Source of the DNA: a virus
Taxonomy: Duplodnaviria; Caudoviricetes
Length of the DNA stretch: 59,564 bases
Virus record (IMG/VR): IMGVR_UViG_3300032313_000319
Span: 1-59,564 of that record
Reading direction: 5' to 3' (one strand)
In this document: in pieces, positions 1-59,564 of the stretch
Layout of the letters: each line of letters starts with the position of its first letter
How positions within the stretch are numbered: position 1 is the first letter of the stretch
Position numbers and translations under genes: made by a program
The notes under the pieces: model-generated
Database searches by the model: none
Told to the model about the DNA's origin: nothing
The model's input: only the letters and a program-made list of their open reading frames with translations

Positions 1-3000
1 AACTGCTAGATCATATACCGTTGGATTTTGCTCATTAGCCATGCGATACTGACCAGTAAACTTGCCATCGTCTACAAGAATTTGTGCTAGTCCACCCCAC
101 AACTTAATTGGAACAGCCTTTGTCTCAGTAAGATTAGTAGACTTTCCAACCTTATAAAAAAGAATATTGTGAATGGCATCAGCGTTATCGTATGCATCAA
201 TATTATTTTCAGTTAGAGCTGCGATCTCAAAATAATATCCATTATTAGTTTCAGGATTAATAAGAACTGCAAGTCCGCCAGAAGCTCCATTAATGGTTAC
301 TGGCTGGACTGGACTATTTGGATTTCCAACATAATACTGAGATGCACCAGTTGGTGTCTGTCCGCTATTTTCATTATTCTCAATTTTGCCAATAATCCTT
401 GCCCTAGTTCCAAAATGCTTATACCTATTGTCTAATGGCTTATAGATATAAGACACAAAGTCGATTGGTGTTTGTGTGGTTGTAAAGGATGGCCCAGTAA
501 ATACAAGGGCAGATGATTGAATAGTTCCAGGAGCAATTCTATTCTGAGTCACATTTTCTGATGATGGCGAATATGTTAAGAAATTCTTGATTACCCCAAC
601 TCTGGTAGAGTTTGTAGCGACAGAATTGCTTTGTCCAGCTGCCCCAACTTGAATAGTCGTATCATCTGCAGCACCAAATAGCTGTGAAGATTTCATCGAA
701 CATCCACGAACAGATGAGTTTGATGTCCAATATGACGAAAGCCCAGACTGGTGATACACCATTGGAGTTCCAAACTGTCCACGACCGTGCTTAGCTACAG
801 GACCATCTGCCAATCTTTCTACGCCATTTATGGTTATGTAATTTGGCTCAGAATAAATTCTTACACGACCTGTAGGATACATCTTTCCATTAAAAGGAAG
901 TTTTGCAAAGTACTTCTGATAATCTCTAACACTGGTAATCCATACTCTACCAATTGCAGAACCGCTTACAGAAGATGCGGTGACTTGTCCATTATCAGTT
1001 CTTTGGAATATATTACGATCTACTCCTGGAATCTCATATTCTACTGCATCAAACTTAATAATTTCTCCATTGGCATAAAAGTATCCATTATATCTCGTAA
1101 TCCAATAAACACTTTCTCCAAAATTCATAACATTGTTTTGAACAATTCCATTTTTCACAAATGGTGCAATCGCTGGGAGGTCAGACTCTAGAGGAATGGC
1201 TCCTAAAACAAAGCTAGATTGATTACCAACAACATCATTTATAGACTTAGTGTTTTCAGTTCCAGCAACTTCCCAAAGCAGTGCTGGCTTGTATACCCAA
1301 GTCTTATCCTTATCGATCATAGAGGCTTGTCGAAGTGATCCATAGGATCTTTGAATATACCTAGTGGTATAGGAAACTTTGCCATCATTGAACACCTGGT
1401 CTTGCTGAGAGCTTACCTCAATAACGTTTGCTAACTTTGGCTTTGTGGTCTTATTATTAATCATGCCATCACGCTCAAAGTCATTAGACCCATACAAGAC
1501 AATGTCTGTTGGTCTTTCTTCAGTTTCTTGTGGAAGCATATATTCTTTACTCATTAGTACAAGATTGTTGTACTCATCAAAGAACATTGCAGTCTGGGTT
1601 GATACAGCAATATCATTAAGTATTTCTGCAATAGTTTTATCTGGAGACACAAAAAAGTATGGGATGATTGATTCTGATTCAGCTGATAGTCTCTTAAATA
1701 CATAGTTTGAAAATCCAATAGAGTCTAAGAGAAGAGACACGGCATAGCTAACTGATGCATTTTGAATTAAAATTTGTGGTGCAGACTTAGACTCAAAGTA
1801 AAAGAATAAGTCTCTAAGCGTAAGCTGTACTGATCTATCATTACTGCTCAGCTCAGGAATACCTTCGGAATACATTGTCTTAATTGGCACATAGTAGTCA
1901 TGCCCATCTACGTCTACGATAACCTCATAAAACTTAAACTGAATATTCTTAGATAAGTATTTAGAAACTATACTTGTTGAGTTTAGGGAACTAAAGGCTA
2001 GGTCATAGTCAAAAAGTGTTAGCGTTCCAACTCCAGCTAGCAACTGCCCTACTGGCATACCACTATTGCCTACGTCAGATGCTGCCTTAGTAAGGCTAAA
2101 AGATTCAGTCTTTTCAGAAAGATTAACTGCTAGCCTTGGAGATAGCTCTATTAAATCAAAAATCGAATCAACCCTGTTCATTGTGTCTACCACAATCCTT
2201 AGACCAGAAATCTCATCAAACTCTCTGTACTTGGTTATTCCAGATGATGGATCTATGTAGGTTTCTGGTGCAGTTAAATCATTAACAAAATTGGTAAGCC
2301 TATCTACAGAAGACTCCTCAAGATACCACCCATATTGTGGAACAAATGTTTCATAGCTTCCTGTAGAGCTTATCCAAATGTGGAAAGTTCCTACATCTGA
2401 TTCATTATCCCTAACAAGGTATGCATAGCCATTAATAGATTCTTCTGGAAGAAAGCTTTCAGTAAAATATTCTTCTGCTTTTATAAAAATCTCACGGTAC
2501 TTTTCTGGAACTATTAGTCCATAAGAAAGTTCAACATATCCGTCTGAGCCAACAATTGGAGACCCATCTTGTCTAGATGATCCTGAGTTAAACGAAACAG
2601 CATCAACCCAACTATTATTTTTTAGTGTTTGAACCTTCCATCTGACTGGAGTTGTTTTATTAGAGTTTCCAAAGAAAGGGTCCTGGAACGATCCAGCCGT
2701 TGTGCTAAATGGTCCAAGGTTAACCTCTCCAACATTTGTTTGCATCTTTACAACAATACGATTGGAAGGAATTATGTCTTTGTAAACTACAAAAGGAGAA
2801 GCATCATCTATAAAGTATTGTCCATTGACTAGCTTGTTTGCTATACCACGCTCAGTTGTAGTATCTGGCTTTCCGTCATTATTAGTATCGATAGGCTCAG
2901 TTCTGTATGAAGACCAATACTTAAAAGCATCATCCTTATGTGCCATATAGTAACGTGGTCTACGAATCATGTTTATGTTTGTAAAGTGACTGTATGCCCC

Positions 3001-3378
3001 AGGAAAATAGCGTAGCTTGTTTATTCCAGAGCGTGGTCTAAACTTACCAAAACAATCTTCAAGAGAGTAAAGCATCTTCTCTTTTTGTTTTTTGCTTGTG
3101 AATGCTAGTGGGGTTTCATCATCATCTTCTAGCCCACCATCAATGACTACGTCTGCATCTGTAGCATTCGTGTAAAAGTTTCCAGAATCGTTTGGATCAA
3201 ATGAGCCAATTGGCAATCCATACTTTGCTGATGGACCCTCAGTTGGCCTATATCTATAGTTTCCAATTAAAGAAATATTTTCTGCAATATTCATATTCCA
3301 CTCAGCGATTACTGCGGACTGAGTTCTAATAGTTGAAGAAGTCTCTAGGTGATTTTTTAAATCATTATCTTGAAACAT
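1..3378 (-). CDS. Large virion/tail protein (>1126 aa, runs off window start; missing from ORF track)
   Basis: ATG at 3378-3376 directly after the upstream stop (MFQDNDLKNHLETSSTIRTQ...). The same frame is open at the window edge (...QILVDDGKFTGQYRMANEQNPTVYDLAV). Located downstream of the tape measure. Interior not checked codon by codon. Confidence 0.8.
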   Translation of the reverse strand, partial: MFQDNDLKNHLETSSTIRTQSAVIAEWNMNIAENISLIGNYRYRPTEGPSAKYGLPIGSFDPNDSGNFYTNATDADVVIDGGLEDDDETPLAFTSKKQKEKMLYSLEDCFGKFRPRSGINKLRYFPGAYSHFTNINMIRRPRYYMAHKDDAFKYWSSYRTEPIDTNNDGKPDTTTERGIANKLVNGQYFIDDASPFVVYKDIIPSNRIVVKMQTNVGEVNLGPFSTTAGSFQDPFFGNSNKTTPVRWKVQTLKNNSWVDAVSFNSGSSRQDGSPIVGSDGYVELSYGLIVPEKYREIFIKAEEYFTESFLPEESINGYAYLVRDNESDVGTFHIWISSTGSYETFVPQYGWYLEESSVDRLTNFVNDLTAPETYIDPSSGITKYREFDEISGLRIVVDTMNRVDSIFDLIELSPRLAVNLSEKTESFSLTKAASDVGNSGMPVGQLLAGVGTLTLFDYDLAFSSLNSTSIVSKYLSKNIQFKFYEVIVDVDGHDYYVPIKTMYSEGIPELSSNDRSVQLTLRDLFFYFESKSAPQILIQNASVSYAVSLLLDSIGFSNYVFKRLSAESESIIPYFFVSPDKTIAEILNDIAVSTQTAMFFDEYNNLVLMSKEYMLPQETEERPTDIVLYGSNDFERDGMINNKTTKPKLANVIEVSSQQDQVFNDGKVSYTTRYIQRSYGSLRQASMIDKDKTWVYKPALLWEVAGTENTKSINDVVGNQSSFVLGAIPLESDLPAIAPFVKNGIVQNNVMNFGESVYWITRYNGYFYANGEIIKFDAVEYEIPGVDRNIFQRTDNGQVTASSVSGSAIGRVWITSVRDYQKYFAKLPFNGKMYPTGRVRIYSEPNYITINGVERLADGPVAKHGRGQFGTPMVYHQSGLSSYWTSNSSVRGCSMKSSQLFGAADDTTIQVGAAGQSNSVATNSTRVGVIKNFLTYSPSSENVTQNRIAPGTIQSSALVFTGPSFTTTQTPIDFVSYIYKPLDNRYKHFGTRARIIGKIENNENSGQTPTGASQYYVGNPNSPVQPVTINGASGGLAVLINPETNNGYYFEIAALTENNIDAYDNADAIHNILFYKVGKSTNLTETKAVPIKLWGGLAQILVDDGKFTGQYRMANEQNPTVYDLAV

Positions 3379-4020
3379 TTACACCTCTTCCAGCGTTAAA
3401 GAGATATTCCAGAAGTCATAATTGCTTCCTCCACGCTTGACTACAGAATATGAAAAGTCAGCAATATACATCTCGATAAGCTGGTTGTATTGTCCCAATT
3501 GGCTATAGGCACTATCATTGTCACCAAATACTGAACGCTTATCATAAGCAAGGTAAACCCAGAAAGGTCCTTTGTGATTTTCGTACCAGTCTAGAACGTC
3601 AACTCCTCCAGCACCACCATCTGTGGTATATTCAAGACCTCGATTATTGTAGTATTCAGACTTTCCCGTCTCTTGATTAAAGTCTGGTCTTAGATAGTAT
3701 GATCTAGACGGAAGCATGTCCCACGATGTTGAAATGGTTAGCTTATCTGCAATGTGGTAAGAACGCATCCTACCATTTACCATACGCTTTCTATTTTCAA
3801 TTCTTGTTGGCTTAAAATCTATAGCTCCACGATTATCGTCAGAAAGAATTAGGAATTGATCAAACAGTGCCTCGTTGGTTTCAGATCCTGGGTCTGATCC
3901 AACCTCAAACCCATTCGGAACGTACAAGCCATCAACCAGGGTACCAGAATTATCTGACCACATCATTGCCTGTGGACGCTGATACTTCTTGCGACCAACC
4001 ATGTATGATTCACTAGCCAT
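3379..4020 (-). CDS. Putative distal tail/baseplate protein
   Basis: 213 aa, coupled to the tape-measure stop; positional inference. Confidence 0.6.
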   Translation of the reverse strand: MASESYMVGRKKYQRPQAMMWSDNSGTLVDGLYVPNGFEVGSDPGSETNEALFDQFLILSDDNRGAIDFKPTRIENRKRMVNGRMRSYHIADKLTISTSWDMLPSRSYYLRPDFNQETGKSEYYNNRGLEYTTDGGAGGVDVLDWYENHKGPFWVYLAYDKRSVFGDNDSAYSQLGQYNQLIEMYIADFSYSVVKRGGSNYDFWNISLTLEEV

Positions 4021-7000
4021 TAGAATCTATTCCCCTTGATACGCTGAGAGTCAATCTGCTTAATCTTTCCAATCACGGAAGATGCAATCTGATCTGCATT
4101 AGCATTACTCTGTACATTAATATTTACTTCATAATTATACACTGAATCGCTACTGTATGTGCCAGAATTTATTGCCTTCAGTCTGTCAACTCCAAAGTTG
4201 TTTACAGCATTCCTACGAACAACAAATTCTCCTGGGGTAAGCATTGAAGGAACTACATCAGTTCCCAAGGAGCTGAATAGCCCTCCATTAGCCATATACT
4301 TAACCATTCCACCACGTGCAAGCTTAATTCCCTTAGCCTGAAGTGTTGATGCAGCTGTATTTCTTGTGAGTGAGGCTGGAACGCTATTGTTTGGAGACCT
4401 TGTTCCCAAACCAAGAGCAGAAGCAACTGTTGGAGTTGAGATAGCCTTTTGCAACAGGTTTGCAAACTTATTAACTTCGCCTGCGGATGAAGATGTGTTA
4501 TTTGCAAGCGAACCAGCCTTAGCAAGATTATCGGACGTTACCTTAGATGCTGCCAACAGGTTGTTAAACCTATTTGCCTCTCCAGCTGAAGACGAAGTCT
4601 GAACGATTAAAGACCCTGCCTTTTCTAGAGTAGCCTTAGTCTTTAGGGTGCTATCAATAATTGCAGAGTCCTGTTTCTTAATAAATCCAGAAATGCTCAT
4701 TCCAGAAGCCTTTAGGGCAGCTGCTGACTTTTGTGCATCTGTTACAGCTTCTTCATCACCATTGCCACCAGCACCATTACCACCATTTCCACCAGATGTA
4801 GTGGAGGTTGTGGTAGTTGTAGTAGTTGTAGCAGCTCCTCCAGTACCAAGCTCCTCGTCAACAGTTCTCTTCAGGATTGTTAGAATTGCTGTTTTGTCTT
4901 CAATGTTATTCCAGTCATCAAGGAGGTCAGCAATAAGGCCTGCCTGGTATTCCATTGCTGTCATCTCTTCTGGAGTTAACCTTAGCTTTGCCTCATTTAC
5001 TTTGGCTGCAAGAACATCCCATCTCAAAATTTGAGCATTGATGGACTCTAGTCTGACTGCCTTATCGTATTCGGCCTCTCTGATTGATTCACGAGCTACT
5101 TCAAGTCTTTCTTCTTCAATTACAAAGATATCTTTCTTTAGCTTTTTAACTTCGTCTTCAATTTGCTTTCTAGATCTGCCATCTTTAGATCTCAAGTTAG
5201 CTAGCTGCTGCTCCTTTGATAGCTCAAGAAGGTCTCCCTGCTTTGCAATAGAGTCTTGTGCAGACTGAGCTCGCATATCTTGAGCTGCTTTTGCAGCTGC
5301 AGCAATGTCACCTTGAGAAAGTGCATCTGCTAGAGTTAGCTGGTTTTTCTGCTGTCTTGCAATAACATCATTAGCCTTAGCTACATCATCAAGAGCCTTC
5401 TTACGCTTGTCATACTCTTCGTTTATGACACCCTCTTGCTCTTCAATACCAGTTAGCTGTGCTTCAAGATCATCTATCTTATACTGAATTCCTGCTATTT
5501 CATTTTCTGCATCACGAATGACTGCATTTTCATCAGCTGTTTGTACCTGGAAGTCTACTTCAATAACCTGCTTCTGAGCTTCTAGATAACCTACAACCTT
5601 GTCATAACGCTTCTGGAACTCTTCAGCAGCACCCTCCTTTGTAGCAAATGCGATATCTATGTCGATTTTTGCCATTTGCTTAAGTTGAGAAAGTCTGTTC
5701 AAAACTTCCTTTGCATTGATGCTACCATCCTTTAGGTCATCAGCAAGAGTATTAGTAAACTCTTGATCGGAAAGAACTTCATCAATTTGTTCTGCTGTGT
5801 ACCCCAAAGTAGTTAATGCATTTGCTACTGTAGCTTGTGCACGTTTTTCTGCAATCTCAACCTTACCGCCACGAAGTAGGTCTTGCAGCTCCTTCTTGGA
5901 AAGAAGTCTCTGAGTTTCCTTAATTCTATTAATTAGGTCAGCCCACTGCTTTGTTCCAACCTTGGTGGTAGCCAAAGCTGCTGCTAGGATTGGATCTTCT
6001 GCAGCCTTCATGGCATCAGCAGTATCAAAACCTGCCTTACGCAATTTATTAAATGCAGCATTAGATTCTAGAATTTCTTTTCTTTGCTCTTGTAGCGACT
6101 CTATTGCTTGCTGTAGAGGACTCTTGTCTCCACCACCACCTGGACCAGTTGGGGTAGTCTTTTCTAGTTTTAGAACCTGGTCAATTAGGTTCTTCATGTT
6201 GTTCCACTCAGTAGCAGCTACTCCAGCACCAGTTGCTGCCTTGATACCTGCAGCCAATCCAGCATCTCCTGCTAGGTCAAATGCCTGTGCTGCAGTGTAT
6301 CCTTGCTGAATTAGATAGTCGTAAGCGTACTGCTGGTTCTCTAGCTGAACAACCCTATCTGCAAGAGCAACATTAGCGGAAGCGATTTGCTCATTAATTA
6401 GAGCTTCTTCTTCTATCTTCTTATTAACCTTTTCTTGAGCAATAGCTTGCTCTTCAACTTGCTTCTTAAGCTTTGTACGAGTTCTAAGGGCAAGTTGAGC
6501 AGCCTTTGCACTCTTGTCTGCATTCTTAAGTGCATTCTTATCTGTTTCTGGAATCTGTATGCCAGCAGCATCTGCTTGCAACAGTAGCAGTTGATCGCCA
6601 ACCGCAGGAATCTCCTTCATGAGATCCTCTACTCCAAGCTTTTTATACAGGTCTGGCAAAACCAAGTCTAGCTGAGTCTCGTCTAGCCCCTTTAGGGTTC
6701 CTATAACTCCTTCAAGACCAACACCAAAATCTTTTGCAGTTATTAGATTATTTGCAAGACCGTCCTTCAGTGCCTGCAATGATGATGCAGCTGTTCCAGC
6801 AAAAGTAGAAGCAGCTGCCTTAGCATCGTCAGACAAAGAGTCTACTGTTTTAACTACTGACCTTACACCCAAAACCTCTTTTTGCTCATAGCCACCCTTT
6901 TTAAATCCAGCTTCAAATGAGTCTTGGAACAACTTTGAGGAATCCTGTGCTGCCTTTACAATTTGATCCTTGCCGACCTTGGTAAAATCAATGTTTGCAA

Positions 7001-10000
7001 AGTCAAACGATAGACCTGTCTGTCCTGCTTCTTGTGCAATAGCCCTTACGTATGCATCCACCTGGTCTTGAGCTGCTCCTGCTGCAAATAGCTGGTTTGA
7101 AACGGCAGCTAGGGCTGCCTCAGCTTGACCCTTAGTAGCATTCTTAATTGCATTAATTTGATCTGCAAAACCTGTCTTAAATTCTTCGCTAGAACGAAGC
7201 TCATTAATCTTCGATGCCTCATCTGCACCACGAGCTGCAGCGGTTCCCTGCTCAATATTTTGACCAAAAGCAGTTGTCTTAGGGGTAAAGCCCAGAAGCT
7301 CTCCAGCCTTCTTCATCTTTTCTGCGGTCATGAACGCAGTATCGCCTAGACCACTAATCTTCTTCTTCTGATCTTCTTGTGCCTTTATAATAAGTCCAAC
7401 TACTCCTGCGAGTATTGTGAAGCCTGTAATAATTATTCCAATTGGACCAAGGAATCTAAGAACCATCTTACCCAGGTTAAGTAGTCCACCAGAAAACGCT
7501 GCACTGTTTACCATTGCTGCTTTGGTTTGAACATTTTGAATTGCTAGACCTGAAATCAAAGCCCTTCTCTGAATAAGCTCAAGCATCTTGGACTGAGTAA
7601 GTAGTTGTGTTATTTGCATTAAACCAAACAGCAGTCCAGAGAACTCAAATATTTTTTGAGAGATCTGACCAATAGATCCTCCAGCCATAACCCCAACACC
7701 AGCTAGAGATGTTAGTGCAAAAGTTCCCTGCATAATGGTGCTGTTTAGCTTGTCTAGCCTAGACTGCGAAGACTTTATAGAAGTAGTCTGCTCTTCAGTA
7801 GCTAGGGTAGCCTGTGCTGTAGCCTGAGCTCTTTCTCTTTCCTCTTTTCCAAAATCTGTTCCAGGAGCTGATGCTCTACGAGAACCTCGCCTGGTTTGTG
7901 TTTGCGATGCAGTGTCTGCCTGATAGGCAGCAATAGCTCCAGGGTCTGTTGTTACTCTTCTTCTTCCAACCTTGACTGCACCGCTGGCATTTCTGGTTCC
8001 TGCTGCAGTAGCTTCAGCAAGATCTTCTCCAGCTCTCATGGCATCGTCAGAGCCTTCACGAACACCAGCAGCTACACTTTGAGAAATGGCTTCGTACTCT
8101 GCAGATGGGGAGTTAATCCCCAGACCATCCGACATTCCCATAAATAATATTTGTGCTAGCTCTGTTGCAAATTGATTTGCTCGCTCGTTAGCTTTAACCA
8201 GAATTGCTGCAAAATCCTTATTTTTTCTAAGATCTCTATATGGAACACCTTCTGCACCAGTCATCATGCTGACGGATTGTGGAGTAAATGAGGTTGCCCC
8301 TGGGGCAGCACTTCCAGTAGCTTGAATTGCAAGTCCTCCAGGCAATGTTGGTCTGCGATCTTTAGCATCTGCCACTGTTCTATATTGCGACTTTGCTTTT
8401 TCAAGTGCCGTCTTCGTAGCACCCTCAAACAGTTCGCCTATTGCACCCTCTACAATCTGATATAACGCTGGGTCTCCCACAGCCTCTTCTCCAGCTTTTC
8501 TATATCCCTCAATTATTAGCTGAATAAACTTTTGAGCTTCTGGATCATTTGGATCCACTCCGTAGTTTTGACTCAGGGCAGCGAGGAACTCATCTCCTCC
8601 AGTAGACTCTAGGTAGTCTGCTGCTTCATTGCCAGTCATCTTTCCAGTATTCAGTGCTCTAGGTGCAAGAGCAACTAGCTGACTAAAGGCTTTTATTGGT
8701 CCAGTGGCCTCTTTCAACATCTTAGCAACTATACTGGTGCCAAAGCCTAGTCGGGCCATCTCTTCACCTAGGTAATGGGCCTGCTCCACTGTCAAATCTA
8801 TTGTTGGGCCTAGGTGTGTGAGGTTTACACCAGTAAGTGCGGATGCATCTCCACTTACAGAATCTGGGCCACGGAATGCAACTGTAGTTCTAGCAATTCC
8901 AACTATTCTTTCAAACTGTGGTACCATTTCAGCAAGTTGTCTTTGCAGACCAGTAGCGGTAAGCCTCTTTCCAGACTCAGCAATACTTTCCATTGCATCG
9001 GCTGCTAGCCCTAGGATTCCTGGGATTGCCTTGTCGAGCTGTACATATGGTGCCAGTGCAGCATCTCTAGACATTGGAGCCCTAGGAACGTTTGACTTTG
9101 CAAATCCAGGAATATCTCCATAAATCATTTGCTGAATTATTCCAGAATACTTTTTTGCCTTGTCTGCTGGAATCACTGCCTCTCCAGGACTTAGCATAGC
9201 TGGCATAACATCTCCAGCACCCTTTGGTCCTGGAACACTCACGACCCCCTCAGCATATCCTGGAATTGCTGCTCCAGTCTGCTTTGGCTTAGATGGCTTA
9301 ACTGCAGAGTGAACAGCATGGAACCTAGACCAGTCAACAGACAGACCTTGACGCAATCTGCCGATCATGTCTTGGTAAGCCTTGGCTTCTTGTGGATTAG
9401 ATAGCTTAAATCCTGCAACAGTTTGCTCTAGCAAAGGAAGAACTCTCTGAATTTCTCCAATCATTCTCTGGTGATACTGCTGAGGAGTTAGGTTTTGCAT
9501 TAGTGCAAGTGTAGACTCAGCAAATGCCCTCTTTGCCCCACCCTTGATACCAAGGAGGTTGATCATTGCCTGGTCTTCCATAGATGGAAGGCTTTCTGCA
9601 TAGTCTCTTAGACCAGATGCCCTAGAGAATACACCTGCAGGTCCTACGTCTGCTACGGTGTCACCAAATACATTGGAAGCTGACAAATCTTTATCAACAC
9701 GAAGTAGTGATGCAACCAGCTGCTTGAAGTACTGGTCTTCATTAAACATAGCCATTGGGTCATTATTAATAAAGCTTGCATCAAGTGCTGACTCTAGTGC
9801 TAGGAATCTACGTTGCCTTGTTGGATCTTGTGGGTCACGAATAACAACTATTCTCTGCTCTGGTGCCTTTAGACCATGAGCCTTGCGAGCAATTTCTGTT
9901 GCTCTCATTTCTGCAACAGCAGCCTTCTCATCCATTACTGGCTTTACAAAAACCTTTTGTCCATCTGGTCCCATGTAAACTCCACCAAGACCAAAGATTG

Positions 10001-12305
10001 GGAAGCTGTGACCAGAAGTTGGGGATAGCTGGTGTCCATAGTTTGTAGGTGGAACATCTCGGTAGCTGCTTTGTAAGAACATTTCGTAAATTTGTTGTGC
10101 AGCATCTCTGTTCTTTTGAGTGCTCTTTCCAGATCTAGGCATTCCAAGCATTACACCTTGGCTAAATCCAGGAAGGTTTCCAGCAATCATACCCTGAATA
10201 ATTGGAGCATACTTCTTTGCTGCATCGGCTGGGATGACAGCCTCTCCTGGAGATAGGACTGCTGGAACAATGTCGCCAGCACCCTTAGGCCCAGGAACAG
10301 AAACAATACCAGAAGCAAGCTTTAGGCCAGCTCCTTGAGCAATACGCCTTCCAGTGTCAAACCTTTGCTGCTCATTAAACGCCTGACGATATACGTCTCC
10401 TAGCCTTTGTACGGCACCTGCCTCAGTAGAGAATACTTGGATAAGGTTCTGATGCACTTGTTCTAGAGAAGCTGCTACAGCTGCTGCATTTAGCTGCTCA
10501 GTAGTCATGTAGTCTAGCTGTTCACCAAGTATTGTTGACTGTTTTCCAGTCTTCATAAATAGTTCACGAACAAAAACAAATCCCTTAATAATGTTAGCAA
10601 TACCGTTGGCTAGTAGACCAAATGTCATAATTGCAATAGGACCAATTGCACCAAACAAGACTGTCAATCCTGTTATAAATGACTTAGCACCATCGCTTAG
10701 CCCATTAAACTTTTCAATAATGCCAGTGGCAAATTCAATAATTGGGGTAAGTAGTTTTAGGAACTGCTCTCCCACTGGAGCAATAGCAAGCTGGAATTCT
10801 TCAACAGCTTTTTTAAATCTAAATGTCGTAGACTCTTCTACGCTTTTCAACTCTTTATTTGATAGCTGAGCTAGCTCTTGTGTAGTAGCATTTGTTAGTT
10901 CTAGAACTCGCTGTGCCTGAGTACCGTCCTGAATTACGTTCTGGAACAGTGTAGATAGACGAGCAAACTGGAACTTTCCAAACAACTGTTCAATTGCCTG
11001 AGCACGTTGAGAAGGATCTAGCTTGTCTAGTGCTTCTGCGAAGTCAACTACTAGTCCCTTTACGTTACCACGGTTAGCAGCATTAATCTCTTCAAGATTG
11101 ATTCCAAATACCTTAAGCATTGTGGATGCCTGAGCAGTTGGGTTAATGATGGATGCAAGACCTGACTTTAGTGCGTTAGCACCTTCAGAAGCATTAATTC
11201 CACCTTCCTTCATAGCTGTCAGGAAGAAGGCTAGGTCTTCTACGTCTCCACCAAGCTGCTGGATAACTGGACCTGCCTTTGGAACAGCAATGGTCAAGTC
11301 TTCAATAGATGTTACAGTTTGGTTTTCAACTGCGTTAAGGAAGTCAATCTTGCTTGCCAACTTTTCTGTTGCAATTCCGAAAGCATTTGTAAGAGAGATA
11401 GTAGTCTCAAGAGCCTGAGCCTGTTCTACGTTACCAAGCACGGCTAATCTATTAGCTTCTGTTACCTGGTCAAGAAGCTCAGTTCCAGTCTTACCCATAG
11501 CAGCTGCATCAGCAGCAAGGCCAAGTGTCTTTTCAACAGCAACACCATATTTGGTAAACTCTTTTCCAAGCTCCTTAAGAGTATCAAGCATTTCATTTGC
11601 TTCATCTGGTGTTGTGAATAGATCACCATAAACACGCTTAAATCTAATTGCTTGCTGCTCAAGTTCCATGAATGTCTTGGAAGCCATGTTTCCAAAGATA
11701 GACAATGGAATGGTAAAACCAACCATAAGCTGACGACCAGCCCACTGGGTATTCTTACCAAAGTTTAGAAGGTTTGTAGATCCCTGCTTAAGTAGCTGAT
11801 TAAATATCTGCTGCTTTTGTGCAGTCATTGCTGTCTGAGTGCCAAGGGCTTCCATGTCAAGACGGAGTGGTCTTACAGCAATAGACTTTAGTGCACCATT
11901 AGCATCACGGCCAAGTGAGATGTACTGTGTCTGAAGATCCTTTACTCGCTCACGAGCAACCTTCTCAATAGTGTTAAACTCAGAACGGAAAAGCCCACCG
12001 AAAGTCTTTGTTTGAGAACTAGCATATCTGAAGTACTCTCCCATGGAGAGCTTGTTCTTCTCTAGTGCTCTGGTAAAAGAATCCGATGAGCTTTGGATGG
12101 TCTTTATTGAGGCTGACCATTGGCCTGTAGCATTTAGGTCGTCTAGAAGACCCCGTCTTAGCTTTCTAGCAGATTCTGCATTGGCAGCAGAAGACGAGGA
12201 CATCTGACGTTGGAAGGCTGATATCTGAGACTGCAGCATCTTGATAGACGCTATAGCATCGGAGGTATCTACTCCAAATCTAATATTTGATTCTATATCA
12301 GCCAT
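4020..12305 (-). CDS. Tail tape measure protein with internal kinase-like cargo domain
   Basis: 2761 aa, Ala/Gln/Leu-rich helical. TP901-type TMP core near the N-terminus, hydrophobic segments, C-terminal GTDVVPSMLTPGEFVV motif. Follows the tail chaperones. Confidence 0.9.
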   Translation of the reverse strand: MADIESNIRFGVDTSDAIASIKMLQSQISAFQRQMSSSSAANAESARKLRRGLLDDLNATGQWSASIKTIQSSSDSFTRALEKNKLSMGEYFRYASSQTKTFGGLFRSEFNTIEKVARERVKDLQTQYISLGRDANGALKSIAVRPLRLDMEALGTQTAMTAQKQQIFNQLLKQGSTNLLNFGKNTQWAGRQLMVGFTIPLSIFGNMASKTFMELEQQAIRFKRVYGDLFTTPDEANEMLDTLKELGKEFTKYGVAVEKTLGLAADAAAMGKTGTELLDQVTEANRLAVLGNVEQAQALETTISLTNAFGIATEKLASKIDFLNAVENQTVTSIEDLTIAVPKAGPVIQQLGGDVEDLAFFLTAMKEGGINASEGANALKSGLASIINPTAQASTMLKVFGINLEEINAANRGNVKGLVVDFAEALDKLDPSQRAQAIEQLFGKFQFARLSTLFQNVIQDGTQAQRVLELTNATTQELAQLSNKELKSVEESTTFRFKKAVEEFQLAIAPVGEQFLKLLTPIIEFATGIIEKFNGLSDGAKSFITGLTVLFGAIGPIAIMTFGLLANGIANIIKGFVFVRELFMKTGKQSTILGEQLDYMTTEQLNAAAVAASLEQVHQNLIQVFSTEAGAVQRLGDVYRQAFNEQQRFDTGRRIAQGAGLKLASGIVSVPGPKGAGDIVPAVLSPGEAVIPADAAKKYAPIIQGMIAGNLPGFSQGVMLGMPRSGKSTQKNRDAAQQIYEMFLQSSYRDVPPTNYGHQLSPTSGHSFPIFGLGGVYMGPDGQKVFVKPVMDEKAAVAEMRATEIARKAHGLKAPEQRIVVIRDPQDPTRQRRFLALESALDASFINNDPMAMFNEDQYFKQLVASLLRVDKDLSASNVFGDTVADVGPAGVFSRASGLRDYAESLPSMEDQAMINLLGIKGGAKRAFAESTLALMQNLTPQQYHQRMIGEIQRVLPLLEQTVAGFKLSNPQEAKAYQDMIGRLRQGLSVDWSRFHAVHSAVKPSKPKQTGAAIPGYAEGVVSVPGPKGAGDVMPAMLSPGEAVIPADKAKKYSGIIQQMIYGDIPGFAKSNVPRAPMSRDAALAPYVQLDKAIPGILGLAADAMESIAESGKRLTATGLQRQLAEMVPQFERIVGIARTTVAFRGPDSVSGDASALTGVNLTHLGPTIDLTVEQAHYLGEEMARLGFGTSIVAKMLKEATGPIKAFSQLVALAPRALNTGKMTGNEAADYLESTGGDEFLAALSQNYGVDPNDPEAQKFIQLIIEGYRKAGEEAVGDPALYQIVEGAIGELFEGATKTALEKAKSQYRTVADAKDRRPTLPGGLAIQATGSAAPGATSFTPQSVSMMTGAEGVPYRDLRKNKDFAAILVKANERANQFATELAQILFMGMSDGLGINSPSAEYEAISQSVAAGVREGSDDAMRAGEDLAEATAAGTRNASGAVKVGRRRVTTDPGAIAAYQADTASQTQTRRGSRRASAPGTDFGKEERERAQATAQATLATEEQTTSIKSSQSRLDKLNSTIMQGTFALTSLAGVGVMAGGSIGQISQKIFEFSGLLFGLMQITQLLTQSKMLELIQRRALISGLAIQNVQTKAAMVNSAAFSGGLLNLGKMVLRFLGPIGIIITGFTILAGVVGLIIKAQEDQKKKISGLGDTAFMTAEKMKKAGELLGFTPKTTAFGQNIEQGTAAARGADEASKINELRSSEEFKTGFADQINAIKNATKGQAEAALAAVSNQLFAAGAAQDQVDAYVRAIAQEAGQTGLSFDFANIDFTKVGKDQIVKAAQDSSKLFQDSFEAGFKKGGYEQKEVLGVRSVVKTVDSLSDDAKAAASTFAGTAASSLQALKDGLANNLITAKDFGVGLEGVIGTLKGLDETQLDLVLPDLYKKLGVEDLMKEIPAVGDQLLLLQADAAGIQIPETDKNALKNADKSAKAAQLALRTRTKLKKQVEEQAIAQEKVNKKIEEEALINEQIASANVALADRVVQLENQQYAYDYLIQQGYTAAQAFDLAGDAGLAAGIKAATGAGVAATEWNNMKNLIDQVLKLEKTTPTGPGGGGDKSPLQQAIESLQEQRKEILESNAAFNKLRKAGFDTADAMKAAEDPILAAALATTKVGTKQWADLINRIKETQRLLSKKELQDLLRGGKVEIAEKRAQATVANALTTLGYTAEQIDEVLSDQEFTNTLADDLKDGSINAKEVLNRLSQLKQMAKIDIDIAFATKEGAAEEFQKRYDKVVGYLEAQKQVIEVDFQVQTADENAVIRDAENEIAGIQYKIDDLEAQLTGIEEQEGVINEEYDKRKKALDDVAKANDVIARQQKNQLTLADALSQGDIAAAAKAAQDMRAQSAQDSIAKQGDLLELSKEQQLANLRSKDGRSRKQIEDEVKKLKKDIFVIEEERLEVARESIREAEYDKAVRLESINAQILRWDVLAAKVNEAKLRLTPEEMTAMEYQAGLIADLLDDWNNIEDKTAILTILKRTVDEELGTGGAATTTTTTTTSTTSGGNGGNGAGGNGDEEAVTDAQKSAAALKASGMSISGFIKKQDSAIIDSTLKTKATLEKAGSLIVQTSSSAGEANRFNNLLAASKVTSDNLAKAGSLANNTSSSAGEVNKFANLLQKAISTPTVASALGLGTRSPNNSVPASLTRNTAASTLQAKGIKLARGGMVKYMANGGLFSSLGTDVVPSMLTPGEFVVRRNAVNNFGVDRLKAINSGTYSSDSVYNYEVNINVQSNANADQIASSVIGKIKQIDSQRIKGNRF

Positions 12306-12326
12306 TACCTAATTTACTCCTCTAGG

Positions 12327-12653
12327 CTAGCTGGTAGGCAAGGCTCCCATCAGTGCAGTATCTCCAAGGTTAATACCCGATGCCTCTTCTACGATCTTGT
12401 ACACTGTAGGAAGGTCCAAGCTTTCCTCTAGCTTTTCCAAATCTTCTGCAAGATCTGGCTTATACTGCTTCATTGCAATCTGGACACACTCCATGAGTAC
12501 ATCCATTGCCTTGTCATTATCATCAGCAACTGTAGCAATAACTGCAAACTTCTTCATAAAGCTACGTAATAGAGAGATCTTAAGTGGTCTTACGGTGATC
12601 TCTGTTCCGTCGATTAGCTTGATAACTTTTTCTTCATTGACTGTTACAGCCAT
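12327..12653 (-). CDS. Tail assembly chaperone, short paralog (108 aa)
   Basis: AGGAGG SD before MAVTV; lies between major tail and TMP; similar to the N-half of 12702-13397. Confidence 0.7.
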   Translation of the reverse strand: MAVTVNEEKVIKLIDGTEITVRPLKISLLRSFMKKFAVIATVADDNDKAMDVLMECVQIAMKQYKPDLAEDLEKLEESLDLPTVYKIVEEASGINLGDTALMGALPTS

Positions 12654-12701
12654 GTTGTGCCTCCTGAGCATTATTTATAAGATTTATTATACCACACGGG
12701 G

Positions 12702-13397
12702 TTATGATTTTTGGGTTAAATCTTCATAGCCAAGCCCCATACCAATACCAAATCCAGCCTTCTGAGCATTGTATCCTTGCAGTGCGGTGATGTCGTTAGA
12801 ATTAGATGTTTTACCACCACTAAAAAACTTTGCCTTCATCTTTTCCCAGGCATTGCCTTCGTCTTTTCCTGTTTGCTTATCAAGATCTACTCCTTGCATT
12901 GCTGCTAAAAACTTCTTTTCTTTATAGTCAGATTCTCTCTTTGCATTTAGAGTGGTTGTTAGCTCTGGCATAGACAGAGATGTTTCTAACTCATCATAAT
13001 CTTTCCAAATACCCAGCAAAAATACTTCGGACTCTAGCGATACAAGATCCATTTCACTCCACTTAGGAGAACTTTCTTTGGCTTGGTCTGATACCTTTTC
13101 TTCAGACTCTCCATTAATCTTGATACCTGCAGCAATTTCAAGAACCTTGTACATTGTGCTTATATCTACATTGTCTTCTACGTCTTCTATTGTTTTAAGT
13201 TCTGGGTAATACTGACGCATAGCAATTCTTGTACACTCTAAAAGGATGTCTAGAGTTTCGTCTTCATTCTGCACACCCTCCATCTTTTCAAAGGTCGTCA
13301 TGAAGTCACGAAGGTGTTTTATTTTTAGAGGAGTTATGAACAACTCGGTATTGTCAATCAGTCTTACCGTTGCTGATTCATAAACTTTATTAGGCAT
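12702..13397 (-). CDS. Tail assembly chaperone, long paralog (231 aa)
   Basis: Position; N-half paralogous to the neighbour; C-half resembles a gpT-like extension. Confidence 0.65.
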   Translation of the reverse strand: MPNKVYESATVRLIDNTELFITPLKIKHLRDFMTTFEKMEGVQNEDETLDILLECTRIAMRQYYPELKTIEDVEDNVDISTMYKVLEIAAGIKINGESEEKVSDQAKESSPKWSEMDLVSLESEVFLLGIWKDYDELETSLSMPELTTTLNAKRESDYKEKKFLAAMQGVDLDKQTGKDEGNAWEKMKAKFFSGGKTSNSNDITALQGYNAQKAGFGIGMGLGYEDLTQKS

Positions 13398-13411
13398 CTA
13401 TATAGTATACC

Positions 13412-13450
13412 AAAAGCAAACTGCCCCAGCAAGTTAATGCCAGGGCAGTT
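13412..13450 (-). terminator. Rho-independent terminator after major tail gene
   Basis: AACTGCCC...GGGCAGTT stem followed by TTGCTTTT on the minus strand. Confidence 0.7.
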
Positions 13451-13472
13451 CTATTAAGTTATATTTAAGCTA

Positions 13473-14096
13473 TTAGCTTGCTGGGATCGTACGGTCTACA
13501 ATCTTACCGTAGGATGCACTGTCGTTTGGAAGCAAACGGAACGATACCTCGAACATTGTTGCCTCATCACGCTTTGCACCTACTGTTACGCTCTCGATAG
13601 AGAGAGCACGGTAAGCTACGTAAACACGCTCGATCTGGTCCGAAGCTGCACAGTCACCTGTACCAGGACCAACTGCAACTAGACCACGCTCTACTGGGCA
13701 CTCACCGATGTCACCTGCGGACAGGTTTAGGGTTGGGTTACCAGCAACAGTGGATAGGTCGCCATCATTTGCAGCTAGTGCAAATAGAAGGTTTTCTAGG
13801 GTAGCTTCAGCAAAGGTAGTGTTTAGGTTTACCTGCATGCCCTGCTTGTACAACTTTGCAACGTCTAGAACCTGGTCAACCTGAACCTCACCGAAGTCAG
13901 GCTGGAACTGGATCTCTAGACCATTCATTGTGTAACCAACGTTACGGAAGTCTGCGTCGTCAGAAAGAGTATCTCTGTACGATACGTCAGCTTCGTAGGC
14001 TGGTAGGTCAGCGTCCGCTAGAACGCCATCCTCGTGTGTAAATAGAGCAGCTGCACCAACAATAATTTGTGAGCTATTACCACGTGTATATGCCAT
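13473..14096 (-). CDS. Major tail (tube) protein
   Basis: 207 aa, NVGYTMNGLEIQFQP / FAEATLENL tail-tube-like motifs; SD; followed by terminator. Confidence 0.8.
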   Translation of the reverse strand: MAYTRGNSSQIIVGAAALFTHEDGVLADADLPAYEADVSYRDTLSDDADFRNVGYTMNGLEIQFQPDFGEVQVDQVLDVAKLYKQGMQVNLNTTFAEATLENLLFALAANDGDLSTVAGNPTLNLSAGDIGECPVERGLVAVGPGTGDCAASDQIERVYVAYRALSIESVTVGAKRDEATMFEVSFRLLPNDSASYGKIVDRTIPAS

Positions 14097-14172
14097 AATT
14101 TTTCACCTCTTTTTTCTATATGGAATAAGTGGGCGATGTTTCCTCACGCTAATTATACCACGGATTTATAAA

Positions 14173-14718
14173 CTATGACTTGTGCCAGTCGTAATCAATA
14201 ATAATTTTATTACCAGCGTATGTTCTAGCTGTTCCAAAATCAACAATGTCCCTGGTCTCTTCTAGCTGATAAACCTTTATTCTGTGAAAGAACACCCTAG
14301 GCATAGGGTTTCCTAGATCGTCTCTAATTGGATTGTTAGACTCCTGCTTTGCACGTATCCAAGCATTGAGGTCTTGTGCAGATTCGTCTTCGAAGTCTAG
14401 TAAATCCTGAACCTTCTGTGTTAACAAAAGTAACCCAACTGGGCTGCTTGAAATTTTATAAAAATAATATAACAGCTGTTCAGATTTAATATGTGGGAAT
14501 GGCTTACGACGCATTTTGAACATTCTATCATAAACTGCAAACATTCCATTGCTTTGTGGGAAACTGGATATTACTGCCTCTAGCTCGGTTGGAGAGGTTG
14601 GAAAAAATGGAACTACCAAGTCTCCCTCAAGACCGTCAAATGGATTATCTCTAAAATACTCTGAAACCTTTTCTTTAAGGTATTCATTAATAAAAACTGG
14701 CGGATAGTGAACGCTCAT
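14173..14718 (-). CDS. Putative tail terminator/completion protein
   Basis: 181 aa; position immediately upstream of major tail. Confidence 0.5.
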   Translation of the reverse strand: MSVHYPPVFINEYLKEKVSEYFRDNPFDGLEGDLVVPFFPTSPTELEAVISSFPQSNGMFAVYDRMFKMRRKPFPHIKSEQLLYYFYKISSSPVGLLLLTQKVQDLLDFEDESAQDLNAWIRAKQESNNPIRDDLGNPMPRVFFHRIKVYQLEETRDIVDFGTARTYAGNKIIIDYDWHKS

Positions 14719-15380
14719 TATAGATCTCCTGCCTTTGTAATCCAGTTTCTTCCAACTGCTGTACCTTTAGACCTACCGCCTCTGGTAGACATATTGGTGT
14801 AGAAGTCTGTTGGTGATCCTAGATATGCTAGTATACCAGCTGACTGAATGTATGACTGAGTAAAGTAGTTAGTAAAGAATGACTTGAATACTTTTTCATA
14901 TTCTCCAGCTACATCTCCACCTGGGTTAGAAACTGTAACTGGGTTAGAGGTAAAAACTGTTTCTCCACCGTCTTCAAAAACAAGTACACGACTACGTGGA
15001 ACAATAGTTACTGGAATTCCGTATTCCATGATTCTAGCCTTATCATAAAATGGAACCCTAGAACCATTCTTGATAGAGGATGACTGCCTAAAGGTTGATC
15101 CAAAAGATACAGTGTTTCCTGCTGCCATAACTTCAATGTCAAACAGTCTTGCATTTGGAGAACCAGTCTCATTCCACTCATACATGTGATGCAATAATGA
15201 TGGATTAATTCTTGCGTTAGCATCAATGTACTGCTTCAAATCTTCAACAACAGACATTCCAAGTCCTCTTAGGAATGCTGGTGTGCCCTGCTTTACACCC
15301 TCAAAGAAACCTAAGCTATACTGAATAACATTGTGCATATCTTTGTCAAACTTTTTAGTATCAATTGTTAGGCTCAGCAT
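14718..15380 (-). CDS. Putative neck/tail-completion protein
   Basis: 220 aa; coupled, in the head-tail block. Confidence 0.5.
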   Translation of the reverse strand: MLSLTIDTKKFDKDMHNVIQYSLGFFEGVKQGTPAFLRGLGMSVVEDLKQYIDANARINPSLLHHMYEWNETGSPNARLFDIEVMAAGNTVSFGSTFRQSSSIKNGSRVPFYDKARIMEYGIPVTIVPRSRVLVFEDGGETVFTSNPVTVSNPGGDVAGEYEKVFKSFFTNYFTQSYIQSAGILAYLGSPTDFYTNMSTRGGRSKGTAVGRNWITKAGDL

Positions 15381-15829
15381 TAGACATCTACCGCCTGGTT
15401 TTCAGATCTACGCAACACAATTCTGTAATACTCTACATTTCCGAATGGGCCAGTAAATGGATCCTGTGCAGCAATCTCAAAGATTGTAGACTTTCCAACT
15501 CTTGGACCAGATGTTTCAACATAAATAGGATTGCAGTTTTTGTCTTTGATGTTTGTGATAATAACATTTGTAACTGCGTTATTTGATTCACGTGAGGAGA
15601 TTCTAACGTCACCTCTTGTTCTACCAATAAGCAGGTTTTCTTTTGTAATATTTACGTTAGGAACTACTTCTTCTTTAAATGCACTACCAGCTGGGGTAAA
15701 GCTTACAGCTACAGACTTATCCAAAATCCAAGTCTTTTTGACATTTCCTAGCGATCCCTGCTCAACAATTGGATAGTAGATATCCGCTTGCATAGGAAAC
15801 ATAAAGTCTGTGAGATCGCCACATGCCAT
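15380..15829 (-). CDS. Putative head closure protein
   Basis: Probable start MACGD; position and size. Confidence 0.5.
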   Translation of the reverse strand: MACGDLTDFMFPMQADIYYPIVEQGSLGNVKKTWILDKSVAVSFTPAGSAFKEEVVPNVNITKENLLIGRTRGDVRISSRESNNAVTNVIITNIKDKNCNPIYVETSGPRVGKSTIFEIAAQDPFTGPFGNVEYYRIVLRRSENQAVDV

Positions 15830-15830
15830 T

Positions 15831-16703
15831 TTACAATACTCCAAGTGCTATAATTGGCTTAAGATACTTAGATAGAATCTTGTCAACCAAAATGTTTCCT
15901 GTTCCTTCAAATACCCCAGAGTCAAACTTAATCTTAAACTGATCTGTGTTATAGTCAGAAATGTAACGCTTGTAGTAGTCTAACTTACCGCAAGCAATAT
16001 CTTCAATTAGCAATTCTGTTGCTCTTACAATTTCTGACGGAATCTTCTTGTATCCAAACAGGCCAACGATAGAGTAGTCAAATCCCTTAGGAAATCCACG
16101 ATACACAAAATTTAAATCTAGCATGTCTGATCCACCTGCTGGTAGCATATTTGGTGCAGACTCGCTACGGTTGATAACACCAGTATATTTTTGCTGGATG
16201 CCAAGCTTATTCATCTCATATTGTACAGAATAGTCTTCTGCATTTGCTGCATCAAATACTAGTGCATTGTTTTCATAAATGGCTATGATCTGTCTTAGAT
16301 CTGGCCAGATTGGAAGAATGTCAGCACCTAGACCAGTGGTCTCGTGAACACCCTTCTTGTAATAAAATCCATCAGCCACAACTGAGTCTATGATTGCTCT
16401 TGCAAGTTCTTCATGCTTCTTGTAGTCTGCTACCTCACTAGCGGTTGTTCCCTTTGTGTTTGCATCAACATAAGGTCTAACAACGGTAACCAGGTGCTCT
16501 TCTCCATCTATAGAGATAGAGTATTCGTTATCATAATCAGATGGTAAATTGATCACAACGATAGATTGATTTGAGGATATGACACTTCCTGTAACTACCG
16601 AGAGATCCGCCATATCTGTAACAGTATATGCATATGTGCCTGCTGGGGCACCAACTTCTAATACCGCCTGAACTGGATATGGCGGAACCCTCAATATTTC
16701 CAT
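15831..16703 (-). CDS. Putative head-tail adaptor
   Basis: Probable start MEILR; C-terminal GYKKIPSEIVRATELLI resembles adaptor proteins. Confidence 0.55.
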   Translation of the reverse strand: MEILRVPPYPVQAVLEVGAPAGTYAYTVTDMADLSVVTGSVISSNQSIVVINLPSDYDNEYSISIDGEEHLVTVVRPYVDANTKGTTASEVADYKKHEELARAIIDSVVADGFYYKKGVHETTGLGADILPIWPDLRQIIAIYENNALVFDAANAEDYSVQYEMNKLGIQQKYTGVINRSESAPNMLPAGGSDMLDLNFVYRGFPKGFDYSIVGLFGYKKIPSEIVRATELLIEDIACGKLDYYKRYISDYNTDQFKIKFDSGVFEGTGNILVDKILSKYLKPIIALGVL

Positions 16704-16704
16704 G

Positions 16705-17220
16705 TTACTTGCCAAACTCCCTTGCAACCTCTTCTGGTGTTGCTAGTCTAGCGTGGTCACGAGTAATCCACATATCAGCAGCCTGCTTAGTAACAATGTT
16801 GTAGCCACGGTAAACCTTACCGACACCACTCCAGGTTACATTCTTGGTAGAGTATACAGCAAACTTTTCTTCCTTGACAGTCTCTTTAACATCAGTAGCT
16901 TTTGGCTTTCTTACTACCTTGCCAGTACCGATAACACCATTCTCTACAGAGGTGATGCCTGCCACTTCTTCAACTCGCTTACCAGGATTCTGGCTACCAG
17001 AAGAAATAACATTCTTAGGCTCTTCAGCTTCTACTGGCTTTACATCTTCAATCACTGGCTCTTCTTGGGCCTCTTCAGAATTCTTTGCAACGATCTCTTC
17101 GATAATTGCCTTAAACTCTTCTGCCTTTTCGGCTGAAATGATTGGCTCACCTTTTTGAAGCATTGCAGGAACAACTGGAGTCTTTTCGACAGTGTCTTCA
17201 TTTTTGATTTCTTCAGACAT
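16705..17220 (-). CDS. Hypothetical acidic protein downstream of capsid
   Basis: AAGGAG SD before MSEEIK. Confidence 0.6.
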   Translation of the reverse strand: MSEEIKNEDTVEKTPVVPAMLQKGEPIISAEKAEEFKAIIEEIVAKNSEEAQEEPVIEDVKPVEAEEPKNVISSGSQNPGKRVEEVAGITSVENGVIGTGKVVRKPKATDVKETVKEEKFAVYSTKNVTWSGVGKVYRGYNIVTKQAADMWITRDHARLATPEEVAREFGK

Positions 17221-17259
17221 AATATTCTCCTTTGTCATTCATAATTATAACAGATTAAT

Positions 17260-17296
17260 GAAAAAGAGGGCAGAGGCTAGATGCCCCTGCCCCCTC
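17260..17296 (-). terminator. Terminator after major capsid gene
   Basis: GAGGGCAG...CTGCCCCCTC hairpin followed by a T-run on the minus strand. Confidence 0.65.
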
Positions 17297-17312
17297 AATT
17301 TTTGCTTACAGT

Positions 17313-18443
17313 TTAGCTGTCAGCAGCAGCGTCAGCGAACGCAATAGCGTCCTCTTCCTCCCACTGTACACCAAAGCGGACGAATACTGTGTATTCAATG
17401 GTGTCCTTCTTTGGCTGGTACTGACGGTTTACTGTGATGTCACGCTGGAATCCCCATACACGGTTCTGTGGGAATGTCAAGTCGACATAGCCATCAGGGT
17501 AGTAAGGGACTTCCTGAACGTCAACACCAAGGACACGGGTAGTGCGAGCACCACCGAATGTCTGACCCTGGCCGTCTAGGTAAGCCTGTGTGTTAGCATA
17601 GGTGTTACCATTCTTTCCTAGTGCCTCAGCAATAGCGTCAGATAGGGTACCGTTGTTCTTAACAATGCCCTGGAAAGCGTCTGTACCTGCGTAGAACTTT
17701 AGGTTAGACTTGATTGCACGGTACTTACGTGGCATTGCAAGAATAATCTGCTGCATAACCTCTGGGGTCCATGCATTGTCAGCTACTGTTACAACAGCCT
17801 CGTGTGCGTCTCCGTTGGTCTTAACACGGTTTACAAAACCTTCCATAATGTTTAGGAATGCGTTGCTTCCTGTGCCAGTACCGTTGATTGCTAGGTCTTC
17901 GATGTCATTCGCAAATGCGTTTGTCATCAAACGTACTAGGTGGTCCTCAAGGGCTGCACCCTCAATACCATCTTCGAGAGCCTCAGCTGAGACCTCCCAG
18001 TCGAGACGTAGCTTCTTGGTTGATAGCTCAACCTTCGAGAACTGAGCACCAGTGTTGTCGTATGTACCAACAGCCTGAGCAGCTGCACGGATTACACGCT
18101 CTCCAACATTGACCTTCTCGAGTTCCATGGTGTTCGCTCGCATAGTTACACGACGACCGTCCTTGGCGAGTACAGTTGCATCCCATACGTAGTCAATAAA
18201 ACGACGTGCCTGTTCAGGGCGTAGAATACCACTACCTGCATCACCCGAAGGATTTACAGCGTTTGGTCCAGTTGTTAGACCATATTCAGCGGTTGGAATG
18301 TTTCCAAGTGTGTTAGCACCTGGATCTGTTACACCACCAATGCCACCAGATGCGAATGCACCCTGACCTTGGTAAAGACCAGGAGCTGTGCCACCTAGTT
18401 CGCCAGATTCTCCTGGCTGGTTTTTGATAATCTCTTCCGACAT
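17313..18443 (-). CDS. Major capsid protein (HK97 fold)
   Basis: 376 aa, GILRPEQARRFID, LEDGIEG..LE, DLAINGTG motifs; strong AGGAGG SD; follows protease/scaffold. Confidence 0.9.
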   Translation of the reverse strand: MSEEIIKNQPGESGELGGTAPGLYQGQGAFASGGIGGVTDPGANTLGNIPTAEYGLTTGPNAVNPSGDAGSGILRPEQARRFIDYVWDATVLAKDGRRVTMRANTMELEKVNVGERVIRAAAQAVGTYDNTGAQFSKVELSTKKLRLDWEVSAEALEDGIEGAALEDHLVRLMTNAFANDIEDLAINGTGTGSNAFLNIMEGFVNRVKTNGDAHEAVVTVADNAWTPEVMQQIILAMPRKYRAIKSNLKFYAGTDAFQGIVKNNGTLSDAIAEALGKNGNTYANTQAYLDGQGQTFGGARTTRVLGVDVQEVPYYPDGYVDLTFPQNRVWGFQRDITVNRQYQPKKDTIEYTVFVRFGVQWEEEDAIAFADAAADS

Positions 18444-18470
18444 ATTGTCACCTCCTAAGTGATTTGTGTC

Positions 18471-19820
18471 TTAATTAAATAAGTCGGCAGTTTTGAGGAA
18501 ACGTCCGCCCCATAGGGATTTTTCAACCTGCTTCGCAGGCTGTTCCTGTACGATCTCGCCTAGATCGCCAGACTTACGGAAAGCTGTATCTGCCTCTACG
18601 GCATCAATACGCTTTCCAATATTGTTGAAGTCACTCTCAGCATCGTTTAGCTTGGCGTTAACCAGACCGAGAGACTTCTTTAGATCAGCAATCTCGTCAT
18701 TTAGTGACTTTACTACTGATGTTAGATCGCTAAAGGCTGTTGCGATACCATCACGAATTTCAGCTACTGCTGATGCAACGATATCCTCTGACTTAGATAC
18801 TTCTTCCTTTACAGCCTCTTCTTCCTTCATGTCGTCAGCCTTCAGAGTTTCCTCTTCGTCCTCATCCATGTCGTCAGACTTCTTCTCTTCCTCGTCCATA
18901 GCGTGTCCAGACTTCTCAGTCTTAGACTCCTCTTCCATGGTCTTGTCTTCAGAATAAGACTTTTCTACTGTATCTTCGGTTGCAGTATCTGCCTCTGGAG
19001 CGACCTTTGCTTCTTCAACTACATCGTCGTTCTTTACGACATCTTCAGTTGTTTCGTTCATAGGATCTTCCTCCTTCGTCATCTTAGAAAGATTAATGCC
19101 TTTAGCACTATCAACTAAGAACTTTATCATTTCTGTTTTTTCGTTATCGTTTTTCTCAACGAAACCTATATTCTTCATCGGAGTGCCGTCAATAGGGCTT
19201 ACCTCTACGTCTGAATCAGATACCTTTACGATACCGTTTAAATTATCCCAGAACACATTCTCAAACTCAGTGTCCAGGTTATCTCCCTTAATCACATCTA
19301 CACCATCAACTTTCTGTACTGAAAGAATATTTGCAAACTGGTTTGCTGGGTTATCTACAAGAGATAGCTCAATAAGATCATATTCTTTAATAATACGGAT
19401 AGTCTTATCCATCTTCTCATCATAAGCATCTTCGTACTTATTCATACGGCCACCGATAGAAAAGCCAGAAAGGGTGCCATCTAGGACCTTTTCCCAAGTG
19501 TCCTGAGCACCCTTTGAAACATAAGCAGAAACATAAACACCTGTATAGAACTTCTTAGTTTCTGAATCAAAGTACTTGTCTTCCTTAAAAGAAACCATCT
19601 TTCCAACAGAGAGTGGCTGATGCATTTCACGAATGTTACCACGAAATTTAGCGAATGCCTTTAGGGATGCATCGGTAGTAACAATGTCAGACTGCTTATC
19701 AACATTATCAAGTGTGGCAAATCCAGAAACGATGCGTCGTTCCTGATCAACCTTGCTGAATGGCATAGAGAGACGAACATTGTCGCCTTCTGTATCCCAA
19801 TGTGCCTTTGATATAGTCAT
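18471..19820 (-). CDS. Prohead protease fused to scaffold
   Basis: N-terminal HK97-type protease (IREMH, GFSIGG, ELSLVDNPAN), acidic linker, coiled-coil C-terminus. Confidence 0.85.
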   Translation of the reverse strand: MTISKAHWDTEGDNVRLSMPFSKVDQERRIVSGFATLDNVDKQSDIVTTDASLKAFAKFRGNIREMHQPLSVGKMVSFKEDKYFDSETKKFYTGVYVSAYVSKGAQDTWEKVLDGTLSGFSIGGRMNKYEDAYDEKMDKTIRIIKEYDLIELSLVDNPANQFANILSVQKVDGVDVIKGDNLDTEFENVFWDNLNGIVKVSDSDVEVSPIDGTPMKNIGFVEKNDNEKTEMIKFLVDSAKGINLSKMTKEEDPMNETTEDVVKNDDVVEEAKVAPEADTATEDTVEKSYSEDKTMEEESKTEKSGHAMDEEEKKSDDMDEDEEETLKADDMKEEEAVKEEVSKSEDIVASAVAEIRDGIATAFSDLTSVVKSLNDEIADLKKSLGLVNAKLNDAESDFNNIGKRIDAVEADTAFRKSGDLGEIVQEQPAKQVEKSLWGGRFLKTADLFN

Positions 19821-19887
19821 GGTACCTTAATTATAATGTATGTTTTTATTAAATTGTTATATTCTTGTAACTATTTATTATAGCAGA

Positions 19888-21516
19888 TTATTCTGAAGAA
19901 TTTCCTTCACCTTGAGGATTTCTTCCAGAAGTTGTTGCTGGACCATCTGATTGATTGTTTGTACGCTCTGCATCTCTTTCACGGTTGCCTGCCAGGTTAG
20001 ATCTAGCGTCTGTAGCCTGACGTGAAGACATCTCAAATGGATCATCTCCATCTGGACGCTGTGGCAAGCCAAGAACTTCACGTGCTTCATTAGGAACCAT
20101 GATCTGTGTCTTGACGTATCTCTCAAGAATCTGTGACTGAGTAACTTCATCTGTAAGAGTTAGCTCGTTGAACTTTAGCTCAAGAATGTCTGTCTTTTCC
20201 CTAATGATTCTGCCGATAAGCTTTTCAATGTTTCTTTGCATTGGTCTAGCTACCTGCTCCTTAAAAGTACGGTCTTGGGCAAGTGCAGCTGCAATATTAG
20301 AAGCGTCAGATCCACCAATCTTTGACAGTGGAACCTGGTGTGCAACTAGAATGTCGTCACGGTTGCGAAGTCTATACTCATTAAACGATGCCTCCTGGAC
20401 ACCATTCTCAATAGGCTTCATTTCAAACTCTACCTTATTTTGGTCAGTATCTCCAGGGAGGGGAATGTATAGGGTTCTATGTGACTGCCCCTTCAAGTTT
20501 GTCTGAAGGAATCTAAATAGCTTGTCTTCAGCTTCAGAGGATAGCTTTGCACCCTTAAGAGTTACAACATAACGTGGCACAGCCTTGTTGCTAAAGTAGT
20601 CAATGTTGTACTGTGACGCTAGCTGGTCTCCGTGTAGTGACGATACAGCAGACATGATGTCTGGAATACCATAGTAAGTGTTTAGTGGAGAGTACTGCTT
20701 GAAGTGAATAATCTCATTTGGACGTGGGTCACCAGTAATTGGGTTTACATTCTTTGCCCCGAAGTTTCTGAAGTAAACAACCTTGTGACCAATAATCTGA
20801 ACGTAGCCATCCTTTAGTCTGCGAACACGCATAGTCGTAGATGGAATATGTCCAACATATCCAATCTGACCCAGAGTGGTTCTACCAATTTCTAGATACC
20901 CGTTTCCAGTTGCCTCGTAATCAGTTAGAACCTTCATCATTACGTTTGTAAAAGACTCTTCGTCATTAAGGTTTTCAATCCAATCACGAAGCTCAATCTT
21001 CATACGCTCAATACGGCGACGGGCTTTGTCACGTGCTGAGTCATTATCATTAGCCTCAATAGCCATCATTGTTCGATCAGAAACGTGGAAGTCATAGCCA
21101 AGACCAACAATATTTTCTACCTTGGCATCAATTGCTGCGTGATTAGCAAACGATGTGTCGTAGAAGTTAGCCAACTCGTATAGGTTCCATGGTGGAGTAA
21201 TAACGTCAAACATACCATAACCATTACGATATACAGTTCCTGGATTAATCTCCTTGGACCTAGCACCATCAATACCACGGCTAACTGAATATGCACTGTC
21301 AAGATATAATGGGCTATTTACATCTAGATCTTTTGGGATCTGAGTTTCATAAGCCTTTGCCATTCTCTCAGAACGACGCTTAAAGTTTTTCTCTAGCCCA
21401 GCCAGGTTCTTTAGCTGATCCCACTCTTTATTAAATGGGTCTTGTGCCTTAAAGACATCCTCTTGGTTTCCAAAATCTGGCAAACCAATATCTCTAATGT
21501 AAAGTTCTTCTGACAT
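19888..21516 (-). CDS. Portal protein
   Basis: 542 aa, DYEATGNGYLEI, EIIHFK, YYGIPD, PNEAREVLGLP motifs. Confidence 0.9.
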   Translation of the reverse strand: MSEELYIRDIGLPDFGNQEDVFKAQDPFNKEWDQLKNLAGLEKNFKRRSERMAKAYETQIPKDLDVNSPLYLDSAYSVSRGIDGARSKEINPGTVYRNGYGMFDVITPPWNLYELANFYDTSFANHAAIDAKVENIVGLGYDFHVSDRTMMAIEANDNDSARDKARRRIERMKIELRDWIENLNDEESFTNVMMKVLTDYEATGNGYLEIGRTTLGQIGYVGHIPSTTMRVRRLKDGYVQIIGHKVVYFRNFGAKNVNPITGDPRPNEIIHFKQYSPLNTYYGIPDIMSAVSSLHGDQLASQYNIDYFSNKAVPRYVVTLKGAKLSSEAEDKLFRFLQTNLKGQSHRTLYIPLPGDTDQNKVEFEMKPIENGVQEASFNEYRLRNRDDILVAHQVPLSKIGGSDASNIAAALAQDRTFKEQVARPMQRNIEKLIGRIIREKTDILELKFNELTLTDEVTQSQILERYVKTQIMVPNEAREVLGLPQRPDGDDPFEMSSRQATDARSNLAGNRERDAERTNNQSDGPATTSGRNPQGEGNSSE

Positions 21517-21884
21517 TAGCCTTCATCTCCATATAGCTTTAGCGTATCCTGTGCTGCCTTAACTGCACCAAGGTCATTGAGATTTGGAATTAGACCCTGC
21601 TTCATTCTGTCTACTTGCTCTGAATATTCTTCATCTGTTACTCTTCCCATTCCTGGAAAGAAGATCGGCTTGCCATTTGGCTCACCGTGATATGCTGCAG
21701 CTTGGCGAAGCTTGTGCAGCTGTATTTCGTCACCCCTATGGGACGGAATGTTTAGGATGTTTCCCTGACCATCCGTAAACCATTTACCGTTTTCTCTCTG
21801 CCAAACATAGATACCCCAATCATAGTTTTTATCTAAGACTGTTACCTTTGAATTACCAATTTGATTGAGATTTTCCTTATTCAT
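21516..21884 (-). CDS. Hypothetical protein (probably leaderless)
   Basis: TGGTATACT 7 nt before ATG of MNKEN; coupled to portal. Confidence 0.6.
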   Translation of the reverse strand: MNKENLNQIGNSKVTVLDKNYDWGIYVWQRENGKWFTDGQGNILNIPSHRGDEIQLHKLRQAAAYHGEPNGKPIFFPGMGRVTDEEYSEQVDRMKQGLIPNLNDLGAVKAAQDTLKLYGDEG

Positions 21885-21902
21885 AACCAATAGTATACCA
21901 TA

Positions 21903-24900
21903 CTATACGGCTTGATAAGTATTAGTCTTCCATGTAACGTTGTTGTAGAACTTGTAAGCATAATCTCCAAACTTTGTTTCAACAGAATCATCTACAATTA
22001 TCTTATTAGTTCCTGTATATACCTTGTAGATGTCAGATGGATCTACGCCATAATAGCTAGTATTCGATATAACTAAAACCTCTTGCCAAAGGTATGGAAT
22101 TGCATTCCAATAGTTCCAGTCTAATGTTAGAGAGCCAGCCTTTTCTACCTTAAACCAAGGTCTTTCTACAACAGTCTGAACCTCTTGTAGGTTTGTTGAC
22201 TTATAGTGAGAAATGTTATTAAACGTCATTGGCCCGTTTAGTCTTAGGGCACCCTCGTAAGAATTAAAGTCTTGGGTGTTGGCAAATCTAATTCCAAGCA
22301 TTGCCCATTCTTGAACAGTTATAGTTGGATCTTTAACAAGCTTTCCATTAAGATAGAAAGACAAACCATTCTCCAATTGTCCTCTAGAATTGATTGCATA
22401 AATTTTTGCACGTTTACCCTGTGGATGAGTTGCTACCATAAAGAATTTTATATATGAGTTTTTGCTTTGAATTTCAAATATTTGTGTTGGAGCATATGGG
22501 AAAAAGTCTTGATCAAACTTAAGTGACATTTGCATAGCAATAACCTTGTAGCTATCTGCCCTAGACTGATTGATTGGAATAGATATTCCCCGATTTACCA
22601 TTGGGTCATACTGCCCCTTAATTGAGATACCACTATCTTTAGTTAGATATAGGTATGGTGTGCTACCCTTATAAATCGTAAATGGATTTTTTTGCTTATA
22701 CGTAAAATAAAATCCGTCTTTTCGATATGGGAAAATGTCATTTCCAAACCTAGTACCAATTGGGGTAGGTGCTGTTTCAGAAAGAGCTAGTGAAGCGTAC
22801 TCCATAGATCTAATTAAAATTGGAGAGTCTTCAATATTTACAGTTTGAGCATGGATGTGTGCCACTATAGCAATATCCTCAAATGATACTGAGGCTGGTG
22901 GATAAATAATCATATTATCTACCACCTCATACTTAGTATTTAGCCACCCATCTCCTGGGATCAGAATTCCATCTTTTGGAGCAAGTTCAGTGTTTAAAAA
23001 ATACTCAGACGGCTTATTTGCTCCTTCGGCCAATAGCTGAAAGCTTACATAAGTTCTAACAACAGATCCAGAGGTATCGTATCTATATGTATTTTGAGAT
23101 CTATTTTTAAGATCTAAATAATTGTCAAAGCCCGTAAATAAGTGATTGTCTAAAGACTCATATGACCTTTGCAGCGGATTTGAGTATTCTGATTGAAGCT
23201 CACCATAAGTCCAAGACCCAGATGTTTCTTCCTGAATAAATCTTGATGGGGCTGGATAGTCAATGTTAAATTGAACAAAGTCTAGATCTAGCCTATCATC
23301 ACCCCTGGCATCTCTTACCTGCTTAGATAAAGCAGATAGTGGAACATAGTCTTGCCAATATGAATCTGCACCAATCCTAATTCCAAATCCAGACATAGAG
23401 TCTACCAGAGAAAGATGATATGTAGCGATATGTCCGCTTACAGCAAGCTGTGCATATTGACCAAGAGTTCCTCCATCATATAAGAACTGATAGATTTGAG
23501 TATTATATAACTCAGCATCAGCTATATCTGGACCAATATTTCCATCAACAAACTCATCAGAGAAGCCAACGCCGTCCTGACCAAAAATTGATTCTATCTT
23601 TGCTATGTTCTTTGAAGAACACACCCCAATACTATAAATCTTTCCAGTAAATGTTTGTGAAAAATCTTTTCTTCCGCCAACGTATAACGACATTGTGGAG
23701 AGGTTGCCAAAAAATTGTGCCACCTTACCACCATAATAATTTGAGAACTTTTGTAGGTCAATTCCAACAATAAACTGTTCTCCAAGGAAATATCGTTCTT
23801 TTGAAGCAACAACAGTTTGAACATTTCCATCAAAAACAATATAGTCAATTCTGTCACTACGAAGAACTACCTCAAAGTATCCACCAGATACTTTATTTTC
23901 TACTAAAAAGATTGTTTGTGGACTATCCGCAACATCTACTTCTTGGCACGATATATATATTGCTTTAGCTGTCTCTGATGCTATAGATAGATTTTCAACA
24001 TAAATATATCCATCAGTTTCAGACCACTGTGTTCCTGGCTTTAAAGATATTGCCATATCACTTGCTGAATAGGTTTTTAGATCAGCAATCCATTGATCGT
24101 ATGTCTTATCACTAAATAAGACCGTAGGTTGATTATACTGTGGAAATGAAAGAGCATTTCCATTTATCCTTACATTATCATAGGCACCCTGTGACCACTT
24201 TGCAATATTAGGATAATTATAGTTTTTAGAGTATTTAGAAAATGGATAGTCAATAAAGACTGAGCTTCCGCTATAAGCATTATTTATATTTTCTGGAAAT
24301 TCAACACCCTGACCATATACAAATCTACGCTTTGCAACTTGATTTGGAACCTTATATCCATAAGTTGCTACAGCATCTATTTCAAGAGGAAATACATCTT
24401 CGTATGCCCAAAAACCAAGCCAGTCATTATCTAAAACCAATTGACCATTTTGTTGAGTTATAGGTGGAAGGTTAACATCAGCTGCAATGATAATTTTTTC
24501 TCCAACTTGCTCCCCATTAATTAGCAATGATATGGATGAGCTAGAATATCTAATATGAACAAGCATTGGCCTAGACCATTGTCCTACATAATGTTTGATA
24601 ACGTGGTCACCAATTTTTAATGATATAAATGGTCCATTAACATATATGCCATCTGTACCACGAACATTTCCAAATATTCTTTTTTCTTCAGAAGAATTAC
24701 AGTTAGCCCTTAACCAAAACTCAAAAGTATAATCCTTATATTTTCCAGACTCGTTTAAGAAGCCTAAGCCAGGCAACAGGATAGCTGGGGCATTTCCGAT
24801 CTGCTGTAGAGTAGTTGTGTTATTTGCACCATAAACCATTGGTACACCATAGTTTTTTGCAGATAGGGCATTTCTTCTAACTAAGTAGTATCCATTTAAA

Positions 24901-25586
24901 TCTTGCAAACCATATGCAGAAGCTTCAATTGCAGTAATTCCAGAAATTGCAAGAATGTTTGATGGCACAGACACTGGCGTTGACCCAAGAGATGTCGAAT
25001 TAAACTCTTCTGACCACTGACCAAGAGAAACGCCATTAGCTAGAAATGAATAGTTTTCCAGATCATCTCCCTCAAAGAATCTAGCCTTAATTACAACTCT
25101 AAAAGTAGAGTTTTGTCTTGGTGGGGCAAATGTTTCTGAAACAAATATCCAATTATTATAAATTTCTGTAGAAAAAAACTTTAAGTCTTGTATTGTTGAT
25201 CCGCTAACATCATCGTAATATTCATATCCAATATCGAATCCAGAGATATACGCAGTATTGGAATATAGGAAAGCTCCAATACTAATTGTTGCTAAGGATT
25301 CATTCAGACTTTGTAGCGAAACAATGTCTGGACTTACACAAGAAACGGAAAACTCTCTTGTATCTGCAGATGAAGCTAGAACTTTTGAAACAAAGCTATT
25401 TGGGAATGGCTCATCTAATATAGATGGAATGTCTTCAGCAGATCCATTATCTATTTCCCACAAAGTAAAATCTCTATTTTGCTCAGATATCAGAGATACG
25501 TAGTCAGCAACATCATCCAGTGGCCACAGGGCAATAGGATGCTCAGAAAATACCTTTTCTGCATAAAGATTAGATGGATTAGACAT
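21903..25586 (-). CDS. Large virion protein with probable LamG/ConA-like beta domains
   Basis: 1227 aa, aromatic/beta-rich; PIALWPLDD and YTFEFWLR...LLINGEQV patterns. Confidence 0.6.
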   Translation of the reverse strand: MSNPSNLYAEKVFSEHPIALWPLDDVADYVSLISEQNRDFTLWEIDNGSAEDIPSILDEPFPNSFVSKVLASSADTREFSVSCVSPDIVSLQSLNESLATISIGAFLYSNTAYISGFDIGYEYYDDVSGSTIQDLKFFSTEIYNNWIFVSETFAPPRQNSTFRVVIKARFFEGDDLENYSFLANGVSLGQWSEEFNSTSLGSTPVSVPSNILAISGITAIEASAYGLQDLNGYYLVRRNALSAKNYGVPMVYGANNTTTLQQIGNAPAILLPGLGFLNESGKYKDYTFEFWLRANCNSSEEKRIFGNVRGTDGIYVNGPFISLKIGDHVIKHYVGQWSRPMLVHIRYSSSSISLLINGEQVGEKIIIAADVNLPPITQQNGQLVLDNDWLGFWAYEDVFPLEIDAVATYGYKVPNQVAKRRFVYGQGVEFPENINNAYSGSSVFIDYPFSKYSKNYNYPNIAKWSQGAYDNVRINGNALSFPQYNQPTVLFSDKTYDQWIADLKTYSASDMAISLKPGTQWSETDGYIYVENLSIASETAKAIYISCQEVDVADSPQTIFLVENKVSGGYFEVVLRSDRIDYIVFDGNVQTVVASKERYFLGEQFIVGIDLQKFSNYYGGKVAQFFGNLSTMSLYVGGRKDFSQTFTGKIYSIGVCSSKNIAKIESIFGQDGVGFSDEFVDGNIGPDIADAELYNTQIYQFLYDGGTLGQYAQLAVSGHIATYHLSLVDSMSGFGIRIGADSYWQDYVPLSALSKQVRDARGDDRLDLDFVQFNIDYPAPSRFIQEETSGSWTYGELQSEYSNPLQRSYESLDNHLFTGFDNYLDLKNRSQNTYRYDTSGSVVRTYVSFQLLAEGANKPSEYFLNTELAPKDGILIPGDGWLNTKYEVVDNMIIYPPASVSFEDIAIVAHIHAQTVNIEDSPILIRSMEYASLALSETAPTPIGTRFGNDIFPYRKDGFYFTYKQKNPFTIYKGSTPYLYLTKDSGISIKGQYDPMVNRGISIPINQSRADSYKVIAMQMSLKFDQDFFPYAPTQIFEIQSKNSYIKFFMVATHPQGKRAKIYAINSRGQLENGLSFYLNGKLVKDPTITVQEWAMLGIRFANTQDFNSYEGALRLNGPMTFNNISHYKSTNLQEVQTVVERPWFKVEKAGSLTLDWNYWNAIPYLWQEVLVISNTSYYGVDPSDIYKVYTGTNKIIVDDSVETKFGDYAYKFYNNVTWKTNTYQAV

Positions 25587-25613
25587 TGTTCACCACCTAT
25601 AGTTTACCACAGA

Positions 25614-26204
25614 CTAATCCAATAAATGCCAAAAGGCTGGTGACATGTACTTTGTTCCACCTGTAATTTCTCTGGACTCATGAAAAAATGGTGGAGTTGA
25701 TGGAAATATAACTAAGCTGCCAGCAGTTGGCTTAATAACTATTCCCTGGTCTGGGAAAGCTATTTCACCACCAAGATAGTCATCGTTTAGATATAAGACA
25801 GCAGAGATATTTTCTGTAGTTGGGTTTGGGGAAGAGTCTGTATGTCTTCCCATAGAGGCTCCAGTAAAATACTTGCTAATACTAATAGCTTTCTTTTCTC
25901 CAAGATTTAACTGTAGCTGATTTGCATAATCTTTTCCATATACAGACAGTAGGTTATCTAGTAGAAGATATAAATCTTTAACCTCGTCAGTTGCATCTAA
26001 AAAACTTTCAGCATTAGTAGACTTCCTTTGTCCAAAAACATAAGATCCGTCAGACGATGACCATGTGTGCCAATTAGTAATAAGTGAACTATTAGAAAGC
26101 TCTGCATCAGAGGATTCGATATCGTTGATTACCTGATATGGGTCATCCAGAATAGACTCATAATAAAAAATTTTTTCTGCAAAGATAGTAGGCTTAGACA
26201 ACAT
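25614..26204 (-). CDS. 2OG-Fe(II) oxygenase (prolyl-4-hydroxylase-like)
   Basis: HTD...YLNDDYLGGEI.F...H......GTKY. Confidence 0.9.
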   Translation of the reverse strand: MLSKPTIFAEKIFYYESILDDPYQVINDIESSDAELSNSSLITNWHTWSSSDGSYVFGQRKSTNAESFLDATDEVKDLYLLLDNLLSVYGKDYANQLQLNLGEKKAISISKYFTGASMGRHTDSSPNPTTENISAVLYLNDDYLGGEIAFPDQGIVIKPTAGSLVIFPSTPPFFHESREITGGTKYMSPAFWHLLD

Positions 26205-26861
26205 CTAGCTATTCCATTCTTTCTTCTGATCATCCTGCTTTGGCTGCTCTGCAATTTTAAGCCTTGCTAACTCTTCCAAGAATCCTTCTGGATACTCTAT
26301 GTCAGCATAGTCCCAAGAAAGAAGCATCGTATAACGCTCCCCAGATGTTACTTCGGTTACTGCATGAACATTGTTAATACCAACATCAAACACAATAGCT
26401 GTTCCTGCTTTTGGTGCTATAGAGATATTGTGGTCTCTAAAGGTAAGGTTTCCACCCTCATAGTTGTCATTCAAATATAGTATGGTCACAAGTTTGTTAT
26501 CTTGCCATGCATTTGGAGTGCCATCTAGCTCCGCATTATCTGCGTGATCGGCAGCAAATGCTCCTGGAAGCCATTTATGGGCACTTAGAGTTAGGTTTCT
26601 TACTGGTCTACCAGTTACCTCTTCTGCAAGCTGTCCCAAAGAGTTTCTTAGGTTGTTAAAAAAATCTGGATTGAATAGCTCAACCCCAAGATGATTCTTA
26701 GGACCATATGGATCCATAACACGAGCATTAAAAAAGCAGGTTTGTTGCCAAAGTGAGTCTCCAGAATCATAGTACTGAATTACTTTCTGACAATCTTCTT
26801 CTGAAAGATACCCCGAAAACTCTACGATATCATGCTTATGAATAATTTTTTCCATAATCAT
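26205..26861 (-). CDS. 2OG-Fe(II) oxygenase
   Basis: HAD...YLNDNYEGG...HAV...GERY. Confidence 0.9.
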   Translation of the reverse strand: MIMEKIIHKHDIVEFSGYLSEEDCQKVIQYYDSGDSLWQQTCFFNARVMDPYGPKNHLGVELFNPDFFNNLRNSLGQLAEEVTGRPVRNLTLSAHKWLPGAFAADHADNAELDGTPNAWQDNKLVTILYLNDNYEGGNLTFRDHNISIAPKAGTAIVFDVGINNVHAVTEVTSGERYTMLLSWDYADIEYPEGFLEELARLKIAEQPKQDDQKKEWNS

Positions 26862-27586
26862 TAGGCAAGCTTATTGCCCTTAGCCCACTCCTCTTTTTGC
26901 TTAGCCTGCTGCTCTCTAACCTTCTTTGTTTCTTCTTCCCACCAAGCTTCTTTTTCTTCAGAGTATTCTGCATCAGCAAAATCCCAAAAGGAGACCATTG
27001 TATATCTAGTTCCAGCTGTGATTTCCTTAACGCCGTGAATATTCTCTACTCCACCAGGGAACGTAATCAATGCATATGGTGTTGGCTTAAATGAGATATC
27101 GTGATCTGGGAAGTATAGCTCTCCACCCTCATAGTCGCCGTTTAGGTATAGAATTGCAACGTACTTGTTAATTTCAAATGCGTTAGGCTCTCCATGATTA
27201 TCGGAGTTGTCGGAGTGTGGATTAGCAAAACCTCCAACATCCCACTTTTGTGCATGAGACGTGTTAGCCCTAACCTCTCTACCAAACACTGCCTCTACGT
27301 GAGCCTTAAACTGTTCACGAAGATTATCAAAAAAGTCACCAGAAAGGTTATAGTCTGCAAGCATTGGATCGTTTGCCATTAGCCCCATTCCAGATGATCC
27401 ATAAAAAGCGATGTCCCCCCACATCTCAGCCTTAGCCTCAAAGTAGTTAGTCATATTTTTAGCATCCTCTGGATCTACAAAGTTTGGAATCTCTACAATG
27501 CGGTTATCCTTAATTCCCAGAATACTGTTTTCAATTGGTTCGTCCTTGTAATAAATAAAACTTTCTTTGTTAATGATATTAGTCAT
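26861..27586 (-). CDS. 2OG-Fe(II) oxygenase
   Basis: HSD...YLNGDYEGGELYF...HGV...GTRY. Confidence 0.9.
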   Translation of the reverse strand: MTNIINKESFIYYKDEPIENSILGIKDNRIVEIPNFVDPEDAKNMTNYFEAKAEMWGDIAFYGSSGMGLMANDPMLADYNLSGDFFDNLREQFKAHVEAVFGREVRANTSHAQKWDVGGFANPHSDNSDNHGEPNAFEINKYVAILYLNGDYEGGELYFPDHDISFKPTPYALITFPGGVENIHGVKEITAGTRYTMVSFWDFADAEYSEEKEAWWEEETKKVREQQAKQKEEWAKGNKLA

Positions 27587-28262
27587 TAGTTTCCTCCAAA
27601 TTTTTGTGAGAAAGAATGGTCCAAAAAAACGGACAGGTATATCTAATTCCAGACTCTATTGTGGTTATTCCGTGAATATAATTCATGTCTCCAGGGAAGA
27701 AGTAAGCAGCTCCACGCTTTGGCTTAAACTGGATTCCCTGATTTGGAAAATACAGTTCTCCACCTTCATAATCATCATTTAGATAGATAATTGTAGCAAT
27801 GTCATACCAAGGAAAGTCATTAGGCTTACCTGCGTTATCTCCTTCATGCAACTCTTTGTCTGCGTGAGGCATTTGCAAATTACCTGGAAGCCATCTAACA
27901 AGAGCAGGGGATGTTGGTTTTGCATCAACACCAAAGAAGCTATCAATCTGAACCTTTAATCTTTTTACAATAGACCTAATAGTATCTACAGTTTCTGGAC
28001 TAGTGCTATTAATTGTTGGATAGGTTGCTACACGACCATCCCAGTAGCCAGAATCATATATGACTACGCCATCTTCATTGTAGTGAGTTTGGGTAATATC
28101 CCAGGTCTCATTATTCCTAATAAAATTATTAAGAAGGTCTAGCTCTTCCTCTGTAAGGAAATTTTCAAGAGATCCAATCATCTCAGGGCCGTTTCCAAAG
28201 AACCCAGATGGGGTAATTGAAACGGGATTTTCAAAGTGACTATTAGAGTATTGTTTATCCAT
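27579..28262 (-). CDS. 2OG-Fe(II) oxygenase
   Basis: HAD...YLNDDYEGGELYF...HGI...GIRY; leaderless start. Confidence 0.9.
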   Translation of the reverse strand: MDKQYSNSHFENPVSITPSGFFGNGPEMIGSLENFLTEEELDLLNNFIRNNETWDITQTHYNEDGVVIYDSGYWDGRVATYPTINSTSPETVDTIRSIVKRLKVQIDSFFGVDAKPTSPALVRWLPGNLQMPHADKELHEGDNAGKPNDFPWYDIATIIYLNDDYEGGELYFPNQGIQFKPKRGAAYFFPGDMNYIHGITTIESGIRYTCPFFWTILSHKNLEETND

Positions 28263-28279
28263 GGCTATATTATACCACG

Positions 28280-29008
28280 TTAGTCATACTTGCGTCTTTC
28301 CCAGACATCTTTCTGATAGACTCCACCGCTTGGTTTACGATACTTAAAACTATTTGCCATATTTTTAGTATATATCTCAGAAGGATTTTCTATGATGGTT
28401 TCTGACTTCCAGTCTTCACGTTTAAATGGGATAATCTGAGCATATGGAGTTCCAGCAGGAATAACTCCCTCAAATCCCTTTGCAACAAAGAATGGCATAG
28501 TTCCTGGAAGGCTTACCTTGTCATTGTCTATAATTCCACTTGTAGTTAGGAATGGTAAATCAAATCTATTGAAGGGTTGTGAGTATATCGCACTATATCC
28601 GACTGGTAGCTCTACTGCCCAGTCAGACCACCAAGCAAAGTGGTTGTCATGATATCCCCAGGGTGTCTCAAACTGTGGCATTGGAGATCTGTCGTGCAAG
28701 AAGTCTTTATACTGGCTATCTAGGACTTTGCCCACCACGGTTCCAGATTCACTAATAGAAAATTCAATGTCGCACGGTGTTCTGTATACGTATCCAGTAG
28801 TCATAATATCGTAAAGTGCTGGACATGCTTTCCAGGTAACTACCCTGCCACCATCTGGACCAATAAAAGGCTCTCCATCAGAATTCATTGCATACCTGTC
28901 GGCATCTTTATACCAAACTGGAATTGCTTTGCTGGTTGGGGTTGGCTTAGACATGCTAGACTCCGTTAGCCAAGACCTATTAGATACAAACTTAATCTTT
29001 TTGTTCAT
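28280..29008 (-). CDS. Hypothetical protein, DUF6065-like (GTP.AQIIPFKRE) family
   Basis: KACP...GY..., IPAGTPYAQIIPFKRE; distant similarity to the neighbouring gene. Confidence 0.55.
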   Translation of the reverse strand: MNKKIKFVSNRSWLTESSMSKPTPTSKAIPVWYKDADRYAMNSDGEPFIGPDGGRVVTWKACPALYDIMTTGYVYRTPCDIEFSISESGTVVGKVLDSQYKDFLHDRSPMPQFETPWGYHDNHFAWWSDWAVELPVGYSAIYSQPFNRFDLPFLTTSGIIDNDKVSLPGTMPFFVAKGFEGVIPAGTPYAQIIPFKREDWKSETIIENPSEIYTKNMANSFKYRKPSGGVYQKDVWERRKYD

Positions 29009-29708
29009 TTATAACTTTCATGACTAGCTTCTTAGCCTCATGCTCTCCGACTGGGGCACCTGTGTGATCAACTGCATCTCTATAGAAATGTGTCCAATCA
29101 CCCACTGAATTGCGAGCCTGTGATGCTTCTGATCTTGCTGACATCCTGTCTCCCCACTCTCTAGTACTCCATTCACGTGGTGTGTGGTTCTTAACTGTAA
29201 CCTCATAAGACTGAAGATCATTTAAAGAAATTGGTAGAACTGTTGCGATTGGAGTTCCAGCTGGAATTGTAATCTCTACGTTTGGTTGCAATACCATCCA
29301 TGCAATAGGAAGTTCTGACTCAAGAACTGATGTGCTAATCACGGTTGTAATGCACTGAGCACCTTCAATAAATTGATTTGGCACTGGCATAGTCAACAAA
29401 GAGATGTTCTTTTTTGCAGAAAAATAAATACCAGTATTAAAGCTTATTGTTCTATTTCCACGATTAACGTGAACATATTTTTCTCCAGATATAACCTTAA
29501 CGTGATCTGGAGTAGAGTCATTTATACCGTCCCAAATAAAGGTAATGTCTTCTGGAAACGATATTCCCCAGCCAAGTCTATTCGCAATAGACATTGGAAA
29601 ACAGTGATAGGCATGCCTTTCATATGTGCTGTCCATCCAGTCACGCTTCATTGGAATTTGATCTATATTGCCAGAGCGATCATGGACTCTATATGCCACA
29701 ACCTCCAT
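28992..29708 (-). CDS. DUF6065-like protein
   Basis: RDWMD...HAYHCFPMSIANRLGW, IPAGTPIA. Confidence 0.65.
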   Translation of the reverse strand: MEVVAYRVHDRSGNIDQIPMKRDWMDSTYERHAYHCFPMSIANRLGWGISFPEDITFIWDGINDSTPDHVKVISGEKYVHVNRGNRTISFNTGIYFSAKKNISLLTMPVPNQFIEGAQCITTVISTSVLESELPIAWMVLQPNVEITIPAGTPIATVLPISLNDLQSYEVTVKNHTPREWSTREWGDRMSARSEASQARNSVGDWTHFYRDAVDHTGAPVGEHEAKKLVMKVINEQKD

Positions 29709-29710
29709 AA

Positions 29711-30451
29711 TTAGTTGCCAGTTTCCTCATAGAATTCTGGTTTGTGGTACTTTTCGGAATAGTCAAGCATAGTAACGATTGAATACTTTACCCCAGAGTG
29801 TACTGGCATAGCACGGTGTGGATACATAAAGTTAGATGGGAATAGGTATAAATCTCCAGCCTTAGGCTTAACACTTAGATTCTGAAGTCTAAAGAATAGC
29901 TCCCCACCTTCATAATCATCATTTGGATAAGATACAGCTGACAGAACACAGTTATAAGAGTACCCATTGTCGTGGTGCTCCTGGAAGTGCTGTCCTTCAC
30001 CATACCTAACAAAATTCATAGCTTCCCAATATCTTAGCTCTCCGATATTGTGCATCTTGCAATAGTGCTTTACTGCTTGTAGTTGTCTAAAATAAACATC
30101 ATCCCACAGCTGACGTAGCTTCTCTGCAGCATCTCCAGTGTGCTCAGCGATATCTGACTTCTTATACTTAAAATCCTTGCAATCACGATACTCTGGAATC
30201 TTCATTCCATATCCCACCATAGCGTCAGCATATTCATAGGCATTGTCTGGATCTTCTAGAACATCTTCAAGTCTTTGAATAATATTCATACTAGTTGGAA
30301 GGACATCACGATAAACCAAGATACCGTGCCCAAAGTCCTCAATAGATGACCAAGTAATTTCATCAATTCTGTAAAAGTCCTGAATTCTTTTTTGCAAATC
30401 TTCTTGCTTTTGGTTATTTTCTTGCTCGTTAAATTCTTGCTGGTTTGACAA
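29711..30451 (-). CDS. 2OG-Fe(II) oxygenase
   Basis: HHD...YPNDDYEGGEL...FPSNFMYPH...GVKY. Confidence 0.9.
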   Translation of the reverse strand: MSNQQEFNEQENNQKQEDLQKRIQDFYRIDEITWSSIEDFGHGILVYRDVLPTSMNIIQRLEDVLEDPDNAYEYADAMVGYGMKIPEYRDCKDFKYKKSDIAEHTGDAAEKLRQLWDDVYFRQLQAVKHYCKMHNIGELRYWEAMNFVRYGEGQHFQEHHDNGYSYNCVLSAVSYPNDDYEGGELFFRLQNLSVKPKAGDLYLFPSNFMYPHRAMPVHSGVKYSIVTMLDYSEKYHKPEFYEETGN

Positions 30452-30460
30452 CGTTTCTCC

Positions 30461-31195
30461 TTAGTATGTAATCTTACTCATGTCTTCTTGACGATAGTTA
30501 AAGTTTCTTAGACCACCACGGTCGTTATAGTCTGTCATAATCACAACAGAATACTTAGTTCCAGAGATCATGTCGTTTGACGCATGCTCATAAATATAAG
30601 TTGATGGGAATACCATGACATCGCCCTTCTTAGGCTTAAGTGTTAGATTAAACCTTGGGAAATATAGCTCTCCACCTTCATAGTCATCATTAATGTATGC
30701 AACTACTGAAACGGTAGTAACGTAGGCTGGGCCATGGTCTGCATGAATCTTAAAGTGTGTTCCTGCACCATCATACTTTACAAAGTTAAATGCCTCAAAG
30801 AAGTTTACACCAACTCCCCAGTAACGACCATAGTCATCAACATTTGGTTTAATTGATCTAAATGCTAGCTCATGCATTTCGTACAAAGCTGCATTCTGAT
30901 CATCTCTAGGCCCAAGGTTTGTAGTACTTACCTTAAAGTCAAGACACTTTCGTGCCTCTTCCATAACATCGTCACCTTCTGTTACCTTTGCACCTTGCCA
31001 AGAATACTTAGTCTGACCGTTTAGATTGTTTTCTAGAGTGCTTATCATGTAGTCACATAAACTACTGCTAATTGCATTATTGTATACATTAATTCCAAGT
31101 GCTGGATTTGACACAACTATACCGCCATGAGTTACTCTAGATGGCATTCTGTTTGAGTCTGTTTCGGATCTATCTTTTGTTAGCCAATCATTCAT
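30461..31195 (-). CDS. 2OG-Fe(II) oxygenase
   Basis: HAD...YINDDYEGGELYF...FPSTYIYEH...GTKY; leaderless start. Confidence 0.9.
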   Translation of the reverse strand: MNDWLTKDRSETDSNRMPSRVTHGGIVVSNPALGINVYNNAISSSLCDYMISTLENNLNGQTKYSWQGAKVTEGDDVMEEARKCLDFKVSTTNLGPRDDQNAALYEMHELAFRSIKPNVDDYGRYWGVGVNFFEAFNFVKYDGAGTHFKIHADHGPAYVTTVSVVAYINDDYEGGELYFPRFNLTLKPKKGDVMVFPSTYIYEHASNDMISGTKYSVVIMTDYNDRGGLRNFNYRQEDMSKITY

Positions 31196-31213
31196 ATGCT
31201 AATTATAGCACAA

Positions 31214-31239
31214 GACCCAGGATTGTTAGTCCTGGGTCT
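31214..31239. terminator. Stable hairpin/terminator after Fn3 gene
   Basis: AGACCCAGGA...TCCTGGGTCT perfect 10-bp stem; weak U-tract. Confidence 0.5.
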
Positions 31240-31254
31240 ATGCACTCTCATTCT

Positions 31255-32046
31255 TTAGAACATCAGCACTCCGCTGAAGCCTGGGAAGAACGGTGGAAAG
31301 AATGGGAAGAATGGTGGGAAGTAAGGGAAGCTTGGCCCAAACCCTGGGAAGAACGGGAAGAACGGGAAGAACGGTGGGAAGTAAGGGAAGCTTGGTGGGA
31401 AGAATGGTGGGAAGAATGGTGGGAAAAATGGAGACAGTGTAGTCACGCTATTAGAGTTAGCAGAGTATACACCAACACCATTTGCGTTTTCAGCTCGGAT
31501 TTGGTATGTCTGAGCAGTTCCACCCTCTTGGGTAATGTTAGTAGTGCTTGCTGGAGCGTTTACAGTATTAGTCTTGTTATCAGAGGATGTCCAGCGATAT
31601 AGTGTAATTGACTTACCACCAGTTGCTGGAGCAGTCCAATCAAGCTTGTCCTGATTAGTCTGAGCAGTAGCTGTAGGTGCTGACATAGTTGCAGGAACTG
31701 TTGTAGCAGTTACGGTTACGCTAGCAGCAGTCCCTTGTGAGGTTCCAGCTGCATTTGTAGCAGTTACGCTAATTGTGTAAGTAACATTAGAAGCAAGGCC
31801 CTCTACAACAACAGGAGACGATGATCCTGTTGCGGTCCTAGTTGTCTGACCAACAGCAGTTGCAGTCACTGTATATGACGTAGCAGCAGGAGAAAGGGCT
31901 GGTAGCTCGAAAGCTACACTAGCTGCTCCGTTATTGAATGCTCTGTTGGTGCCTACGTCTGTAGCGACTACATTGATAGGTGCTAGTGGCTCTAGAAAGT
32001 CGTTTGATGCTTGAGACTTTCTACCTGATCTTTTTCCTGCTGCCAT
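31255..32046 (-). CDS. Fibronectin-type-III virion protein with Phe/Pro-repeat C-terminal tail
   Basis: Two Fn3-like domains (YTVTAT...GL....YTISVTATNAAG; WTAP..GG..I..Y...YQIRAENANG), then FFPPFFPP... repeats. Confidence 0.8.
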   Translation of the reverse strand: MAAGKRSGRKSQASNDFLEPLAPINVVATDVGTNRAFNNGAASVAFELPALSPAATSYTVTATAVGQTTRTATGSSSPVVVEGLASNVTYTISVTATNAAGTSQGTAASVTVTATTVPATMSAPTATAQTNQDKLDWTAPATGGKSITLYRWTSSDNKTNTVNAPASTTNITQEGGTAQTYQIRAENANGVGVYSANSNSVTTLSPFFPPFFPPFFPPSFPYFPPFFPFFPFFPGFGPSFPYFPPFFPFFPPFFPGFSGVLMF

Positions 32047-32065
32047 GCTATGTGCCTTCCTTTAA

Positions 32066-33934
32066 TTATGCTGTTAGGTCGCCGTAGACCAACCAAGTGT
32101 TTTCTGCTCGCTTTAGAAGTGTTGCAGAAGACCACTGGGTCCTTAACTTAAGTCCTGGAGTTGCATTTACGGTAACTCCACCTGCACCTGCGATTGTTAC
32201 CTGACCAGTTCCAGTCTGAATAATATCAATAGTTGTTCCTACTGGGTAGGCTACTGAAGAATTTGTTGGAATAGTCAAGGTGGTTGCAGAAGACTTGCTA
32301 ATCTCAACAATTGTGTCACGTTCGTTTAGGTTAGATAGGGTATAAGAATCTGTTTTTGCAGAGATAGTGGTGATAGAGGGAACGCCCTGCTTTGTCTGAG
32401 TGCCGTCAGTAAATACCACACCAGCCACCTCAATATTGTTAACAGCTAGGTCGTCTAGCGAACCCTGAGCAAAATTTATCACCGTTGTTGGCTCGTCAGT
32501 TACACCCTTGAATATCTTCCACTTTCCAGCAGATGAGTCACGAGCAATACCAGAGTGCTGATATGTTCCATCGTCAAAGGATGCGACTATACCAAGGTCT
32601 ACCAAATTAGTCTCATTTCCCTCACCAATATAGATTAGTGGATCAGAGACAATTAGATCTTGTGCTGAAACTGTCGTTGTGGTTCCAGAAACTGTTAGGT
32701 TGCCAGTCACCTCAAGGTCTCCGTCAACACTCGCACCGCCTTCAAAAATTGGATATGAAAGATTTGCCTTAAGGTTTAGTTCTTGGTACGTCGCATTTGA
32801 AACTGGCTTATCTGCATCTGAAGTATTGTCTACGTTACCAAGTCCTACGTGAGTCTTTGTGACACCAGAAACAGTTCCAGTAAATGTTGGATCTGCTGTA
32901 GGTGCCTTAGCATCTAGCTGTGTCTGAATGGCAGATGTAACACCATTTACATATCCAAGCTCGGTAGAGGAGACATCTCCTACAGAGGTAGTACTTGGAA
33001 GAACTACGGTACCTGTAAAGGTTGGTCCACTTAGTGGTGCATATGTAGATGATGCAGTAGCAGATGCAAGCTTGGCATCTAGCTGAGTCTGAATAGCAGA
33101 AGTTACTCCGTTTACGTATCCAATTTCTGTAGAAGAAACATCACCAATAGATGTCGTTGTTGGCAATACTACTGTTCCAGTAAAGGTTGGGTTGGCTGTG
33201 TTTGCTTTTGCATCAAGTTCACCCTCGATGTTTACATCAGCTTGCTCAAGAGCGTCTATCTGTCCCTGAATTGAACCTGTAACTCCATCAAGGTAAGAGA
33301 TCTCTGTTCCAGTTACCGAACCAACTGATGTTGTTGAAGGAAGTACAATATCTCCAGTAAATGTTGTATCTGCTAGAATTCCATTAACTGCTGTGGTTAC
33401 TGATGTAGATATTGCTGAGTTAACCTGAGCATTGTTCATAACATATTCTAGACCAGCAAAGTTGTTAACACCATTACCGACCTTAAACCCTAGCAGTGTT
33501 GTGTTGTAGGCAACAGTTCCTAGAGGAATAATGGAGCTGTCTGCTTCCCAGCCAGCTGCGTTCTTCTTGATAATTGGAACAACCTTTGACACGAAGTCTG
33601 GGTCGTCTCCAAGTGCTGCAGCTAGCTCGTCGAGAGTATTTAGAAGATCTGGGGCACCAGCGATTAGGTTTCCTAGCTGGCTAACTGGAATCTTTCCAGT
33701 GCTATCAAGGGTAGCAACACCATTATTAGCTGCTTTTTGGCTTAGTAGAATGTAGGTTCCAGATAGGTCTGTGGTGTCTTGGAAGTATGTTAGGTCATCC
33801 CAGTGATTGATTCCATCACCAATCTTAAATTTATTGGTGTCGGTTTCAAAACCAATTTCACCAGCTGCTAGAATAGGGTTAGCTGTGCCCCACTGAGACT
33901 CTGTTCCTCTACGTTGCTGCATTCTTGTTGCCAT
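32066..33934 (-). CDS. Tail fibre with Mtd/hyaluronidase-type N-terminal domain
   Basis: QQRRGT..W...NPILAAGEIGFETDTNKFKIGDG; internal PTFTGTVVLP...EIGYVNGVTSAIQTQLDAK repeats; C-terminal W.VYGDLTA domain. Confidence 0.8.
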   Translation of the reverse strand: MATRMQQRRGTESQWGTANPILAAGEIGFETDTNKFKIGDGINHWDDLTYFQDTTDLSGTYILLSQKAANNGVATLDSTGKIPVSQLGNLIAGAPDLLNTLDELAAALGDDPDFVSKVVPIIKKNAAGWEADSSIIPLGTVAYNTTLLGFKVGNGVNNFAGLEYVMNNAQVNSAISTSVTTAVNGILADTTFTGDIVLPSTTSVGSVTGTEISYLDGVTGSIQGQIDALEQADVNIEGELDAKANTANPTFTGTVVLPTTTSIGDVSSTEIGYVNGVTSAIQTQLDAKLASATASSTYAPLSGPTFTGTVVLPSTTSVGDVSSTELGYVNGVTSAIQTQLDAKAPTADPTFTGTVSGVTKTHVGLGNVDNTSDADKPVSNATYQELNLKANLSYPIFEGGASVDGDLEVTGNLTVSGTTTTVSAQDLIVSDPLIYIGEGNETNLVDLGIVASFDDGTYQHSGIARDSSAGKWKIFKGVTDEPTTVINFAQGSLDDLAVNNIEVAGVVFTDGTQTKQGVPSITTISAKTDSYTLSNLNERDTIVEISKSSATTLTIPTNSSVAYPVGTTIDIIQTGTGQVTIAGAGGVTVNATPGLKLRTQWSSATLLKRAENTWLVYGDLTA

Positions 33935-34009
33935 AGTATTTTATCTCCTAATATTAGGCTTTTAGCCCTCAACACTCATTTATAATTATAACATTCGTTT
34001 TACGAATGC

Positions 34010-34459
34010 TTAATTAAAGTTATCTATTGCTATTCCGCCATTCCAGGTCATTGCCCATTCATTTAGGTTATAATAGCCTGCATCTGTAACAGATACAAAA
34101 TCTCCATCGTAGAATCCACCATCTTGGTAAATACTAACAATAAGTCCATCTCCACCGATTGAAGTATCGTGAATGTGCTGAGGTAGATTGATAACATCGT
34201 TGTATGTTGCCAATACAATCCACGCATCATTAAAATAAATATTCATTCTAGAGTTGGTTGTGTTAAACCATTGCATTCCAACAGTTGGATCATCTGGTTC
34301 TGTATCTTGAATTACTACCAGTCTAGAGTCTACATAGGACTTAGTTACTGCATGTGTTGATTCTGTTGGCTCAGCAACAACGACAGTGCCTCCGAACCGA
34401 CCGCCATCTGTAACGATTAGCCCATTCTTGACCTTGAAGTCTCTTTCTGTCACAGCCAT
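34010..34459 (-). CDS. Small fibre-associated protein
   Basis: DFKVKNGLIV N-terminus like 34529-36889; HAVTKSYVD fibre motif. Confidence 0.6.
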   Translation of the reverse strand: MAVTERDFKVKNGLIVTDGGRFGGTVVVAEPTESTHAVTKSYVDSRLVVIQDTEPDDPTVGMQWFNTTNSRMNIYFNDAWIVLATYNDVINLPQHIHDTSIGGDGLIVSIYQDGGFYDGDFVSVTDAGYYNLNEWAMTWNGGIAIDNFN

Positions 34460-34486
34460 TCAATTCTCCTAATTAAAACTTGTGGG

Positions 34487-34513
34487 TGGTGGGGTTTTTG
34501 AGGAACCCCACCA
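34487..34513. terminator. Hairpin after long fibre gene
   Basis: TGGTGGGGTT...AACCCCACCA 10-bp stem. Confidence 0.5.
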
Positions 34514-34528
34514 GAAACCTTTGTTTAA

Positions 34529-36889
34529 TTACGCTAGCAGTGTACCAACTACAGTAACTGTAGAGGTGTTGTTAGCAGTTGTTACTAGTAGCTGTACATC
34601 TGTACCACTGATTCCTGCAGAAACAGTAGATGCTGAACCGTTAGTTCCAACGATACCATACTCTGTAATTGCAATGTTGTCAGAAGTGTCTAGAGTCAAA
34701 AGAACCTTAGAGATTTCTGTGTGTGTTGAGTAAGCAACCTTTACAAGGAATTCTGCTGAACGGTAGTCTGCCTTAGCCCAGGCATAAGCTGTCTGTACAC
34801 CAGCAGTTGGTGCTGATAGAGTAGCTGCAACCTGTAGAGCAACATCATCAATACTTACTGTGTTGAACATTGAGTCAGTACCCTGGAGTGCATCTACTGC
34901 TCGCTCATCTGTGAAGTAAAGGTTGGTACCCTCATCTAGATCGGTTGTGGTAGAGTCTGCAACACCGTTTTCTGCGGTAATTGTAAGACCAGAACCATTA
35001 CCTGTGATGGTGATGTTAGTCTTGCTTGCACCAGTCAACAATTCAGCAGCAGCAGTCTTAGCACGAGCATCTGTGAAGTAAAGGCTTGTACCCTCTTCAA
35101 TGGCTGTGGTAGTCAGTGCGTCAATTGCAGTTGTAATGTCTGAAGGTGTAGCCTTAGCATTCAGCTGTGTCTGGATTGAAGAGGTTACGCCATCTACATA
35201 GTTAAGCTCAACTGTAGAAGCAGTAATACCATCAAGTACGTTTAGCTCAGCTGCTGATGCAGTCAAGTCAGAAACATCTGCAACCACAACCGTAATGTCG
35301 TTGCTTGCAGTGTTAATTGTCTTGTTGGTTAGTGTCTGAGAGTCAGTGGTACCGACAATTGCACCTGTAACACCGTGTGTTGAGGTGTCATTTTCGTGGT
35401 TGTCTAGGTTAGTCTGAACAGTAGCTGCTGCACCTGCTTCATCGTAGTTTCCAGCAAGACCATCTGCATAGTCTTCTGCTGCTGACTGTGCTGATGCTGC
35501 TTCTGAAGAAGCAAATGTTCTAGTAGCTGTAATGGTTTCGTCAATCTCAAAGGTGTTACCGTTTAGCTCTAGACCATTACCTGCAAGGAATGTTCCAGCA
35601 CCAGAGAACTGGGTGAAGCTAATTGGGTCTGTACCGATGGTAGCTGGTCTAAGAGTCTGTACCCAACCAGTGTTAGCATAGGTTCCAGAGGTTACGAAAA
35701 TGAAGTCTCCGCTGTCTACTTCTGTTGCAGTATCAAAGTCTGTTGCACGTAGTGCCTGACCAGAAGCCTGAACTACATAGATACCGTTTTCTGAAGCAGT
35801 GTTCTGGTTCTTTACAAGAACACGGTCACCAGTTGCAAGAGTTACTCCGCTAAGGGTGTCTCCATTCTCAAGACCATTTGCGATTGAAACGTTTGCACTT
35901 GTGGCAGCTCTAGCTGCTTCGTGAATGTGAAGTCCTTCAGATACAGCATCAACATATGACTTGGTTGCAGCGTGATCTGCCTGTGTTGGAGTTCCAAGAC
36001 CAGAAATCTGGTTTCCGTCCATAAGCAAGTCATCGCCAAATGTCTTATTGGTTAGAGTCTGAGCCTCTGATGCACCAACAATTTCGGTAACGCCGTGAGT
36101 TGAAGTATCTGCTGCGTGATCTGCAAGGGCAGTGGATGTCTCAAGAGCAGTGATGTCGTCAGTAATAGCGTTTAGCTGTCCCTGAATACCAGAGGTTACA
36201 CCATCAACGTAGTTCAACTCTGTAGTGGTTAGGGTTGCACCATCAAGAATGTTTAGCTCTGAGGCAGTAACTGTTGCACCGTCTAGAATGTTTAGCTCAC
36301 TTGTAGATAGAGTTGCACCGTCTAGGATGTTTAGTTCTGCTGCGGTTGCTGTTACACCAGTTAGGTCAGTTGGAGCAATCGAAACGTTCTGGGTTCCATC
36401 AAATGTCTGCCCTGCGATTGTACGTGCTGTCTGTAGTGCTGTTGCAGTTCCTGCATTGCCAGATACGGTTCCAGTTACGTTACCAGTTAGGTTACCTGTT
36501 ACGTTACCTGTTACGTTTCCTGTAACATCACCTGTAAGGTCACCAGTTACGTCACCTGTAACATTTCCAGTTACGTTACCTGTTACATCACCAGTTAGGT
36601 CACCAGTTACATCACCTGTAAGGTTACCTGTTACGTTACCTGTTACGTTTCCTGTTACGTTTCCTGTTAGAGCTGCTGTAATTGTGCCTGCAGCAAAGTT
36701 ACCAGAGCCATCACGCTTTACAACTGCATTTGCAGTGTTTGCTGAGGTAGCTGTACCACCAATAAGACCAACAATGTAATCCTGGTCTGCCTGCTTCTTG
36801 GTTAGAATGTCAAAGTTGTTTACCTTTGCGGTTGTTCCTTCGACAATCAGACCACTTTTAATCTTAAAGTCTTTTACGACTGTAGCCAT
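34529..36889 (-). CDS. Long tail fibre / virion fibre protein
   Basis: 786 aa, Thr/Ala/Gly-rich; (TG[ND][VL])n, ELNILDGAT repeats, GDRVLVKNQ...NGIY motif. Confidence 0.8.
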   Translation of the reverse strand: MATVVKDFKIKSGLIVEGTTAKVNNFDILTKKQADQDYIVGLIGGTATSANTANAVVKRDGSGNFAAGTITAALTGNVTGNVTGNVTGNLTGDVTGDLTGDVTGNVTGNVTGDVTGDLTGDVTGNVTGNVTGNLTGNVTGTVSGNAGTATALQTARTIAGQTFDGTQNVSIAPTDLTGVTATAAELNILDGATLSTSELNILDGATVTASELNILDGATLTTTELNYVDGVTSGIQGQLNAITDDITALETSTALADHAADTSTHGVTEIVGASEAQTLTNKTFGDDLLMDGNQISGLGTPTQADHAATKSYVDAVSEGLHIHEAARAATSANVSIANGLENGDTLSGVTLATGDRVLVKNQNTASENGIYVVQASGQALRATDFDTATEVDSGDFIFVTSGTYANTGWVQTLRPATIGTDPISFTQFSGAGTFLAGNGLELNGNTFEIDETITATRTFASSEAASAQSAAEDYADGLAGNYDEAGAAATVQTNLDNHENDTSTHGVTGAIVGTTDSQTLTNKTINTASNDITVVVADVSDLTASAAELNVLDGITASTVELNYVDGVTSSIQTQLNAKATPSDITTAIDALTTTAIEEGTSLYFTDARAKTAAAELLTGASKTNITITGNGSGLTITAENGVADSTTTDLDEGTNLYFTDERAVDALQGTDSMFNTVSIDDVALQVAATLSAPTAGVQTAYAWAKADYRSAEFLVKVAYSTHTEISKVLLTLDTSDNIAITEYGIVGTNGSASTVSAGISGTDVQLLVTTANNTSTVTVVGTLLA
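36465..36670 (-). repeat. 12-bp coding tandem repeat encoding (TG[N/D][V/L])n
   Basis: Roughly 17 consecutive tetrapeptide units in the translation. Confidence 0.85.
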
Positions 36890-36906
36890 TTTTTATCTCC
36901 TTTTAG

Positions 36907-37353
36907 TTATGCCTTAAGTCCAATACGTGCATAACGTAGTGTGACTGGCTTAATGACTGAATCTGGGGTAACAGTTAGTGCAACTGTATCTCCAGTCCTA
37001 GAGACGCTAATGGTGCCCATATTCCCATCGTTGTCTATTGTTCCATACTCAGAAACGGAAACGTCTTCTCCGTCCACCAAGATGGTTAACTCTGTGGCAT
37101 AAAAGTAATTATCTCCCTGAGTTGTCTTTGAAAGGGAAATAATATACTTTACCATTCTCCATGCTGTAGCACTAAAGCTATCAAATACGGTTGGGTTTTG
37201 AATATCGCTTATTGTGCTTTCATTATTACCTGTTGTTCCAAGGTCAGTAGCCTGACCAGAGGCGGTATCAATAAGATCCGCATAGTCTTCCTGAGATGGA
37301 CGATCTCCAGTCTCAAAGCGTGTTTTTACATAGGATATCGAGGTTCTTGCCAT
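36907..37353 (-). CDS. Virion protein; C-terminal domain paralogous to that of the long fibre
   Basis: FETGDRPSQEDYADLID; SEYGTI vs TEYGIV in 34529-36889. Confidence 0.6.
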   Translation of the reverse strand: MARTSISYVKTRFETGDRPSQEDYADLIDTASGQATDLGTTGNNESTISDIQNPTVFDSFSATAWRMVKYIISLSKTTQGDNYFYATELTILVDGEDVSVSEYGTIDNDGNMGTISVSRTGDTVALTVTPDSVIKPVTLRYARIGLKA

Positions 37354-37373
37354 GGTTCAATTATACAGGTGTT

Positions 37374-37598
37374 TTATAGGATGTAGTTGCTGTAGCCAAT
37401 GACCTGGATGCCAATACCTGGCACATTATTGGGACCGTATCCCTCAATGCCAATGTTTGTAAACTTAACTCTAAATGGGATGGTTTGGTTTATTAATACC
37501 GTTCTTTTTGGACGAACAATATTAAATATTGGAAAAGTTTTTGCAGACAGCTTTCTGGTTCTAACCTTCTGCTCGTCTACAATGACTGCTTTAGCCAT
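37374..37598 (-). CDS. Hypothetical protein
   Basis: 74 aa, coupled to the upstream gene. Confidence 0.55.
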   Translation of the reverse strand: MAKAVIVDEQKVRTRKLSAKTFPIFNIVRPKRTVLINQTIPFRVKFTNIGIEGYGPNNVPGIGIQVIGYSNYIL

Positions 37599-38008
37599 TA
37601 GTCAGTTACATCCTCAAGAATGATCATACTACCCTGAGCTACAGTCCAAACAATTAGGTTGTTATCTGTTGATAGCTGAATATCAAAGATGTCTCCAGTT
37701 CTCAGGTTATAGGATTCTGATGCTGTTAATGATACTGTAAACTCTCCTGGAGCATCATCTAGGTCAGCCTCAGGGGTAAGTATCATAACCAAAGTTGCAG
37801 CATCTGTGATTACTCCAAGATTTGCAGAAGAATTAGGTCTTTTAATCTTCATAGAAATATCCCAGTCTGGGATGTTCAATGGTTGCTTTGCATCATCAGT
37901 TACATATACCCTGAATGAAGCGGTATCACCACGAACGACTGTCCAGTTAACAATCGGTGGTTTATTTCCAACGTCATAAGACGAAGCAGATCCTCTAGTA
38001 GTAGCCAT
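37598..38008 (-). CDS. BppU-N-like small virion protein
   Basis: WTVVRGDTASFRVYVTD..P; leaderless start MATTRG. Confidence 0.55.
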   Translation of the reverse strand: MATTRGSASSYDVGNKPPIVNWTVVRGDTASFRVYVTDDAKQPLNIPDWDISMKIKRPNSSANLGVITDAATLVMILTPEADLDDAPGEFTVSLTASESYNLRTGDIFDIQLSTDNNLIVWTVAQGSMIILEDVTD

Positions 38009-38022
38009 AAGTTTATTATACA

Positions 38023-38526
38023 CTAAGCCAAGCCAGCTTTAAGTGCCCCCCAAGTTCCATTTCCCTTTGCCTCAACAATAATGAGTCCTAAAGATGCTGC
38101 ATGAGCAACAATACCCACTGCACCACCAGCGTCTTGCTGAGTTGTTAAGCCACCAGACGCTCCTGCATATAGGATATCTCCAGCAGTAAATCCAGAAGTA
38201 TTAACATTTTCTAGAATTCCAGAAACAACAACAATACCGTTTGCAGTATTGGCGATGTTTGTTTTTGCTAGTCCAAGAATCGGTTGTGTTGTTGAAGAGG
38301 TTGCTTTAGCAACCGTAGTTGCAGTGTTATAACCAGTTACATAGACTGGGTCTCCTGCAGATATACTTTGACCACTATTATTCAAAACTCTAATTTGTGA
38401 ATAAGATGCTAGTGGAAGAACAGCCTCTAGCTTTTCAACTAGCTGCCTGATGTCACCATGAACATTGACGGGGTCGTCAGATTCTGGGTAAGGTAGTTCG
38501 TATGTTTGAGATTCTCCAGTAGCCAT
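38023..38526 (-). CDS. Virion decoration/fibre-like protein
   Basis: LPYP...D.V, ISAGDPVYV, G.AK....G.V.V.G motifs. Confidence 0.55.
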   Translation of the reverse strand: MATGESQTYELPYPESDDPVNVHGDIRQLVEKLEAVLPLASYSQIRVLNNSGQSISAGDPVYVTGYNTATTVAKATSSTTQPILGLAKTNIANTANGIVVVSGILENVNTSGFTAGDILYAGASGGLTTQQDAGGAVGIVAHAASLGLIIVEAKGNGTWGALKAGLA

Positions 38527-38561
38527 AAATTTAATTATAGCATGACAAAATGACTAAAAAG

Positions 38562-38570
38562 TGGTATAAT
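38562..38570 (+). promoter_or_regulatory. Extended -10 promoter for hydrolase operon (divergent from 38534-38542)
   Basis: TGGTATAAT upstream of AGGAGG and the TTG start. Confidence 0.65.
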
Positions 38571-38619
38571 TTTAGGACAAGACCCTTAAACAAGGTCTTT
38601 TTGCTTTAGGAGGTGCAAT

Positions 38620-39237
38620 TTGAAAAAAGTTGCAATACTAGGAGCGGTAGTAGTATTACTTGGCTGTTCTGCAGCTACCGTGGCTGATGACCATAAATCA
38701 TTAAGTACAAATAAATATACAACAAAGCCAACAATTGAGACTATGTCTCTAATAATTGAAACAAGCAAGACACAAACAAGACTTGAGCAGCAAGCTGCTG
38801 AAGCTTTAAAAAATATAGCTGAACAACAAAAGGCTCAGAAGGAAAGAGTTACCAATAGGCAGGCTCTTCAAGATAGGCTTGTTCAGCTAGAGAAGTATGT
38901 TGGAAAGACCTGGTATGTATTTAGCGGATCTTCTCCTTCTGGATGGGACTGTTCTGGATTGACTAGATGGTTCTATGAGGGTCTTGGTATTACTCTTGAC
39001 CACTCTGCTAGCAAGCAGGCTAAGAATGCTGGATACTATGTAGATACCCCCCAAATTGGAGACATAGTTGGATTTAAGCATCTTAACTCTAAGAAGTATT
39101 TTCACGTAGGCATTTATGCTGGTGATGGAGTGGTAATTCATTCTAAGAAGCCAGGAACAAGAACAGAAAAGATCAAACTAACAGACGGATGGTTTTCTCA
39201 AAGTGAGATTTCCTTTATTAGAGTTATAGAGAATTAA
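38620..39237 (+). CDS. Secreted NlpC/P60 peptidoglycan endopeptidase
   Basis: Signal peptide (possible LLGC lipobox), coiled coil, GWDCSG...HVGIY...IHS catalytic motifs. Confidence 0.88.
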   Translation: MKKVAILGAVVVLLGCSAATVADDHKSLSTNKYTTKPTIETMSLIIETSKTQTRLEQQAAEALKNIAEQQKAQKERVTNRQALQDRLVQLEKYVGKTWYVFSGSSPSGWDCSGLTRWFYEGLGITLDHSASKQAKNAGYYVDTPQIGDIVGFKHLNSKKYFHVGIYAGDGVVIHSKKPGTRTEKIKLTDGWFSQSEISFIRVIEN

Positions 39238-39239
39238 TT

Positions 39240-39746
39240 ATGAAAACAACTGCAATTATTGGAACTATAAGTCTTGTGGCTAGTCTAACTACCGCAAATG
39301 TATCCCAGATCGATGAGGATCATTTCTCAGCGACTCAGACCCTTCTTGTTCCAAATTATACCATTAGCTTTGAACGTGGCTCCTATGAGCTTGTGGAAGC
39401 TAATTACGACAGGAAGACCCAGCTGTCTGAGAAAGAGCTTGACTCAATCCTTAGACAAGCTGGTTTTTCTGGTAACGGACTAAAGATGGCAAAAGCCATT
39501 GCATTTCATGAATCTACTAACAGACCAATGGCACTTAATAAGTCTAGTAATTGCTATGGACTATTTCAAATTAATATGACTGGCTCTATGGGTCCTGATC
39601 GTAGAAAAAAGTATGGGCTAAAGTCTAATGAGGATTTGTACAATCCATTGATTAGTGCTCAGATTGCATACCAGATGTCTAATGGTGGTAAAGACTGGAA
39701 TGCCTGGTCTACAGAAAATGCAGCAAAAAATAAGGTATTTAATTAA
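39240..39746 (+). CDS. Secreted lysozyme-like/SLT transglycosylase
   Basis: Signal peptide; AIAFHES...YGLFQIN...A..MS.GG.DW.AW. Confidence 0.8.
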   Translation: MKTTAIIGTISLVASLTTANVSQIDEDHFSATQTLLVPNYTISFERGSYELVEANYDRKTQLSEKELDSILRQAGFSGNGLKMAKAIAFHESTNRPMALNKSSNCYGLFQINMTGSMGPDRRKKYGLKSNEDLYNPLISAQIAYQMSNGGKDWNAWSTENAAKNKVFN

Positions 39747-39761
39747 TCTGTAACTAGAATC

Positions 39762-40334
39762 CTAAATATTATTTTTCCAGTGCTCTTCTGATATTTCTTT
39801 TCTAATCACAGATAGGTATGATGGGCCCTTTGTAAAAAACCAGTGATCGGGCTCTGCAAAATGAAAAAATATCATGGCTACGTGCTGTTGACCTGGGTTT
39901 GGAAAATCTTCTCTCCAATGTTCTTGATCATTTCCATAATATGCAAGAGCTTGGTTCGGACTAAGAGTATAAGCCTTTCCATCTACATACAAGTCCCAAG
40001 GTTCTGTCTGATATAGGCACATGTCTAGAGTATATGTACAGGCATTGTCATCTTTATGTCTATAGAGGCTTGGTGCTGGATCGCTACCTTCATAATGGGA
40101 AAAAAGTGTGTATGTGGGTAATAGAGTTTCGCTCTGAAAAACCTTTCTTGCTACTGGAACTAAATATTCTGCGAAAGTACCTAGCTCTGGTATAGAGTTA
40201 TTAGCAACAACATACCTAGATAATCCTTGCTGAAACTCAAATCTTTTTGGATTTCCAAATAACCCCATAAGTTTAGAGTAGTCATCTTTGCTTAGCAGGC
40301 TATCAATAACGATAGGGTCTTTTACCTTGCCCAA
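39762..40334 (-). CDS. 2OG-Fe(II) oxygenase-like protein
   Basis: LYRHKDDNAC...EHWRE...FFHF. Confidence 0.7.
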   Translation of the reverse strand: MGKVKDPIVIDSLLSKDDYSKLMGLFGNPKRFEFQQGLSRYVVANNSIPELGTFAEYLVPVARKVFQSETLLPTYTLFSHYEGSDPAPSLYRHKDDNACTYTLDMCLYQTEPWDLYVDGKAYTLSPNQALAYYGNDQEHWREDFPNPGQQHVAMIFFHFAEPDHWFFTKGPSYLSVIRKEISEEHWKNNI

Positions 40335-40918
40335 CTTACCACCGCATACCTTGTTCCATCTGTAACCTCATTTACAGAATGATTATACACATATGTAGAT
40401 GGGAAAACTATCATCTCGTTAGCTTGTGGTTTATAAGATACATTAAATCTAGGAAAGTTGATTTCCCCACCTTCGTAGTCGTCGTTCATGTAATACACAA
40501 AAGAAACCCTTCTGTGATAGTCTGGATGGTCATCAATATGGTTTGTAAACTTTTGACCCACGCCATACTTAAGGATGCCGTAGGAATCATGCCAAGTTGT
40601 AAATATTCCAAACTCATTTTTATAGTCAGATTCTACTAAAGAAAAGTTATCATAAAATAATTTTGAAAGAGATGTATTGAATGCAGCATAAACACTTGAT
40701 AAATCAATCTCTGGATTTTCCATATAAGAAACACCAATTGTCATTGTATCCCTTGTAGACTTGTTTAACTCACTTTCTCCAGTAGATTTTACATATGCAG
40801 GTGACCATGATATAGCACCTGTATTCACGGAGGCTTCGATGTCATCAATTAAGTTTTGATACCCAGAAATAACATCTGAGTATACAATAATTCCAGGTGC
40901 TAGTTCTTTTTTGCTCAT
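40322..40918 (-). CDS. 2OG-Fe(II) oxygenase
   Basis: HID...YMNDDYEGGEI.F...FPSTYVYNHSV...GTRY. Confidence 0.9.
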   Translation of the reverse strand: MSKKELAPGIIVYSDVISGYQNLIDDIEASVNTGAISWSPAYVKSTGESELNKSTRDTMTIGVSYMENPEIDLSSVYAAFNTSLSKLFYDNFSLVESDYKNEFGIFTTWHDSYGILKYGVGQKFTNHIDDHPDYHRRVSFVYYMNDDYEGGEINFPRFNVSYKPQANEMIVFPSTYVYNHSVNEVTDGTRYAVVSWAR

Positions 40919-41154
40919 TACCATTTTCCTAAAGGACAAGTTGCATTAGCTAACTTAGTTTTTGCTGCCATAAAACACCCACACTTTTTACATTGCTTTG
41001 TTAAAGATAAAAGCTCTGGGCATTTTTGACAGATAGAGTATCTTTCTTCCGATACACTGATATCAGCCCATTCTGAATTTGGATTAACAAGGTCCCACGG
41101 CCTTGTTTCGCCTAGATTTGACTTCCATTTTTGCCAAGGAGAAATTTCAGACAC
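40918..41154 (-). CDS. Small Cys-rich protein (CxxC...CxxCGC...CPxGKW)
   Basis: Six-Cys pattern; paralog at 47902-48099. Confidence 0.75.
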   Translation of the reverse strand: MSEISPWQKWKSNLGETRPWDLVNPNSEWADISVSEERYSICQKCPELLSLTKQCKKCGCFMAAKTKLANATCPLGKW

Positions 41155-41162
41155 AACTACCC

Positions 41163-41363
41163 TTAATTTGAAGAGAACTGGCCGTCAGCGTATGTCCAAC
41201 CAAACTGAACGCCAGGAGTATTTGTTGACTCAACAACTACTGGATTAGAAGATAATCCAGCCCAAAGTCTTTCATGATTTGCAGAAGTATTTGGGATGTG
41301 AATTGTTCCAACTACATCACCATCTACAATAAATGCAAATGTTTTAATTTCAATTTCGCTCAT
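41163..41363 (-). CDS. Small hypothetical protein (fibre-chaperone-like)
   Basis: FAFIVDGDVV...GWTYADGQF. Confidence 0.6.
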   Translation of the reverse strand: MSEIEIKTFAFIVDGDVVGTIHIPNTSANHERLWAGLSSNPVVVESTNTPGVQFGWTYADGQFSSN

Positions 41364-41401
41364 TACACTCCTTAAATAAAATCATACTATAGCTATCTAT
41401 T

Positions 41402-42154
41402 TTAGCATATCCACATACCATCTATACACTCACATTCTAAGAATGGCCTATTTCCAATACATCCAGATGGTGTAGGTGTAGGAGTTGGAGTCGGAGTTGG
41501 TGTAGGAGTTGGTGTAGGCGTAGGAGTCGGTGTTGGTGTGGGCGTTGGTGTTGGAGTAGGTGACCCAGTATATTCTCCATAATTTACAGTTATACTTCCA
41601 GTTGCATTTGAATATCCAGACTTGCTAACCGTTACTTCAATTGTTACATCTGTATTTGGGGTTCCTTCCCTATAGTACTCTGGATAAGTGCTTTCAAAGC
41701 TGGTCCATTGTGGTGAAAATGTGACTCCTCCAAGGGCATCATAGGTATTATAATTAGTCAAATATACATTAACATACCTTTTTCCTCCAGCGGCATTTCC
41801 TGTTGATTCAAGCTGGAATGTTGGCGTTGGTAGGCTAGGTGCAGGAGTAGGAGTAGGGGTTGGTGTTGGTGTAGGGGTTGGTGTAGGTGTTGGTGTAGGG
41901 GTAGGGGTAACCACATAATTATACAAACTAAAAGCAACAGTTGTTTCATAGTCAACAAGCGTATTTGCTGATGGATTCTGAGAAGCAACAAGATTATCTA
42001 AAGACTGATTTGATGTATTAACATCAGGACCTAGTGAATATTCCAATCCAGAAGATTGTAGTAAAGATATAGCAGCAGATGACGATAGCCCAGAGATATC
42101 TGGAACCAGGACCATTCCTTTTGAAGATGCATAGTAGCCAAATGCATTTACCAT
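41402..42154 (-). CDS. PASTA-like domain protein with (PT)n linkers and Cys-rich tip
   Basis: VPDISGLS...A...L...GL...VASQNPSANTLV; two (PT)n tracts; C-terminal CIGNRPFLECECIDGMWIC. Confidence 0.75.
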   Translation of the reverse strand: MVNAFGYYASSKGMVLVPDISGLSSSAAISLLQSSGLEYSLGPDVNTSNQSLDNLVASQNPSANTLVDYETTVAFSLYNYVVTPTPTPTPTPTPTPTPTPTPTPAPSLPTPTFQLESTGNAAGGKRYVNVYLTNYNTYDALGGVTFSPQWTSFESTYPEYYREGTPNTDVTIEVTVSKSGYSNATGSITVNYGEYTGSPTPTPTPTPTPTPTPTPTPTPTPTPTPTPTPSGCIGNRPFLECECIDGMWIC

Positions 42155-42163
42155 TGCATCACC

Positions 42164-42799
42164 CTATGCCTTCAAATCACCAATCAAATGCCACTCATCA
42201 GTGCCAATCTTTGTTAGCATTGCCCCAGAATATTGTGTAGAAATTTTTGCGTTATTGTTTTTACTTCTAATTACCACACCAGATCCAGAGACAGGAACAA
42301 TGCTTACTTCTCCAGAGCCATATCGGATTACCTCAAGTCTGGCACCCACTGGAATACTTGCTACAGAGTTAGCTGGAATAAGCAATTCTAGGTTTGAAGA
42401 GCTATTCATTCTAATCATTTTATTTACATCAGAGGCTGCGACTGTATAGGATAAAGTTTTTTCGTTGATAACAACATTGTCATAGTTTACCCAACTGCTT
42501 CCAGAATAATACTGTATTTGGTTAATGGTGTTTCCACTATTATCTTGTCTAACAAATACAACGGTTCCATTTGCAACTGGTGCAGTCATTGCTGCATCAC
42601 GAGCAGTTGGGTTTTGAAAATTATTAACCCCACCTCTTGCAACAATAGACTCTTCAAAAGATACTGTTTCAGCAAAGTTATGAATTCCAGTCCAGGAATA
42701 GTTTGCAGAAGTGCTAGCAAGACCAGCAGTTGGATACCAGGTATCCGTAGCTTCGTCATAAATGTAGGCTACTTTTGAGTTAGATGAAATAGTTGTCAT
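42164..42799 (-). CDS. Fibre-associated protein with C-terminal W.LIGDLKA domain
   Basis: C-terminal ~95 aa paralogous to the C-terminus of 32066-33934. Confidence 0.65.
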   Translation of the reverse strand: MTTISSNSKVAYIYDEATDTWYPTAGLASTSANYSWTGIHNFAETVSFEESIVARGGVNNFQNPTARDAAMTAPVANGTVVFVRQDNSGNTINQIQYYSGSSWVNYDNVVINEKTLSYTVAASDVNKMIRMNSSSNLELLIPANSVASIPVGARLEVIRYGSGEVSIVPVSGSGVVIRSKNNNAKISTQYSGAMLTKIGTDEWHLIGDLKA

Positions 42800-43521
42800 G
42801 CCTGATAGCTCCAAATCTGATAGTCTCCGCCATCAAAATTTCCTGATCCAGAAAGTGTTAGCTGGACTGAAGTAATTTCATTTGTGTTCTTATAATATCC
42901 AAAATATGGACCTTCGCTAGTATCTGCAATAGTTGATACTGGCTTTAAAAAAGCTGCTGTATTTGACAGATCCACCTCAATAGTTAAGTCTTGGGTTGCA
43001 GTATTAGCAAATGTTGGAGATGATAGTCCAGAAGCAGATATTAGACCACCAGTGTTTACGTAGTTAGGTCCTGAGTCAGAATTAAATCTAATTACTAGAC
43101 CAAGCTCGCTGCCCGTGTTCGAGTGGGTCCAGTCTTTTAAGACAACGTAGAACTTTTCTCCAGAAATTCCAGTAACTGAAAGAGAAGAGCCAGAAAGAGT
43201 TCCAGAGTCAAGAAGTTGCCAAGTAGGGTTTTCAATTATTGGTACAACGCTGTCTGCATCTACCCAAATAAAACCATTTTCTGGTGAGGTTGGCTCTGTA
43301 GCCGAATAGTCTGATCCAATACCAGTTAACTCTACAGCATCTAGTCTGGTGTCTAAAGCTTTAATATGTCCTGCAACAGAGTTTGCAATTAAGGCAGCTT
43401 CGTTTGCTGGAGGTGTTGAACTTCCATAGTGATATAGCTTCAGAGCTGCTTGTATGTCAGCAGCATCATCGTACCCTGGAATTTGTGTCGGGTATACGGA
43501 GCCAATACTTTCAGAAGCCAT
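42796..43521 (-). CDS. Virion fibre-like protein
   Basis: 241 aa, Ser/Gly/Thr-rich; EPTSPENGFIWVD motif. Confidence 0.55.
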   Translation of the reverse strand: MASESIGSVYPTQIPGYDDAADIQAALKLYHYGSSTPPANEAALIANSVAGHIKALDTRLDAVELTGIGSDYSATEPTSPENGFIWVDADSVVPIIENPTWQLLDSGTLSGSSLSVTGISGEKFYVVLKDWTHSNTGSELGLVIRFNSDSGPNYVNTGGLISASGLSSPTFANTATQDLTIEVDLSNTAAFLKPVSTIADTSEGPYFGYYKNTNEITSVQLTLSGSGNFDGGDYQIWSYQA

Positions 43522-43540
43522 TTTTTATCACCACTTCAAA

Positions 43541-44119
43541 TTATACCACAGTAATAAGCAAATGAACTGTTTTTTGACCTTCTACGGATGCCCACTCTGA
43601 TTCTGAATACTCAATAGCGTTTAACGATATTGGTAAAGAAACTAGGTTATTTACAATTTCAATTTCAGAAACTGATACTGCCACGGAGACTGGTGATGTT
43701 CCAAGAATATTTACCTGAACATTAAAATTTTCAGCGGTATAGTTTCCAATAAGATCAGCTGGAACTATAGCCGTGAGTGGGATATTAATGTCTGCTTCTC
43801 CAGCAACAAACGTTCTTGTAAGATTTTCAGAGTATATGTTCGGGGTTAGCTTAAAAAGCTTAGTCCACACAGCAGTTCCATTACTTGGTCCAGCTATAAA
43901 CTGATACATAAACTGGTATTCATCATCAGAAGTTAACAAATTAATATACGAATCGTAAACCTGTGGTGTTTCTGGCAATACTACATCGTCTGGCTTGCCC
44001 AGGCCATATAGGATAAGACTTCCACGGTCACCCTGAGGACCAAAGTCAATATCTAGACTAATTGATGCTGGACCACCCAGAACAGTTAGATCATCTGAAG
44101 ACAGGATTACTTCAGCCAT
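43541..44119 (-). CDS. Virion protein with short GPQGDRG motif
   Basis: 192 aa ORF, coupled. Confidence 0.55.
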   Translation of the reverse strand: MAEVILSSDDLTVLGGPASISLDIDFGPQGDRGSLILYGLGKPDDVVLPETPQVYDSYINLLTSDDEYQFMYQFIAGPSNGTAVWTKLFKLTPNIYSENLTRTFVAGEADINIPLTAIVPADLIGNYTAENFNVQVNILGTSPVSVAVSVSEIEIVNNLVSLPISLNAIEYSESEWASVEGQKTVHLLITVV

Positions 44120-44478
44120 TAGTCACCAGACATCCTAGTTACATCTGCAGTTACTGAAATCTGACCACTTAAAAGTGTATAGATTTTATCAGGACCGCCA
44201 GACACTGACTTTTTAATCTGCACATCATACTGATAGGTTGTGCCAGGCACTAGCTGTTTACCAATACCGCCAGGAATTTGACAAATAACGGAGTCATTCT
44301 CTATTCTTGCAAGACACTCATACTGGGTAGCCCCAGCTGGTCGTGTTGTTGCAATAAAAAACTTTACAGAGTATCCGCTTAAGCTAAAAGGAGCCCCAGT
44401 AGAGTCCTTTGGATAGATGTTAAACTCATACAGGTCACCCTGATAGTAGTTAATATTATAAGTTCCTGGAAATGCCAT
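44119..44478 (-). CDS. BppU-N-like small virion protein
   Basis: YQGDLYEFNIYPKD..GAP..L; YQYDVQI; leaderless start. Confidence 0.55.
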   Translation of the reverse strand: MAFPGTYNINYYQGDLYEFNIYPKDSTGAPFSLSGYSVKFFIATTRPAGATQYECLARIENDSVICQIPGGIGKQLVPGTTYQYDVQIKKSVSGGPDKIYTLLSGQISVTADVTRMSGD

Positions 44479-44496
44479 AATTATTATTATAGCATG

Positions 44497-45222
44497 CTAA
44501 GATACAGAAACTGACACAGATAACAACTTTGCTATTGCATCCATATCAGATCTTAGCTGTGGAACTGCTCCATTAAGTCTATATGTTTCTTTTTCAATAA
44601 ATATCTTGTGTGTTACAGATATTTCATATGAGTACTGATACTTCAAGAGACCGACCAAAGAAGTAACGCTGTCCTCTGCTCCTGGCAAATATGTCCTACA
44701 CCAGAGCTCTGTGTTGTTTGATAAAGTTTCTACTTCAAATATATATGTTATTTCTACCTGAGAGCCAACTTCTAAATTCTTGAAATTAAGCCTTTTTGTA
44801 TTTTCATTATAAAGACTAACTGAGTTTCGTGGCAAATATTTTTCTATAGAATTTACATTAATAATCGAAAGCGAAACCCACCCATCTGCTCCACGTGTGG
44901 CCCCTAGAGGAACCCCTTCTGGGTACATAGAATAGTATTTAGCCCAACCAGCATCTTGATTATAAACTGGTAAATAAGTTTTTCCATCTTGACCATTTTT
45001 GCCATTTTTTCCTGGATCTCCAGCAGGACCAGGATCTCCCTTCTCTCCACGGTCACCCTTTTCACCACGTGGACCTTGTGATCCAGGATCTCCTATTGGA
45101 CCTTGTGGACCTGGAACTGGTATGTATGAGACTGTAGGGTCTGATGTTTGAGATTGTTGTGCCACTTGAGCATATCCAGCCTTTTTGCTAGATGGAAAAT
45201 CCATGCTTTTGCTGACTGACAC
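44497..45222 (-). CDS. Collagen-like (Gly-X-Y) protein
   Basis: About 14 GXY triplets [10 protein letters not shown]...GQDG. Confidence 0.8.
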
Positions 45223-45229
45223 TGTTCTC

Positions 45230-45316
45230 CTACTTAGAAGTCTTAAAAACTTTTCCCTTAATTTTTACTATTGGTGCTAAATTAGGGGTATTGTTAGAAA
45301 TTTTAATAACTGGCAT
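45230..45316 (-). CDS. 28-aa basic microprotein MPVIKISNNTPNLAPIVKIKGKVFKTSK
   Basis: Overlaps the upstream stop (TAATG), GGAGG SD; fills the gap. Confidence 0.55.
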   Translation of the reverse strand: MPVIKISNNTPNLAPIVKIKGKVFKTSK

Positions 45317-45693
45317 TAAAGACTTCCTCCAGTAACATCTCCAAGAACTGTAATTGTACCAATAACTGGTGTCCAGATTGTATCGTCAATTGTTACCTGA
45401 AGATCAAAAGCTAGCTCTGCAACTGTGGAAGAGTATCCAGTACCCCAAAAACCTGTGATTTCTGATGAAGCAGTAATATCTACATAGCCATTTCCAGCAT
45501 CAGTTTCTAGCTCGTCAAGAACATCTCCACGGAAGTCGTAGGTAGTAGAAGCAAACTCCCAATCAGAGATGTCAAAGGGAGTTACTTCGTCATTTTCAAA
45601 GAATTCAATACGCAAGGATGAGGTATCACCTCTAACAACCTGCCATTTAATGTTTGCAGGATTAGCACCAAATATTTCAGGAGAACAAGACAT
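45316..45693 (-). CDS. BppU-N-like small virion protein
   Basis: WQVVRGDTSSLRIEF; FDLQV; leaderless start MSCSP. Confidence 0.55.
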   Translation of the reverse strand: MSCSPEIFGANPANIKWQVVRGDTSSLRIEFFENDEVTPFDISDWEFASTTYDFRGDVLDELETDAGNGYVDITASSEITGFWGTGYSSTVAELAFDLQVTIDDTIWTPVIGTITVLGDVTGGSL

Positions 45694-45719
45694 AGATATA
45701 TTATACAACCATAATAAAT

Positions 45720-45773
45720 AAAAAAGCTAGTACCCAGGATGGTGGGTATGAGAGACTACCCTGAGCACTAGCA
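45720..45773 (-). terminator. Probable terminator
   Basis: GCTAGT-CCCAGG...CCTGAG-ACTAGC imperfect stem followed by a T-run on the minus strand. Confidence 0.45.
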
Positions 45774-46003
45774 TATAAAATTATATCAGAAAATAAAACT
45801 CAAGATAACAGAATTGTAACAAGTCAAGTAAATAAAGGGTTGTTATAAGTAGTATATACAATTGTTACAAAAGTGTTATCAAAATAAGACTTGACAACGG
45901 ATCAGAGTTTGGTAGTATATATATTAATTAAATAAATATATCTAGCTAGAAATGTATCTAGTTATCTAGGTATATAGGTGCTTAGATATATTATATATAT
46001 TAT

Positions 46004-46276
46004 TTATTTAGAAGACAAGTGATCGATTAATGCATCAAACATCTTGTCGATTTTCTTTTCAAGCTTATTGTGCTGTACATCCATTTTCTTTTCAAGTTCT
46101 TGCTGCTTTAATTCAAGTCTTGTTACTTGATCTTTCATACTTGATCCGCTATTTGGTTTTAGCTCTGCCTTAATTTCGTCGAAATAATGTCTTGTTAGCC
46201 AACGTACTCCCAATCCTGCTGATGTGATGATAGTAGTAATTCCTACAATAATACCGATCCAGGATTCTATTGACAT
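46004..46276 (-). CDS. Single-TM membrane protein with coiled coil (holin/lysis-associated candidate)
   Basis: N-terminal TM, ELKPNSGSSMKDQVTRLE motif typical of actinophage membrane proteins. Confidence 0.55.
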   Translation of the reverse strand: MSIESWIGIIVGITTIITSAGLGVRWLTRHYFDEIKAELKPNSGSSMKDQVTRLELKQQELEKKMDVQHNKLEKKIDKMFDALIDHLSSK

Positions 46277-46324
46277 AATACTACAATTATAGTTGCTTTT
46301 TTGATTTCTGATACAATATGTAGT

Positions 46325-46990
46325 ATGTCAATCTACCACCTTCATATACCCAGGACCAGCGGAGTATTTATCAGAGAGCAAATGATAAAGAAGACAGATA
46401 TGTCAATGTTTGTTGGACATAGAGAGCCAATTCCACAAAGCATGTCTGAGTATGAATATGTAAGTGGCCACTTTGCAACAAACTTTATTCAAGACTTTGA
46501 TACTAATTTTGCAATATATAGAAATCCAGTTGAACTTACATTTAGCTACATCAACTACATGAGGGACAATCTTTACAATCATCTATCTCTTGATGAGCTA
46601 ATAGAAGAATATGCGAAGACAGACAAGATCAAAAATTTTGTAAACATGAACTCTAAGTTTTTGACTGGAACAATGGATGTTTCTAAATATAACGAAATGA
46701 TAACAGACTTAAAAGAAGTTGCAGAATCTGGGTGGTATGTTGAAACAAAATGCAATACATTAGATATGTTTGTAGATATTATACAAAAAAATAATACATA
46801 TCTTGTAGATTATTCTGATAACAAAAAATATGAAAAGATATCTGAGCTTTACAAAGTTAACTACAACGATATTAAGATTAATAAGTCATCTGAAATTGAG
46901 GATGCCACAACTTCTAAATACTTCGAATTAATAACAGAATTAAACTCATTTGACTTGGAGGTGTATGAGTACCTTAAGGAACAAGCGTGA
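46325..46990 (+). CDS. Sulfotransferase-family protein
   Basis: HLHIPRTSG (5'-PSB-like), SGHF, YRNPVE..FS (3'-PB-like), N.FDLEVY. Confidence 0.7.
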   Translation: MSIYHLHIPRTSGVFIREQMIKKTDMSMFVGHREPIPQSMSEYEYVSGHFATNFIQDFDTNFAIYRNPVELTFSYINYMRDNLYNHLSLDELIEEYAKTDKIKNFVNMNSKFLTGTMDVSKYNEMITDLKEVAESGWYVETKCNTLDMFVDIIQKNNTYLVDYSDNKKYEKISELYKVNYNDIKINKSSEIEDATTSKYFELITELNSFDLEVYEYLKEQA

Positions 46991-47564
46991 GCCATGGAAC
47001 TTTGAAGATTTTGGCGAGGTAGAGGTATCAAGCATTCAAGATGAAGTCATTTCGTATTATAACGAATGGCTAGTTGATACTACTAGGCAAGACACATTCC
47101 AGACACATAAAGATACCTTCGCAATTCAGCTAACAGCCTTAGACTATGCTCATGGAATTGGCATGCCAGGAGATTGCATTACGACTAAAAAGCTTAATAA
47201 CGAATCTGCAAAGATTGAGCTTGATCAACTCATAAATAAAGTTGAGCAACTTGCTGCAGGAAAATTAATTCGTGCAGAGTTTATTAGCCTAAAGCCAAAA
47301 AGTCGAATCCGTCCACATAAGGATAGATCGGATCTGCTGTATTTGTCTAGAAGATTCCATGTTCCAATCAAGACAAATCCATATGTTACATTTTCTGCAG
47401 GAGCAGATGTTAGGCACCTATACGCTGGAAGACTGTATGAACTAAATAATATAAACTACCATGGTGTAAAGAATGATGGTAACGAAAATAGAATCCATCT
47501 GATTCTTGATGTGCTACCAGAACAATATCTCGAAGGGATAAGGTTTATCGATGAGACTGAATGA
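46965..47564 (+). CDS. Aspartyl/asparaginyl beta-hydroxylase-like 2OG oxygenase
   Basis: L.P.S.I.PHKD...RFHVPI.TN...YELNN...HGV.N.G...RIHLILD. Confidence 0.8.
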   Translation: MSTLRNKREPWNFEDFGEVEVSSIQDEVISYYNEWLVDTTRQDTFQTHKDTFAIQLTALDYAHGIGMPGDCITTKKLNNESAKIELDQLINKVEQLAAGKLIRAEFISLKPKSRIRPHKDRSDLLYLSRRFHVPIKTNPYVTFSAGADVRHLYAGRLYELNNINYHGVKNDGNENRIHLILDVLPEQYLEGIRFIDETE

Positions 47565-47790
47565 TGGTAAGTACATCTGCCCATTCTGTGTAAGCAGCTG
47601 GGACTGCGATGGGCCACACATTGAAGAAAAGGATCTAAATAGCTTTTACGAGCGACTAGGCTATATTAGAGAAGATCTTACGTTACTGGCACTTGAAGAA
47701 ATAGACAAGTATGAAGCTTCGGCAAAAATAGATCTTTCGCTTTTAAAACGAGCGGTATTTGAGTCGCTCATAAAGCGTTCGCTAAATTAA
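47551..47790 (+). CDS. Hypothetical protein (CPFC...C..PH)
   Basis: 79 aa, coupled. Confidence 0.55.
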   Translation: MRLNDGKYICPFCVSSWDCDGPHIEEKDLNSFYERLGYIREDLTLLALEEIDKYEASAKIDLSLLKRAVFESLIKRSLN

Positions 47791-47901
47791 TTCGGCGGTA
47801 TATAGAGATACCCTGCACCCTCCCCACGTCCCGTGCCCTATGTGCAAGTATCCTAAATATGCCAGGTATTGACAAACCTCACCTTATGATATAATATATC
47901 C

Positions 47902-48099
47902 ATGGGAGACGTAACATTCTTTGATCTATTTGATCCAAACCAACCTAGGTCTGATAAAGAGCTAATCGAATCCCGACTAGCCATATGCAATACATGCGAA
48001 TGGTTTGACAAACGACTTGTCAAATGTCGCAAATGTGGTTGCTTTATGAAACTAAAAAGTACGCTTAAACAAGCGGAGTGTCCGATTGGAAAATGGTAA
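47902..48099 (+). CDS. Small Cys-rich protein, paralog of 40918-41154
   Basis: CNTC...CRKCGCFM...CPIGKW; leaderless after TGATATAAT. Confidence 0.75.
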   Translation: MGDVTFFDLFDPNQPRSDKELIESRLAICNTCEWFDKRLVKCRKCGCFMKLKSTLKQAECPIGKW

Positions 48100-48293
48100 T
48101 GGATAAGTATTTGATTGTAGCTAAGATGGTAGCTATTGCAGAAAAGAATAATCAGGAAGCTATGCAGTCAGCTGGTATGGACCCTACTGCTATTATGGCT
48201 ATGGCTGATCAGGTAAGACCACAGTTGTTCAAGATTCAGGAAGAGATCCTGGATACTTTGACCAATGAGAATATTGTTAGTATTATCGATTAG
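48099..48293 (+). CDS. Hypothetical protein
   Basis: TAATG coupling. Confidence 0.55.
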   Translation: MDKYLIVAKMVAIAEKNNQEAMQSAGMDPTAIMAMADQVRPQLFKIQEEILDTLTNENIVSIID

Positions 48294-48355
48294 TCAGGAT
48301 GACTTTTACGATTCAAGAAGACTTGATTCCCCCGAAAATTAGTTAGGAGACTATT

Positions 48356-48544
48356 ATGGAATTTAAATACCAGGCTAAAGCAGACTTTGCACTAGACTTT
48401 TATAAAGAAAATGGACAGACTGTTACATTTGATACAGAGTTGTTTAATGGAACTTTGATTATTGAAGCACCAGATGAGGATACCGCCAACAAGATCAGAA
48501 TGACTATTACTGATATCCGTATGTGGGAAAAGGTTACAGACTAA
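48356..48544 (+). CDS. Hypothetical protein
   Basis: AGGAG SD, 62 aa. Confidence 0.65.
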   Translation: MEFKYQAKADFALDFYKENGQTVTFDTELFNGTLIIEAPDEDTANKIRMTITDIRMWEKVTD

Positions 48545-48874
48545 TTACTCTGGTTGTGTCTTGCATGGACACTTGTCATTGCAGCCACATGTCATTTTGT
48601 GTATGATCTTCATGGTTTTATTGTAGCATACCCTTTTCGTTACCAAAACGTTATCTTATATTGACCAAATCTGAAAAAATTTTCAAATTGACAAAAATCT
48701 GAATATTTTGTAAAGATGTACGATACATCCTCACACACAGAAAATAACCAGGATTAGTCCGCACACACCCGTACGACCCTAATGTTATAAATTTGTTACC
48801 TACTATGCCGTGTCTGACTTGCATAATGTCTGCCAATACTGATAGAGTATGACTATACAGAAAGAAGGAAACAA

Positions 48875-49045
48875 ATGCTAGTAACAATCAGAAACAACGA
48901 CAACACTGAAACCACCTTTGGCTTCGACCCTGAGCACAAGGCAGAGGCTATTGGCTTCTACACCAAGTTGTATTGGAACAGTGCCATTCAGGGATACCGC
49001 ATTCAGTTTGCAGATGGCTCTATCTTCAACATTGGAGCCAACTAA
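48875..49045 (+). CDS. Early microprotein (56 aa)
   Basis: AGAAAGAAGGA SD after promoter 48827. Confidence 0.7.
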   Translation: MLVTIRNNDNTETTFGFDPEHKAEAIGFYTKLYWNSAIQGYRIQFADGSIFNIGAN

Positions 49046-49110
49046 TGACTACTGAAGAACTAGAATACCTAATTGAACTAATTGACATAATGCTAATGGA
49101 TGAGGAGACT
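49045..49110 (+). CDS. 21-aa acidic peptide MTTEELEYLIELIDIMLMDED
   Basis: TAATG coupling; paralog at 51301. Confidence 0.5.
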
Positions 49111-49115
49111 AACTA

Positions 49116-49184
49116 ATGCTAGTAGACATTCTGCTTTGGGTAGCCGTTACCTTCATGGGTCTAGCAATGTTTAGTGCTAAGTAA
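49116..49184 (+). CDS. 22-aa hydrophobic peptide
   Basis: GAGGA SD; MLVDILLWVAVTFMGLAMFSAK. Confidence 0.45.
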   Translation: MLVDILLWVAVTFMGLAMFSAK

Positions 49185-49304
49185 ATGACTAGAGTAGCGA
49201 TATCAGTAACAGGTGCCCTGTTTGTTGCTTACCTGTATGTCAAGGTTCTAATGGCAGGATATACAATGACGATCCCATTCCTTGATATTGTAGTTTCTAT
49301 ATAG
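49185..49304 (+). CDS. 39-aa hydrophobic peptide
   Basis: Directly follows the previous stop; TM-like. Confidence 0.4.
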   Translation: MTRVAISVTGALFVAYLYVKVLMAGYTMTIPFLDIVVSI

Positions 49305-49450
49305 ATACGGCGTGTCGCTTGACATCTACCCTGGAAGGGGCTCGGGCCCCAAATGTAACAGAATGATAACTATCTACGAAACACGCTAAAAAAGTCCCAT
49401 AAATGTCAGACCCCTATGGTTAGATAATAGTAGTTAGAAAGGATACACAA

Positions 49451-49615
49451 ATGGATACTCTCAGATACAAGCAGTTGGACTCTCTAAACCTAGTTGAGGT
49501 AAAGAGAGAGTTGGCATTCTTTTTGGAACACGCCCAGCGTGCGAATTGGGATGTGTCTGATGAAACTATCGGATACATGAACCAACTAGATAGTGTTATC
49601 AAAGCGTTATCTTAG
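49451..49615 (+). CDS. Early microprotein (54 aa)
   Basis: AGAAAGGA SD; similar to 50596-50763. Confidence 0.65.
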   Translation: MDTLRYKQLDSLNLVEVKRELAFFLEHAQRANWDVSDETIGYMNQLDSVIKALS

Positions 49616-49757
49616 ACGGCGTGTCACAAACTAAAAATGTCGTACCCCCTCTGTAAATTTATAGTAGTTGGAAAAGGAATGAGCCTCAGCAAATAATCCA
49701 GAAATGGTGAGCCTGAGCAAATAAGTCCCCCAGCGTTGTATTAGAAAGGATAAATAA

Positions 49758-49964
49758 ATGTTTAGAGTAACAACAAGTGGATACCTAGTAGAGTGTGACT
49801 CTTGTGGTAATGAGGAGATCGCTTCCAATCTCCGTATGGCTAAGTCAGCCTTTGACTTCCATGAGTGTTCAGACAAGCCTAACAAGGTGTCTGACTACAC
49901 TTTGGTAGAGGCTAAAGACCCTATTGAGTTGGTCAAGCCTATGTTTAGTACTAACTGGTACTAG
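49758..49964 (+). CDS. Early small protein with CxxC
   Basis: AGAAAGGA SD, 68 aa. Confidence 0.7.
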   Translation: MFRVTTSGYLVECDSCGNEEIASNLRMAKSAFDFHECSDKPNKVSDYTLVEAKDPIELVKPMFSTNWY

Positions 49965-50172
49965 ATGTAGTGGGTGTACTCCTGGTCTACCCCCAGATCT
50001 AGGCTCGGGGGCCCCTAGATGTAGTATGCATACCCTGTTAAGACACTATATATAGATCCCCCAGAAAGTTTATAACAGATTTATAACAGATAGGGTAAAA
50101 GGGGTGTTTTGCTACCTAAAATGTCAGACCCTACCTGTAGATTTATAGCAGTTAGAAAGAAAGGTATCCCCA

Positions 50173-50382
50173 ATGACCACAATGTTCCGCAAGACCACCT
50201 GCAACGGATGCGGTATGTCTCAGACCACCAATGTCTCTTACCGCCTAGACAAGAAGTTGTGGGAGACCACTCACACTCTTGGCGTGTGCCGTCAGCGTAA
50301 GGCACTACTTACCAGAGAACTAGACTTCTCCAAGCCTGGAGCCAGCCTAAGAAACCTAGAATTGCTAAACAGCCTAAACTAA
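50173..50382 (+). CDS. Early small protein
   Basis: GAAAGG SD after promoter 50122. Confidence 0.65.
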   Translation: MTTMFRKTTCNGCGMSQTTNVSYRLDKKLWETTHTLGVCRQRKALLTRELDFSKPGASLRNLELLNSLN

Positions 50383-50431
50383 AATGTCAGACCCCTATGC
50401 TAGATTTTAGATAACTCAGAAAGAAGGAAAA

Positions 50432-50596
50432 ATGATTCAGTCAGTAATCACAGATGACACCAAGGGTATCCTAGTAGCAAAGTTGCAGGGTGTCCTAGAG
50501 CGTGACCTAACCGCTATGGAAGAGGCTATGGTTGAGTATACTCTCACCCAAGTCAGACTAGGCTTAGTTGACCTAGGCTTACAGGAGGTAAAGTAA
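50432..50596 (+). CDS. Early microprotein (54 aa)
   Basis: AGAAGGA SD after promoter 50385. Confidence 0.65.
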   Translation: MIQSVITDDTKGILVAKLQGVLERDLTAMEEAMVEYTLTQVRLGLVDLGLQEVK

Positions 50597-50763
50597 TGGA
50601 GAACTTTCGCAAGTTAGACATTCTCTCACTCTCAGAGGTTGAGCGTGAGGTTGACATAATGATAGAAATTATCGGTGATAGGATTCCTAGTGATGAGGAA
50701 TACAAGCAGGTATCAGAACTAATCAAACTAGCCAACTCGCTTGGCACAAAAAGAAAATGGTGA
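50596..50763 (+). CDS. Early microprotein (55 aa)
   Basis: AGGAGG SD, TAATG coupling. Confidence 0.65.
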   Translation: MENFRKLDILSLSEVEREVDIMIEIIGDRIPSDEEYKQVSELIKLANSLGTKRKW

Positions 50764-50766
50764 TGT

Positions 50767-50964
50767 ATGCACCCTAGGGAATTGCCAGGTATCAGAATCA
50801 CATACCGCCAAGCAGGCAAAAGAATAGATGACGCTTTTGTTTTTGCACCTACTCACGCTTGCACACTTTGCAAGGTAGGCGTTCAGGTCTGGAATGCAGA
50901 TAGATTCTGGGCTAGGCATAAAGACTGCATACCGCTTACCATACAAGAGTGGGTTGGGGTATAG
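50767..50964 (+). CDS. Early small protein
   Basis: 65 aa, CxxC...HxxC. Confidence 0.5.
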   Translation: MHPRELPGIRITYRQAGKRIDDAFVFAPTHACTLCKVGVQVWNADRFWARHKDCIPLTIQEWVGV

Positions 50965-51142
50965 TATTCCAATAATGGAATGGATCGGCCTCGGGGGCCC
51001 CTACATCTAGAGGCTATAATCATTTAAGACACCACATCTAGGATCCCCAGAATGTTATCATTCTGTTATAAAAATGTGGCGTGTGCTACTCAAAATGTCA
51101 GACCCCTATGTTAGATTTTAGGTAAGTAGAAAGAAGGTAAAA

Positions 51143-51301
51143 ATGTCAGAACAGATTTGCGTGTTTTGTATGAACTTGGTGAACGACTATGTTTGCCACG
51201 AATGTAACGACTACAAGGGGCTAATGCCACTTGACGAGGCTGAGAAGTATCTTGGCGAGGACTTTCCAGAGGAATACAAAGTAGCGGATTGGATTAGATA
51301 A
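51143..51301 (+). CDS. Zn-finger-like microprotein (52 aa)
   Basis: CVFC...CHEC; SD after promoter 51096. Confidence 0.7.
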   Translation: MSEQICVFCMNLVNDYVCHECNDYKGLMPLDEAEKYLGEDFPEEYKVADWIR

Positions 51302-51411
51302 TGAGCATCTCAGAACTAGAGGAACTAATCTACAAAATTGACCTAATGCTATCTGAGGACATAATGTCTGAGGGTATTAGTAATCTATTCTCAACCAAAG
51401 AAAGCGAGTAA
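51301..51411 (+). CDS. 36-aa acidic peptide
   Basis: TAATG coupling; ELEELIYKIDLMLSED. Confidence 0.5.
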   Translation: MSISELEELIYKIDLMLSEDIMSEGISNLFSTKESE

Positions 51412-51413
51412 CA

Positions 51414-51524
51414 ATGATTTTTTACAACGGCTTCAACCTACTAGTTGACATAATCCTAGTTTCAGTTGCGGTGTTTGTCACCTATCGCCTAACTAGGAGA
51501 AACAGCCACAAGGCTCCGTTCTAA
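51414..51524 (+). CDS. 36-aa membrane peptide
   Basis: After promoter 51365; LLVDIILVSVAVFV. Confidence 0.55.
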   Translation: MIFYNGFNLLVDIILVSVAVFVTYRLTRRNSHKAPF

Positions 51525-51667
51525 ACGACACGCCGAAGCCAGGACTTGACAAACCTGAGCTTTTGGCCTCGGGCCCCCAACCAAGATCATAAGTAGTTTA
51601 CGAAACAATTTAAGAAACTCCCAGAAATCTCCCCTAAAATGTCAGATAGGTCTGTTATACTTCAGGT

Positions 51668-51835
51668 ATGAAGAAGTTAGGTAAAGCAAATCAAGCAAGA
51701 CGCAAGGCTGAGTCACAGGCTCTATTCCTTGAGATGATGAAGAATCCTCACCTTGTAGTTACCCCCCAGAAATTCAAGGGCACACGCCAGAGCAACACTA
51801 GCAAGGCTATTAGAGAGAGTAGGGATAATGGGTAA
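51668..51835 (+). CDS. Basic microprotein (55 aa), leaderless
   Basis: ATG 6 nt after TATACT of promoter 51640. Confidence 0.65.
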   Translation: MKKLGKANQARRKAESQALFLEMMKNPHLVVTPQKFKGTRQSNTSKAIRESRDNG

Positions 51836-51965
51836 GTATAACTGTTCTAACTGTCAGAGGCTTCTACGCCCAGAGAAGTTTTACATTCAAGGTATCAATA
51901 ATGTCTGTACCCCCTGTTATGCTGTAATGGTTCAGCACCCCTCAGCAAGAAAGTTGGTAAAGTAA
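51828..51965 (+). CDS. Zn-finger-like microprotein (45 aa)
   Basis: CSNC...CTPC; coupled. Confidence 0.55.
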   Translation: MGKYNCSNCQRLLRPEKFYIQGINNVCTPCYAVMVQHPSARKLVK

Positions 51966-52159
51966 TGAGTAAGTATCCTGTAACTGTTCAGCTATCAGGT
52001 AACGATGGCAATGCCTTTGCAATAATGGGAGCAGTAAAGTCTGCCCTAAAAAAGGCTGGGGCAACTAATGAAGAGGTTGACAAGTATCTGGCAGACTCAA
52101 TGTCTGGAGACTATGACAACCTGTTACGTGTAGCAATGCAATGGGTGAATGTAAGATAA
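51965..52159 (+). CDS. Conserved small phage protein
   Basis: DGNAFAIMG.V..AL..AG...SGDYDNLL motif seen in many phages. Confidence 0.75.
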   Translation: MSKYPVTVQLSGNDGNAFAIMGAVKSALKKAGATNEEVDKYLADSMSGDYDNLLRVAMQWVNVR

Positions 52160-52206
52160 ATGTCAGACCCCTGTGGTAATCTTTAACTAACTTAGAAAGG
52201 ATACAG

Positions 52207-52380
52207 ATGAACAGCGACAAGGTATTGGAATACGCAAAAGAGCAAGTAAACGGCGGAAGCCCTTATGCTTTTGCTTTTGGTATGGCTTGGGCTTCCCTAA
52301 GCAAAACCGCCCAAAAGGAACTAACCAAATACGCAGAACAGCAACTAGCCCTAATCAAGGCAGAAAGAGGGGAGAACTAA
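52207..52380 (+). CDS. Early microprotein (57 aa)
   Basis: AGAAAGGA SD after promoter 52161. Confidence 0.65.
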   Translation: MNSDKVLEYAKEQVNGGSPYAFAFGMAWASLSKTAQKELTKYAEQQLALIKAERGEN

Positions 52381-52661
52381 TGGGTTCACTTCAGGCAAGA
52401 GAGATGGCAGAAATGCTATCTATGGAAGACGCTATCGCTTGGCACTTGCAGAGCAACCACTATCCACCTGTGCCACTATCTATGGTTGAGCCTTGTATTG
52501 AGGCTATCAAGAACGCTCTTGCTGGTGACTGGTGGAAGCCTGTTGAGTTGCCTAACCCTGTCAAGTATAAGGGAAGCACTCACGCTCCAACTTCCGCTAT
52601 CCTTGAGCAACACCACCTTGCCCCTTGGCTAGAGCTTGATGAGGAGGGGCTTGAGGACTAA
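52380..52661 (+). CDS. Hypothetical protein (93 aa)
   Basis: GGGGAG SD, TAATG coupling; WHLQSNHYPPVP motif. Confidence 0.7.
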   Translation: MGSLQAREMAEMLSMEDAIAWHLQSNHYPPVPLSMVEPCIEAIKNALAGDWWKPVELPNPVKYKGSTHAPTSAILEQHHLAPWLELDEEGLED

Positions 52662-52774
52662 CCTCAGCCCTTCTGGGCCCCGAGCCCTGATCACGATCCT
52701 ATAACAGGTTACGATTACGTACTAAAATGTCCTACCCCTAGGCTATACTTTAGTTAGTTAGAGAGGATACCCCA

Positions 52775-53491
52775 ATGCTTATTAGGTCTAAAGATAGGAA
52801 AGTAACTAATGCAGTATCTCCAAATGGTAAAACGCCGACTATTGCGAACACGTTTGGGCTACCTTCTGGTAAGGCTTATTCCTGCCCTGGAGCCACATCT
52901 GTATGCGAGAAAATCTGTTACGCTGGCAAACTCGAAAAAGTCTACAAGGGTGTAAAGGATGTTCTAGTCAACAACTGGAACCAACTAAAAGACGCTAAGT
53001 ATGAGACTATGGTTTCACTACTTGATGAAATGATTATTAGTTTCAAGTCTGACTGTGACAAGCGTAATGCAGACAAGCTATTCCGAATTCACTGGGATGG
53101 CGACTTCTTCAATGTCACTTACACTATAGCTTGGGCTACTGTAATCAAAAAGCATTCTGATGTTCAGTTCTGGGTATACACTCGCAGCGACTTTGCGGTT
53201 CCAATTCTAAAGGGTATCGCTAATCTATCGCTATACTTTTCTACTGATGATGACAACTGGCAGCTGGCAAGCAACCTAAAGACACTTCATGATGTAAAGC
53301 TTGCTTATCTTGCTAACAACTTTGCAATGGGTAAAGAGCGTATGTTGTCTATCACGCCTAAGTCTGCAATTCCATGCCCTGAGAATGCTAAGAAACTACC
53401 ACTGATTAGTGACAAGGGTTCCGCCTGTGTTACCTGTGGGCAGTGTGTGTTTGAGCGTAATGACATCCTGTTCAGTGCTAGTAAAAAGTAA
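52775..53491 (+). CDS. GP88-like (radical-SAM-related) phage protein
   Basis: FGLP...SCPGAT..C...CYA, FRIHWDGDF, FWVYTR, C-terminal CP...C..CG.C. Confidence 0.7.
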   Translation: MLIRSKDRKVTNAVSPNGKTPTIANTFGLPSGKAYSCPGATSVCEKICYAGKLEKVYKGVKDVLVNNWNQLKDAKYETMVSLLDEMIISFKSDCDKRNADKLFRIHWDGDFFNVTYTIAWATVIKKHSDVQFWVYTRSDFAVPILKGIANLSLYFSTDDDNWQLASNLKTLHDVKLAYLANNFAMGKERMLSITPKSAIPCPENAKKLPLISDKGSACVTCGQCVFERNDILFSASKK

Positions 53492-53520
53492 TTGACAGCA
53501 TTCTGGATAAGGAATATAAT
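53492..53520 (+). promoter_or_regulatory. Consensus sigmaA promoter
   Basis: TTGACA-17-TATAAT. Confidence 0.75.
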
Positions 53521-53525
53521 ATATT

Positions 53526-53597
53526 GTGGATAATATAGGAATCATAATTGTGCTTCTCTTAATGGCTATAACACTAGTGTTAACCAATAAGAAATAA
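53526..53597 (+). CDS. Possible 23-aa leaderless membrane peptide
   Basis: GTG 5 nt after TATAAT; MDNIGIIIVLLLMAITLVLTNKK. Confidence 0.4.
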   Translation: MDNIGIIIVLLLMAITLVLTNKK

Positions 53598-53598
53598 A

Positions 53599-53681
53599 CT
53601 CATAGGGGAATATGAGACGGTCCGCTCCTTTCTAACTAACTGACATGCGGACCACGTCCTGGCCATGACGTAAAACTGGCC
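53599..53681 (+). ncRNA. Candidate structured RNA (hairpin + anti-SD-loop hairpin + pseudoknot)
   Basis: CTCATA/TATGAG; GGTCCGC/GCGGACC; ACGTC/GACGT with GGCCA/TGGCC. Confidence 0.5.
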
Positions 53682-53787
53682 ACCTCAACGCCCGAGGGCA
53701 GATCACAATTTGATAACCAATTACGATTAAGATATAAAATGTCCCACCCCCAGAGTATAATGGTCTTATCAGTTAGAGAGGACAGTA

Positions 53788-53910
53788 ATGGACGAGCAAG
53801 CAGCAGAGATTAGAGAAAACCTAGCAGAATACTACGCTAACCCAGAAGAGTATTCTCTTGAGGACTTTGAGGACATCTTCCAAGATCGTGACCCGTTTGA
53901 GTTTCTATAA
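53788..53910 (+). CDS. 40-aa highly acidic peptide
   Basis: GAGAGGA SD after promoter 53740; ...EDFEDIFQDRDPFEFL. Confidence 0.65.
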   Translation: MDEQAAEIRENLAEYYANPEEYSLEDFEDIFQDRDPFEFL

Positions 53911-53956
53911 ATGTCATACCCCCAGTTTATAATAATCTAAACAGAAAGAAGGAATA

Positions 53957-54508
53957 ATGGGAACTAGAGGACTAACTAAGGTTGTTTACAAGGGTGAGAC
54001 TATTGTTGCACAGTATGGACAATGGGACCACTACCCAGAGGGACAGGGTGTTACCTTGTTTTACGCTCTGCAAGACCCTGATGTGGTAAAGCGTTTTATT
54101 GAGAAGATTCCACAGATTTACTACCCCAGCGACTCTGATGTAGAAGCAATGTGCAAGCCATTTGAGGATGGTTCTTCGGCAGGTATGATGACCTTTGAGT
54201 CTGGTGATAAGTTTGCAAAGAAGTATCCAACTCTAACCAGAAATACTGGTGGAGAGATTTTCAGGGTAATCGCTGACTGGGATGACTCACCTATCCCTAT
54301 TGTCAGGGACTTGGACTTTGAGAATGACGAGTTGTTCTGTGAGGGTCTTTACACTATCAACTTGGACCAAGAGTTCTTTCACACCCAGTTTAGCAAGTAT
54401 AAGGGTTCTTGGGACATCTCACTCTTGGTTGGCTTTGAGTCTCTAAGGGAGATGAAGGGTCCAGATGACTACCTTGAGAGTTGCAAGGATTCTCAATTAG
54501 TTAGGTAA
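53957..54508 (+). CDS. Conserved hypothetical phage protein
   Basis: MGTRG...QYGQWDHYPEGQG motif; SD. Confidence 0.75.
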   Translation: MGTRGLTKVVYKGETIVAQYGQWDHYPEGQGVTLFYALQDPDVVKRFIEKIPQIYYPSDSDVEAMCKPFEDGSSAGMMTFESGDKFAKKYPTLTRNTGGEIFRVIADWDDSPIPIVRDLDFENDELFCEGLYTINLDQEFFHTQFSKYKGSWDISLLVGFESLREMKGPDDYLESCKDSQLVR

Positions 54509-54631
54509 CACGCTACCCCCAGGACTTGACATCTTGGGGGCTAGTGCCTCGGGGGCCCACAGGATCTTTGTCAATTTACGAAACCTACAAAAAATCCCCC
54601 AAAACTTTGTAGAAAAACTTTGCCCAAATGC

Positions 54632-54660
54632 TTGACATTGACTTACTTTTCTGGGACAAT
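54632..54660 (+). promoter_or_regulatory. SigmaA-type promoter
   Basis: TTGACA-17-GACAAT with extended TG. Confidence 0.55.
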
Positions 54661-54728
54661 TGAGTATCACCAAACGGGGATACATAAATCAAAACAGACC
54701 TTGATAAGAGGTCGGAATAGGAAGCAAA

Positions 54729-54875
54729 ATGTCAAACCTAACTGTTGGCTCACAGTTCACCACCGCTAAGTCTGGCGTGTCTGGTGTTATTCAGGAAGTA
54801 GTAGCAAACAAGAACGGCTCTTTCCGTGTCCGTCTTGATGTTGCTGGTCAGCCTCGCTGGACTACTGTAAAGTAA
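54729..54875 (+). CDS. 48-aa beta-rich microprotein
   Basis: AGGAAG SD; MSNLTVGSQFTTAKSGVSGVIQEV...RWTTVK. Confidence 0.7.
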   Translation: MSNLTVGSQFTTAKSGVSGVIQEVVANKNGSFRVRLDVAGQPRWTTVK

Positions 54876-54982
54876 TGTAAGACTTGGGGGGGTAGCGTTT
54901 CTTATCCTTTCTCTACCCTCCCACTTACTAAAATGTCACACCCCACCCTTACAATAGAACTACCCTGAAAGAAAGAAGACTA

Positions 54983-55204
54983 ATGTCTGGCAAGATTGTT
55001 GCTCTAAAGAAAAACCAACGCCTAACCGTTCGCACAGAGATTTGGAACACCAAGTCTGGCGAGGGTATCAAGGCTGTTGTCCGTAACCCAAACGGCACTT
55101 TTGATGGTGCTACCAACCAGACCCGTTTCTTGGCTATGCCAGAACCAAAGGTCATTGTCAGGACTATTACTGAACCTCGCAAAAAGGTATTCGGTATTTT
55201 CTAG
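54983..55204 (+). CDS. Basic small protein
   Basis: After promoter 54934. Confidence 0.65.
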   Translation: MSGKIVALKKNQRLTVRTEIWNTKSGEGIKAVVRNPNGTFDGATNQTRFLAMPEPKVIVRTITEPRKKVFGIF

Positions 55205-55291
55205 GCAGATGTGCTGGGTATCACAATAAACTACCCAAAATGTCACACCCCTCCCCTATAATGTAATTACCCTAAAAGAAAGCAGAAACAA

Positions 55292-55747
55292 ATGGCTAGA
55301 ACCCTTTCCGTAAAAATCCCAACCGCAACTCTAATCGCTGACATTGAGGCAACTATTGCCAAGATTGACGCTGATGTTGAGGCATACCCTGAGAAGGTAA
55401 AGCAGTATGAGGCAGACCTAGCAAACTACAAGACTAGCGTTGTCAAGTTTGCTACTGACTACATTACCGCCAACGCTGACAAGATTGGCTTTGACTATGA
55501 CAGCACCATTCGTCTAGTTCAGAACCACTACTCTCAGAACAAGTTTGAGATTGAGTTGGACATTTCGGTTATTGCTAACTTCCCTGAGAAGCCTGTAAAG
55601 CCAAGCCAGCCAAACCAGAACGAGCACTTTGGCAGGGAATACACCACTCGCAAGGCAATTCTTGAGAAGAACCTTCGTATCCTAAAGATGACCTCGCAAG
55701 AGGAAGTGAACGCAAGTTCCTACTCCTCTGTGATTGACCTAATCTAA
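55292..55747 (+). CDS. Hypothetical protein (151 aa)
   Basis: After promoter 55241. Confidence 0.8.
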   Translation: MARTLSVKIPTATLIADIEATIAKIDADVEAYPEKVKQYEADLANYKTSVVKFATDYITANADKIGFDYDSTIRLVQNHYSQNKFEIELDISVIANFPEKPVKPSQPNQNEHFGREYTTRKAILEKNLRILKMTSQEEVNASSYSSVIDLI

Positions 55748-55751
55748 GGGA

Positions 55752-55960
55752 GATACACCTGAGTAAGTGGGTAAACTGCTCACCAAACTTCCAACTAACC
55801 TAGGAACGGTTGGCTGTGCTGATGGCTCTAACAGTAGTCAGATGAGCAAGACCTATTAGATGAACCGCAAGGACTCTAAGGGCAAGGATACCACCCTGCT
55901 ATCGGTTGAAGCATAGGTCAGAAATGATACTACCTGATGCCCTCGCTTGGGTGGTTTTTC
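55752..55960 (+). ncRNA. Candidate structured non-coding RNA
   Basis: No ORF of 60 aa or more; pseudoknot motif, GACCTAT/ATAGGTC, TTAGA/TCTAA, CC-GCAA-GG and TCA-GAAA-TGA GNRA loops. Confidence 0.4.
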
Positions 55961-56100
55961 CTTATCTGGATCCTGGCCCTCGGGGCCCGTTACAAAATTG
56001 TTATTTACGATGTCCAATTATTTTTCCCTAGATTCTTTACAATGTCAGACCTTCCCTGTATACTTGTCCTATCAGTAATCCCTAACAGAAAGTAGCCCCT

Positions 56101-57093
56101 ATGGCACACGAACTAGAAACCGTAAACGGACAGACCGCTTTTGCTTCTTTGCGTGAACCTGCTTGGCATGGACTTGGAACCGTCTTCACTGAGGAAGTTT
56201 CCACAGCCGAAATGCTAAAGTTGGCACACCTAGACAATTGGAATGTCCGTCTTGAAGATGTAGCAATTCCAGAAGGCTTTGCCTCTGACCGTTCATTCTC
56301 TTTTGTTACCAGAACCAACCCATTCAACTCAGAACAGAATGATGTTCTTGGTGTTGTTGGTGAGCGTTATGTTCCGCTTCAGAATGAAGACCTATTTGAC
56401 TTTGGTGACCTAATGCTAGACGGCGGTGGTCGCTGGGAAACTGCTGGCTCTATCAAGGGTGGCAGACAAGTCTTTGGTTCTCTTGCTCTTGAGCGTGAAA
56501 CCGTTCTTGACCCTAATGGCGTGTCTGACAAGGTAAACACCTATCTTCTAATCAACACCTCTCATGACGGCTCAGTTGCTATTCAGGCTTCAATCACACC
56601 TGTGCGTGTTGTTTGTGCTAACACCTTGAACCTAGCCCTAAAGGGTAAGGCTAAGCAGTCTTTCAAGATTCGCCACACCTCTACCGCTTCTGGCAAGGTT
56701 GCTCAGGCTAGAGAGGCTCTTGGCTTGGCTAACCTATATATGAATGAGTTTGACAAAATGGCTCAGGAAATGATTAGCAAGGAAATCAACAAGGCTAAGT
56801 TTGATGAGATTGTTGCTCTTGCTTACCCTGCCCCTGAGAAAGACGCTAAGGGTTCATTCAAGAAATACAACGATAAGATTGACTTGATTCAGTCTATCTA
56901 TGTAGGTGACTACAACAAGACCATTGCTGGAACTGCTTGGGGTGCTTTCAATGCTCTGACTGAGCGTTTGGATTGGTATCGCTCTGGGCGTGGTGGTGAC
57001 AACGAGAGTATTCTCGCTGCTGCTTCTGGCTTTGACCCTGTGACTACTGCTGAGAAGAACCGCTTGCTTCAGTTGGTATTGGCTAACGCCTAG
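56101..57093 (+). CDS. DUF932 / TIGR03299-like phage-plasmid protein
   Basis: PAWHGLG, LGVVGERY.P.QN, ETAGS..GGR.VF, YLL..TSHDGS, TPVRVVCANTL, RHT, GTAWGAFNA.TE. Confidence 0.85.
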   Translation: MAHELETVNGQTAFASLREPAWHGLGTVFTEEVSTAEMLKLAHLDNWNVRLEDVAIPEGFASDRSFSFVTRTNPFNSEQNDVLGVVGERYVPLQNEDLFDFGDLMLDGGGRWETAGSIKGGRQVFGSLALERETVLDPNGVSDKVNTYLLINTSHDGSVAIQASITPVRVVCANTLNLALKGKAKQSFKIRHTSTASGKVAQAREALGLANLYMNEFDKMAQEMISKEINKAKFDEIVALAYPAPEKDAKGSFKKYNDKIDLIQSIYVGDYNKTIAGTAWGAFNALTERLDWYRSGRGGDNESILAAASGFDPVTTAEKNRLLQLVLANA

Positions 57094-57277
57094 TCTATTC
57101 CTTCCTGGGTATGAAGTAAAACTGCCCAACAAACATATTCCAAGATCGTTATGGGCCTCGGGCCATAACTACTTAGACAAATACATTTACGAAACTAATT
57201 AAGAAACCCCCAAATTGTTTCCCTAAAATGTCTGACCCCCACCCTATACTTGTAAGCAAGTAGGAAAGGAAGGCAAA

Positions 57278-57469
57278 GTGCCTAGATTTTACATTCAAAT
57301 GAAAGTTGATTTTGCTGGAGAGATTGAGGCAGACTCAAAGGAACACGCTGAGGAATTGGCTTGGACATCTTGGGGTGACACAACAGGAGACGCTATCTCT
57401 TATGACGGTGTTTACTCTATTGATGTTGAGGAACTAGATGAGGAAGATGAGGATGAAGATGACGAGTAA
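57278..57469 (+). CDS. Small acidic protein
   Basis: AAGGAAGG SD; EIEADSKEHAEELA; poly-D/E tail. Confidence 0.7.
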   Translation: MPRFYIQMKVDFAGEIEADSKEHAEELAWTSWGDTTGDAISYDGVYSIDVEELDEEDEDEDDE

Positions 57470-57563
57470 CACTTGGGAACCAACTCCAGGAGGAGTATGG
57501 GATTCTTTCTTTCGTGAGATAGGCTTTGATAACGGAGATAGTGAGGAAGACGAAGATGAGTGA
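57459..57563 (+). CDS. 34-aa acidic peptide
   Basis: GAGGA SD inside the previous acidic tail. Confidence 0.5.
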   Translation: MTSNTWEPTPGGVWDSFFREIGFDNGDSEEDEDE

Positions 57564-57684
57564 TACCTTTACCATTGAAAGACCTGAATACCTTTCGGAT
57601 TCAGCTTGGGAAGCTCTATGCGAAGCTGTTGAGCGTTATGTAGAAGAGTGGGAAGAGTGGGAGGATGAAGATGACGATGACTAA
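57556..57684 (+). CDS. 42-aa acidic peptide
   Basis: Coupled; ends EEWEEWEDEDDDD. Confidence 0.55.
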   Translation: MSDTFTIERPEYLSDSAWEALCEAVERYVEEWEEWEDEDDDD

Positions 57685-57853
57685 GTCTTGGTATGATGAC
57701 CTACCAACTTACGGTGACGGTACTATCTATCTTATGAAGATAAAGGGTGACCCTTATGACAAGTATAGGTGTATGGGGTGTTATAAGACTTGGCTATCTA
57801 CCGCCAAGAAAATGGGACACAAGGAAGCTGCTTGTAGGAGGCAACGAGGATAA
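57665..57853 (+). CDS. Small protein with C2H-C Zn-finger-like motif
   Basis: YRCMGC...H...C; start uncertain. Confidence 0.55.
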   Translation: MKMTMTKSWYDDLPTYGDGTIYLMKIKGDPYDKYRCMGCYKTWLSTAKKMGHKEAACRRQRG

Positions 57854-58254
57854 TGTCATACCCTAATGCTATAGTGGACACTATGAATGAGACTATTGTA
57901 TGCCCCAACCACAATGGCAGTTTTGACTGCAACCCCTTTTGCCGTATCTGTGAGGGTAATCAAGAAACTACCCTTACCAACCTAATAGAACAAGCAAGCA
58001 CTGTTGCTTATGACGGTTGCCACAAAATCTATCTCAATATGGATAGTGTCCAGACTGATAAGATGATTAGTTATGGCTATTCAAATATCGTTGGTGGAAC
58101 TGCTTGGGAAAAGGAATATGCCGTATGGAATTGGTATGAAGATTCCTGTGGGCTAAGATTCATTGACGCTGTATTCACTAATGACGATGACACTGATAAG
58201 TTTGTTATTGTTGTTCCACAATTCTTTGGAGAGGATGAAGATGTTACCGATTGA
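57853..58254 (+). CDS. Hypothetical Cys-containing protein
   Basis: CPNH.GSFDC.PFC.IC; DGCHKIY; SCGLRFI. Confidence 0.7.
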   Translation: MSYPNAIVDTMNETIVCPNHNGSFDCNPFCRICEGNQETTLTNLIEQASTVAYDGCHKIYLNMDSVQTDKMISYGYSNIVGGTAWEKEYAVWNWYEDSCGLRFIDAVFTNDDDTDKFVIVVPQFFGEDEDVTD

Positions 58255-58363
58255 GGACTACCGCAAACTACTAGACGCAATAATGTCAGAGGGTCTTGAT
58301 AAAATAGACTCACTATCAGATGAATCACTTAGACAACTAATGCTACTAGTAGGAGAGAAATGA
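58241..58363 (+). CDS. Small hypothetical protein (about 40 aa)
   Basis: Probable start MLPIED after GAGGA; contains promoter 58284. Confidence 0.45.
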   Translation: MLPIEDYRKLLDAIMSEGLDKIDSLSDESLRQLMLLVGEK

Positions 58364-58494
58364 AGCAGTATCTAGTTACTTATGTTTGTGAGTATGAGGT
58401 TGAAGCCTTGGATGAAGACGAGGCTATTGACATTGCACTAGAGTATCACGCAGAACTACCTGACGGAGTATGGGAGGCAACCCTTGTTGACTAA
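58360..58494 (+). CDS. 44-aa acidic protein
   Basis: AGGAG SD; YEVEALDEDEAIDIA similar to 57278. Confidence 0.6.
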   Translation: MKQYLVTYVCEYEVEALDEDEAIDIALEYHAELPDGVWEATLVD

Positions 58495-58684
58495 GACTAA
58501 TCAGGAAATCATTGACTATCTAATTGCTGACACTCACGAACTCATTGGAACCAGGGAGCACTTTGTTACTGATGACCTTGATGGTTTCTATGACTACCTC
58601 TCAGGAATCATTGAACGAAGCCAGACTATCCTAAGAATGATGGGTGTGCCAGAAGACCAGATTCCACAGAACGGAGATTGCTAA
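58484..58684 (+). CDS. Hypothetical protein
   Basis: GGAGG SD, TTG start. Confidence 0.6.
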   Translation: MLTKTNQEIIDYLIADTHELIGTREHFVTDDLDGFYDYLSGIIERSQTILRMMGVPEDQIPQNGDC

Positions 58685-58854
58685 TGGCTATCTCAGAGAT
58701 GGAGCAGATTGGCTATGAGGCAGGTATGGAAGATGGACTTGCCTATGCCATCAAAACAATTGAAAGTGCTATGGATAATCCAGCACTAGACATCTTGACA
58801 CCAAGACAGGTTCTTGGTATCCTAGTATCAACCCTAAAAATGAAAGAGGACTAA
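58684..58854 (+). CDS. Microprotein (56 aa)
   Basis: GGAG SD, TAATG coupling. Confidence 0.6.
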   Translation: MAISEMEQIGYEAGMEDGLAYAIKTIESAMDNPALDILTPRQVLGILVSTLKMKED

Positions 58855-59088
58855 ATGGCTTGGGTAACTAATGACGGTGAATACAACGGAACTTCTTTGG
58901 TTATTGAGTTTGACTATGATGACCTTACCCCTGACCAGTGGACTAGGTTAGAGGAGATGTCAGACTCTAACAGGTATGACTATGTGAAAGCCATTCTTGA
59001 CAAGCACAACCTCAATGTTTGTGAGATTGAGATGGAAGAGTTTGGTGTTGAGTATGGACTAGAAGACCTGGATTGGGTGGATGAGTAA
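58855..59088 (+). CDS. Acidic hypothetical protein
   Basis: GAGGA SD, 77 aa. Confidence 0.65.
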   Translation: MAWVTNDGEYNGTSLVIEFDYDDLTPDQWTRLEEMSDSNRYDYVKAILDKHNLNVCEIEMEEFGVEYGLEDLDWVDE

Positions 59089-59159
59089 TCATCCCCCTTT
59101 TTGGGCTCGGGTCTATGTTATGTAAACCTATTACTCATAAAAAAGGAATTACGAACTCC

Positions 59160-59188
59160 TTGACTTTTTCCCCAGAATCTGAGATAAT
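59160..59188 (+). promoter_or_regulatory. SigmaA-type promoter
   Basis: TTGACT-17-GATAAT with extended TG. Confidence 0.5.
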
Positions 59189-59212
59189 TGAGTATCAAGA
59201 AAGTAGGAATTC

Positions 59213-59311
59213 ATGAAGTGCTATGAATGCGAAGCACCAATAGTAGACGGTAACTTTTACTATTCATTTGAAGACACCAATGAAATTTGCCCTAAGTGTT
59301 ATGGAGAATAA
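59213..59311 (+). CDS. 32-aa Zn-finger-like peptide
   Basis: CYEC...CPKC; AGGA SD. Confidence 0.55.
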   Translation: MKCYECEAPIVDGNFYYSFEDTNEICPKCYGE

Positions 59312-59547
59312 TGCAAGTATATGCAGATAAGAGACCATCAGTAAATTCAACCACATGGACCAGGATCTTCCACAGTGGCAATGCAGAGGTACATGAGTCA
59401 GATCTCTATTACGATTACTATAGAGTTATTATGAAGGATGGATCTGCACCCCCGAAACTTTTCTTTGGAGAGTCTGCATGGATGAATTGCCAACGATATG
59501 TAGTTGACAAGATTGGCATGCAGGGGTATAATGTATTTAGTAAGTAA
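59311..59547 (+). CDS. Hypothetical protein
   Basis: TAATG coupling; KLFFGESAW motif. Confidence 0.6.
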   Translation: MQVYADKRPSVNSTTWTRIFHSGNAEVHESDLYYDYYRVIMKDGSAPPKLFFGESAWMNCQRYVVDKIGMQGYNVFSK

Positions 59548-59564
59548 CCCCTAGTAGAAAGTAA

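What the first reader, a model, noticed from the sequence alone, without database searches (positions are those of the whole stretch)
48827..58305. Early genes driven by 17 promoters matching the actinobacterial PafBC / RecA-independent DNA-damage promoter
Seen: 16 of 17 copies fit exactly TGTCnn-N10-TAnnnT (e.g. TGTCAG acccctatgc TAGATT at 50385; TGTCAG accttccctg TATACT at 56043; TGTCAC acccctcccc TATAAT at 55241). They are usually preceded by an A-run and lie just upstream of an SD/ATG. The fixed 10-nt spacer rules out an ordinary -35. Knowledge: mycobacterial RecA-NDp promoters (TGTCRG-N10-TAnnnT) are activated by the WYL-domain heterodimer PafBC, which senses ssDNA and redirects sigmaA polymerase to a -26 element. 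Inference: the phage wires most of its early programme to the host LexA-independent damage response, possibly triggered by its own incoming DNA, or encodes a PafBC mimic elsewhere. I know of no description of this strategy.
Basis: partly seen in the sequence, partly recalled or inferred. Interest (0 to 1): 0.88.

Follow-up and report, generated by a model that had tools for sequence, protein, structure and literature searches.

The report
Lake phage promoters copying PafBC boxes
An uncultured lake phage of actinobacteria drives a 10-kb block of small genes from about 19 promoters built like the promoters that its hosts' DNA-damage activator PafBC switches on, so it probably borrows that host switch, though nothing has been tested at the bench.

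Summary
On the + strand of 48.8-58.3 kb, 18 sites fit TGTC-N12-TAnnnT exactly and one more nearly does. About one would be expected by chance. All 18 exact sites are preceded by AA, and 15 of the 19 lie 23-36 nt before a start codon.

The same array is found in a large family of about 110-kb uncultured freshwater phages: 1174 forward against 198 reverse sites in 80 related loci. Their complete genomes carry WhiB, so the hosts are actinobacteria.

The box has the geometry published for PafBC, tGTCgg(N10)tA(N3)T (PMC8635444). It also shares the unselected preferences G6-W7-S8-S9 with sites I found in actinobacterial genomes. Those sites precede a DnaQ/GIY-YIG exonuclease gene in 23 of 27 genomes and recA in 5 of 5.

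Four complete relatives show no WYL domain, PafB- or PafC-like HTH, or sigma factor.

PafBC dependence, damage induction and early timing are all inferred. The claim that the spacing rules out a -35 is too strong. One of 18 copies here, and 13% in relatives, also carry TTGACA-like hexamers at 17-nt spacing.

This scan has already reported the same thing on other DNA: 85 notes in at least 82 genomes.

The parts
48827..48848 (+). TGTC-box promoter (ataaTGTCTG-N10-TAGAGT), 26 nt before ATG 48875 (56 aa)
49404..49426 (+). Near-copy: aaaTGTCAGACCCC..TTAGAT/TAGATA. The -10 is one base out of register. It lies 24 nt before ATG 49451 (54 aa).
   Evidence: read; does not match the exact pattern
49638..49659 (+). 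TGTC-box promoter (aaaaTGTCGT-N10-TAAATT); next ORF with a ribosome site is 49758 (68 aa), 98 nt on
50122..50143 (+). TGTC-box promoter, 29 nt before ATG 50173 (69 aa)
50385..50406 (+). TGTC-box promoter, 25 nt before ATG 50432 (54 aa)
51096..51117 (+). TGTC-box promoter, 25 nt before ATG 51143 (52 aa)
51365..51386 (+). TGTC-box promoter of the AGGG spacer type, inside the 3' end of ORF 51301-51411, 27 nt before ATG 51414
   Evidence: the AGGG type is common in relatives
51640..51661 (+). TGTC-box promoter, only 6 nt before ATG 51668 (55 aa), so the mRNA is probably leaderless or nearly so
51902..51923 (+). TGTC-box promoter inside ORF 51828-51965, 41 nt before ATG 51965 (64 aa)
52161..52182 (+). 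TGTC-box promoter, 24 nt before ATG 52207 (57 aa)
52728..52749 (+). TGTC-box promoter, 25 nt before ATG 52775 (GP88 family, 238 aa)
53740..53761 (+). TGTC-box promoter, 26 nt before ATG 53788 (40 aa)
53912..53933 (+). TGTC-box promoter, 23 nt before ATG 53957 (183 aa)
54934..54955 (+). TGTC-box promoter, 27 nt before ATG 54983 (73 aa)
55241..55262 (+). TGTC-box promoter, 29 nt before ATG 55292 (151 aa)
56036..56064 (+). TGTC-box promoter that also has a -35-like TTTACA at 17-nt spacing. It lies 36 nt before ATG 56101 (DUF932, 330 aa). In relatives the orthologous site reads cTTGACAATGTC..TATAAT.
57229..57250 (+). TGTC-box promoter, 27 nt before GTG 57278 (63 aa)
57854..57875 (+). Pattern match overlapping the ATG of ORF 57853-58254; the weakest candidate
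58284..58305 (+). TGTC-box promoter of the AGGG type inside a coding overlap, 54 nt before ATG 58360 (44 aa)
54632..54669 (+). Second promoter class without a TGTC box: TTGACA-17-GACAAT with TG before the -10, followed by TGAGTATCA
   Evidence: 31 forward and 1 reverse copies in 80 related loci
59160..59197 (+). Second copy of that class: TTGACT-17-GATAAT followed by TGAGTATCA
53492..53520 (+). Perfect TTGACA-17-TATAAT promoter-like site just after the GP88 gene
59504..59532 (+). Perfect TTGACA-17-TATAAT promoter-like site inside ORF 59296-59547

Best explanation
The 19 sites are real promoters read by the host's housekeeping (sigmaA-type) RNA polymerase. Each has a TAnnnT -10. About a third also have a correctly placed TGn extension. 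Instead of a -35, each has the box AATGTCRGWSS at -30 to -20.

This box is the -26 element of the promoter class that Actinobacteria use for DNA-damage genes. The most likely mechanism runs as follows. The host heterodimer PafBC, once loaded with single-stranded DNA, sits between sigma region 4 and the TGTC box ('sigma adaptation') and starts transcription of nearly every gene in this 10-kb block of small phage genes.

Shown:
- the sites exist, face one way and are conserved in hundreds of related phages;
- their sequence and spacing equal those of host sites;
- the hosts are actinobacteria, whose genomes carry PafBC-like gene pairs;
- complete relatives of the phage have no recognisable PafBC, sigma factor or phage-type polymerase.

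Inferred:
- that PafBC binds these sites;
- that single-stranded DNA made during infection (from incoming ends, nuclease attack or replication) is the trigger;
- that the block is expressed early.
For: 1. Reality of the sites.
- Window: 27 matches against 10.4 +/- 3.1 in shuffles, with 18 on one strand within 9.5 kb. Spacer 12 is sharply preferred.
- Relatives: 1174 forward and 198 reverse sites in 80 related loci, 1,272,647 bases in all.
- Four complete relatives each have one cluster, with strand counts 18/1, 13/4, 20/1 and 11/2. Backwards-read controls give 0-5.

2. Match to PafBC promoters.
- The published consensus is tGTCgg(N10)tA(N3)T. PafB contacts -28 to -23, and the GTC triplet is conserved across actinobacteria (PMC8635444).
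- Positions not fixed by my pattern agree between phage and host sites. In 1075 unique phage-family sites: G6 76%, A/T7 93%, G/C8 87%, G/C9 92%. In 23 host sites: G6 78%, A/T7 74%, G/C8 83%, G/C9 100%.
- One relative (G003) uses ATGTCGGTGG. From memory, that is the mycobacterial form.

3. Host sites.
- One site at exactly this spacing lies within 250 nt upstream of a DnaQ-type exonuclease/GIY-YIG gene in 23 of 27 genomes. Six other spacings give 0 of 27 each, the opposite strand gives 2 of 27, and shuffles average 0.06.
- Five of 5 small genomes have the site before recA, next to a LexA-type box.
- Sites also precede rmuC, ligA and dnaX.
- In a 1.38-Mb genome (G100) sites precede recA, a PD-(D/E)XK nuclease and two genes with LexA-type boxes.
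- The rmuC site of an Aquiluna-labelled MAG reads AATGTCAGACCC, the form used in this window.

4. PafBC in hosts.
- The WYL domain is found in 200 of 201 sampled genomes of the class.
- Tandem PafB-like and PafC-like genes are present in G005, with HTH_PafC at 41.4 bits against a cut-off of 32, and in G100.

5. No phage substitute in 4 complete relatives: WYL 0 of 4, HTH_PafC 0 of 4, PafB N-terminus 0 of 4, Sigma70_r2 0 of 4.
Against: - No experiment or transcript 5' end supports any step.
- The host species is unknown.
- The window record is only 53% complete, so the absence of a phage factor rests on relatives.
- The PafB N-terminus search had no positive control.
- The phage box differs from host boxes just upstream. 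It has AA at -30/-29 in 18 of 18 copies here and in 84-85% of copies in relatives. Host exonuclease sites show no preference there, and host recA sites have T.
- This window prefers ACCCC after TGTCAG. The small genomes I examined mostly have TGG or TGC there.
- In relatives 143 of 1075 copies, and 1 of 18 here, also have a good -35 at 17-nt spacing. Those copies could fire without any activator.
- Ordinary -35/-10 promoters sit in the same block. They could express a phage activator first, as in T4.
- Twenty small ORFs of the block match no Pfam family above its cut-off, so a novel factor cannot be excluded.
- In G100 the genome-wide excess is modest: 14 sites at N10 against 3-7 at other spacings, while the reversed-word control gives 9.
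- A Streptomyces relative (TunaTartare) has no array: 0 forward and 1 reverse, with controls 5 and 4. The trait is therefore not general to the wider phage family.
Confidence: 0.55

Rival explanations
1. A phage-encoded activator reads the TGTC box. It could be a small early protein or a pair of them, working like T4 MotA/AsiA, or a protein injected with the DNA. The few ordinary -35/-10 promoters would be the true early promoters, and the TGTC class would be delayed-early or middle. The likeness to host PafBC promoters would then be convergence, or a factor that also turns on host repair genes.
For: - Ordinary promoters are present in the block: TTGACA-17-TATAAT at 53492 and 59504, and the TTGAC-17-GAYAAT-TGAGTATCA class at 54632 and 59160.
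- That second class is conserved in relatives, 31 forward against 1 reverse, and replaces the TGTC promoter before the DUF932 gene in some relatives.
- The invariant AA before the box is not a feature of the host sites.
- Twenty small ORFs have no known function.
- With no sigma factor or phage polymerase found, the phage must have unknown regulators for its late genes anyway.
Against: - An unrelated factor would have to hit the same six-base box, the same 10-nt spacing and the same G6-W7-S8-S9 preferences as host sites.
- No WYL domain, HTH_PafC domain or PafB-like ORF was found in 4 complete relatives.
- No transcription-factor domain was found in the 20 small ORFs.
Confidence: 0.25
2. The sites are constitutive host-polymerase promoters. 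The TGTC box would not be an activator site. The -10, the TGn extension, the A-tract and (in some copies) a -35 would suffice. The box would be a family-specific spacer signature, or a contact for sigma or another general factor.
For: - About a third of the copies here have a correctly placed TGn before the -10, and copies without it tend to have TATAAT.
- The A-run could act like an UP element.
- 13% of copies in relatives have a canonical -35.
Against: - TGTC, G6 and the exact spacing are conserved far more strongly than a neutral spacer would be, over hundreds of diverged phages.
- Seventeen of 18 copies here lack a usable -35.
- The source paper states that RNAP-sigmaA alone does not recognise PafBC-type promoters (PMC8635444).
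- In host genomes the same box marks DNA-repair genes, not housekeeping genes in general.
Confidence: 0.1
3. The box is an operator for a repressor, phage or host, that overlaps each promoter. This would resemble the asymmetric 'stoperator' sites of cluster A mycobacteriophages (recalled from memory). It would shut the block off rather than turn it on.
For: - Many identical, one-way sites lie in a single block.
- In copies that carry TTGACA, the sequence GACAATGTC is a palindrome, which could suit a dimer.
Against: - Every site keeps a fixed distance to a -10 and a near-fixed distance to a start codon. This is a property of a promoter element, not of dispersed operators.
- Most copies lack the palindrome.
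- The sites are confined to one block and do not spread over the genome.
Confidence: 0.05

Closest known systems
PafBC-dependent (RecA-NDp) promoters of Mycobacterium and other Actinobacteria, read by 'sigma adaptation' (PMC8635444; PMC11804915)
   Same: - Box TGTCRG at -28 to -23.
- Exactly 10 nt to a TAnnnT -10.
- Usually no -35.
- The same unselected preferences at positions 6-9.
- Actinobacterial setting.

   Different: - The promoters sit in a lytic-type phage, 19 within 10 kb, before small genes of unknown function rather than repair genes.
- AA before the box is invariant.
- The leaders carry ribosome-binding sites, whereas most host examples here are leaderless.
- A minority also have a -35.
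- Binding by PafBC is untested.
T4 middle promoters (MotA box at -30 plus a -10, read through AsiA/MotA 'sigma appropriation'; mentioned in PMC8635444, otherwise recalled)
   Same: - A phage promoter class in which a box about one helical turn upstream of a normal -10 replaces the -35.
- It is mixed with ordinary early promoters in the same region.
   Different: - The box sequence differs.
- No MotA or AsiA relative was sought or seen here.
- Here the box equals a host activator's site, so no phage factor may be needed.
Phage genes wired to the host SOS response through LexA boxes, in temperate phages (recalled, not searched)
   Same: A phage couples its gene expression to the host's DNA-damage sensing.
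   Different: - Those systems use repression by LexA at one or a few switches, and serve prophage induction.
- Here an activator-type promoter is repeated before nearly every gene of a block, in a phage with no sign of lysogeny in the window.
Streptomyces phages of the family Stanwilliamsviridae (e.g. TunaTartare)
   Same: The capsid protein is 41% identical and the genome size class is similar.
   Different: TunaTartare shows no array: 0 forward and 1 reverse, with controls 5 and 4.

Membership tests
PafBC-type (RecA-NDp) promoter class | -26 element tGTCgg with the GTC triplet | tested here: met
   TGTC is present in 18 exact copies plus 1 near copy. At position 6, G occurs in 61% of copies here and 76% of 1075 copies in relatives. 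In host sites it is 78%.
PafBC-type (RecA-NDp) promoter class | Exactly 10 nt between TGTCnn and the -10 | tested here: met
   With the ATGTC anchor, spacer 12 after TGTC gives 18 hits on +, against 1-6 for eight other spacings. Host sites: 23 of 27 at this spacing and 0 of 27 at six others.
PafBC-type (RecA-NDp) promoter class | Canonical sigmaA -10 (TAnnnT) | tested here: met
   18 of 19 copies. A at the fourth position is 83% here and 71% in relatives.
PafBC-type (RecA-NDp) promoter class | No -35 element | tested here: inconclusive
   Seventeen of 18 copies here have 3 or fewer of 6 matches to TTGACA at 17-nt spacing. One copy (56036) has 5 of 6. In relatives 143 of 1075 have 5 or more of 6.
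PafBC-type (RecA-NDp) promoter class | The host encodes PafB and PafC | tested here: inconclusive
   The host species is unknown. WYL is found in 200 of 201 sampled genomes of the class, a tally that includes 7 unpublished genomes. Tandem PafB/PafC-like pairs are present in G005 and G100.
PafBC-type (RecA-NDp) promoter class | PafBC binds and activates; induced by DNA damage or single-stranded DNA | not testable with these tools
   Needs reporter assays, in vitro transcription or binding assays.
Ordinary sigmaA/sigma70 -35/-10 promoters | TTGACA-like hexamer 16-18 nt upstream of the -10 | tested here: not met
   Only 1 of 18 copies meets it. Sigma70-like sites overall are not enriched in 45.0-59.6 kb: 32 against 34.1 +/- 6.6.
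T4-type middle promoters (MotA/AsiA) | Phage-encoded MotA and AsiA homologues and a TGCTT-type box | not tested
   The box sequence differs on inspection. I did not search for MotA or AsiA families. Twenty small ORFs of the block match no Pfam family above its cut-off.
Promoters of a phage-encoded polymerase or sigma factor | The phage encodes such an enzyme or factor | tested here: not met
   Sigma70_r2 is found in 0 of 4 complete relatives, and the control genomes did match. T7-type RNA_pol is found in 0 of 4, but that search matched no control genome either, so it is weak evidence.
Stoperator-type repressor sites (cluster A mycobacteriophages; recalled) | Sites dispersed through the genome without a fixed relation to a -10 | tested here: not met
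   The sites keep a fixed spacing to the -10 and are confined to one 8-10-kb block per genome.

The most novel reading that the evidence does not exclude
An abundant family of virulent lake phages has made the host's single-stranded-DNA alarm (PafBC) its own master switch. DNA ends or replication intermediates of the infecting phage would load PafBC, which would then fire about 19 phage promoters at once. The array of strong sites might also draw PafBC away from the host's repair genes. A host sensor thought of as part of damage repair and anti-phage signalling would then be the phage's early or middle activator, with no phage transcription factor needed.
Probability: 0.35. Interest if true: 0.85.

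Novelty: new variant of a known kind. Interest (0 to 1): 0.7.

Why it matters
If PafBC does drive these promoters, a whole block of a lytic phage's programme would be run by a host stress activator rather than by phage factors or plain promoters. I found no description of this in five literature searches.

It would make PafBC, and WYL sensors in general, a point where phage and host compete. It would also give a simple portable test, because the box is conserved across Actinobacteria and can be assayed in laboratory strains even though the natural hosts are uncultured.

The phage family is large and widespread. One search found 518 relatives in the viral collection. Freshwater and lake-water metagenomes from several studies share part of the stretch; I laid two of the DNA runs and related contigs cover all 30 bins. 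The mechanism would therefore bear on the ecology of abundant lake actinobacteria.

Tried and rejected
DIRECT RELATIVES AMONG CULTURED PHAGES
- Megablast of 48.6-59.6 kb against 50,697 phage records found no match.
- The window has no tRNA gene, so that route gives no host clue.

HOST FROM THE PHAGE WHIB
- All are phage-like contigs binned into lake MAGs of unrelated taxa: Methylococcus, Polynucleobacter, Chitinophagaceae, Flavobacterium, Acidimicrobiaceae and Aquiluna.
- It names no host. I used two of these loci only as entry points to actinobacterial genomes.

UNRELATED PHAGE LINEAGES
- This test would favour a host factor if unrelated lineages carried the array.
- The 37 further contigs that hold the 16-mer are all fragments, 12-62% complete, apart from one. 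34 of the 37 carry matches.
- The only complete record, a 65-kb provirus, has none.
- The test was uninformative.

STRICTER HOST PATTERN
- AATGTCNG-N10-TANNNT in five small genomes gave 8 hits against 6 in backwards-read controls. There is no numerical excess.
- The value lay only in which genes followed the hits.

METATRANSCRIPTOME
- One RNA run (X20, kept as contigs) holds related sequence, at 85% likeness or more.
- It lies mostly over 54.5-55.8 kb, with summed depth 37-94 there and 0-11 elsewhere.
- Contigs cannot show starts or strand, and DNA may be present in the library. It is no evidence about promoter use, and the uncovered parts say nothing.

CONTEXT BEYOND THE BLOCK
- In relative L131 the region holds more unknown ORFs, an HNH endonuclease, a beta-propeller protein and, on the other strand, a pyrimidine-dimer glycosylase.
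- This does not help with timing.

PAPERS
- Rafique et al. 2025 is not held.

STRUCTURE TOOLS
- I did not use structure prediction, complex prediction, the protein atlas or the large protein searches. None would test promoter use.

Full report
WHAT THE WINDOW IS

The window is a whole record from a viral metagenome collection. It is 59,564 bases long, linear, and estimated to be 53% complete. Its G+C content is about 40%. Structural genes lie on the minus strand up to about 45 kb. They include a portal protein, a capsid protein, tail proteins and a 2761-aa ORF. From 46.3 kb to the end the genes are small and lie on the plus strand.

The capsid protein is at most 41-42% identical to those of about 130-kb Streptomyces phages such as TunaTartare, family Stanwilliamsviridae. 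The plus-strand block holds a GP88-family gene and a DUF932 gene. DNA search found no close cultured relative.

THE OBSERVATION

TGTC-N12-TAnnnT, which is the same as TGTCnn-N10-TAnnnT, occurs 27 times in the window. Shuffles give 10.4 +/- 3.1, and 0 of 100 shuffles reach 27. Eighteen of the matches lie on the plus strand between 48827 and 58305.

With ATGTC as anchor, the 12-nt spacing gives 18 plus-strand hits. Eight other spacings give 1-6. A stricter form with the CCC run gives 12 forward hits, no reverse hits and none in the controls. One more copy at 49404 has its -10 one base out of register.

All 18 exact copies have AA before the box. Fifteen of the 19 lie 23-36 nt before a start codon that follows an AGAAAGGA-type ribosome site. 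One (51640) is 6 nt from its ATG. One (57854) overlaps an ATG and is doubtful.

CONSERVATION IN RELATED PHAGES

The DUF932 protein finds 518 relatives in the viral collection, of which 80 loci were kept. In those 80 loci (1,272,647 bases) the pattern occurs 1174 times on the gene strand and 198 times on the other.

In 1075 unique copies, the positions I did not fix are also constrained:
- A at -1 (84%) and at 0 (85%);
- G at position 6 (76%);
- A or T at position 7 (93%);
- G or C at positions 8 and 9 (87% and 92%);
- TG at positions 14-15 in about half;
- A at the fourth base of the -10 (71%).

Four complete relatives of 112-117 kb each have one cluster of 8-10 kb. Their strand counts are 18/1, 13/4, 20/1 and 11/2, and backwards-read controls give 0-5. 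Different relatives use ACCC, AGGG or TGG after TGTCNG. G003 reads ATGTCGGTGG. From memory, not from a call, that is the mycobacterial TGTCRGTG form.

The Streptomyces phage TunaTartare has no array: 0 forward and 1 reverse, with controls of 5 and 4.

COMPARISON WITH THE KNOWN PROMOTER CLASS

The passages I read in PMC8635444 give the in vivo PafBC motif as tGTCgg(N10)tA(N3)T. They place the PafB contact at -28 to -23. They say the GTC triplet is conserved across actinobacteria, that such promoters have no -35, and that RNAP-sigmaA alone does not recognise them. The abstract of PMC11804915, seen in the listing, says single-stranded DNA activates PafBC. The phage box has the same sequence, position and spacing.

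THE HOST SIDE, TESTED HERE

All 4 complete relatives encode a WhiB protein. In the control genomes this family matched only Corynebacterium. The hosts are therefore actinobacteria.

Two lake MAGs reached through mis-binned phage contigs served as entry points. One is labelled Aquiluna (G005) and one Acidimicrobiaceae (G006). Each has two adjacent WYL genes. In G005 these are a WYL+WCX protein followed by an HTH_PafC+WYL+WCX protein.

WYL is found in 200 of 201 genomes sampled from the class of G005. That tally includes seven unpublished genomes.

A search for the phage-like form of the box in five small genomes gave no numerical excess: 8 hits against 6 in controls. But the hits lie 6-7 nt before leaderless genes for a DnaQ-type exonuclease/GIY-YIG protein (in two genomes) and for DnaX. 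One lies 27 nt before an RmuC gene and one 167 nt before a gene for NAD-dependent DNA ligase. The RmuC site reads AATGTCAGACCC, as in this window.

I then took the exonuclease gene as a probe. It is found in 54 of 61 sampled genomes. Thirty loci were returned, and I dropped three that come from unpublished genomes. Of the remaining 27:
- 23 have one site at exactly this spacing within 250 nt upstream;
- 0 of 27 have a site at any of six other spacings;
- 2 of 27 have one on the opposite strand;
- shuffled sequences average 0.06.

Their variants (TGTCGGTGG, TGTCGGACCC, TGTCAGACCG, TGTCGGAGGG, TGTCACACCCC) are the same ones the phage family uses. Their unselected positions show G6 78%, A/T7 74%, G/C8 83% and G/C9 100%.

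Five of five genomes of 1.4-1.5 Mb have tTGTC(A/G)GTG(G/C)-N-TAnnnT upstream of recA. A TCGAAC-N4-GTTCG box follows it. From memory, that is the LexA box of actinobacteria.

I fetched one such genome nearly whole (G100, 1.38 Mb, 48.5% G+C). It has a tandem PafB/PafC-like pair. It has 14 TGTC[AG]G-N10-TAnnnT sites, against 3-7 at other spacings. The reversed-word control gives 9, so the genome-wide excess is modest.

The genes behind these sites include recA, a PD-(D/E)XK nuclease, a LysM gene and a DUF6504 gene (both with LexA-type boxes), carD, a C5 DNA methylase and a trypsin-like peptidase.

IS THERE A PHAGE SUBSTITUTE?

In the window and four complete relatives I found none of the following:
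- a WYL domain;
- an HTH_PafC domain at E up to 1;
- an ORF like the PafB N-terminus at E up to 1, though this search had no positive control;
- a Sigma70_r2 domain;
- a T7-type polymerase, though this search matched no control genome either.

Twenty small ORFs of the block match no Pfam family above its cut-off. A recognisable mimic is therefore not present. A novel small factor remains possible.

WHAT COMPLICATES THE READING

First, aligning the region upstream of the DUF932 gene in 73 unique relatives gives the consensus cTTGACAATGTCnGagg..TATAAT. TTGACA ends one base before TGTC, which puts it at the normal 17-nt distance from the -10. The box therefore does not exclude a -35. Here only 56036 has one (TTTACA). 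In relatives 143 of 1075 copies match TTGACA at 5 or 6 of 6 positions. Shifted controls give 0-7 such copies, except the 18-nt spacing, which gives 43.

Second, the block has promoters without the box. There are two perfect TTGACA-17-TATAAT sites at 53492 and 59504. There is also a conserved class, TTGAC(A/T)-17-GA(C/T)AAT followed by TGAGTATCA, at 54632 and 59160. That class occurs 31 times forward and once in reverse in relatives. In some relatives it replaces the TGTC promoter before DUF932. These promoters could express a phage activator first.

Third, the invariant AA before the box is not seen in host sites.

VERDICT

The sites are promoters of the PafBC class by every sequence criterion I could test. 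They sit in phages of PafBC-bearing hosts, and no detectable phage substitute is present. Activation by host PafBC is the best explanation; I put it at about 0.55. A phage-encoded reader of the same box is the main rival, at about 0.25. Timing, trigger and host species are all inferences.

I found no published description in five searches. One possibly relevant paper could not be read, and supplements are closed.

Earlier follow-ups in this scan reached the same reading on related phages. This window is therefore another member of a phenomenon the scan already holds.

Noticed in passing
window 49341, 50004, 50990, 51568, 52679, 54548, 55979, 57157, 59106: G+C-rich hairpins centred on CTCGGG (one of them on CCCGAG), without a following T-run, stand after genes of the block. 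The full six-base core occurs nowhere else in the window except at 53691, also inside the block. They look like gene-end signals of each one-gene cassette.
   Followed up: partly
window 51598, 52709, 53721, 54576, 56005, 57187, 59149: A TTACGA(A/T) motif, often TTTACGAAAC, lies between the hairpin and the next promoter. Fifteen copies are on the + strand of the window, nine of them beyond 48 kb, and five are on the - strand. Its function is unknown.
   Followed up: no
window 54632-54669 and 59160-59197; 31 copies in related loci: A second conserved promoter class, TTGAC(A/T)-17-GA(C/T)AAT, is followed by (T/A)GAGTATCA. The conserved tail after the -10 suggests a shared transcript start or leader.
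   Followed up: partly
related loci, e.g. L131 upstream of 10001; L142, L144: Where TTGACA precedes the box, the two form the palindrome GACAATGTC.
   Followed up: no
G100 450.9-462.6 kb (loci L290, L291): Five of the 14 TGTC[AG]G-N10-TAnnnT sites of this 1.38-Mb genome lie in one 12-kb stretch. They precede a C5 DNA methylase, a trypsin-like peptidase and two paralogous genes for proteins with signal-peptide-like N-termini. This may be a defence or mobile island under the same damage-type promoter.
   Followed up: partly
G100 101229 (locus L273): A site of the same form lies 24 nt before the carD gene, which encodes a general RNA-polymerase-binding factor.
   Followed up: no
window 54.5-55.8 kb: In one freshwater metatranscriptome kept as contigs, related sequence piles up over the three genes 54729-55747 (summed depth 37-94) and is low elsewhere in the block. 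Contigs cannot show whether this is RNA.
   Followed up: partly
L131 19996-20463 (-) and window 46950-47564 (+): A relative encodes a pyrimidine-dimer DNA glycosylase beside an Asp/Asn hydroxylase-like gene. The window has the hydroxylase-like gene just upstream of the promoter block.
   Followed up: no
loci L215-L220: Contigs of this phage family are binned into lake MAGs labelled Methylococcus, Polynucleobacter, Chitinophagaceae, Flavobacterium, Acidimicrobiaceae and Aquiluna. This is binning contamination that could mislead host assignment.
   Followed up: no

Follow-up and report, generated by a model that had tools for sequence, protein, structure and literature searches.

Two hairpins lie on the plus strand of the 59,564-base stretch of viral DNA analysed here (the window), as do all the genes neighbouring them. 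Hairpin 1 is the central module of an RNA of about 85 nt, made up of a small hairpin (H0), hairpin 1 itself (H1) and an H-type pseudoknot, and lies downstream of a GP88-like gene (family PF17338; E 4.9e-50). Hairpin 2 forms the 3' stem-loop on the mRNA of ORF48, a conserved protein of 48 aa. The features of the locus are as follows.

52752-52767, plus strand: leader and RBS of the GP88-like gene (gene 52775-53491), the best candidate target of loop 1
53492-53520, plus strand: consensus sigma-70-type promoter TTGACA-17-TATAAT (hexamers matching at 12 of 12 positions), 5' of the hairpin-1 RNA
53550-53597, plus strand: possible 15-codon hydrophobic micro-ORF with GTG start and TAA stop, read from the sequence; coding putative
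53599-53616, plus strand: H0 hairpin CTCATA/TATGAG with loop GGGGAA (conserved AUAGGGG), from folding; 6 of 6 pairs change on both sides
53619-53653, plus strand: hairpin 1 (H1), with loop 53626-53646 containing UCCUUUCU plus AACUAACU
53654-53682, plus strand: H-type pseudoknot ACGTC-C-TGGCCA-T-GACGT-AAAAC-TGGCCA, from a pattern scan; 3' module of the hairpin-1 RNA
53690-53699, plus strand: short GC hairpin GCCC-GA-GGGC without U tract, read from the sequence
53770-53782, plus strand: leader CAGTTAGAGAGGA of a downstream 40-aa gene, which could pair with loop 1 over 12 nt including one G.U (candidate match)
54632-54660, plus strand: sigma-70-like promoter TTGACA-17-GACAAT with TG (10 of 12), the promoter of the 48-aa gene
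54729-54875, plus strand: ORF48, conserved 48-aa protein of unknown family, with homologs in about 27 distinct contexts
54885-54923, plus strand: hairpin 2 (type B), with loop 54896-54912 CGUUUCUUAUCCUUUCU
54930-54965, plus strand: ATGTC-type promoter (AAAATGTCACACCCC...TACAAT), beginning 7 nt past hairpin 2
55210-55237, plus strand: stand-alone pseudoknot, 5 nt past the stop of a 73-aa gene and abutting the next promoter
57101-57128, plus strand: stand-alone pseudoknot, 7 nt past the stop of a DUF932 gene

The phages are abundant and uncultured, their DNA comes from runs labelled freshwater, and the host is probably a low-GC freshwater actinobacterium, judging from the actinophage-like proteins and the leaderless late genes. 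At the DNA level, the GP88-like gene alone was similar to cultured phages (Streptomyces and Mycobacterium phages, 66-82%); at least 599 contigs carry GP88, of which the best 80 were listed. The ATGTCnnACCCC-type promoter was found at 13 plus-strand sites (49403-57853) among 15 matches, with 2.3 expected. The late genes had been described beforehand as leaderless or AGGAGG-led, which agrees with the start regions, for which start calls were rough and early starts were picked with an SD filter: AGA[AG]AGG preceded 6 of 32 early starts and none of 40 late minus-strand starts, GAAAG stood 5' of 17/32 early versus 2/40 late starts, leaderless-like starts made up 1/32 versus 13/40, and GGAG or GAGG was present at 13/40 late minus-strand starts.

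Fold, strand and transcription of the hairpins

Both hairpins were found where the original prediction had placed them. The stem of hairpin 1 comprises seven perfect pairs (GGTCCGC, 53619-53625, with GCGGACC, 53647-53653) around a 21-nt loop, TCCTTTCTAACTAACTGACAT, and its fold (-11.8 kcal/mol, z = -4.3) was equalled by none of 200 shuffles. Hairpin 2 pairs TGGGGGGGTAG (54885-54895) with CTACCCTCCCA (54913-54923) over 11 positions, one of them a G.U on the plus strand, and exposes the 17-nt loop CGTTTCTTATCCTTTCT (-18.8 kcal/mol, z = -4.4; again 0/200 shuffles). Both loops were predicted to be unpaired in the MFE and centroid folds, and the only two plus-strand copies of TCCTTTCT in the window lie inside them; CCTTTC/GAAAGG is scarce across the window (18 versus 31.8 +/- 4.9 expected).

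The hairpins are RNA elements of the plus, early-gene strand. The stems of 56 hairpins with CCTTTC loops held 50 internal G.U against 8 A.C, an excess that places the hairpin RNA on this strand, and the minus-strand fold of hairpin 2 was weaker (-14.5 versus -18.8 kcal/mol on the plus strand). An alternative explanation is that the loops are SD sites of minus-strand micro-ORFs, named beforehand as a finding that would overturn the prediction, or that the inverted repeats act as DNA. The loops do read AGAAAGGA on the minus strand, and the same 17-mer is, without any stem, a genuine RBS of an opposite-strand gene in the unrelated contigs L167, L169, L170 and L172. However, no ATG, GTG or TTG lies 4-13 nt past AAAGGA at either hairpin, the G.U pairs turn into A.C mismatches on the minus strand, and the neighbouring genes point the other way. 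Together with the covariation of the stems in sequence, which favours folding over a fixed protein-binding site, these observations exclude the micro-ORFs and leave the explanation as a whole hardly credible.

Neither hairpin fits an intrinsic terminator well, because the GC-rich stems carry loops of 21 and 17 nt instead of a short loop (about 3-8 nt) and are followed by ACGTCCTGG (hairpin 1) and CTTACTAAAATG (hairpin 2) instead of a U tract; a terminator scan listed neither of them. No Rfam family matched the window at the gathering score, none matched hairpin 1, hairpin 2 or the pseudoknot at 53654 at E <= 10 within 53400-55000, and a tRNA/tmRNA scan was negative. GGCC-UCGG-GGCC-like hairpins occur in most early intergenic regions, and the hairpin at 53690 belongs to this recurring class of GC hairpins.

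The proposed arrangement of both hairpins downstream of sigmaA-type rather than TGTC-type promoters was found in the window (53492 and 54632), but the promoter at 53492 is not conserved. Among the loci checked it occurs only in the window and L035, and approximately 53473-53599, an insert in the window and its closest relative only, is skipped by the relatives and by RNA and DNA contigs. In most relatives, hairpin 1 lies directly 3' of a stop codon, that of a GP88-like gene or of a micro-ORF; L005 and L008 have ATG-started hydrophobic ORFs of 23-25 codons where the window has the micro-ORF at 53550. Given this position in most relatives and a promoter within a rare insert, hairpin 1 can be regarded as a module of a 3' UTR just as well as a free-standing sRNA. 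Hairpin 2 and ORF48 have one common promoter, whose arrangement (TTGACA/TTGATA plus -10) is kept upstream of ORF48 homologs, and one RNA contig (54859-55057) runs through hairpin 2. The RNA data are metatranscriptome contigs (Logan) of relatives at 85-95%, which carry no ends or levels, and uncovered parts and depth differences were left out of the evidence. The proposal of trans-acting sRNAs is thus supported as far as plus-strand RNA and conserved loops, predicted to be single-stranded, are concerned, but hairpin 1 is 3'-UTR-like and hairpin 2 forms an mRNA 3' end.

Conservation and covariation in relatives

The hairpin-1 RNA gave 20 matches to covariance model R1 (H0+H1+P2) at a cut-off of E <= 1e-4 in 26 sources (289,055 bases). 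In the R1 alignment, 96.0% of the cells pair compared with 77.7% after shuffling, both-sided changes occur in 15 of the 23 pairs, and none of 500 shuffles reached any of the measures. All seven pairs of the H1 stem showed compensatory changes, with 100% of cells pairing in 17 distinct sequences; compensatory changes were also present in S2 of the pseudoknot of this RNA, and S1 covaries among the stand-alone copies of the pseudoknot. Type B hairpins, a set chosen by exact loop and a stem >= 6, were compensatory in 9/9 inner pairs and paired in 100% (11 sequences; 0/500 shuffles).

The loop core (U)AUCCUUUC(U) is fixed while the stems covary among related viral contigs. An identical loop is carried by unrelated stems (GCCCCTTAGCC, GGGGGCGTGGAGT and TTCCGAGTGGGT), and all three hairpin families (types A, B and C) retain the core. 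CCTTTC was the commonest hexamer in plus-strand hairpin loops of relatives (21/280, GAAAGG 0/280), the corresponding counts for loops of the other strand being 1/252 and 12/252. Each genome has one or two hairpins with a CCTTTC loop, that is, two in the window and one, on the early strand, in the complete relative G002. The hairpins are conserved new RNA elements with anti-RBS loops.

ORF48 had no match in Pfam or PHROG, and in the protein atlas it fell into unnamed clusters only, the nearest named ones scoring 0.85-0.87 (a lead only). The element 3' of its homologs was a standard hairpin in nine of 27 contexts, a hairpin with a variant loop in three, a short-loop (7-nt) hairpin in one, a pseudoknot in nine and another element in four, and one context was truncated. 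The anti-SD hairpin is thus replaced in 14/27 contexts, which points to a generic role at the 3' end that does not require the loop.

The 28-nt pseudoknot also recurs as an element of its own, with 45 matches on the gene strand and none on the other strand in 346,223 bases. It consists of an S1 of 4-5 bp, an L1 of 1 nt, an S2 of 6 bp, a 1-nt junction and an A-rich L3 ending in AAAC. Among 26 unique copies, S1 varies freely (ACGTC, TGTG, CTTC, ACAC, CGAC and others) and S2 occurs as TGGCCA, TGGGTA/TACCCA, TGAGCA/TGCTCA and TGGACA/TGTCCA; there are two crossing helices with compensatory changes in each. In 21 of 35 contexts the element stands 4-9 nt past a stop codon. Its compact geometry equals that of frameshift-class (retroviral/luteoviral) and preQ1-I pseudoknots, but unlike the frameshift class it lies 3' of stop codons, not at slippery sites, and has no extended frame. 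Read-through or frameshifting at the pseudoknots was rejected, the in-frame extensions being 7 and 19 codons and slippery sites being absent. Nor does it resemble a preQ1-I riboswitch, since L2 is just one base, variously U, A or C, which leaves no preQ1-like pocket, the position is post-stop and Rfam gave no match.

Complementarity between loops and early leaders

For loop 1, the original prediction of a loop antisense to an early leader was confirmed: its reverse complement matches 52752-52767 (AGTTAGTTAGAGAGGA), in the leader of gene 52775, a 16-nt match with one G.U. The pattern AGTTAGTTAGARAGGA has two sites in the window versus 0.14 expected (2/100 shuffles reach two), and the duplex of loop 1 with the GP88 leader was calculated at -25.7 kcal/mol, compared with a mean of -14.0 and a best value of -19.6 for shuffled loops. 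Three plus-strand sites of AGAAAGGA each lie shortly 5' of an early start codon; the position predicted as 49743 was exact, while those given as 49437 and 52195 were off by one (49436 and 52194). The core of the loops is antisense to early RBSs of the AGAAAGGA(UA) type, but hairpin 2 has no good target in the window, where the loop complement had no site at <=3 mismatches and the best duplex (-16.0 kcal/mol) was equalled by shuffled loops (mean -15.0, best -22.1). In relatives, the loop B complement AGAAAGGATAAGAAACG matched five early RBS+ATG in the complete G002 and three in G001 at <=3 mismatches, and a reversed-pattern control matched none.

The best targets of the type A loop in the complete G002 reached -16.1 to -14 kcal/mol, compared with -16.2 to -18.8 for five shuffled loops, and for 20 of 24 hairpins the own-locus duplex was not clearly better than those with other loci or shuffled loops. 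This energy comparison is informative for hairpin 1 of the window and L004 only, because shuffled pyrimidine loops pair about equally. The summed longest pairing of type A loops with their own GP88 leaders was 111, versus 95.4 +/- 6.6 when permuted (137/20,000 permutations reach it), and 4/120 permutations reached the observed value with five clade representatives. These permutations weakly suggest that loop and GP88 leader co-vary, a check proposed with the original prediction, but three clades do not fit, as the own GP88 leader is not the best match of the L008, L092 and L156 loops. The loop flanks match phage leaders in several clades. A host target of loop B was sought by exact matching of the 17-mer complement to both strands of 185,579 species genomes (596 billion bases), which gave 71 scattered matches with no taxon or gene enriched; this is about chance for a 17-mer and was rejected as evidence.

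Pyrimidine loops pair with purine-rich leaders whatever their order. Other candidate pairings were rejected: pairing with the SD of the next downstream gene was weak for types B and C, and that of loop B with the hairpin loop in the 5' UTR of ORF48 (GAUAAG) is not kept in relatives. That the H0 loop CAUAGGGG is antisense to the promoter box CCCCTATG fits only 3/12 window promoters, and the idea was dropped since the boxes of the L005 clade read AGGGT, in the same sense. The idea that H0 and H1 together mimic helix 45 and the tail of 16S rRNA was also dropped, the GGAA loop not being kept.

Possible roles and comparison with known systems

From the observed structure, strand, conservation and complementarity, we infer that loop and leader may pair, and we tentatively regard translational repression by loop-RBS pairing as the likeliest mechanism, at somewhat less than an even chance. 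The exposed loop would pair with the SD region of early mRNAs and block binding of the 30S subunit, or the resulting duplex might be cleaved. The chief partner of hairpin 1 would lie on its own transcript, in the short GP88 leader (52752-52767), with which it could pair in cis by folding back 3'-to-5', or in trans if the structured 3' piece persists beyond its mRNA. Leaderless and AGGAG-led late mRNAs would escape.

Possible, though less probable, is that the hairpins, like the pseudoknot, are generic 3'-end modules that mainly end or protect transcripts between independently promoted early genes, whether by termination, by blocking an exonuclease or as a processing site, the loop being a determinant of protein binding or processing without any antisense seed. 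Such a role is consistent with the placement of all three hairpin types, and of the pseudoknot, in the gap from a stop codon to the promoter that follows, with the interchangeable elements 3' of ORF48, with the type C hairpins of relatives, which have T-rich tails and overlap the -35 of the next promoter, and with target searches that were mostly no better than shuffled loops. It does not account for a loop kept on unrelated stems in three hairpin families, for which a purely structural role is insufficient; moreover, hairpins 1 and 2 are unlike intrinsic terminators in loop length and U tract, the RNA contig reads across hairpin 2, and no candidate binding protein was found.

The early-to-late switch originally proposed goes further, in that the hairpin RNAs would accumulate and mask SDs of the AGAAAGG type in every early phage mRNA, and perhaps in host mRNAs too, so that ribosomes are handed to leaderless and AGGAG-led late mRNAs. 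The dichotomy of early and late SDs speaks for such a switch, and so does the likeness of the loop B complement to a consensus early RBS, start codon included. The loop core also equals what we take to be the 16S rRNA 3' tail (...CCUCCUUUCU) and would therefore recognise the same extended SDs. We nevertheless consider the global switch unlikely, with one or two hairpins per genome, AGA[AG]AGG at only 6/32 early starts of the window, 17-mer matches in species genomes near chance and a demanding stoichiometry if host mRNAs were titrated. It is likewise improbable that the CCUUUCU loops are copies of the anti-SD tail on nuclease-resistant 3' structures, which would accumulate as early mRNAs decay and mask extended AGAAAGG-type SDs of early phage and possibly host mRNAs, making an RNA-only switch to the late mRNAs, with the pseudoknot 4-9 nt past stop codons as a new class of mRNA punctuation or 3' end. 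Instead of an mRNA, the loop might occupy a factor that recognises the anti-SD, such as a toxin that cuts the anti-SD or a protein that matures or binds ribosomes, and act as a 16S-tail mimic or decoy. MazF-type toxins cleave anti-SD sequences, and in all three loop families it is the CCUUUC(U) core, usually at the 3' edge of the loop, that is invariant, and not the flanks. However, the core is preceded by UAU, UUAU or ACAU and not by the residues of 16S rRNA, presumably ...CACCU, the helix 45-like GGGGAA loop of H0 is lost in the L005, L006 and L008 clades, the flanks match phage leaders in several clades and no such factor was found; a mimic appears very unlikely to us.

If the favoured loop-RBS pairing is real, this phage group would regulate a class of its own genes via an RNA loop aimed at the RBS, and late genes would escape by leaderlessness, so that the type of SD, translation without a leader and timing within the infection would be connected in a way that can be tested. 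Whatever their function, covariation supports new RNA families that Rfam lacks, namely the H0-H1-pseudoknot RNA, the anti-SD hairpins of types B and C and the compact post-stop pseudoknot.

The c4 RNA of phages P1 and P7 lies upstream of its target and is excised by processing. Its loops pair at the RBS of ant on the same transcript and block translation (PMC12197685), and it resembles our hairpins as a phage RNA with loops complementary to the RBS region of a gene on its own transcript. Hairpin 1 differs in lying 3' of its best candidate target and in having no sequence or structure match in Rfam. In RsaE/RoxS, RNAIII and the actinobacterial 6C RNA, a stem presents a pyrimidine seed to SD purines; these RNAs are chromosomal and have their own terminators and CCC-type motifs, whereas the seed UAUCCUUUCU is phage-encoded, mostly embedded in mRNA 3' ends and without Rfam match. 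A 3' element controls an upstream gene in the fold-back of hok mRNA (3' fbi with 5' tac) and in lambda sib, which resembles the cis reading of hairpin 1 on the GP88 leader, although hok pairs end-to-end and not loop-to-leader, sib acts via RNase III and neither is homologous to the phage hairpins. T4 RegB, a protein endoribonuclease that cuts GGAG, inactivates early mRNAs at the SD while later ones escape; this is a functional analogy, as here an RNA loop would mask AGAAAGG. For the start-associated sequence (SAS) of mycobacteriophages, we know of no partner RNA. SAS/ESAS is a conserved extended RBS motif before non-structural genes of Cluster K mycobacteriophages, and its authors left open whether RNA or protein binds it (PMC3203893). 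The SAS given there is GGGATAGGAGCCC, whereas the conserved leader here is AGTTAGAAAGGATA-like and the same genomes encode an RNA loop complementary to it; if the pairing is real, this loop would be a candidate RNA partner for the start-associated leader motifs of actinophages.

Genomic setting of the two hairpins

On the minus strand of the window (a 59,564-base IMG/VR contig, its completeness estimated at about half), large structural genes occupy positions 1 to about 46,000. Among them are a 2,761-aa ORF (4020-12305, minus strand) and a capsid protease that shares about 54% identity with the proteases of large Streptomyces siphophages. Small plus-strand genes take over at about 46,300 and continue to the contig end. 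In DNA runs labelled as freshwater metagenomes, 19-45% of its sampled words were present. Upstream of many small plus-strand genes, a promoter-like box of AAAATGTCnnACCCC and then a -10-like hexamer is repeated (15 matches, 13 of them on the plus strand between 49403 and 57853, against 2.3 expected). These 13 boxes have the hexamer and no -35; the counterpart in relatives is ATGTCGGTGG or ATGTCnnAGGGT, and in distant relatives the box drives a leaderless GP88 gene. The early intergenic regions repeatedly contain GC-rich GGCC-UCGG-GGCC-type hairpins with no U tracts (approximately 49350-49375, 50005-50030, 51010-51030, 51575-51595, 52675-52695, 54545-54558, 55990-56010, 57143-57165 and 59100-59115), usually followed 3' by GATC, a TTTACGA motif and the ATGTC promoter box as a modular intergenic cassette.

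Both plus-strand hairpins were found exactly as originally predicted:

Hairpin 1: stem of seven perfect pairs, 53619-53625 / 53647-53653, loop of 21 nt
Hairpin 2: stem of 11 pairs including one G.U, 54885-54895 / 54913-54923, loop of 17 nt

Hairpin 1 folds at -11.8 kcal/mol (z -4.3) and hairpin 2 at -18.8 kcal/mol (z -4.4), with 0 of 200 shuffles equally good in either case. The only two plus-strand copies of TCCTTTCT in the entire window lie inside these loops, and the three copies of AGAAAGGA all lie a few bases 5' of early start codons. As had been claimed, sigmaA-type promoters stand upstream of the hairpins: TTGACA-17-TATAAT is perfect at 53492-53520, and at 54632-54660 a site with TG matches 10 of 12 positions. 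Another perfect TTGACA-17-TATAAT promoter (59504-59532) lies 30 nt from the contig end, which truncates whatever it drives. The promoter before hairpin 1 lies inside an insert of about 110-126 nt carried only by the window and one related locus (L035), and contigs from three runs skip this insert.

Conserved loops on drifting stems

Relatives were retrieved through the 183-aa protein encoded between the hairpins (38 loci, 31-79% identity). CCTTTCT recurs in their hairpin loops at corresponding positions with differing stems, which for the hairpin 1 family (type A) include GGTCCGC(A), GTAGGGATCT/AGGTCCTTAC, TGGTCCACA, TGCAGGC, GTTGGCCTAAC/GTTAGGTCAAC and TGCATAGGGG. A covariance model seeded on five close sequences, run on 26 sources, gave 20 matches with E <= 1e-4. 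The type A alignment comprises 17 distinct rows and, having been fitted to the model, is biased in favour of the structure. Its cells were paired in 96.0% of cases vs 77.7% after shuffling; both-sided changes occurred in 15 of 23 pairs, including all 7 of hairpin 1, no measure of pairing or covariation was reached by any of 500 shuffles, and slid controls were only 24-44% paired. For the hairpin 2 family (type B), 11 sequences, selected for carrying the exact loop on a stem of 6 or more, were aligned gaplessly on the loop, and these were 100% paired with compensatory changes in 9/9 pairs. The exact 17-mer of the type B loop (loop B) occurs at 16 loci, 12 of them with a stem; at the four stemless ones (L167, L169, L170, L172) it is the antisense of a real ribosome-binding site (RBS) of an opposite-strand gene. 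Loop B is also found in other contexts on the unrelated stems GCCCCTTAGCC, GGGGGCGTGGAGT and TTCCGAGTGGGT. Type C, present in relatives only, has a 16-18-bp stem, the loop UACCUUUCU(U) and a T-rich tail after the stem, and overlaps the following promoter's -35.

In an unselected census of the relatives' plus-strand hairpins, CCTTTC was the top loop hexamer (21 of 280 loops; GAAAGG, 0 of 280), while the opposite strand gave CCTTTC in 1 and GAAAGG in 12 of 252 loops. The plus-strand hairpins form two families, three in relatives, whose stems drift while the anti-RBS loop is kept. Two neighbouring CCUUUCU-loop hairpins with 12-bp and 16-bp stems (3478-3580) occur in L074, a more distantly related contig on which a GP88 homolog (L329) is encoded as well.

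RNA elements around hairpin 1 and ORF48

Hairpin 1 is the middle module of a new three-part RNA:

H0: 53599-53616, plus strand, conserved loop AUAGGGG
H1: 53619-53653, plus strand, hairpin 1 itself
H-type pseudoknot: 53654-53682, plus strand, ACGTC-C-TGGCCA-T-GACGT-AAAAC-TGGCCA

In most relatives, a few bases separate the start of the type A RNA from the stop codon ahead of it, which belongs to either the GP88-like gene or a small hydrophobic ORF. In the window, a putative hydrophobic micro-ORF (53550-53597; 15 codons, GTG start) is located after the GP88-like gene and ahead of the structured RNA; its equivalents at L005 and L008 have 23-25 codons and an ATG start. The pseudoknot, likewise new, is also free-standing: a strict pattern scan of the window and loci L002-L039 (346,223 bases) gave 45 gene-strand copies, 26 of them unique, vs 0 on the opposite strand. 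Besides the copy in the hairpin 1 RNA, the window has two, at 55210-55237 and 57101-57128. Among copies S1 differs freely, S2 shows co-variation, L1 is always C and the 3' end of L3 reads AAAC. Of 35 distinct contexts, 21 have the pseudoknot starting 4-9 nt past an ORF stop, and its 3' end is often 2-12 nt ahead of the next promoter box. Rfam had no match for H0, H1, hairpin 2 or the pseudoknot.

Hairpin 2 lies 3' of ORF48, a conserved 48-aa gene (54729-54875, plus strand) whose host-type promoter is likewise conserved and whose 5' UTR is structured. Metatranscriptome contigs of relatives (85-95% alike), which give neither RNA ends nor levels, cover ORF48, hairpin 2 and the next gene, and one bridges hairpin 2. 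The elements behind ORF48 homologs were classified in 27 distinct contexts:

Standard hairpin 2 loop: 9 contexts
Variant loop AGUUAUU(U)AUCCUUUCG: 3 contexts
Same stem, 7-nt loop, no CCUUUC: 1 context
Pseudoknot: 9 contexts
Different structured element: 4 contexts
Truncated at a contig edge: 1 context

At L019, L154, L156 and L164, the position right behind the ORF48 homolog is filled not by hairpin 2 or the pseudoknot but by another conserved structured element, about 55 nt long (GTGGCGTTAGACTACATAAAAGGGTGAATCAGAGTCTA...CCCTGCCAC). The 5' UTR (54667-54728 in the window) forms two hairpins with stems variable among relatives (UAUCAAC.../GUUGAUA; UCCCUCUGGGG or GACCU...AGGUC). The motif G-x-[IV]-x-[EA]-V-V-x-N-x-N-G-[ST]-F is common to ORF48 and the 73-aa protein that follows, and the two may be paralogs. 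A further, third class of hairpin, whose stems covary and whose unvarying loop CUUGACA(A) is the -35 consensus, stands right after the 183-aa gene, and a complementary UGUCAA(G) lies 30-40 nt downstream, past a GC hairpin (54516-54540 and 54569-54574 in the window; also L002, L005, L008, L010, L011, L029 and L035). Loop and complement might form a long-range pseudoknot or represent paired half-sites in DNA.

Candidate pairing partners, alternative readings and precedents

We tentatively favour a model in which the loop exerts its effect through base-pairing to ribosome-binding sites of the AGAAAGGA type; for hairpin 1, the leader of the GP88-like gene (52775-53491), on the same transcript, would be the best candidate partner. 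The predicted complementarity was borne out (16 nt with one G.U, 52752-52767), and the duplex reaches -25.7 kcal/mol against a mean of -14.0 and a best of -19.6 for shuffled loops; a degenerate target pattern has two sites vs 0.14 expected. Type A loops pair best with own-clade GP88 leaders in three clades (14-18 nt in the window's clade, 12-14 in L005/L006, 12 in L011), and the loops of L008, L092 and L156 fit best elsewhere. Over 10 loop-leader pairs the own-pair sum was 111 vs 95.4 +/- 6.6 permuted (reached by 137 of 20,000 permutations, a figure inflated by relatedness), and among five clade representatives the observed value was reached in 4 of the 120 permutations. For most hairpins tested, own-locus leaders were no better than other-locus leaders. 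In the complete relative G002, the best sites of the type A loop (-16.1 to -14) were equalled or beaten by five shuffled loops; six of its top 14 are early RBSs by inspection. A CCUUUC-loop hairpin lies within 330 nt downstream at only 9 of 68 distinct GP88 loci. The complement of loop B resembles a full early RBS, AGAAAGGA-UAAGAAA-CG, and with up to three mismatches it matches five RBS+ATG in G002 and three in G001, vs 0 for a control pattern. In the window, loop B has no site within three mismatches and its best duplex is not better than those of shuffled loops; across 185,579 species genomes the 17-mer target is at chance level.

An alternative explanation, possible though in our view less likely, is a generic 3'-end or processing role with the loop recognised by a protein. 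The mixed elements behind ORF48 homologs show that these are interchangeable 3' modules, the anti-SD loop being an extra feature of some. The global early-to-late switch of the original prediction is a bolder form of the pairing model, and an improbable one. The split in initiation signals that it called for, which also counts in favour of pairing with early leaders, was seen: GAAAG lies upstream of 17/32 early vs 2/40 late starts and AGA[AG]AGG of 6/32 vs 0/40, these early counts being biased upward by the SD filter used to select early starts, and leaderless-like starts number 1/32 vs 13/40. By a simple pattern, 13 of the 40 late genes (minus strand) have a TATAAT-like hexamer 5-9 nt 5' of the ATG (e.g. 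31195, 37353, 38526, 44478, 28262, 46276), and their mRNAs are probably leaderless. That the loop is a decoy of the 16S tail seems unlikelier still, and minus-strand or DNA readings of the elements have hardly any credit. Loops serving as SDs of minus-strand micro-ORFs, which the original prediction had named as its possible undoing, are excluded by the excess of G.U over A.C among internal non-Watson-Crick pairs (50 vs 8 in 56 CCTTTC-loop hairpins, some of them chance hairpins), by the 4 kcal/mol that hairpin 2 loses on the minus strand, and by the lack of a minus-strand start codon at SD spacing after either loop.

Among known systems, C/U-rich-loop sRNAs are one of the nearest mechanistic precedents for anti-SD loops, and hok fold-back inhibition resembles the cis reading of hairpin 1. 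The other near precedent is the c4 RNA of P1/P7, as outlined in PMC12197685. The conserved early leaders are similar to the start-associated sequences that Cluster K mycobacteriophages carry, for which no binding partner is known (PMC3203893). Titles and abstracts of the literature searched contained no case of a phage anti-SD RNA or switch. What is new here is the RNA families, together with a variant of a known regulatory principle.
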